Shown one piece after another: positions 1 to 17,144 of a stretch of DNA of 17,144 nt; positions within the stretch are counted from its first letter, which is position 1, and each line of letters starts with the position of its first letter. Under the pieces are notes generated by a model that saw nothing but the letters and a program-made list of their open reading frames with translations, had not been told where the DNA came from and did not search any database. This DNA is from Candidatus Heimdallarchaeota archaeon. GTDB lineage: Archaea; Asgardarchaeota; Heimdallarchaeia; JABLTI01. A program made the position numbers and the translations under genes. The stretch is taken from positions 1 to 17,144 of the forward strand of contig JAUWKS010000068.1 of assembly GCA_030614005.1 (NCBI GenBank). Direction: 5' to 3'.

Positions 1-207
1 ATTGAAAAGTTCTTCGAGAAATGGATTTATTATTTTTTCAATAAATTGCAATGCTTTATTTTGTTTAGAGTAGTTTTGTTGAATGAATTCCAGTATATCT
101 TTTTCATTTTCCTTTCTCTGTTTACTAGCATAAAAAATAGTACCAAAATTAGCGCCCATTCCCATAATATCAGTTAAAATTGAAGGGTTCTTATTATCTA
201 GTACCAT
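1..207 (-). CDS. Partial hypothetical protein (runs off left edge)
   Basis: Manual translation from ATG at 207: MVLDNKNPSILTDIMGMGANFGTIFYASKQRKENEKDILEFIQQNYSKQNKALQFIEKIINPFLEELFN. Open to base 1, with an in-frame TAG just upstream. No family recognised. Confidence 0.45.
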   Translation of the reverse strand, partial: MVLDNKNPSILTDIMGMGANFGTIFYASKQRKENEKDILEFIQQNYSKQNKALQFIEKIINPFLEELFN

Positions 208-456
208 ACCCAAACACCATTTCTTTTTCTAGTAGATATACTTACTTTTTCTGTTATTTATTCTTTTTGTTCGCAACAGTAAATAATGATTTTTTTTCTT
301 TATAAATTCCAATAATTATTAACTTTTTCTAAGATGGTTATAGTTATGTATTTTTTTATTGAACTTTCACTTATAAATTTAAAAGCATTTTCCCCATTTT
401 CCGCTAAATTAAATATCCTACTTTTAGCATTTTTTAAAGAATATTTGGCAAGTAAT

Positions 457-579
457 TAGTGAGAAGTTATGCCAAATACATTCAATCTTAGTAAAACGGA
501 ATTTGCAGCCTATCTTGATTGTCCGTTAAAATTCTATTTACAAAAAGAGCAGAATTTTCAGCTCAAAGAAGGGTGTTGA
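457..579 (+). pseudogene. Truncated 5' fragment (copy 1) of the Cas4-like nuclease gene at 8902
   Basis: ATG at 469 gives MPNTFNLSKTEFAAYLDCPLKFYLQKEQNFQLKEGC* (TGA 577-579). This matches MSNDFNLSKTEFTAYLDCPLKFYLQKEQHLTTKEG at 28/35 aa. It has the same upstream ta-n-TGAGA-n4-ATG motif. Confidence 0.9.
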
Positions 580-733
580 GGTTAATACAGGTAGTAGAGC
601 AGTGGAGCTTAAATTGGTTATATAGAAACTAGTTTATAGGTAAAATGACTCTTTTTCGAAAGAAGTTTAAAATAGAATAAGTTATTATCATTAGAGACTT
701 TAGATTAGAAGCACAACAAAAATGTGAAGACAA

Positions 734-1897
734 ATGGCTAAAAAGTCAATTCTAGTTGAGGTGAATCCCGCTGTTCTTATTTGGTTACGCGAGAGTTCTG
801 GTTGGGAAATTAATGATGTTGCTAAACGGTTACAAACTAGTGAACGGATTATATTAGCAATAGAGCAGGGGAAAAAACAACCTACTCTTCGTCAATTAAA
901 AACGCTTGCAGTCGCTTATCACCGTCCTCTTGCTATTTTTCTTCTTTCAGAACCGAAAGAGGAGAAACCTTTGCCTAAAGATTATCGTATGATAACCGGC
1001 AAACGGGATAGGTTTGATAAAAAGACTCTTCTAGCTATTCGTAAAGCTCGTCACTTACAGACTGTCAGTCAAGAATTAGCTAAGAATACTGATAGAGATA
1101 CTTCTCTACAAGTGGAATTCACCACTTTGCGAGCAAACCCCCAAGAAGTTGCTAGCTCTTATCGTGAACTTTTTCAATTAACTTTAGAGAAACAGCAGAA
1201 TTTTACTAGTTCCTACAAGTTCTTTTACTATTTGCGAGATGTTCTCGAAGAGCTAAATATTCTCGTATTTCAATTCTCCATGCCAATTGATGATGCTCGA
1301 GGTTTTACTCTTGCGGATGAATTGCCTGTAGCTATTGTTGTTAATACTAAAGATATTATTCAGGCTCGTCTTTTTTCCCTCATGCATGAATTTGCTCACA
1401 TTCTTTTAGGTGAAACTGTCATTGATTTACCAAATCTATCTAACTTTTCCGATCATAAGATTGAAACCTGGTGCAACGAGTTTGCTTCTGCTTTTCTCTT
1501 GCCCTCTTCCTTTGCTAATAACCTATTTGATCTCAACCTTGTAAATTTATTAGATACAGAGGTACTCAAAAGTCTCTCTCGAAAAACCAATCTCAGCAAA
1601 GGAATGTTGCTCTATAATATGTATAAGATGGGATTCATTACTCTTGAGAGTTATAAAGGAGTTCTCAATCGACATCAAAAATTAGCAGAAACAAAAGAAA
1701 AGGAAAAGAAAACGAAAGAGAAATCAGGTGGAGGCATTCCTCAAGATAGAAAATGCCTTTCTGAACTTGGCGTGAAATTTGTTTCCCTTGTTGCTGATAA
1801 TTTTGAGTCCAAAAAAATTACTTATAGCGATGCTCTCAGCTACCTTTCAATCAAAGCGAAGCATTTTGATAAAGTTCTTGCGAAGGCAGAGAAATGA
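734..1897 (+). CDS. XRE-family HTH fused to ImmA/IrrE (COG2856-like) Zn metallopeptidase
   Basis: N-terminal HTH (VNPAVLIWLRESSGWEINDVAKRL...IEQGKKQPTLRQL). HExxH motif in RLFSLMHEFAHILL, followed by ETWCNEFASAFLLP. Confidence 0.9.
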   Translation: MAKKSILVEVNPAVLIWLRESSGWEINDVAKRLQTSERIILAIEQGKKQPTLRQLKTLAVAYHRPLAIFLLSEPKEEKPLPKDYRMITGKRDRFDKKTLLAIRKARHLQTVSQELAKNTDRDTSLQVEFTTLRANPQEVASSYRELFQLTLEKQQNFTSSYKFFYYLRDVLEELNILVFQFSMPIDDARGFTLADELPVAIVVNTKDIIQARLFSLMHEFAHILLGETVIDLPNLSNFSDHKIETWCNEFASAFLLPSSFANNLFDLNLVNLLDTEVLKSLSRKTNLSKGMLLYNMYKMGFITLESYKGVLNRHQKLAETKEKEKKTKEKSGGGIPQDRKCLSELGVKFVSLVADNFESKKITYSDALSYLSIKAKHFDKVLAKAEK

Positions 1898-2385
1898 CTG
1901 CGAATCATTATATTGTTGATACTTGTTCCCTTGTGGACTTGAATAGGTATAATCCCATTGACGTTTTTCCCTCAGTTTGGAAAAGATTAAGCATATTGGT
2001 TCGCAACAATTTACTTCATTCTCCTATTGAGGTATTAAAGGAACTTCAAAAACAAGATGATCAAATTGTTGCTTGGGCTAAACAACATAAAAAGATGTTT
2101 CTTCCCGAAAGTGCACCGCAAATTCTTATTGTTATTGAAATCATGCGTGATTTCCCTGCTTTAGTTGATGCCAGTAAACAATATAGTGCTGATCCTTGGG
2201 TCATTGCTTTGGCTTATGAGCTTACTACTGGTAATCAAAAAACTATGTTTGAAGACAAAATAATGATTGTCACAGAAGAAACCTTGCGTGGCAATAAAGT
2301 CAAAATTCCTCTTGTTAGTCAACATTATCAGCTAGAATGTATTAATTTAGTAGAAATGTTTCGCAGAGAGGGGTGGAAATTTTAG
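1894..2385 (+). CDS. DUF4411-family PIN-like domain protein (putative toxin)
   Basis: YIVDTCSLVDL, EVLKEL, ADPWVIALA, IVTEE and KIPLVSQHYQLECI motifs. ATGA overlap with the XRE-ImmA gene, its usual partner. Confidence 0.85.
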   Translation: MTANHYIVDTCSLVDLNRYNPIDVFPSVWKRLSILVRNNLLHSPIEVLKELQKQDDQIVAWAKQHKKMFLPESAPQILIVIEIMRDFPALVDASKQYSADPWVIALAYELTTGNQKTMFEDKIMIVTEETLRGNKVKIPLVSQHYQLECINLVEMFRREGWKF

Positions 2386-2539
2386 TTATTCGTTTATTAT
2401 TATCATTAATTTGCCAAATATTGTGAAATTTATTTAATTTAGATAGATTAAATTTAAGCTAATTATAGCAAACATCAAAATAACAATTATGTGCAAATAT
2501 ATGAGTCAAAATCTACAGCTCGATTAGGATTGTTGAAAC

Positions 2540-2878
2540 ATGGTGAATTCCCAAGAAATTTATCGCGAAATCGATTCGTGTAATATTTCATTCCGAAATA
2601 AGAGAGAAATCATTTTTCATCTCAGCAAATATCCAGAGCTAATTCCTATTATAACCCAAGCACCTCGAAAAATTCGGAATTATTTTCCAAAATCCCCGAT
2701 AGTACTGGAAATGCGTAAAGACCCCGAAAAAGGTTCCTCTATCTTAATGCTTTACATTCAAACATCTCTATCGGCAGAGGAAGCTTTTAATAATCTTGAT
2801 ATGATAGATGAGATTTGGTGGTTCAATACTTCCAAGAAAACAAGTTGTAATTTGTGTCTACACGTAGAGTTCCAGTAG
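2540..2878 (+). CDS. Small HEPN-associated protein (putative antitoxin)
   Basis: Overlaps the HEPN gene. The pattern YPELIPII..A..KIRNYFP..LE...DPE...LYIQT..EEA...LD.IDE.WW...LCLHVEF resembles small proteins I recall upstream of HEPN genes. No canonical MNT GS/DxD motif. Confidence 0.6.
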   Translation: MVNSQEIYREIDSCNISFRNKREIIFHLSKYPELIPIITQAPRKIRNYFPKSPIVLEMRKDPEKGSSILMLYIQTSLSAEEAFNNLDMIDEIWWFNTSKKTSCNLCLHVEFQ

Positions 2879-3252
2879 AATTTACAAGGCATCAATATTT
2901 CTATCTAGCTAAAGAACTCATCAATCAATCGTGTGATGAGACTGATTATAAAGAAGCTTTACTTCGAAGTGCTATAAGTAGAGCCTATTATGCTACTCAC
3001 TATTTAGCTAGAAATTATCTTATAAAAGACAAAGGACTCACACCTCCTAAGAAAAAGATCGATATGCATAAATGGGTGATTGATGAAATAAGGAAGGATT
3101 CCACAATTGGAACTGTTCATGTGCAATTAAGTAGATTGCGTGATGATAGAAACAGAGCTGATTATGAAGATACTATTAGAGGAGTAAGGAGTATAGCTGA
3201 AGGAGCTATAAGAGGGGCGCAAAGTGCGATTGATACGTTAGATTCTACTTGA
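2854..3252 (+). CDS. HEPN domain protein (UPF0332/COG1895-like)
   Basis: RSAISRAYYA and LSRLRDDRNRADYED motifs. GTG start with a 25-bp overlap with the upstream ORF. Confidence 0.85.
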   Translation: MSTRRVPVEFTRHQYFYLAKELINQSCDETDYKEALLRSAISRAYYATHYLARNYLIKDKGLTPPKKKIDMHKWVIDEIRKDSTIGTVHVQLSRLRDDRNRADYEDTIRGVRSIAEGAIRGAQSAIDTLDST

Positions 3253-3546
3253 CTTTTTGTTTCGATGTTTACTTTTATTCATTCTAAAGTTGTCTGGTCT
3301 TTTTAAAACTCATCCACTTTGGTGACTCGTCAAGTTGACTCTTCGAAAAATCAATCTAGGCTCTTAAAGGTAACTTTTTTAGTGTTTAGACGGCTAAAAG
3401 TTGTCCGTTGCATAAGCTAAAGCTCAATTATGAGTATTGAAACTATTTGTATCGACGATTTTACCGTCTTTGGTTTTTATTGAAATAAAAAATAAAGCTC
3501 AATCAAGGGAGTTAGAATTGAAAATTACTTCAAAGGTAAACAAAAC

Positions 3547-4060
3547 CTATTCTTCTTCAGAGGACAATTCCAGTTGTATTGTTTCGTAAAGCATCGCAGT
3601 CATTCGGAAATTAGTTTTATTAATTGCTGATAAGATAGTGAACGTAGCACTCTTAGAAAGTTTTTTTTTGCTTTTTAAAGAAACTAAAAGACCAAGCAAT
3701 CCTGTTAAATGAAAACCTTCTGCTCGTGCAACGGAACGAGCTATTAAGTCATCAAAGATTACAACATCTTCCGCTTTCTTAGTGGAAGCTAAAATAGATA
3801 TCTCTCCATCATGTAATCCAAGAGAGCGATAGAGTTGCAGTGAAGCATCTGGTAGAACCAGATCAGGTAGAATTTGTATTTTCTCTTCGGATACGAGTGC
3901 TTCAACTGCTTTTTTAATTGGTGAAGGACGGAACGTTACTTCTTTTAGAACCGTTGTTGTTATGGTGAAATTTGGAACTAACTTACAAAACAGTTGCAGA
4001 TAACCAAATCTCAGCCAACAGGATAATACTTGAAGCATCAAAAACAAATCGAAGGGTCAT
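3547..4060 (-). pseudogene. DUF3368-like PIN domain protein with a +1 frameshift near its 5' end
   Basis: ATG at 4060, 2 bp after the antitoxin stop, reads MTLRFVFDASSIILLAEI and then stops. Removing one T from the TTT at 4006-4008 joins it to GYLQLFCKL...LHDGEISIL...VIFDDLIARSVARAEG..LTGLLGLL, giving 170 aa. Confidence 0.8.
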
Positions 4061-4062
4061 TA

Positions 4063-4371
4063 TTACAGTATTCCTTCAATTGAATGTATATCTCTTTGAA
4101 GTTCGCTAGTACCATAGCGAAAATAGGTATACCCCCGTTCTTCTGCGAGATTGAGAAATTCCACTATAGATAGCTTCGATCCCGCCGCGGCATAAGTGAG
4201 GGAAATTTCGTTATTAATTAAGCGATTAAAGTAATAATCAAAAAGTAGCCCTTTTTTACCACGTTTGAGTATTTTTCTTACAAGCTCAGACTTGCTTATC
4301 CCGAATTTCTTTGCTAATGCATCGAGTTCTTTGGATTCTTCATCATTCACCCGTACTTGAACTATGGTCAT
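4063..4371 (-). CDS. Ribbon-helix-helix / UPF0175-like antitoxin
   Basis: Likely start at 4371 (MTIVQVRVNDEESKELDALAKKFGISKSELVRKIL is RHH-like), followed by ISLTYAAAGSKLSIVEFLNLAEERG (UPF0175-like). The longer 4533 start overlaps cas6 and looks non-coding. Confidence 0.75.
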   Translation of the reverse strand: MTIVQVRVNDEESKELDALAKKFGISKSELVRKILKRGKKGLLFDYYFNRLINNEISLTYAAAGSKLSIVEFLNLAEERGYTYFRYGTSELQRDIHSIEGIL

Positions 4372-4380
4372 ACTATTCAC

Positions 4381-4409
4381 AGTACAAATAATAGCTATTG
4401 TAGTACAAA
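4381..4409. promoter_or_regulatory. Candidate autoregulatory operator of the RHH-PIN pair
   Basis: AGTACAAA direct repeats at 4381-4388 and 4402-4409 (21-bp period) flank the palindrome AATAGCTATT (4390-4399), 10 bp upstream of the antitoxin start. Confidence 0.35.
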
Positions 4410-4465
4410 AATATTTCTCATTAAAAAAACAAGTGTATTTCGAGACTAGTAAAAATCGATTGAAG

Positions 4466-5287
4466 TCACATTCTATTTCTTTCGAGAGAATATCTAACAC
4501 AACCGAGTCCTGCAGTTCGATTTTCTCCAACATTACTAAATTTAGCGAATTGCGCTAAAGCATGAAGCCTTAGCTTATATTTCTCTTTTCCAGTAAGCTT
4601 GTAGCGTACCCAGCCCTTGACCCCTATCTTGAGTTTGTCCTTAGCAACATAAGCTTTTCTCGTTCGAAGTTCGAAAGCATTTACTGAAACATGTTTGTCA
4701 ATCCAAGTGAGTAATTCCGAAGTATTGATCCGGTATTTATTATCTGCAAAAGCATTCCAGAGAACTGCAAGATCCATGAAAAGATATCTCGGGTCTGGAA
4801 ATCGTAGTGGAGAATCTTTGGTGGCAATATCAAAATATGTCGGTGTTAAAAACTCTAAAGTTAGAAATTCTTGCTCTCCTTTCGCATGCTGTAGAAATTC
4901 TTTAGCAGTTTTCTTGTGCATTTCAATACCAACCACTACAAAATCAATTGTTCCAATTTGTAGTATCATTTCCTCTACTTTCGAAATTAGCTTCTCCATT
5001 TGTTCCGCAAGCTCATGAGTAAGGATGCCTAAACGAAAGGTATATGCTACCTCTTCTTTAATTATTATCTCTCCTTTATGTGTCCAATTCATGCTGCTCT
5101 TATAGGTATGTAGTGTCGATAAACTATATGGTGAATATTTATTTTTTTTCTGGAACTGTTTGTATAGTTTATTATTATTATCCAGTTTCTTTATAACCTT
5201 CAATAACGCTTCATTTATCAGTTGTCCCGTGAAAGAGGGCAATATACCATCTGTTTTAGATTTGAGAACAAAACGAAAATTATGCAT
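4466..5287 (-). CDS. cas6: Stand-alone CRISPR-associated endoribonuclease Cas6-like protein
   Basis: PYSLS, LEFLTPTYF, FPDPRYLF..L..LWNAF and GVKGWVRY motifs, plus a C-terminal Gly-rich loop NVGENRTAGLG. Purine-rich RBS AGGAAAGG upstream. Confidence 0.88.
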   Translation of the reverse strand: MHNFRFVLKSKTDGILPSFTGQLINEALLKVIKKLDNNNKLYKQFQKKNKYSPYSLSTLHTYKSSMNWTHKGEIIIKEEVAYTFRLGILTHELAEQMEKLISKVEEMILQIGTIDFVVVGIEMHKKTAKEFLQHAKGEQEFLTLEFLTPTYFDIATKDSPLRFPDPRYLFMDLAVLWNAFADNKYRINTSELLTWIDKHVSVNAFELRTRKAYVAKDKLKIGVKGWVRYKLTGKEKYKLRLHALAQFAKFSNVGENRTAGLGCVRYSLERNRM

Positions 5288-5607
5288 TGCTTTGTGTTCC
5301 TTTCCTTATTGTTCTATTGTGAACCAAACAAACGAATAAACACTCCTAGATTAATGTTTCTTCTTTTTAGGTTTTAAGGATCAATAATTGCTCAGTATTT
5401 ATAGTATGATTCTATTTCGTTAACCAATATTTAAATTTTCAACAGTCAAAGAAAATAAGCAAGTATTTTTTTTCATAGAAAATTCAATAATTTTACATAG
5501 TGATTCTCCTACAATTCAATACTCTTTCTTCTTTTTAAATACCTCTTAGAAAAGCTATACGAATAGCTAATTGCTCAACTATTCTTTTAAAATTTTTAAC
5601 GTTGTAT

Positions 5608-5708
5608 TAATGAGAGATAATGCCAAATACTTTCAAATCCAGTAAAACAGAATTTATTGCTTAACTTAACTGCTGATAAAGTTCTATCTCCAAAGGGAAC
5701 AGAAATTA
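5608..5708 (+). pseudogene. Decayed 5' fragment (copy 2) of the Cas4-like nuclease gene
   Basis: ATG at 5620 gives MPNTFKSSKTEFIA*LNC, then a 1-nt deletion, then KFYLQREQKL. The ta-n-TGAGA-n4-ATG motif is retained (TGAGA 5611-5615). Confidence 0.8.
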
Positions 5709-5952
5709 GTTATCTAGTTTCAGAAAAAATAGAAAACACATGCTTCTATACAATTAGCTATTGAAATTCAATTAGAAAAAATGTTACCTGAAAATTATAC
5801 TATCAAAAATGTGATCAAATATATCTGCATATCTATGACAATTACTTTGGTGATAATCAGAGTACTTATACAAAGCTTATAAGCTAAGAATTAATGGTTA
5901 TTATAAAAATAAAAATTTTACACTCTATTATCAAATATTTTTTCTTTTTAAC

Positions 5953-7227
5953 CTAGATTGATTGCAACCAAGTTTTTAGATGTTGATTTGAAAGGTTATA
6001 AAGATTTAATCTATAACCTTCAGTTTCTGCTATTTCTTTTGATAATAATTGCTTATTTTCATCCAAATCTAATTCCGAAACTTTGTCTAATTCGGTTTTG
6101 TGTACAATCAGAAAATGTTTCTTAGTATCAGTCATATAGTTTAATTCATCAAAGAATCCTTCAACAAGCTTTCCTTTCGTAAGTTTTGGTAGCTTAGATT
6201 TCTTAAAGCTTTTACAAAACTCACAGTTACATAGTAATTTATCATGTTCCGACAAGAATTCTCGAGCATATGTTTTAGATGCATATGTGTGCAAAAATGG
6301 CAAATAAAATCTTTCTGGACTACCTCCGCCACCTGTTGATGCATCTACATTTCGTTTCTCACTTAGACCAATACCTCGTGAATAGCCTGTTAGCCCTTTT
6401 TTTGTTAGCAATAGAGAAAAATAGTCACCATATAGATTATAGAGTGGTTTTCCATTTGCAGTGAACTTTTCAATTAATTTAGTGAACTGCTTTAGATAGA
6501 GTAGAATTTCTGTTCGTTCATTAAAATCTGAAATCCAAATAATTATTCCTTTAAAATTTCTATAATCCTCAACTAATTTATCAATTTGAATTTCATTTAA
6601 AAGCATCTCCTTTGAAAAACAAATTATGGGATAAATTGGATATTCTTTTTCAATCCTAATCATTTCATTTGCTAGCATAAGGGAAATATTATACCATGGG
6701 TCAGATGTTGATTGAAAATAGAAGTATGGTGTCGTAAAAAATACCAGGCTTAGCTCCTTTACTTCAACTGTTTTTCGATTTAAGATCTCATTATATCTCT
6801 GTAGAGATTTTCTTGTAGTATCATCTTCCCCTTTATTTATTGCTTCGGTAAAATCTTTCTGGAATTTTAACGCATCTCTAGCTACTAAAGATATCAAATT
6901 TTCATCTTTATTCAGGAAATCTTTTGGCAGTAGTTCCCTATATTCTAAAATATTCTGAATCTTTTCATCCATTGATGAATATAGCTTCTGGACTGACTTC
7001 TTTATATGACCAAATTTTTTGATATTGTTTTGATCTCTAGCTATTATGTATGTCATTGGATCAATAAAAAATGGTTTATTCATTTTTAGAATAAATTTTG
7101 GCAATGATTTAATAAAATATGCTGCAAGATGAGCACTTATCGTTATTCCAAAAAAGGTTTCATTAAATTCTTCCAAAATATTCTTTTCATTCATAGGTCC
7201 TATTCTGTAGAAATTATTAGCACTCAA
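5953..7227 (-). CDS. Divergent tRNA-guanine transglycosylase (TGT/DpdA)-like protein with Zn site
   Basis: Alternating hydrophobic strands and helices suggest a TIM barrel (FFIDPMTY, FFTTPYF, IIIWISD, YNLYGDYF, GYSRGIG). The C-terminal CNCEFC-x32-H matches the TGT CxCxxC...H Zn site. TTG start with GGGG RBS. The fold call is inference. Confidence 0.5.
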   Translation of the reverse strand: MSANNFYRIGPMNEKNILEEFNETFFGITISAHLAAYFIKSLPKFILKMNKPFFIDPMTYIIARDQNNIKKFGHIKKSVQKLYSSMDEKIQNILEYRELLPKDFLNKDENLISLVARDALKFQKDFTEAINKGEDDTTRKSLQRYNEILNRKTVEVKELSLVFFTTPYFYFQSTSDPWYNISLMLANEMIRIEKEYPIYPIICFSKEMLLNEIQIDKLVEDYRNFKGIIIWISDFNERTEILLYLKQFTKLIEKFTANGKPLYNLYGDYFSLLLTKKGLTGYSRGIGLSEKRNVDASTGGGGSPERFYLPFLHTYASKTYAREFLSEHDKLLCNCEFCKSFKKSKLPKLTKGKLVEGFFDELNYMTDTKKHFLIVHKTELDKVSELDLDENKQLLSKEIAETEGYRLNLYNLSNQHLKTWLQSI

Positions 7228-7621
7228 TATTTAATCCCCTTTCAATTTGATTCAAAACTTCTCTCTTAACTGATTTATGTATAATTTTAGACTTTTTCGC
7301 TCTTTGTATAATTTCAATACTATTATCTTTCACAGCAATTAACCCTATCCCGTATTCCTTCAAAATATCTAATTGTACCCTGTGAACGAACTTCTCCGAA
7401 AGAGCAATATATGATTCATGAGCACAAAGTCTACATGCTAATGCTTGTTGCAGAGCTTTCTTCCAATTACTTACTTTAACTTCAATTGCGATAAGTTTTT
7501 TCTTTTTATGACCAACCAAGTCAATATATCGTGTGAGAAATTTTATTTCTTCGTAGTAATTATATCCTTCATTCTTCAAGTAATCAACAATAGGTGGGTA
7601 TAATTCACATTCATAGACCAT
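7217..7621 (-). CDS. Small PD-(D/E)XK restriction-endonuclease-like protein
   Basis: E (YECEL), E (YEEI), D (YIDLV), EVK and ALQQA motifs in the order typical of the REase fold. Confidence 0.75.
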   Translation of the reverse strand: MVYECELYPPIVDYLKNEGYNYYEEIKFLTRYIDLVGHKKKKLIAIEVKVSNWKKALQQALACRLCAHESYIALSEKFVHRVQLDILKEYGIGLIAVKDNSIEIIQRAKKSKIIHKSVKREVLNQIERGLNIEC

Positions 7622-8046
7622 TATACAGTATCCCCAAATCTATCAATAAATTCCTCTGGTGTGAGTAATTCTATTTCATCCTTTTTACTCATGAAATCTT
7701 TTGTATTTCTAGTTATTATAATTTCACATTTAGCACTTTTTGCTGAATGAAACTGTATTGCATCTTCAAAGTCTTCGATTTTACATTCAAAAGCTTTAGT
7801 TATTATATCCTTATTAACTGGAATTATTTCAAAATTTTCAATGAGTGTTTCTGTATGTTCCCTTACAATTGGTAAATCGTATCCTCCTCTCTTTTTGATA
7901 TAGTAATATAGTAATGCAACAGTTAAACTTGAGATATATCCTTTAATCAAGCCATTTCTTACCTTAAATAGAATAATTGTACTTTGTTTCCAACGAGAAC
8001 GCTGTGTTGCACAATCACACAAAATATTTGCATCAACAAAAATCAA
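7621..8046 (-). CDS. PIN domain (VapC/PIN_3-like) ribonuclease
   Basis: IFVDANILCD, DFEDAIQFHSA and IITRNTKDF motifs. TTGA overlap upstream and TAATG overlap downstream. Confidence 0.88.
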   Translation of the reverse strand: MIFVDANILCDCATQRSRWKQSTIILFKVRNGLIKGYISSLTVALLYYYIKKRGGYDLPIVREHTETLIENFEIIPVNKDIITKAFECKIEDFEDAIQFHSAKSAKCEIIITRNTKDFMSKKDEIELLTPEEFIDRFGDTV

Positions 8047-8711
8047 TCTGTATACCTCTCAACCAATAATTCCCCTAATAATTTCTTTTCTTCACTAAGT
8101 GATATTGTTGGCAGTATCCCGATAACTCGAAAGAATTCAGGATCTACATCTAAATGTGGATAAGCTTCTTTGAATTCCTCTAAAGGACTTTTCAATATCT
8201 CATGTTTAATGATGGATTTAGAGGTGAACTTTCTATAATTTTTATAGACATATTCCAATAGATCTTTACCAGACAAATTGGAATATTTTCTCATAATTGA
8301 GTCAATTTTATCTCGATTTGTTTGAGATAATTTTTGATATATATAAGGTGCTACTTTTTTCCCGTCAGTTGATAATGAATAAACCCGTATTTCATTCGTT
8401 TCTATTTCATCTTCATCTGCTATTATTTTTCTTTCCAGATCTTGTAAACAATAGTCATTTAAACTCTTTGTTTTCTTAGTTTCTATCTGAACTAATCTTT
8501 CATCTTGTAACAGCTCTGAATAATCTAGTACTTTTGCTGACCATGGTCCAAAATTATAAGCTTCAAAATTAAACTCTGTCAGTAGCTTTTCAAATCCTCC
8601 TTCAAATAACATGAGAAAGATTAATTTTACTAATCTAGTTGCTCCCCAAACGGTTTTCTCTTTACTTCTATAAATTATTAATAATAGTAAATCCAAACCT
8701 GAAACTGTCAT
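8043..8711 (-). CDS. Panacea/DUF4065 (SocA-like) antitoxin-domain protein with C-terminal extension
   Basis: GATRLVKLIFL, FEAYNFGPWS and DLLEYVYKNY motifs, plus an extra ~45-aa C-terminal tail. Confidence 0.7.
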   Translation of the reverse strand: MTVSGLDLLLLIIYRSKEKTVWGATRLVKLIFLMLFEGGFEKLLTEFNFEAYNFGPWSAKVLDYSELLQDERLVQIETKKTKSLNDYCLQDLERKIIADEDEIETNEIRVYSLSTDGKKVAPYIYQKLSQTNRDKIDSIMRKYSNLSGKDLLEYVYKNYRKFTSKSIIKHEILKSPLEEFKEAYPHLDVDPEFFRVIGILPTISLSEEKKLLGELLVERYTD

Positions 8712-8755
8712 ATTTCACCTGTCCTATCAGTCATTTTCTTTTTTCATTATAAAAA
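8712..8755 (-). promoter_or_regulatory. TATA box and archaeal Shine-Dalgarno of the four-gene operon
   Basis: Minus strand reads TTTTATAA at ~8754-8747, and AGGTGA lies 4 nt before the ATG at 8711. Confidence 0.5.
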
Positions 8756-8901
8756 TCTGTTTTAAAAACGATAATTAAACTTCTTTTTATTGTCAAATTA
8801 CTACTTTTTAGTAATGGTATTTTATAAGTTATATTAGTATCTTTCTGAGATGCCAGTTTGTGATATAAATAGAATTTTTCATAGTATTTTACTGAGAAAT
8901 C

Positions 8902-9582
8902 ATGTCCAATGACTTCAATCTCAGTAAAACGGAATTTACAGCATACTTAGATTGTCCGCTAAAATTCTATCTCCAAAAGGAGCAACATTTGACAACTAAG
9001 GAAGGACCCAGAGAGAATCAAGATACTAGTAACCATCCCGCTCATTTAGCTAGAGGTATAAAATGGCATGATCGTCTTACTACCTTTTATCAGAAAAAGG
9101 CAAAAGGTTTGCTAGCAGGAACAATCTCGGAGCGAGAGGCATTGAACCATCCGTATTATCAGCTTTTCTGGCAACAGGAACTCCATCGACGAGCATTCGA
9201 TCCTGATAATTGGTATCCGTTAGCATTCGAATATTATTGCTCTTCTCCGATTCTTCGAGGAAAGATCGATCGCATCGATCCTCTTGGTCCCTCTGACTGT
9301 TGTCTTGTTGAATACAAAGGTTCTTGGGAAAATCGAGGTTATCTCTATGAGGAATTGCTGTTCTATGCTCTTCTTGTTTCTGAGAGTGAGTCATTTCAAC
9401 AGGAGATTGGTCGCCCTGTTTCTCAAGTTGCTTGTTATTTTTACAACACTGGTGAATGGTATACTCGAGAGGTTTCTCCAGCTGATCTGTCTTCTTTTCG
9501 AGAGTATCTTGTTGCTCTTCGTTCCGAGATGGTTTCTGGTAACTGGGCTCGTAAAATCAATTGTTCTCTCTCTTCTCAATGA
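8902..9582 (+). CDS. Cas4/AddB-like PD-(D/E)XK nuclease; probable true end 9646 via frameshift
   Basis: N-terminal YLDCP, RGIKWH, LRGKIDRID, VEYK and ELLFYA motifs. Ends NCSLSSQ*, while another frame continues LLNDCSYAVVC...RD* to 9646 and supplies the missing C-terminal cysteines. Confidence 0.8.
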   Translation: MSNDFNLSKTEFTAYLDCPLKFYLQKEQHLTTKEGPRENQDTSNHPAHLARGIKWHDRLTTFYQKKAKGLLAGTISEREALNHPYYQLFWQQELHRRAFDPDNWYPLAFEYYCSSPILRGKIDRIDPLGPSDCCLVEYKGSWENRGYLYEELLFYALLVSESESFQQEIGRPVSQVACYFYNTGEWYTREVSPADLSSFREYLVALRSEMVSGNWARKINCSLSSQ

Positions 9583-9650
9583 TTGTTCTTATGCTGTTGT
9601 TTGTACCAAAATACCTGACAGATTCATTAGATCCTCTCGAGACTGATTGT

Positions 9651-10577
9651 CTAGTTTCTTCCTATTTTTCTTCTCTTTCGAATAACCAAGACGGTTGGGA
9701 TAATAACTCCTACTGCTATAGTTGGTACTAATATTGCAACCAAGATGCGCGCGGTATTTTCAATTTTAAACCAGGGGAGATTATAGCCTACCAGTTCAAT
9801 TTGGTACTCCATAGAAAGGTCGACATTGCCACTTGGTATTTCTCCTTTTGTCCTCCCCTTCATATGCATCCCTAACAGTGTCCCTGTTGATTTTTCAAAA
9901 GTAATTTGAAATCTGTTCAAAAAGGAGGAATTCGCTGGCAATCCATTATAGGGATATCCGAGGAGTTCATCAAACTGACCTGTTAATTTACCTGTATTCC
10001 ATGTTTCAAAATAAATAATATCACTTTTATCAGTAAAGATAAAATCACCTTCAAAATCATGCCCAAGGGAGGTATATTCCGCAATTTCATTTAGTGAAGC
10101 ATTCCCTAACATTTCAAGATAATCCCAAGAATCAACAATTGGGTCAATATATGGATAAAGAAAGAAATAAAAACCATTTTCAAAATTCTCTCTCTCCCAT
10201 AAATCTATCATTGAAGTAGTAAAGTGAGTTGCAAGATAAGTGAAGAGTTGGATTCTATTTTTATAGAAATCAACTGTATAGCCAAAATTTCTAGTATTAT
10301 TATTAATTGAATATTGCCCATTCATTCCTCCACCAAGATAATTAATATCAACATTCACTTTCGTCATTCGTGGGTAATTTTCAGAATTCAATCGGAAACC
10401 ACTTGTAGAAACACTGTTCTCACCAACAGTTGCGGAAATATTTGCTTGGACAACTTGATAGTGAAGGACATCTCCAACAGCAAGCTGTGTAGAAAGTGAG
10501 AATATTGTTGAACAAGAAAAAAGCGATAATACAAGTAATTGTATAATAACAAAATAGATACTTTTCTTCAAATCCAC
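9651..10577 (-). CDS. Secreted, C-terminally anchored protein (choice-of-anchor S-like)
   Basis: Signal-peptide-like N-terminus, VGDVLHYQVV and FEKSTGTLLG motifs, and a C-terminal TM followed by RKRRK. GTG start with GAGGAG RBS. Family name is from recall. Confidence 0.6.
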   Translation of the reverse strand: MDLKKSIYFVIIQLLVLSLFSCSTIFSLSTQLAVGDVLHYQVVQANISATVGENSVSTSGFRLNSENYPRMTKVNVDINYLGGGMNGQYSINNNTRNFGYTVDFYKNRIQLFTYLATHFTTSMIDLWERENFENGFYFFLYPYIDPIVDSWDYLEMLGNASLNEIAEYTSLGHDFEGDFIFTDKSDIIYFETWNTGKLTGQFDELLGYPYNGLPANSSFLNRFQITFEKSTGTLLGMHMKGRTKGEIPSGNVDLSMEYQIELVGYNLPWFKIENTARILVAILVPTIAVGVIIPTVLVIRKRRKIGRN

Positions 10578-10652
10578 AATCTCCTCTGATAATCATTTCT
10601 TATGAGAAGTAATTATAAGGGTATATTTAAAGTAATAGACTGAAAACTTGAA

Positions 10653-11756
10653 CTATTTCTTGATTTCAGCTGATAAAGGAACTATGCCTTCAATAGGAAG
10701 TTTCTTCTGACAAGTTGGGCATTTCCCTCTGATTTTCACCCATTCTTGTATATGAGACAAGTGGCTTTTCGTTTCACATAAACTACACTTTCCAGCTTCT
10801 TCTCCAAAGGAGATTGGTAATTTGCAGACATTACATATCAAAATTTCTTTCTTACATCCTGAACAGCTTATATCTTGTTTGTTTATTGGATTACCACAAT
10901 AATAACAAGTAGAATATCTATTCGGTAAATCCAGAAATTTATCATCAGTTTTTTTAATAAAAACATTTTCTAATTCTAAAAATTCACCTGTAATTTTCCC
11001 CTCGTTTAATAGCAGTTGAATTAAAGAAATCGTTTCATTTTCGGTAATTTTCAATAATTGCGTAAAGCGGGTTATTACTACTGGAATATCTGTGCGAAAC
11101 TCAGCTATTAATTGTATAATTTCCTTTTTGGTTTGTTCGATATCTTTAGGAACTCCTGTATCAATTGAGGTTTTACTTTTAATTTCTAATTTTGTGCAGT
11201 TTTTAAGAGTAGTAACATCAAGCTCTTTTATTTGATTGCCATTAAGGTTAAGCTCTTGTAGCTTAGTGTATGTTTTCAGTGGGGAAAGGTCGATCGAAAT
11301 AAGCTGATTAAAAGAAAGATCGAGCTTTTGTAGTTTTGAACATGTTTTCAGCGGGGATAGATTTATCGAAGTAAGCAGATTATTACGAAGATTAACCCAT
11401 TGCAGCTCCACGCATGTTTTTAGTGGAGATAGATTGATCATAGTAAGCTGATTTTCACTAAGACCGAGTAATTGTAGCTTTGTACACCGTTCCAATGAGG
11501 ACAAGTCAATAGAAACAAGCTGATTAGTATCAAGAGTGAGCACTTGTAGTTCTGTACATCCTTTCAGTGAGATAATATCAATTGAAACAAGCTGATTGTT
11601 ATGAAGCCAGAGCTTTTGCAGTTTTGTACATTCTATAAGTGGTGATAAGTCAATTGAAGCAAGCTGATGATTTTCAAGATCAAGCTCTTGCATATTTCTT
11701 TTTATTTTTCTGCTAAACTTCTCACCATTTGCTTTAATCCCTGTTATAACAACCAT
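10653..11756 (-). CDS. Leucine-rich repeat protein with winged-helix-like middle, Zn ribbon and C-terminal RING-like domain
   Basis: ~7 LRRs, then GKITGEF, then CYYC..CSGC, then CNVC-x12-CSLC-x4-H-x2-H-x3-W-x6-CPTC. Confidence 0.85.
   Translation of the reverse strand: MVVITGIKANGEKFSRKIKRNMQELDLENHQLASIDLSPLIECTKLQKLWLHNNQLVSIDIISLKGCTELQVLTLDTNQLVSIDLSSLERCTKLQLLGLSENQLTMINLSPLKTCVELQWVNLRNNLLTSINLSPLKTCSKLQKLDLSFNQLISIDLSPLKTYTKLQELNLNGNQIKELDVTTLKNCTKLEIKSKTSIDTGVPKDIEQTKKEIIQLIAEFRTDIPVVITRFTQLLKITENETISLIQLLLNEGKITGEFLELENVFIKKTDDKFLDLPNRYSTCYYCGNPINKQDISCSGCKKEILICNVCKLPISFGEEAGKCSLCETKSHLSHIQEWVKIRGKCPTCQKKLPIEGIVPLSAEIKK
11187..11696 (-). repeat. ~7 tandem 24-aa (72-bp) leucine-rich repeats
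   Basis: Unit like TKLQKLWLHNNQLVSIDIISLKGC, repeated with high similarity. Confidence 0.9.
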
Positions 11757-11942
11757 AGTCTACCCTTCAGATATTACAATCTTGAATTATCTTTCTACAA
11801 TAAAAAAGTTGTTTGAGAGAATATTTATTCAAATAAAAAAGAGATCAGAGTTAGACGAATGTCATTTTTAATCATAATTCTTTTATTGAAAAAAACCATT
11901 TAATCATACTATAGAAGATTACTCATCAATTAAGAGGGATTA

Positions 11943-14120
11943 GTGATTAGACAGCTGAGACTATTTAACATAAGGAAGAGTTTTTTTTCTAGAATAATCT
12001 TTGTTTTCTTTATTATGAGTTTATTTTGTTTAACAACAATTGGTAATCTAAAATCAATTGCACTTCAAAAACAAACAACTACAGAGTTTAATCTTGAACA
12101 AGAGGACGAGTGTGAAAAGATTGGTCATTTTCAATTTGATCATTTCGTAGATATTATTGTATCGAACAATATTGCATACATTATTTCTTCTGATACTGGA
12201 TTACATATTTTTGATGTTACGAATAAGTTAGCACCCAAGCTCCTTTTCAAGGACAACTATTTTGGGTATTATAGAGATCTAGCAAAAGAAGGTAATTATC
12301 TTTATATTGTTAACACCCCTGCAGATTCTTATAGTTTCTTCTTAACTATTTATAATGTGAGTAATCCTAGTAATCCATTAGTAGTTTCAATTACTCTCTT
12401 ATCTTTATCTAAAAGTGTTCGAGATATTGCAGTCCAAGATGATTATGTTTTTTACACCACCTCTGAAGGTTTCTTTGTGTATAATGTATCTGATCATGTC
12501 CATCCTCTATTAATCAATTCAACTTATTCTGATTCCACGGAAGAGATTTTTCTCAATGGTCAAATTGCGTATATCAGCAGTTATTTTCAACAGAGTATTT
12601 TTGTTTACAATATCTCAACACCAAATAACCCAGAACTTTTGTGTCAGTACGAAGGAAATGATATTGCTACTTCAACCTCTTTCAGACCTCAATATATTAC
12701 AATTTTTGATAGTTACCTATATGTTGTTGACTCATATATTGGTTTAATTATTATTAATTCAACAAATCCTTCAGAATTGACTTATATTCACAACGTTCCG
12801 ATTGATTTACAATTTTCTTATAAAAGTAGCATTCAATTAGTTGACGATTATTTTTATATTAATGACGATACTAATGGTGTTTTCATTTTAGACAAAAACA
12901 ACGGCACTCACCCAACCTATTTTGGGAATTATTCTTGTTATGCTAATTTCATGACTGCTGCTGATTCCTATCTTTTCATAACAAATGGTGTTTTCGCGAT
13001 TCTTGATATACAAAATCCTGGAAATATTCAGTTACTTTCACAGATTGGTATTGAAGGTTTCTACAATGCAATTCAAGATCTTGTTATAGCAGATAATTAC
13101 GCTTTTTGTGCTATTGGTGGTGGATTGTTAGTTCTAGATATTTCAAATCTTTCGAACCCAATAAATGTTTATTATTCGAATGAATATCTTTGGGCAAAAA
13201 CTGTTGAGTTACTGGGTGATTACCTGTTTGTAGGTTCTTCTGAAACCTTAACAGTGTTAGATATTACAGATCCTTCAACACCTGTTGTAGTAGGTTCATT
13301 CGATTCATTTGTTATTGATGGTGTCAAGAATGAGTTTTATAGTATCAATAAAATATTCATTCATGGTACCTATGCTTATTTGACCTATTGGTCAATCAAC
13401 AAAGGTAATGTTTTTCTTATCCTTGATATTAGCCATCCACCTGAACCGATTGGAGTAGCAGCTCATCATTTTGGTAATACCTCTATTACTTTCTTGTTTT
13501 GCAGTGGAAATTATATCTGTGATAACAAGGCCTACGTTGGTTTTGGAGAAACTCTCTACATCTTTGATGTAAAAAATAAAGCGAGTCCAAAAATTATTAG
13601 TACTTATACTTTTGACGATCTTGCTCCAATACACGATATCATTGTTGAATCCGGTTATGCTTTTGTTGGAAGTTATAATGGCTTTGCTATTTTAGATATC
13701 CACAAATCAACAAAAGTTCGTTTAGTTTCAAAGCTTGATGAAAATAGCCATACTATTACCGTTGCTGGACAGTACGCTTGTATTGGACGATATGCATTAC
13801 AGCTCTTCGACATGAGCGATCCGAATAATCCTGATTTTATTACTTCCTATAATGATACGGAAACAGTAAATGGTTTAAACCCGGATCCGAGTTTCGGTAT
13901 GGAAAAGATCATTCTAATTGATAATCATGCCTTCATTGCTTATGGACGCAATGGTTTTGTTATTGTAGAACTACCAGTTACAATAACTGGATCTATTCCA
14001 GCTTTAACTGGGTATTACATCTTACCATTTGGGCTTCTAATTCTTATCCCTATAATTATCATTCGAAAAAATAACAAATCAAAAATGAAAAACGATGAAT
14101 TCTTTAGTGTAAATAACTAA
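11943..14120 (+). CDS. LVIVD-repeat beta-propeller surface protein
   Basis: Repeated YA(Y/F)V...GL.ILDISNPSNP-type units, an N-terminal hydrophobic segment, and a C-terminal TM followed by basic residues. Confidence 0.88.
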   Translation: MIRQLRLFNIRKSFFSRIIFVFFIMSLFCLTTIGNLKSIALQKQTTTEFNLEQEDECEKIGHFQFDHFVDIIVSNNIAYIISSDTGLHIFDVTNKLAPKLLFKDNYFGYYRDLAKEGNYLYIVNTPADSYSFFLTIYNVSNPSNPLVVSITLLSLSKSVRDIAVQDDYVFYTTSEGFFVYNVSDHVHPLLINSTYSDSTEEIFLNGQIAYISSYFQQSIFVYNISTPNNPELLCQYEGNDIATSTSFRPQYITIFDSYLYVVDSYIGLIIINSTNPSELTYIHNVPIDLQFSYKSSIQLVDDYFYINDDTNGVFILDKNNGTHPTYFGNYSCYANFMTAADSYLFITNGVFAILDIQNPGNIQLLSQIGIEGFYNAIQDLVIADNYAFCAIGGGLLVLDISNLSNPINVYYSNEYLWAKTVELLGDYLFVGSSETLTVLDITDPSTPVVVGSFDSFVIDGVKNEFYSINKIFIHGTYAYLTYWSINKGNVFLILDISHPPEPIGVAAHHFGNTSITFLFCSGNYICDNKAYVGFGETLYIFDVKNKASPKIISTYTFDDLAPIHDIIVESGYAFVGSYNGFAILDIHKSTKVRLVSKLDENSHTITVAGQYACIGRYALQLFDMSDPNNPDFITSYNDTETVNGLNPDPSFGMEKIILIDNHAFIAYGRNGFVIVELPVTITGSIPALTGYYILPFGLLILIPIIIIRKNNKSKMKNDEFFSVNN

Positions 14121-14223
14121 TATTCAAGATTTCAGTTTGTTTTTCTTCTGGTAGTTTAGTTAGGCTGTCTTTTATTATCCATCACTCTTGCCTTTTAGAT
14201 TTGTAATGAATGAATTAATCACG

Positions 14224-14757
14224 CTACAGTGAAAGCACTAGCTTAGTAGTTTTCTCCTCGATACAAGCCAGCTCCTCCTGTGTTGGTTTTCCTCGAATGT
14301 CACCAAGGGATCCTTTTGTACTCTCAGCTAATCGTCCATGATATTCAGCAACCACATACCACTCATCCATCACTTTGAAGCCCAAGTGCTCAAAGAATTG
14401 TCCGAGCCATTTTACTGCAGGAATTGCTTCATTTTTACCTGTGTGTGGTCCTGAGTAAGTAGCAAAGATTAGAGCATTTCGTCCTGTAACAGGAGACATA
14501 TTGGGTTTGACATAACCTTTTTTGAAGGCTTCTTTTAACTTAGCATTCACAAATTCACGGATTTGTTTTGCGGGAAGCCATTGGTGAGTTGGTGCTCCAA
14601 GACATACTAAATCATACCCAAACAGGTCCTCATCTAAGGCTTCTATTGATCTTTTCATTGTGACGGAAACTGATGCTTTTTCAAGACCAGATTTGATTGC
14701 TTTGGCTACTTTCTCTGTATTTCCAGTACCTGACCAGTACACTATTAATGCTTTCAA
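14224..14757 (-). CDS. Flavodoxin family protein
   Basis: IVYWSGTGNTEKVAKAI FMN loop and LGAPT motif. TTG start with AGGAG RBS. Confidence 0.9.
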   Translation of the reverse strand: MKALIVYWSGTGNTEKVAKAIKSGLEKASVSVTMKRSIEALDEDLFGYDLVCLGAPTHQWLPAKQIREFVNAKLKEAFKKGYVKPNMSPVTGRNALIFATYSGPHTGKNEAIPAVKWLGQFFEHLGFKVMDEWYVVAEYHGRLAESTKGSLGDIRGKPTQEELACIEEKTTKLVLSL

Positions 14758-14951
14758 AGCTGAAACACTCCTTTTTTTTAGGTAATTTATTCTTGTATTA
14801 CTTCTTCTTACTTAGGATTGATAATAATAATTCAAACAAATCCTCTTTGTGCTGATTGTAGCGTTATTCTAGCTTTTTCAAATATATAGGAAAGTAATCT
14901 CTCTAAACCTTATGATATTTTCGGAGTTGTCTGTACTTCTTTTTCATTTAG

Positions 14952-15656
14952 CTATTTTAAGTAGTACCAAAAATAATTAAATTCTATAATACCCAGAAGC
15001 ATTTGTTTGGGTATTTTAGGATATTTTTTAGACAAGTCTATTTCAAAAGAAAAGAAATCGTTCGGAGATCGCCTCCCCTTTCCATAAGACCAATAACTAT
15101 CTCCTAAATCAGAATATTTTTCTACATTTCTCTTTACAATTGCAATAACTTCGATGTATGCTTTGTATACATAATCAAAAACTTCCCTGATGATTTTTTC
15201 TTGGACATTGGAATGTTTTTTCTTTATTTTCTTTAATGCAATTTCTTTACTATAATCGCTGTAATATATAAGTCGATGAACAATATTACCTACATCTTTG
15301 TAAAACAGGTTTTCAAGGGCATCTATAATCGATTTGATCTCTTTGTTTTCTTCCTCTGTTATTTGTCCTTTCACCATTTGATAAAATAATTCCTTATTAA
15401 AAGTGAATACCTTTGACAAATTGCTCCACAATTCTGCTTTTTTTCCTGAAGAACGGATTTTGAATACTTTTGCTAGATTAACTAATTCTGATTTGTTTAA
15501 AATTTTAATAACTTCTTTGATTTTGAAACTATCGTGTTTAACCAATTGTTCAACTAGCTCTTTATTGGTTCCCGATATGTTTCTCTGATTATATTTCAGC
15601 ATATCCTTCAAACGTTCATTTGCTAGGTATTCAACAAGGAAACTGAAAAAATTCAT
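14952..15656 (-). CDS. Hypothetical protein with two SAP/HeH-like motifs
   Basis: LKDMLKYNQRNISGTNKELVEQL and LVNLAKVFKIRSSGKKAELWSNL both fit the SAP consensus. Confidence 0.55.
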   Translation of the reverse strand: MNFFSFLVEYLANERLKDMLKYNQRNISGTNKELVEQLVKHDSFKIKEVIKILNKSELVNLAKVFKIRSSGKKAELWSNLSKVFTFNKELFYQMVKGQITEEENKEIKSIIDALENLFYKDVGNIVHRLIYYSDYSKEIALKKIKKKHSNVQEKIIREVFDYVYKAYIEVIAIVKRNVEKYSDLGDSYWSYGKGRRSPNDFFSFEIDLSKKYPKIPKQMLLGIIEFNYFWYYLK

Positions 15657-15914
15657 ATTAAATCTTTATTTCTTTTGATTCAATATTAGTTTATCTCTTT
15701 TCATCCAATAATTCATTGCTTCTGATATTCTTCTGTGTGATTTTGACTGGTCGCTGTAATTCTATAATTCACGTGCGGTGTGCTAATTAAGCTCTATTTC
15801 TTGCGCACGTTTTTGTCATCGATTTTAGCATTTTTTTTGCTAAAAGGCTATTTTTTTACTTCAAAGATTGAATAAATAATCTATTTATACTTAATTAGCT
15901 AGAAGTTAATTAAG

Positions 15915-16229
15915 ATGTCAGAACACAAAAGCAGACGCAAAAATATTGGCGGCGGTGGGTTGGGTTTACCAACAATTCTTTTGATAATTTTCATAATATT
16001 AAAATTAACCAAAGTAATTGATTGGAACTGGGGATGGGTCCTGTCTCCTCTTTGGATTAGCGCAAGCTTAGGAGTTTTATTCCTTCTTTTCATTGGCTTT
16101 ATTTTGTTTATTGCTTTGATTGGATTAGTAAGTCAAAGCTCCAGTTTGATTGTTGGAATTAAGCGTTGGTTCGGTAGGATTGATAGCGAAGATACAAACG
16201 TCGAAAACGAAGAAGCCTCTGATCCCTAA
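15915..16229 (+). CDS. Small two-TM membrane protein (LKL..VIDW.W.WVLSPLWI family)
   Basis: GLGLPTILLIIFIILKLTKVIDWNWGWVLSPLWIS matches a motif I recall from small phage-associated TMEM185/Fragile-X-F-like proteins. Confidence 0.65.
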   Translation: MSEHKSRRKNIGGGGLGLPTILLIIFIILKLTKVIDWNWGWVLSPLWISASLGVLFLLFIGFILFIALIGLVSQSSSLIVGIKRWFGRIDSEDTNVENEEASDP

Positions 16230-16442
16230 TTTGTTAAAATACTAGTGATCCGGCTTGACGTTCCTTCTTTTTTTTAATTCCACTGTAAGAGATGATGAAA
16301 CCTCTTAATTCTTTTTTTACTACTTTTTGTCCCTTGACGCAATAGGCATTTTTGAGAAATTGTTTTATTTACCAATAACTTTTGTTATTTCGAATGCTTC
16401 TCGTTGTGGAGTTATTCGGAGAAAGAAATTGGGTGATTATTT

Positions 16443-17093
16443 TTGAGAGCTAGAAAAGGAAAGGAACTACAGAAAAAAAACAAACCATTAGTATATGATC
16501 GAAGTGGAATCGTTGTATCAAACCTTCTCTTTAGAGCAGGAGTCTTTTTTCTGATAGTAAATCTTATGCTCCTTTCTCTCGGAACGACTGCTCTTTTCAC
16601 AAATGCAAAAGAAAACTCACAAGAATCAAATAATGATTTAGGAATAAAAGAACAAATCCACAGTGAAACATATATTGATAATATAGCGGATACATTGACA
16701 ATAGGTCCTTTTAGTAAAGAAACAGTCATTCGTATTAATTATACTGTTCTTCCACAATCGAATTCCAGTGTTGACTTTGTATTTCATTATGCCTATTTAG
16801 ACTATACAACTTGGTTACCTGTTCCACTGAATTTTACTCTTACAGTTGGGGAGTCTTTTTCTGGTGATTTCACTCTAAATAGAACGATTAATCAACCCAC
16901 ACTATCTTTTGGTTTCGACGCTCATGTAGTAATCGGAGGGACTAATGCTACTGTTCACTGGTGGTATGAAGTACTTGTAACGGGTAAAACACCTGCTGCT
17001 GGTTATATTGTTGTAAGTGGGACGTTATTCCTCCTATCATTGGGAGTAGCTATCCATTCTAAAAGCAAAGTGTTAGGAGAAAAACAAACATGA
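16443..17093 (+). CDS. Hypothetical exported protein with C-terminal membrane anchor
   Basis: N-terminal hydrophobic segment, beta-rich body with several NxS/T sequons, and a TPAAGY + TM + basic tail. Start uncertain. Confidence 0.65.
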   Translation: MRARKGKELQKKNKPLVYDRSGIVVSNLLFRAGVFFLIVNLMLLSLGTTALFTNAKENSQESNNDLGIKEQIHSETYIDNIADTLTIGPFSKETVIRINYTVLPQSNSSVDFVFHYAYLDYTTWLPVPLNFTLTVGESFSGDFTLNRTINQPTLSFGFDAHVVIGGTNATVHWWYEVLVTGKTPAAGYIVVSGTLFLLSLGVAIHSKSKVLGEKQT

Positions 17094-17107
17094 ATAAGAA
17101 GGAAATA

Positions 17108-17144
17108 GTGAGCAAGAGATTTCGAAATAAGCGAGATGCGAAAA
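17108..17144 (+). CDS. Possible start of next ORF (partial)
   Basis: AAGGAA followed by GTG AGC AAG AGA..., open to the window end. Only 12 codons visible. Confidence 0.25.
   Translation, partial: MSKRFRNKRDAK

Follow-up and report, generated by a model that had tools for sequence, protein, structure and literature searches.

Gene-start copies of a Cas4-like nuclease gene in an eroded CRISPR-Cas locus of an Asgard archaeon look like recombination scars

The window analysed here (17,144 nt, the whole contig, which ends left of copy A) comes from a Heimdall-group Asgard archaeon and is an eroded type III CRISPR-Cas locus turned into a patchwork of toxin-antitoxin (TA) and defence modules. Three copies of the start of a Cas4-like gene, an adaptation-module nuclease, are dispersed in it. 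These copies look like recombination scars of foreign blocks added upstream of the gene, and not like attachment sites of a cassette inserter. The best explanation, to which we give about an even chance, is sequential displacement of the Cas4-like 5' end by homology-anchored recombination in the eroding locus. The anatomy of the copies, their CRISPR context, one pair of empty and filled sites and the separate ancestry of the 5' ends are established by the comparisons below.

Results

Each copy consists of the region just 5' of the start codon (U), with the TGAGA-n4-ATG motif, and at least the first 29-35 codons:

437..579, + strand: copy A, ~32 nt of U, codons 1-36 of the Cas4-like gene, stop
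5588..5710, + strand: copy B, ~30 nt of U and codons 1 to ~29, decayed
8870..9643, + strand: copy C, U and the full Cas4-like PD-(D/E)XK gene (8902-9582)

The original prediction of three gene-start copies with a shared motif proved real. In the repeat search of the window they form a direct-repeat family of three (437-512, 5588-5663 and 8870-8945), and TA-N-TGAGA-N4-ATG, contained in U, has equal spacing in all of them. They are 71-80% alike throughout (A matches C at 80% over 102 nt, 456-557 vs 8889-8990), and comparison of the window copies gave no identical core common to the three. The BLAST check proposed with the prediction, made with the 5' end of C as a query against the whole genome, recovered A (E = 1.3e-20) and B (E = 5e-10), and no further fragment-only copies in the 3.6-Mb assembly. 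In copy A, 36 codons stay open before a stop, and 28 of 35 residues are the same as in C; copy B bears a frameshift and an in-frame stop at codon 15. Copy C matches Pfam PDDEXK_1 (E = 1.8e-14), and relative to its G010 ortholog it has a 1-nt insertion near 9577-9580, after which the last ~21 codons (CSYAVVC motif, 9578-9643) are out of frame, the gene being frameshifted in the present assembly. A contig of run X6 has one base fewer at 9580.

Decayed 3' parts of paralogs had been named as an observation that would speak against an array; the family HMM, in six frames, found none after A or B, its matches ending at nt 585 and nt 5714, respectively. Moreover, A and C cluster with G010, apart from the other paralogs of the genome (B is outside that placement). 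Judged from these sequences, copies A and B are thus probably not remnants of decayed paralogs. Identity to the G010 5' end is 88.5% for copy A and 81% for C, the 5' ends of A, C and G010 being roughly equidistant from one another. Since codon differences between A and C are mostly synonymous (10 vs 7 non-synonymous), these two copies derive from different working alleles and diverged as functional genes. The first ~37 codons are the sole stretch near-identical in DNA among many alleles and paralogs.

The surroundings of the copies include CRISPR elements:

2503..2539, + strand: degenerate CRISPR repeat (nhmmer E = 0.004)
3275..3518, + strand: relic CRISPR array, leader-like 3275-3406, repeats 3407-3443 and 3482-3518
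4466..5287, - strand: Cas6 endoribonuclease gene (Pfam CRISPR_Cas6, E = 1.8e-15; PADLOC Cas6, E = 1e-26)

It is the retention of Cas6, a leader, one good and two decayed repeats and the Cas4-like gene that identifies the window as an eroded CRISPR-Cas locus, and this context alters the reading of the three gene-start copies. The repeat at 3407-3443 is good (37 nt, nhmmer E = 4e-11) and that at 3482-3518 degenerate (E = 0.007). Leader and first repeat share 78-79% identity with the beginnings of arrays in G005:C91 and G010:C12, and the same 37-nt repeat builds long arrays in relatives. The repeat at 2503-2539 matches the window repeat at 27/37 positions (~0.2 matches of at least 24/37 are expected by chance per window), stops exactly at the following gene's start codon and is positioned like the repeat that follows DUF4411 in L124. 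In relatives, the Cas4-like gene directly follows a CRISPR array, is convergent with a Cas1-fold gene and adjoins type III effector genes; family members are located 40-430 nt 3' of 37-nt-repeat arrays, on the same strand (L089, L091, L100, L102 and others), and type III genes (RAMPs, an HD-domain Cas10-like protein, Cas6) occur between twin arrays. The convergent ~697-aa protein of these relatives has a Cas1/casposase fold (best E = 5.5e-6; Cas1 or casposase in 50/50 matches listed). Cassettes in relatives are bounded by CRISPR repeats as often as by gene fragments.

The remaining features of the window are as follows:

734-1897, + strand: HTH and M78 peptidase gene, RmrA-like (Pfam, PADLOC matches)
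1894-2385, + strand: DUF4411 gene, overlapping the HTH-M78 gene (Pfam, PADLOC matches)
from 2540, + strand: 112-aa gene overlapping the HEPN gene, its putative cognate partner; no family match
2854-3252, + strand: HEPN gene (Pfam HEPN match)
3547-4047, - strand: PIN-like gene, PDC-S70
4063-4533, - strand: RHH/UPF0175 antitoxin-like gene
5405..5591, + strand: truncated end of an IS200/IS605-type TnpB element, abutting the left side of copy B
5697..5890, + strand: hsdR C-terminal remnant (type I restriction R subunit), fused to copy B
5953..8711: four overlapping genes, comprising the next four lines
5953-7227, - strand: 424-aa gene, no assigned family
7217-7621, - strand: YraN/PD-(D/E)XK-like gene
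7621-8046, - strand: PIN gene
8043-8711, - strand: Panacea gene
9651..16300: non-defence genes (choice-of-anchor S, LRR, LVIVD, flavodoxin, SAP)

TA and defence cargo does lie between the copies, as had been claimed, but not exclusively: Cas6, the CRISPR leader and repeats and the TnpB end are there as well. These elements, together with the hsdR tail and the copy C frameshift, had been missed earlier. The HTH-M78/DUF4411 pair is also found between CRISPR repeats in G005:C42 (L124). Homologues of the HEPN pair occur directly 5' of the Cas4-like gene in G010 (L034 10996-11708) and within a CRISPR array in G005:C4 (L125), and a homologous PIN-like and RHH pair occurs in G005:C35. The four-gene Panacea operon is directly 5' of the Cas4-like gene in L092 and is present in G004:C70, too. 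At least 17 copies of the TnpB element end (88-96% identity, many at contig ends) were found in G000, and other copies of the element continue where the window switches to U of B; in C78, the 397-aa ORF adjoining the element is TnpB. In one public run a different sequence lies left of 5591. The hsdR remnant shows 77% nucleotide identity with L034 9713-9903, and the corresponding G010 ORF matches Pfam T1RH-like_C (E = 1e-11). The non-defence genes (9651..16300) stand where G010 and other relatives have the Cas1-fold module; similarity to G010 ends near 9678 and restarts near 16295.

An empty site in a relative, which the prediction had called for, is provided by G008, collinear with the flank and fragment of G006. 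In G006, an LVIVD gene lies between the arms of a 306-nt duplication (-52 to codon 85). The displaced fragment is 92.8% identical to G008, the 5' end on the intact G006 gene 87.3%, and the rest of that gene ~93-95%; expressed as divergence, the 5' ~350 nt of the intact gene differ by ~14%, the rest by ~5% and the fragment by ~7%. Metagenome locus L090 has the same pattern. The G008/G006 species pair, along with the A-C codon differences, bears out the idea that incoming DNA brings its own 5' end and displaces the old one. Cargo upstream of the gene also varies between relatives, as had been anticipated: among the loci compared, the slot is empty in C78 and C122, holds an hsdR tail, a 210-aa gene and the HEPN pair in G010, LVIVD in G006, and two more fragments with other cargo in L098/L092. 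Fragments occur at only 3 of ~40 family loci, a rarity that speaks against a dedicated mechanism.

Insertion at a fixed place near codons 30-35, with a breakpoint common to all fragments, is contradicted by the breakpoints, which are scattered among codons 29, 30, 35, 85, 128 and ~140. Half of them (codons 29, 30 and 35) fall within 20 nt, each with a different partner sequence, and at two of these three close junctions the partner is a cut scrap or a CRISPR repeat; in L092 the gene fragment is joined to the first base of the repeat. Copy B is joined to the middle of the hsdR remnant, which is longer in G010, via ~8 nt of microhomology, the overlapping letters, GA(A/G)C(A/G)GAA, being compatible with either partner. 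The junctions look illegitimate because B is fused inside the hsdR tail with microhomology and its left side abuts a truncated TnpB element. As had been stated, the window showed no recombinase or integrase, and neither did those related loci that were inspected. The genome has one tyrosine-recombinase match (PF00589), on another contig, C58; this single match and the cut or repeat junction partners speak against dedicated machinery acting in trans.

Discussion

According to the explanation that we prefer, DNA of a related lineage would arrive bringing upstream cargo, U and a 5' end of its own, and would recombine with the resident gene via homology inside the gene. Its far end would be joined illegitimately at microhomology, beside the homology anchor, and the resident 5' end, pushed upstream, would remain as a scar; repetition of such events would stack scars and cargo. 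The blocks would later be trimmed by deletions and IS activity, with TA modules preferentially surviving. The first ~37 codons, like CRISPR repeats, may act as portable homology.

Several observations count against this explanation. The grouping of three of the six breakpoints within 20 nt is not predicted by random illegitimate joints. Copy B is more decayed than A, yet simple right-to-left stacking would make A the older one. A block of B, the four-gene operon and the gene recurs in L092, a distant lineage whose Cas4-like protein is only ~50% identical, and this recurrence suggests that at least that part is old or mobile as a block, and was partly inherited or moved rather than built here. 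In G010 there is cargo upstream of the gene but no fragment could be detected, and the only clean filled/empty pair involves a non-defence gene. To our knowledge, DNA uptake and the proposed recombination pathway are undocumented in Asgard archaea.

It is conceivable, if rather unlikely, that rearrangement in situ sufficed, i.e. segmental duplications including the gene 5' end, deletions, IS activity and decay, with no foreign DNA. Copy B indeed lies between two truncated scraps, the IS end and the hsdR tail, at the gene's proper place relative to the HEPN pair, leader and array (the order is the same in G010 without leader and array, and probably in G005:C117), and further members of the family in the genus are broken as well, surviving as 3' or internal pieces (G004:C286, G010:C39). 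However, no second copy of junction-adjacent sequence was found, as a tandem duplication would leave; the A-C divergence is skewed to synonymous sites; and in G006 the displaced fragment has diverged less than the 5' tract on the intact gene. One particular form of the displacement explanation, which we consider unlikely, assumes that a LAGLIDADG-type endonuclease cuts Cas4-like alleles near codons 29-35, and that repair copies a donor 5' end with cargo and ends by microhomology joining, in a kind of abortive homing. Free-standing homing endonucleases cutting a neighbouring gene are known in phage T4. LAGLIDADG endonuclease genes accompany the Cas4-like family and are multi-copy in the genome; in C78, C122 and G010 a LAGLIDADG_3 gene immediately precedes the Cas4-like gene, and many paralog loci have one within 1-2 kb. 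The three grouped breakpoints with unrelated partners would fit a cut there, as would the window's copied tract, which ends within the hsdR tail; in G010 this tail separates the LAGLIDADG gene from the Cas4-like gene. On the other hand, the window has no LAGLIDADG gene, codons 85, 128 and ~140 are incompatible with one cut site, and these endonuclease genes come in pairs with TnpB elements, of which they may be no more than a part, their specificity for Cas4-like alleles being putative.

Integron-like or island-like site-specific insertion at codons 30-35 by a recombinase encoded elsewhere, as originally proposed, is improbable in our opinion. It would account for three junctions within 20 nt, the same U motif in all window copies and the modular cargo varying between relatives, but not for the further breakpoints, for similarity of 71-80% throughout with no identical core, for truncated genes as junction partners, or for multi-gene blocks on both strands without attC-like ends; the sole PF00589 match, on C58, and the lack of an integrase in the window and related loci examined do not favour it either. 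We find it hardly probable that the CRISPR machinery itself, through a Cas1-fold integrase or repeat recombination, placed modules as giant spacers with gene fragments as by-products. TA modules do lie between CRISPR repeats in G005:C4 and G005:C42, the L092 fragment runs directly into the first base of a repeat, and a degenerate repeat of the window terminates exactly at a start codon. Nevertheless, no module is flanked by an intact duplicated repeat pair, the 5' half of one flanking repeat in L125 is degenerate, copies A and B have no significant flanking repeat matches, spacers in these arrays are ~39 nt, and the window has no Cas1-fold gene.

Among known systems, integrons, including sedentary chromosomal ones with TA cassettes, likewise contain small accessory or defence modules separated by a recurring sequence. 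However, the window has no IntI, attI or attC, its blocks are multi-gene and occupy both strands, and what recurs in it are gene fragments that are 71-80% alike and end at different points. In islands formed by repeated site-specific integration into a gene, too, incoming DNA provides a new 5' end and the old one stays behind, whereas here neither an integrase nor an identical core was found, breakpoints fall at six codons and cut genes serve as junction partners. In Sulfolobales, TA pairs are interspersed in CRISPR-Cas cassettes, in variable regions rich in transposable elements (PMC4390879). The window is the same kind of region, with TA pairs among cas genes and arrays, where mobile-element rearrangements are common; repeated gene-start fragments are not described in that review, and here some modules are inside the arrays themselves.

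The closest systems are Rhs C-terminal displacement and the orphan arrays of T6SS effector-immunity modules (PMC3967940; PMC5361080), and homology-facilitated illegitimate recombination was proposed for such arrays (PMC5361080). By analogy, the window arrangement would best be read as their mirror image: the 5' end with its promoter region is displaced instead of the 3' end, the gene encodes a nuclease of CRISPR adaptation and not a polymorphic toxin, unrelated TA and defence modules take the place of cognate immunity genes, and the host is an Asgard archaeon. In both cases, a single intact gene terminates the row, and beside it on the same strand are truncated copies of its conserved part, each of which adjoins different cargo; the newest module is next to the intact gene, no integrase takes part, and the arrays vary between relatives.

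Results

Three starts of a Cas4-like gene

The window, which is the entire 17,144-bp contig C42 of the assembly (3.6 Mb in 126 contigs, 33.5% GC), contains a direct-repeat family whose three copies, found by a repeat search at 437-512, 5588-5663 and 8870-8945, correspond to three starts of one Cas4-like gene.

Copies of the gene start in the window
437-579, + strand: copy A, a 5' fragment
5588-5710, + strand: copy B, a 5' fragment
8870-9643, + strand: copy C, with the full gene at 8902-9582

These copies are 71-80% alike (80% for A against C, over 102 nt), and they share no exact common core. A retains a 36-codon open frame, in which 28 of 35 residues are those of C; B is decayed, being frameshifted and interrupted by a stop at codon 15. 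Alignment and translations bore out the original prediction that three gene starts recur, as well as its claim that TA-N-TGAGA-N4-ATG, located in the shared region U just upstream of the start codon, is present in A, B and C with identical spacing. When the 5' end of C was used to search the whole genome, it recovered A (E 1.3e-20) and B (E 5e-10), and no additional fragment-only copies. A family HMM applied in six frames found no 3' gene remnants beyond nucleotide 585 (A) or 5714 (B), indicating that both fragments are wholly devoid of 3' parts, which speaks against the alternative that they are paralogs with decayed 3' ends. The codon differences between A and C (10 synonymous and 7 non-synonymous) are in keeping with a pair of functional alleles rather than with in-place decay of a duplicate. 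The 5' ends of A, C and the relative G010 are about equidistant from each other, and A and C form a subgroup with G010, separate from the other paralogs of the genome; B was not placeable in this comparison.

The protein encoded at 8902-9582 matches Pfam PDDEXK_1 (E 1.8e-14, residues 7-216), and its IDRID and VEYK motifs, corresponding to PD-(D/E)XK catalytic (D/ExK) residues, are readable. PADLOC Cas4_II gave a weak match to the G010 ortholog (E 0.0018). Cas4, an Fe-S nuclease, has four cysteines, one of them N-terminal and three C-terminal. The N-terminal cysteine C18 is present in the window protein, and the tails of orthologs contain C-x6-C-x5-C, which differs from the usual Cas4 spacing. 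Relative to the G010 ortholog, a 1-nt insertion near 9577-9580 puts the last ~21 codons, with the CSYAVVC motif and two of the three tail cysteines, out of frame (9577-9643). A contig of the public run X6 lacks this base, so an in-frame allele exists, and the frameshift of the window is either a real polymorphism or an assembly error. The family is multi-copy: this genome has 5 members, and congeneric species have as many as 7.

CRISPR setting of the gene in relatives

In C78, C122, G008, G004 and G010 the Cas4-like gene converges on genes for proteins of 227-255, ~662-703 and ~240 aa. The ~697-aa protein found nothing in Pfam or in a PDB sequence search. Its structure was predicted from a 10-sequence alignment, the C-terminal half confidently, and all 50 Foldseek matches listed were Cas1 or casposase (best E 5.5e-6). 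In metagenome loci (L089, L091, L100, L102 and others) genuine CRISPR arrays precede the Cas4-like gene on the same strand, 40-430 nt upstream of it; the arrays have a 37-nt repeat and a period of ~76 nt. Twin arrays enclose a type III effector module made up of RAMP genes, an HD-domain Cas10-like gene and Cas6. The proximity of arrays, the Cas1-fold gene and type III genes places the Cas4-like gene on the adaptation side of a type III CRISPR-Cas locus. Two further ideas were rejected: that every array ends in a gene start, since no fragment follows the first of the twin arrays in L091, L100 and others, and that U represents the remains of the terminal repeat and trailer of L089 and L091, the resemblance being only ~20 nt. 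In several metagenome relatives (L089, L091, L100, L102, L095-L097) the diverged Cas1-fold/Cas4-like cassettes of Heimdall archaea adjoin long arrays and type III effector genes, so that being array-less is not a general property of them.

The window as an eroded locus

The window is an eroded copy of such a type III locus. It has kept Cas6 and a relic array, composed of a leader followed by repeats of the relatives' family at regular period, and between the gene starts it carries toxin-antitoxin (TA) and defence cargo in blocks of 2-7 genes on both strands.

Locus remains and cargo in the window
2503-2539: degenerate repeat, ending exactly at a start codon
3275-3443: leader-like stretch with good repeat, 78-79% identical to array starts in relatives (G005:C91, G010:C12)
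3407-3443: the good repeat (E 4e-11)
3482-3518: degenerate repeat, 75 nt beyond the good one
4466-5287: Cas6
Cargo between copies: HTH-M78/RmrA-like with DUF4411; HEPN pair; PIN-like with RHH; Panacea-PIN-YraN-like-424-aa operon

No Cas1-fold gene stands beside the Cas4-like gene here, and the relic repeats are 5.4 kb off; arrays with the window repeat were not found elsewhere in the assembly, and CRISPR arrays frequently fail to assemble. Similarity to G010 ends near 9678 and restarts near 16295, and the Cas1-fold module is absent from the window. Between the same flanks, 6.6 kb of the window are taken up by surface-protein and other genes (choice-of-anchor S, LRR, LVIVD, flavodoxin, SAP-domain; 9651-16300), and the G010 counterpart (L034, 12578-16193) has the Cas1-fold module, with genes of 245, 696, 77 and 194 aa. 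The region 9651-16300 is a second variable slot, right of the Cas4-like gene.

A separate observation concerns 2503-2542, where the degenerate repeat abuts the start codon of HEPN's partner gene. Cleavage of this repeat by Cas6 would yield an mRNA beginning with a crRNA-like 8-nt handle. A regulatory link comparable to that of crRNA-like RNAs controlling toxin genes is conceivable.

Junctions

The block borders of the window consist of gene fragments, CRISPR repeats, and scraps of IS and hsdR sequences. The left edge of B abuts the truncated end of a TnpB (IS200/IS605-type) element (5405-5591); the element is present in at least 17 copies in the genome, and other copies continue where the window switches to B. 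One public run has a different sequence left of B, resembling the region upstream of A. Of the TnpB copies (on C89, C110, C113, C23, C97, C108, C83 and others), many lie exactly at contig ends, and the element is probably the cause of much of the assembly fragmentation. A divergent LAGLIDADG-type gene usually accompanies the copies.

At its right edge, near codon 29, B passes into the tail of hsdR, the gene for a type I restriction R subunit (5697-5890), of which G010 has a longer remnant (Pfam T1RH-like_C, E 1e-11), and at this joint a microhomology stretch of ~8 nt fits both partners. A ends at codon 35-36, and the adjoining 157 nt had no match anywhere. Visual inspection suggested a degenerate CRISPR repeat immediately downstream of A, which was dropped for lack of support from nhmmer and from alignment against shuffles. 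Tandem duplication was rejected, as the sequence beside each junction has no second copy. Contigs of four public marine-sediment and cold-seep runs contained neither joints linking A, B or C nor deletion or circle joints; such contigs are blind to rare forms and thus uninformative either way. In three public runs, contig depth rose several-fold over ~290 nt spanning the M78/DUF4411 gene boundary (1812-2100), a piece with loose ends left and right, which means that nearly the same piece is present in some other, more abundant genome or locus.

Fragments and slots in relatives

Fragments upstream of an intact copy were found in 3 of the ~40 family loci examined: the window, G006:C182 and the overlapping metagenome contigs L098/L092. 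In all three they are on the same strand as the intact gene, each beside different cargo. The G006 fragment reaches codon 85, and L098/L092 has one to ~codon 140 and another to codon 30; G005:C117 carries a lone fragment to codon 128. Together with those of the window, the breakpoints fall at codons 29, 30, 35, 85, 128 and ~140, which does not support the proposed insertion around codons 30-35.

The clearest case is G006, for which G008:C162 provides the empty site anticipated earlier: its upstream 271 nt and gene are collinear with the G006 flank plus fragment. Over the duplicated 306 nt, G008 is 92.8% identical to the G006 fragment and 87.3% identical to the 5' end of the intact G006 gene, in which mismatch density falls from ~14% to ~5% near position 350. 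Metagenome locus L090 gave the same result. In G006 the previous 5' end has been displaced, and the inserted LVIVD gene brought a more diverged one along. In the window, where the tract is short, the pattern is suggestive of a resident fragment and an intact 5' end of foreign ancestry. The predicted replacement and displacement of the 5' end by incoming DNA is therefore supported by G006 and L090, and for the window itself it is only suggested.

Cargo of the upstream slot differs among relatives, as had been expected: a LAGLIDADG gene alone in contigs C78 and C122, an hsdR tail, a 210-aa gene and a HEPN pair in G010, and a four-gene operon in both the window and L092. A candidate fragment at the left border of the insertion in G010 was discarded, its local alignment being no better than that of shuffled sequence. 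The Panacea-PIN-YraN-like-424-aa operon occurs in three lineages (window 5953-8711, L092 1761-4534, G004:C70), in two of them divergent and next to the Cas4-like gene; its 424-aa protein has no family match. Since the Cas4-like proteins of the window and L092 are only ~50% identical, the block of B, operon and gene is either old or mobile as a unit.

Modules and a gene fragment were also seen in contact with repeats. At L092 784-1107 (L098 8745-9068), a Cas4-like 5' fragment consisting of U and 30 codons runs straight into the first base of a three-repeat CRISPR mini-array, where one would expect a leader. In G005, TA modules of the kinds seen in the window are located within CRISPR arrays: L125 (G005:C4, 1-2465) has a HEPN pair and a 217-aa gene between two four-repeat arrays, and L124 (G005:C42, 56-2085) has M78/DUF4411 between a degenerate repeat and one with a 6-nt internal deletion.

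Discussion

We read the copies as scars of sequential displacement, in which incoming DNA brings its own 5' end and the old one is left upstream as a fragment. Homology in the conserved first ~37 codons, or deeper in the gene, would anchor the foreign DNA, whose other end would be joined by illegitimate recombination, and later deletions and IS activity would trim the blocks. The microhomology between B and hsdR and the lack of a recombinase are indirect signs of such recombination. This reading leaves unexplained why three junctions, each with an unrelated partner, should fall together at codons 29-35, and why B looks older than A. The cluster could be accounted for if LAGLIDADG endonucleases accompanying the family cut the gene there; the breakpoints at codons 85-140 are at odds with such cutting.

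A dedicated site-specific insertion system is unlikely, given that end points are scattered from codon 29 to ~140, that the copies lack an exact core and that the junction partners are cut genes. As originally noted, no integrase domain was found in the window, nor was any seen in the related loci examined; the single genome match to tyrosine recombinase PF00589 is on another contig (C58). It is also quite improbable that the CRISPR adaptation locus itself collects genes. In that case gene-sized DNA would be captured next to or inside an array, either by the diverged Cas1-fold integrase together with the Cas4-like protein or through recombination between repeats; TA and defence modules would then be stored like giant spacers, with gene-start fragments and exact repeat-border junctions as traces. 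All that speaks for it are the modules between repeats and two junctions placed exactly at repeat borders.

Defence genes cluster, but little is understood, least of all for archaea, of how such clusters grow when no mobile-element enzymes take part. Under the displacement reading, foreign upstream DNA seems to be added by way of the conserved start of a multi-copy CRISPR nuclease gene, which acts as a handle, and dated scars are left. Defence modules may quite generally be stacked in this way, anchored by homology and with no integrase. The finding of Cas1-fold/Cas4-like cassettes tied to real arrays and type III genes in several relatives bears on whether these are working adaptation modules.

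Among known systems, an integron would be expected to have IntI and attI next to the array and attC at the ends of cassettes, mostly single promoterless ORFs on one strand, whereas the window lacks an integrase domain and its multigene blocks use both strands. An integrase-built island with att duplications would show an identical core and a fixed breakpoint, in contrast to diverged copies with six breakpoints. A degraded CRISPR-Cas locus with interspersed TA modules is known already, as are displacement arrays; it is new that the displaced part is the 5' end, that the gene is a CRISPR adaptation nuclease and that the host is an Asgard archaeon. Archaeal TA pairs are often found among cas genes in variable, IS-rich regions (PMC4390879), and the window matches this pattern. 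Arrays of the Rhs and T6SS effector-immunity kind, for which displacement has been put forward (PMC3967940, PMC5361080), likewise combine an intact gene with truncated same-strand copies of its conserved part, each with different cargo. The arrays described here are their mirror image: the 5' end is displaced, and in the bacterial toxin systems it is the 3' end.

Follow-up and report, generated by a model that had tools for sequence, protein, structure and literature searches.

A mobile four-gene cassette with a Panacea protein, a variable effector, a small nuclease and a TGT-fold protein: a candidate toxin-antitoxin or abortive-infection switch

What is the function of an operon that joins a Panacea-domain protein to a PIN domain, a small nuclease and a protein resembling tRNA-guanine transglycosylase (TGT)? 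The initial annotation of the window (the whole 17,144-nt stretch of DNA analysed) proposed an undescribed defence system, with a base-exchange or base-excision enzyme working alongside the nuclease and a PIN toxin, held in check by Panacea, as backup. We retain its domain calls, its operon and its view that no named system is present, and we find the conserved synteny that it asked to have checked; we depart from it on DpdA-like base exchange or excision and on the PIN protein as a fixed backup. The four open reading frames lie on the minus strand between 8711 and 5953, each where the annotation had placed it:

8711-8043, minus strand: gene 1, Panacea-domain protein (222 aa, ATG start at 8711)
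8046-7621, minus strand: gene 2, PIN_3-type PIN-domain protein (141 aa, TTG start)
7621-7217, minus strand: gene 3, small predicted PD-(D/E)XK nuclease (134 aa, pI 9.1)
7227-5953, minus strand: gene 4, predicted TGT-fold TIM-barrel protein (424 aa, TTG start, pI 8.6)
8715-8755, minus strand: leader, with a TATA-like box TTTTTATAAT (8755-8746) and an AGGTGA ribosome-binding site (8720-8715) before the ATG at 8711
5903-5915, minus strand: oligo-T run TTTTTATTTTTAT, read from the sequence about 40 nt past the gene 4 stop

Overlaps of 4, 1 and 11 bp behind a TATA/GGTGA leader had been claimed, and all read as described. The first two are visible directly in the sequence, at the gene 1/gene 2 junction gaTTGAtt (4 bp) and the gene 2/gene 3 junction gtaTAATGgtc (1 bp); genes 3 and 4 share 11 bp (7217-7227). 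The four genes are a single coupled operon. Homologues conserve the residues NFYRIGP that the TTG start adds to gene 4, and these make up barrel strand 1, which supports that start. The TTTTTATAAT box and AGGTGA leader make up a putative promoter region, and the oligo-T run TTTTTATTTTTAT is a possible archaeal terminator. Pfam matches, a conserved signature and a predicted fold uphold the four domain assignments (Panacea, PIN, PD-(D/E)XK and TGT-like).

Conserved four-gene synteny, which the initial annotation had named as a check on its proposal, is found far beyond chance: 59 of the 61 informative loci, archaeal and bacterial, show this gene order. A locus was informative if the TGT-fold gene had at least 2200 nt of sequence upstream; all 61 have the Panacea gene and 59 have the nuclease gene. 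The same four-gene order is also present in loci L125-L127, and a lone relative at L123 lacks the other three genes. Chance adjacency of a toxin-antitoxin pair and a nuclease/TGT pair is ruled out by the synteny (59/61), together with the gene fusions and tail co-variation described below.

The TGT-fold family comprises about 700 sequence clusters at 50% identity and spans at least nine archaeal and bacterial phyla. It occurs in 15 of 300 genomes of the phylum searched and in two of nine other genomes of the genus. One cassette copy is carried by the mobilizable Arthrobacter plasmid pSI-1, beside a relaxase gene. The cassette is thus widespread, horizontally mobile and accessory, with a patchy distribution in archaea and bacteria. 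Its neighbours in the window form a toxin-antitoxin/defence island (ImmA-DUF4411, HEPN, RHH-PIN, Cas6 and a Cas4-like gene), and a TIR gene lies near the L125 copy. A tblastn search of 50,697 phage records gave no match, so the linkage to viruses is indirect.

The gene 1 product (P0001) matches the Pfam family SocA_Panacea (PF13274) with 33.6 bits, above the cut-off of 25.7 (E 8e-8); 18 of 37 members of its family match at E up to 0.01. The best solved match of its structure model (pLDDT 86.8) is the C-terminal toxin-binding domain of DarG (7yk3_B; Z 10.6, 146 residues aligned, rmsd 4.5). We count the above-cut-off Pfam match and the DarG match as antitoxin likeness, and the model suggests that gene 1 encodes a winged-helix, antitoxin-like adaptor with a DarG-C-terminal-like fold. 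The protein carries a 56-aa C-terminal tail specific to cassettes with a PIN_3-type gene 2. Tail length follows the type of gene 2: a PIN_3 protein goes with 55-57 aa, a PF01850 PIN protein with 18-30 aa and a membrane protein with 4-13 aa. PanA antitoxins neutralise their toxins through terminal extensions, and their Panacea core is thought to be sensory (PMC10440598). The co-variation of the tails fits this mode of neutralisation, and we count it in favour of gene 1 restraining gene 2.

Gene 2 of the window matches PIN_3 (1.8e-12) and PIN (1.4e-5) in Pfam. Alignment shows D5 and D95 kept across both PIN types that fill this position in the cassette. Within the PIN_3-type group, canonical acidic positions 2 and 4 read L and N, leaving only D5 and D95 clearly kept of the four. 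RNase activity of the window protein, with two of four canonical acidic positions retained, is therefore not assured. Across loci the gene 2 slot is held by PF01850 PIN proteins (21 loci), PIN_3 proteins (7 loci) or membrane proteins (43 loci); the last are proteins with 2-4 transmembrane segments from at least nine families unrelated by BLAST. Gene 2 type tracks the TGT-fold tree, with about one clade per type (14 groups, 14 changes). Gene 2 varies, whereas its partners Panacea, the nuclease and the TGT-fold protein are constant. The PIN protein is thus one occupant of a swappable effector slot, which does not bear out its proposed role as a fixed backup toxin.

A rare occupant of the slot is a sigma factor. 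This variant has the TGT-fold protein and a lengthened Panacea protein together with an ECF sigma factor, and it lacks the nuclease. The N-terminal extension of its Panacea protein (about 90 aa) has no Pfam match; given that, an anti-sigma label for it would be a guess, and we did not adopt it.

Gene 3 is assigned to the PD-(D/E)XK nucleases on the basis of weak matches to REase_MTES_1575, YraN and Hjc and a conserved E-D-ExK-Q signature. Each position of the signature (E4, D34, E47-x-K49, Q59) is conserved in 93-96% of 84 relatives. The protein is a small predicted nuclease of this class with an intact site. In two natural fusions, P0115 and P0128, the nuclease is joined to the TGT-fold domain (nuclease HMM E 6e-41 and 1e-36), and upstream of each lie a Panacea gene and a transmembrane-protein gene. 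The fusions and the gene overlap suggest that the nuclease and the TGT-fold protein act as one unit.

How much of a TGT is the gene 4 protein? By sequence family it is obscure: the 424-aa protein has no Pfam, NCBIfam or PADLOC family beyond weak noise, a profile search of PDB sequences returned chance-level matches only, and an ESM-Atlas feature search returned only 'hypothetical protein' clusters. Its structure model (pLDDT 89.8) matches ArcTGT and TGT with Z 19-20.5 over 290-310 aligned residues (rmsd 3.1-3.9). Profile alignment to ArcTGT with hhalign (probability 76%, E 2e-5) spans the zinc site and strands 7-8; this low-stringency alignment is unreliable outside residues 244-387 and was used for that range only, with strand order and spacing used elsewhere. 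The CxCxxC..H (Cys3His) zinc motif lines up with the ArcTGT motif, and at least 156 of 162 sequences conserve it; the pSI-1 plasmid copy lacks the zinc cysteines. With Z about 20 and an aligned zinc site, the annotation's TGT-like call is right as to predicted fold. Between strands 3 and 4, within about residues 59-148, the family also has an insertion of its own, mostly helical and about 77 residues long. A weak fold match to an AlphaFold DB cluster named 'T4 beta protein' (TM 0.46/0.56) prompted us to consider membership of the P4 gop-beta-cII system, which we rejected: none of 33 members has a Beta_protein Pfam match.

The catalytic residues are another matter. TGT and DpdA require three invariant Asp residues (PMC10164549). 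From strand order and spacing, D56 and Y60 of gene 4 (D56-x3-Y60, after strand 3) probably correspond to the general acid/base Asp and stacking Tyr of the TGT TDSG..Y/F motif; D56 is kept in 160 of 162 sequences. On the same grounds, the base-recognition Asp of TGT (LD(I/L)P, after strand 4) appears to be replaced by an invariant aromatic pair, Y168/F169. The alignment by hhalign sets the FD of GxDxFD on S283 of gene 4, in GYSRG, at the nucleophile position (D280 in Zm TGT, D256 in DpdA, D248 in Cap10). Among the 162 relatives this position is S (94), C (32), V (17), A (7) or T (6) in 156, and no relative has D or E there. Of 33 family members, PF01702 picks up none even at E up to 1; in this genome it matches two other genes and not gene 4. 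The model thus predicts a TGT fold without the full catalytic residues of tRNA-guanine transglycosylase. Other conserved residues are Q123, P167-Y168-F169, K/R292, Y308 and E379, alongside D56. This conservation is enzyme-like, so the protein may catalyse a reaction instead of merely sensing.

These results bear on the mechanism first proposed for the locus, a Dpd-like restriction-modification or base-excision system in which gene 4 exchanges or removes DNA bases, the nuclease cuts unmodified or abasic DNA, and Panacea and PIN serve as a backup toxin-antitoxin pair. The fold and aligned zinc site suit it, as do the placement of D56-x3-Y60, the conserved nuclease fused to the TGT-fold domain in some genomes, and the basic character of both proteins (pI 9.1 and 8.6); a glycosylase that uses water could also dispense with a covalent nucleophile. 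We nonetheless regard this mechanism as unlikely, since two of the three invariant Asp residues appear to be missing, position 283 is never acidic and PF01702 finds no member. As the initial annotation noted, the window has no dpdB/C or queuosine-pathway genes, and we found no dpdB/C, QueC/D/E or other preQ0 genes either there or in those related loci that were annotated. The sigma-factor variant does without the nuclease, and the predicted docking of Panacea on the TGT-fold protein, described below, speaks against an independent backup pair. The case for DpdA-like exchange or excision of bases is accordingly weak, with a nucleophile position that is never acidic in 162 relatives and no linked preQ0 or dpd genes.

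Gene 4 relatives also occur in other combinations. Fusions to Ser/Thr kinases in Bacillota match the P0004 model with TM 0.76-0.77 over 360 residues, compared with 0.61 over 313 for canonical TGT. We count these fusions, and the sigma-factor variant without the nuclease, as sensor-like modularity of the TGT-fold protein. They would also suit a general signal-transduction switch, as would the aromatic-lined conserved pocket; there the TGT-fold protein would respond to a metabolite, for instance a nucleobase, and Panacea would release whatever output is attached (sigma factor, membrane protein or RNase). Most outputs, however, are of kinds typical of toxins (PIN or small membrane proteins), and the patchy accessory distribution and the toxin-antitoxin/defence-island and plasmid neighbourhoods also count against such a switch, to which we give little credence.

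A complex model pairs the products of the first and fourth genes. Panacea and the TGT-fold protein scored 0.71 (three runs, 0.71-0.72), where the best of three controls scored 0.00; the score is the model's own confidence and not a measurement. As a rough calibration, with our own alignments used, 58 of 80 solved complexes reach 0.71, as do 2 of 110 mismatched pairs. The three runs have at least 83% of contacts in common and partner pLDDT of at least 86. Residues 2-7 of gene 1 contact the TGT-fold protein in the model, and the gene 4 contacts lie in the helical insertion (137-149), away from the pocket residues. On the gene 1 side the predicted interface includes residues 63-73 and 116-124. 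Panacea is thus predicted to bind the TGT-fold protein through the family-specific helical insertion. We know of no solved complex of this Panacea-TGT-fold type.

The contact with the Panacea N-terminus recalls another member of the fold. Cap10, which in type IV CBASS acts on CdnD with a deazaguanylated N-terminus, is among the fold matches of gene 4 (9ntn_A, E 1.4e-3). By analogy, the TGT-fold protein could add a base to the Panacea N-terminus, or strip one from it. We find such nucleobase-protein conjugation highly improbable: the position of Cap10 D248, equivalent to the TGT nucleophile, carries no acidic residue, a QueC-like Cap9 partner is in none of the loci examined, and the contacts involve the helical insertion and not the pocket.

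The predicted binding is also what one would expect of a plain addiction or stress toxin-antitoxin module, with the TGT-fold protein as a chaperone of the toxin-antitoxin-chaperone (TAC) type that stabilises the Panacea antitoxin and with no role in virus defence. The order of Panacea and toxin genes, as in PanAT pairs (PMC8832971), and the plasmid-borne copy next to a relaxase gene are in keeping with it. A stabiliser, however, would not need conserved pocket residues and a zinc site, nor a fused conserved nuclease, and effector swapping with constant partners in a defence-island context is typical of immune systems. We judge a plain module of this kind to be improbable.

The explanation we prefer, with modest confidence, is that the operon is a copy of a mobile cassette working as a triggered toxin-antitoxin or abortive-infection switch. 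The gene 1 Panacea adaptor would restrain a toxic effector encoded by gene 2 (here PIN_3 RNase-type), probably through its 56-aa C-terminal tail. Genes 3 and 4 would be the constant sensing arm, one unit acting on or with nucleic acid, and the TGT-fold protein, its transglycosylase nucleophile lost, would dock on the Panacea core through the helical insertion. A cue sensed by the nuclease/TGT-fold arm would then alter Panacea and free the effector. The cue would most likely be nucleic acid that is foreign or damaged, or else a ligand resembling a nucleobase. That gene 2 is toxic and that gene 1 neutralises it are inferences, as are the sensing role and a purpose directed against viruses.

A more specific and tentative reading makes the gene 4 family a new kind of immune or stress sensor built on a recruited TGT fold. 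The zinc barrel, having lost transglycosylase chemistry, and the fused or adjacent PD-(D/E)XK nuclease would read a nucleic-acid or nucleobase cue, and Panacea would license interchangeable outputs (PIN RNases, membrane-disrupting proteins, a sigma factor and fused protein kinases) in archaea, including Asgard archaea, and in bacteria. If true, this would add a widespread member to the known prokaryotic conflict systems. The Panacea 'universal antitoxin' would then have a defined upstream partner, with a direct bearing on what the Panacea core senses, a question raised by Ernits et al. 2023 (PMC10440598). It would also be a third immune reuse of the TGT fold, after DpdA and Cap10, apparently without base-exchange chemistry. 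The Arthrobacter pSI-1 copy offers a cultured, tractable starting point.

Is the cassette already known under another name? In PADLOC-DB v2.0, the candidate PDC-M19A and the Panacea-like components of further models give partial matches, to gene 1 alone; no model matches genes 2-4, whether in the window or in three bacterial copies. We found no description of the cassette in the literature open to readers without a subscription. The initial annotation recognised no named system, and this agrees: the database touches part of gene 1 only, and the four-gene cassette appears undescribed.

The closest known arrangement is PanA-PanT (Kurata 2022, PMC8832971; Ernits 2023, PMC10440598). There too a Panacea gene lies directly upstream of, and overlaps, a varied toxin-like gene (PIN or small membrane protein), and the Panacea protein carries toxin-specific terminal extensions. 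In 59 of 61 loci of the cassette, by contrast, the pair is tied to genes for a nuclease and a TGT-fold protein, and the latter is a predicted binding partner of Panacea. PanA-PanT membership would call for a toxin gene within 100 nt in a conserved operon of two, at most three, genes; the cassette shows this adjacency (4-bp overlap), but its conserved unit has four genes (59/61). The screen of Kurata et al. dropped neighbourhoods suggesting operons of more than three genes (PMC8832971). For DarTG, the likeness lies in the DarT-binding domain of DarG, which is the closest solved structure to the gene 1 model (PDB 7yk3; Z 10.6, 146 residues). It is a likeness of fold only, at 13% identity, and the cassette has neither a macrodomain nor a DarT ADP-ribosyltransferase.

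Gene 4 shares with TGT/ArcTGT, DpdA and Cap10 a predicted TIM barrel with a C-terminal zinc subdomain and, probably, an Asp-x3-Tyr after strand 3, and with DpdA and Cap10 a conflict-system setting. It differs from the TGT superfamily in having no PF01702 match, no nucleophile Asp and an insertion of about 77 residues that is the predicted Panacea-docking surface; the cassette also lacks the preQ0, dpdB/C or Cap9 partners of DpdA and Cap10. The cassette resembles tripartite TAC systems, and other toxin-antitoxin systems with conserved accessory genes, in that a further protein is predicted to bind the antitoxin and would thereby govern release of the toxin. The extra proteins of the cassette, however, are a nuclease and a TGT-fold protein with catalytic-looking conserved sites, and not a SecB-like chaperone.

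We read the cassette, with slightly better than even confidence, as a triggered toxin–antitoxin or abortive-infection module, for which we infer toxicity, neutralisation, sensing and defence. Its four genes in the window are:

8711–8043, minus strand: gene 1, ORF of 222 aa
8046–7621, minus strand: gene 2, ORF of 141 aa
7621–7217, minus strand: gene 3, ORF of 134 aa
7227–5953, minus strand: gene 4, ORF of 424 aa with a TTG start

The gene overlaps described in the initial annotation (TTGA, TAATG and 11 bp) are all present in the sequence. Read directly, the sequence also contains a TTTTTATAAT box and an AGGTGA site upstream of the gene 1 ATG, and an oligo-T run downstream of the gene 4 stop. 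The TTG start of gene 4 adds NFYRIGP, residues that homologues conserve and that make up the first strand of the barrel, which makes this start credible. G+C content is 29.6% in the operon versus 33.1% in the remainder of the window.

Gene 4 had been called TGT-like (TGT, tRNA-guanine transglycosylase), which holds for the fold but not for the full catalytic triad. No Pfam, NCBIfam or PADLOC family covers gene 4 or its 33 aligned relatives. Its predicted structure (pLDDT 89.8) resembles archaeosine and bacterial TGTs, with Z-scores of 19–20.5 across 290–310 residues (Foldseek E ~1e-4 to 1e-3). When a profile of 162 relatives was compared with an archaeosine TGT (ArcTGT) profile from genomes related to that of the window, residues 244–387 aligned with 76% probability (E 2e-5), with CxCxxC..H falling on the zinc site of ArcTGT, strand 7 on LFGAGHP and strand 8 on GxDxFDS. 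The nucleophilic Asp of ArcTGT aligns to S283, a column that in the 162 sequences holds S (94), C (32), V (17), A (7) and T (6) and never an acidic residue. The sole near-invariant Asp of the family, D56 (160/162), belongs to a D-P-x-T-Y motif. Eight strands are predicted in the model, with a ~77-residue, mostly helical insertion between strands 3 and 4; that insertion excepted, strand spacing agrees with that of the ArcTGT motifs from strand 4 on, and approximately so before it. By strand order and spacing, D56 and Y60 would occupy the positions of the TGT general acid/base Asp and stacking aromatic, and the invariant P167-Y168-F169 that of the base-recognition Asp.

Among TGT-fold relatives in conflict systems, DpdA requires all three Asp residues, as does TGT (PMC10164549), and Cap10 retains a nucleophile equivalent, D248 (bioRxiv 2025.04.06.647259). 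Gene 4 lacks the nucleophile; it belongs to the TGT fold superfamily but falls short of the catalytic definition of a transglycosylase. The absence of an acidic residue at the nucleophile position argues against the base-exchange or excision system proposed in the initial annotation, which we consider improbable; a Cap10-like conjugation of protein to base is very improbable. The pocket is strongly conserved (Q123, K/R292, Y308, E379), so gene 4 likely binds some ligand or performs some chemistry. Two ordinary TGT-family genes are located elsewhere in this genome.

Gene 3 gives only weak matches, to restriction-endonuclease-like families. Residues E4, D34, E47-x-K49 and Q59 are kept in 93–96% of 84 family sequences and constitute the PD-(D/E)XK catalytic signature. 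Nuclease and TGT-fold domains also occur as natural fusions, each a cluster representative whose nuclease part matches the family profile, with a Panacea-like gene and a membrane-protein gene upstream:

L129, 4207–5889: fusion protein P0115, 560 aa (nuclease part, E 6e-41)
L131, 5001–6674: fusion protein P0128, 557 aa (nuclease part, E 1e-36)

The gene 4 family comprises 700 clusters at 50% identity (E up to 1e-3). We ran iterated profile searches on the ORFs of 17 genome and 80 metagenome loci. Four-gene synteny, a point raised in the initial annotation, is conserved: where at least 2200 nt lie upstream of the TGT-fold gene, a Panacea-like gene is found in 61/61 loci and the nuclease in 59/61, in constant order and mostly with overlaps. 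Named genome loci belong to Heimdall- and Thorarchaeota, Thermoplasmatota, Bathyarchaeia, LCP-89, Elusimicrobiota, Armatimonadota, Acidobacteria, Chloroflexota, Planctomycetota and others, and three annotated contigs (L125–L127) carry all four genes. The gene 4 family is accessory, occurring in 15 of 300 sampled genomes of the phylum and in 2 of 9 further genomes searched within the genus. Phage records searched for the family gave no match. A complete cassette adjoins a relaxase gene on the mobilizable plasmid pSI-1 of Arthrobacter sp. AK-1, a cultured bacterium (L128, NC_010494.1 61825–64653), its four genes each annotated ‘hypothetical protein’. The CxCxxC cysteines are missing from the pSI-1 TGT-fold protein, which shows that not every family member has the zinc site. 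That the cassette is a simple addiction module plus a stabiliser is another reading, and an unlikely one.

Four loci (L009 4423–7305; L074; L080 316–3215; L081) carry an ECF-type sigma-70 gene, a gene for a Panacea-like protein with an unassigned N-terminal extension of ~90 residues, and the TGT-fold gene, in that order; the nuclease and toxin-like gene are absent from all four. An ESM Atlas shape search found Bacillota Ser/Thr kinases of 665–683 aa whose non-kinase part resembles the gene 4 model (TM 0.76–0.77 over 360 residues) more closely than canonical TGT does (0.61 over 313). Together, the sigma variant and the kinase fusions indicate that several kinds of output are linked to the Panacea/TGT-fold pair or to the TGT-fold domain by itself. 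A general signalling switch is quite unlikely as an account of the cassette. One Heimdallarchaeota assembly (GCA_019058195.1; L123 10001–11281) has a solitary TGT-fold gene, whose two upstream genes have the opposite orientation and are matched by neither the Panacea profile nor that of the nuclease; it may be left over from decay, or the protein may have an independent use.

In the triggered module that we favour, the Panacea protein would hold the effector encoded by gene 2, which in the window is a PIN_3 protein (Pfam 1.8e-12). This slot contains a PF01850-type PIN in 21 loci, a PIN_3 type in 7 (the window among them) and a protein with 2–4 predicted membrane helices in 43, the last from at least nine families unconnected by BLAST. 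Each gene 2 type occupies about one clade of the TGT-fold maximum-likelihood tree (14 changes for 14 groups; shuffled mean 43.8), so gene 2 is rarely replaced and the other three genes are inherited together.

Gene 1 matches Pfam SocA_Panacea at 8e-8, exceeding the curated cut-off, and 18 of 37 relatives have a match. Its model (pLDDT 86.8) is a predicted winged-helix-based domain. Among solved structures it is most similar to 7yk3_B from the DarTG complex, where it matches the toxin-binding domain at the C-terminus of DarG (Z 10.6 over 146 residues, rmsd 4.5; Foldseek E 4.7e-3), ahead of generic MarR/PadR regulators by ~2 Z units. Conservation runs to S166, and the tail beyond has 55–57 residues in PIN_3 cassettes, 18–30 with PF01850 PINs and 4–13 with membrane proteins. 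This fits the published picture of PanA antitoxins, some of which neutralise via terminal extensions and whose Panacea core is proposed to be sensory (PMC10440598).

The nuclease and TGT-fold protein would form a constant arm, docked on the Panacea protein and responsive to a cue that is a nucleic acid or resembles a nucleobase; the two arm proteins are basic (pI 9.1 for gene 3, 8.6 for gene 4). A predicted complex of genes 1 and 4 scored 0.71 (0.71–0.72 in three runs; best of three controls 0.00), a value that expresses the model's own confidence rather than measured binding. By an approximate calibration with our own alignments as input, 58/80 solved complexes and 2/110 mismatched pairs attain it. 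At least 83% of contacts are common to the runs, with partner pLDDT of at least 86. The predicted interface involves Panacea core residues 2–7, 46–78, 116–124 and 165–167 and gene 4 helices 37–48, 72–81 and 137–149, including the family-specific insertion. Conserved D63, G117 and S166 of gene 1 and S78 of gene 4 would lie at or adjoining it, and the gene 1 tail is predicted to stay free.

The operon is flanked by ImmA/IrrE-DUF4411, a HEPN gene, an RHH/UPF0175-DUF3368 PIN pair, Cas6 and a Cas4-like nuclease, surroundings that agree with a triggered module:

734–2385, plus strand: HTH + Peptidase_M78 (ImmA/IrrE) gene overlapping a DUF4411 (PIN-like) gene, a separate TA/defence-type pair
2540–3252, plus strand: 112-aa ORF without a Pfam match overlapping a HEPN-domain ORF, likely an MNT/HEPN-type pair
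3547–5287, minus strand: Cas6-like gene (273 aa), then an RHH/UPF0175 protein and a weak DUF3368 (PIN-like) match
456–557 and 8889–8990: direct repeat, 102 nt, 80% identity

A repeat scan of the window showed no CRISPR array. The 102-nt repeats bracket ~8.4 kb holding every TA/defence gene of the island, cassette operon included, possibly a hotspot for integration or for the accumulation of cassettes. The Cas4-like PDDEXK_1 gene (8902–9582) has one of the two repeat copies as its 5' end; PDDEXK_1 genes are also near the cassette in L126 and near the solitary gene of L123. At 10653–14120, a 367-aa leucine-rich-repeat protein gene, with 72-nt periodic DNA repeats at 11229–11660, is divergent from a 725-aa LVIVD-repeat/beta-propeller gene; neither is related to the cassette.

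PADLOC-DB v2, suggested earlier as a check of novelty, recognised part of gene 1 (candidate PDC-M19A) and nothing else of the cassette, both for the window and for three copies from bacteria, and full-text searches of the literature gave no description of the cassette. Gene 4 has the fold of TGT, DpdA and Cap10 but not their catalytic triad. The closest working likeness is PanA–PanT, but the cassette falls outside its two- or three-gene definition; published PanA–PanT screens discarded neighbourhoods suggesting longer operons. The Panacea toxin–antitoxin theme is known, and the constant arm of TGT-fold protein and nuclease is what is new here.
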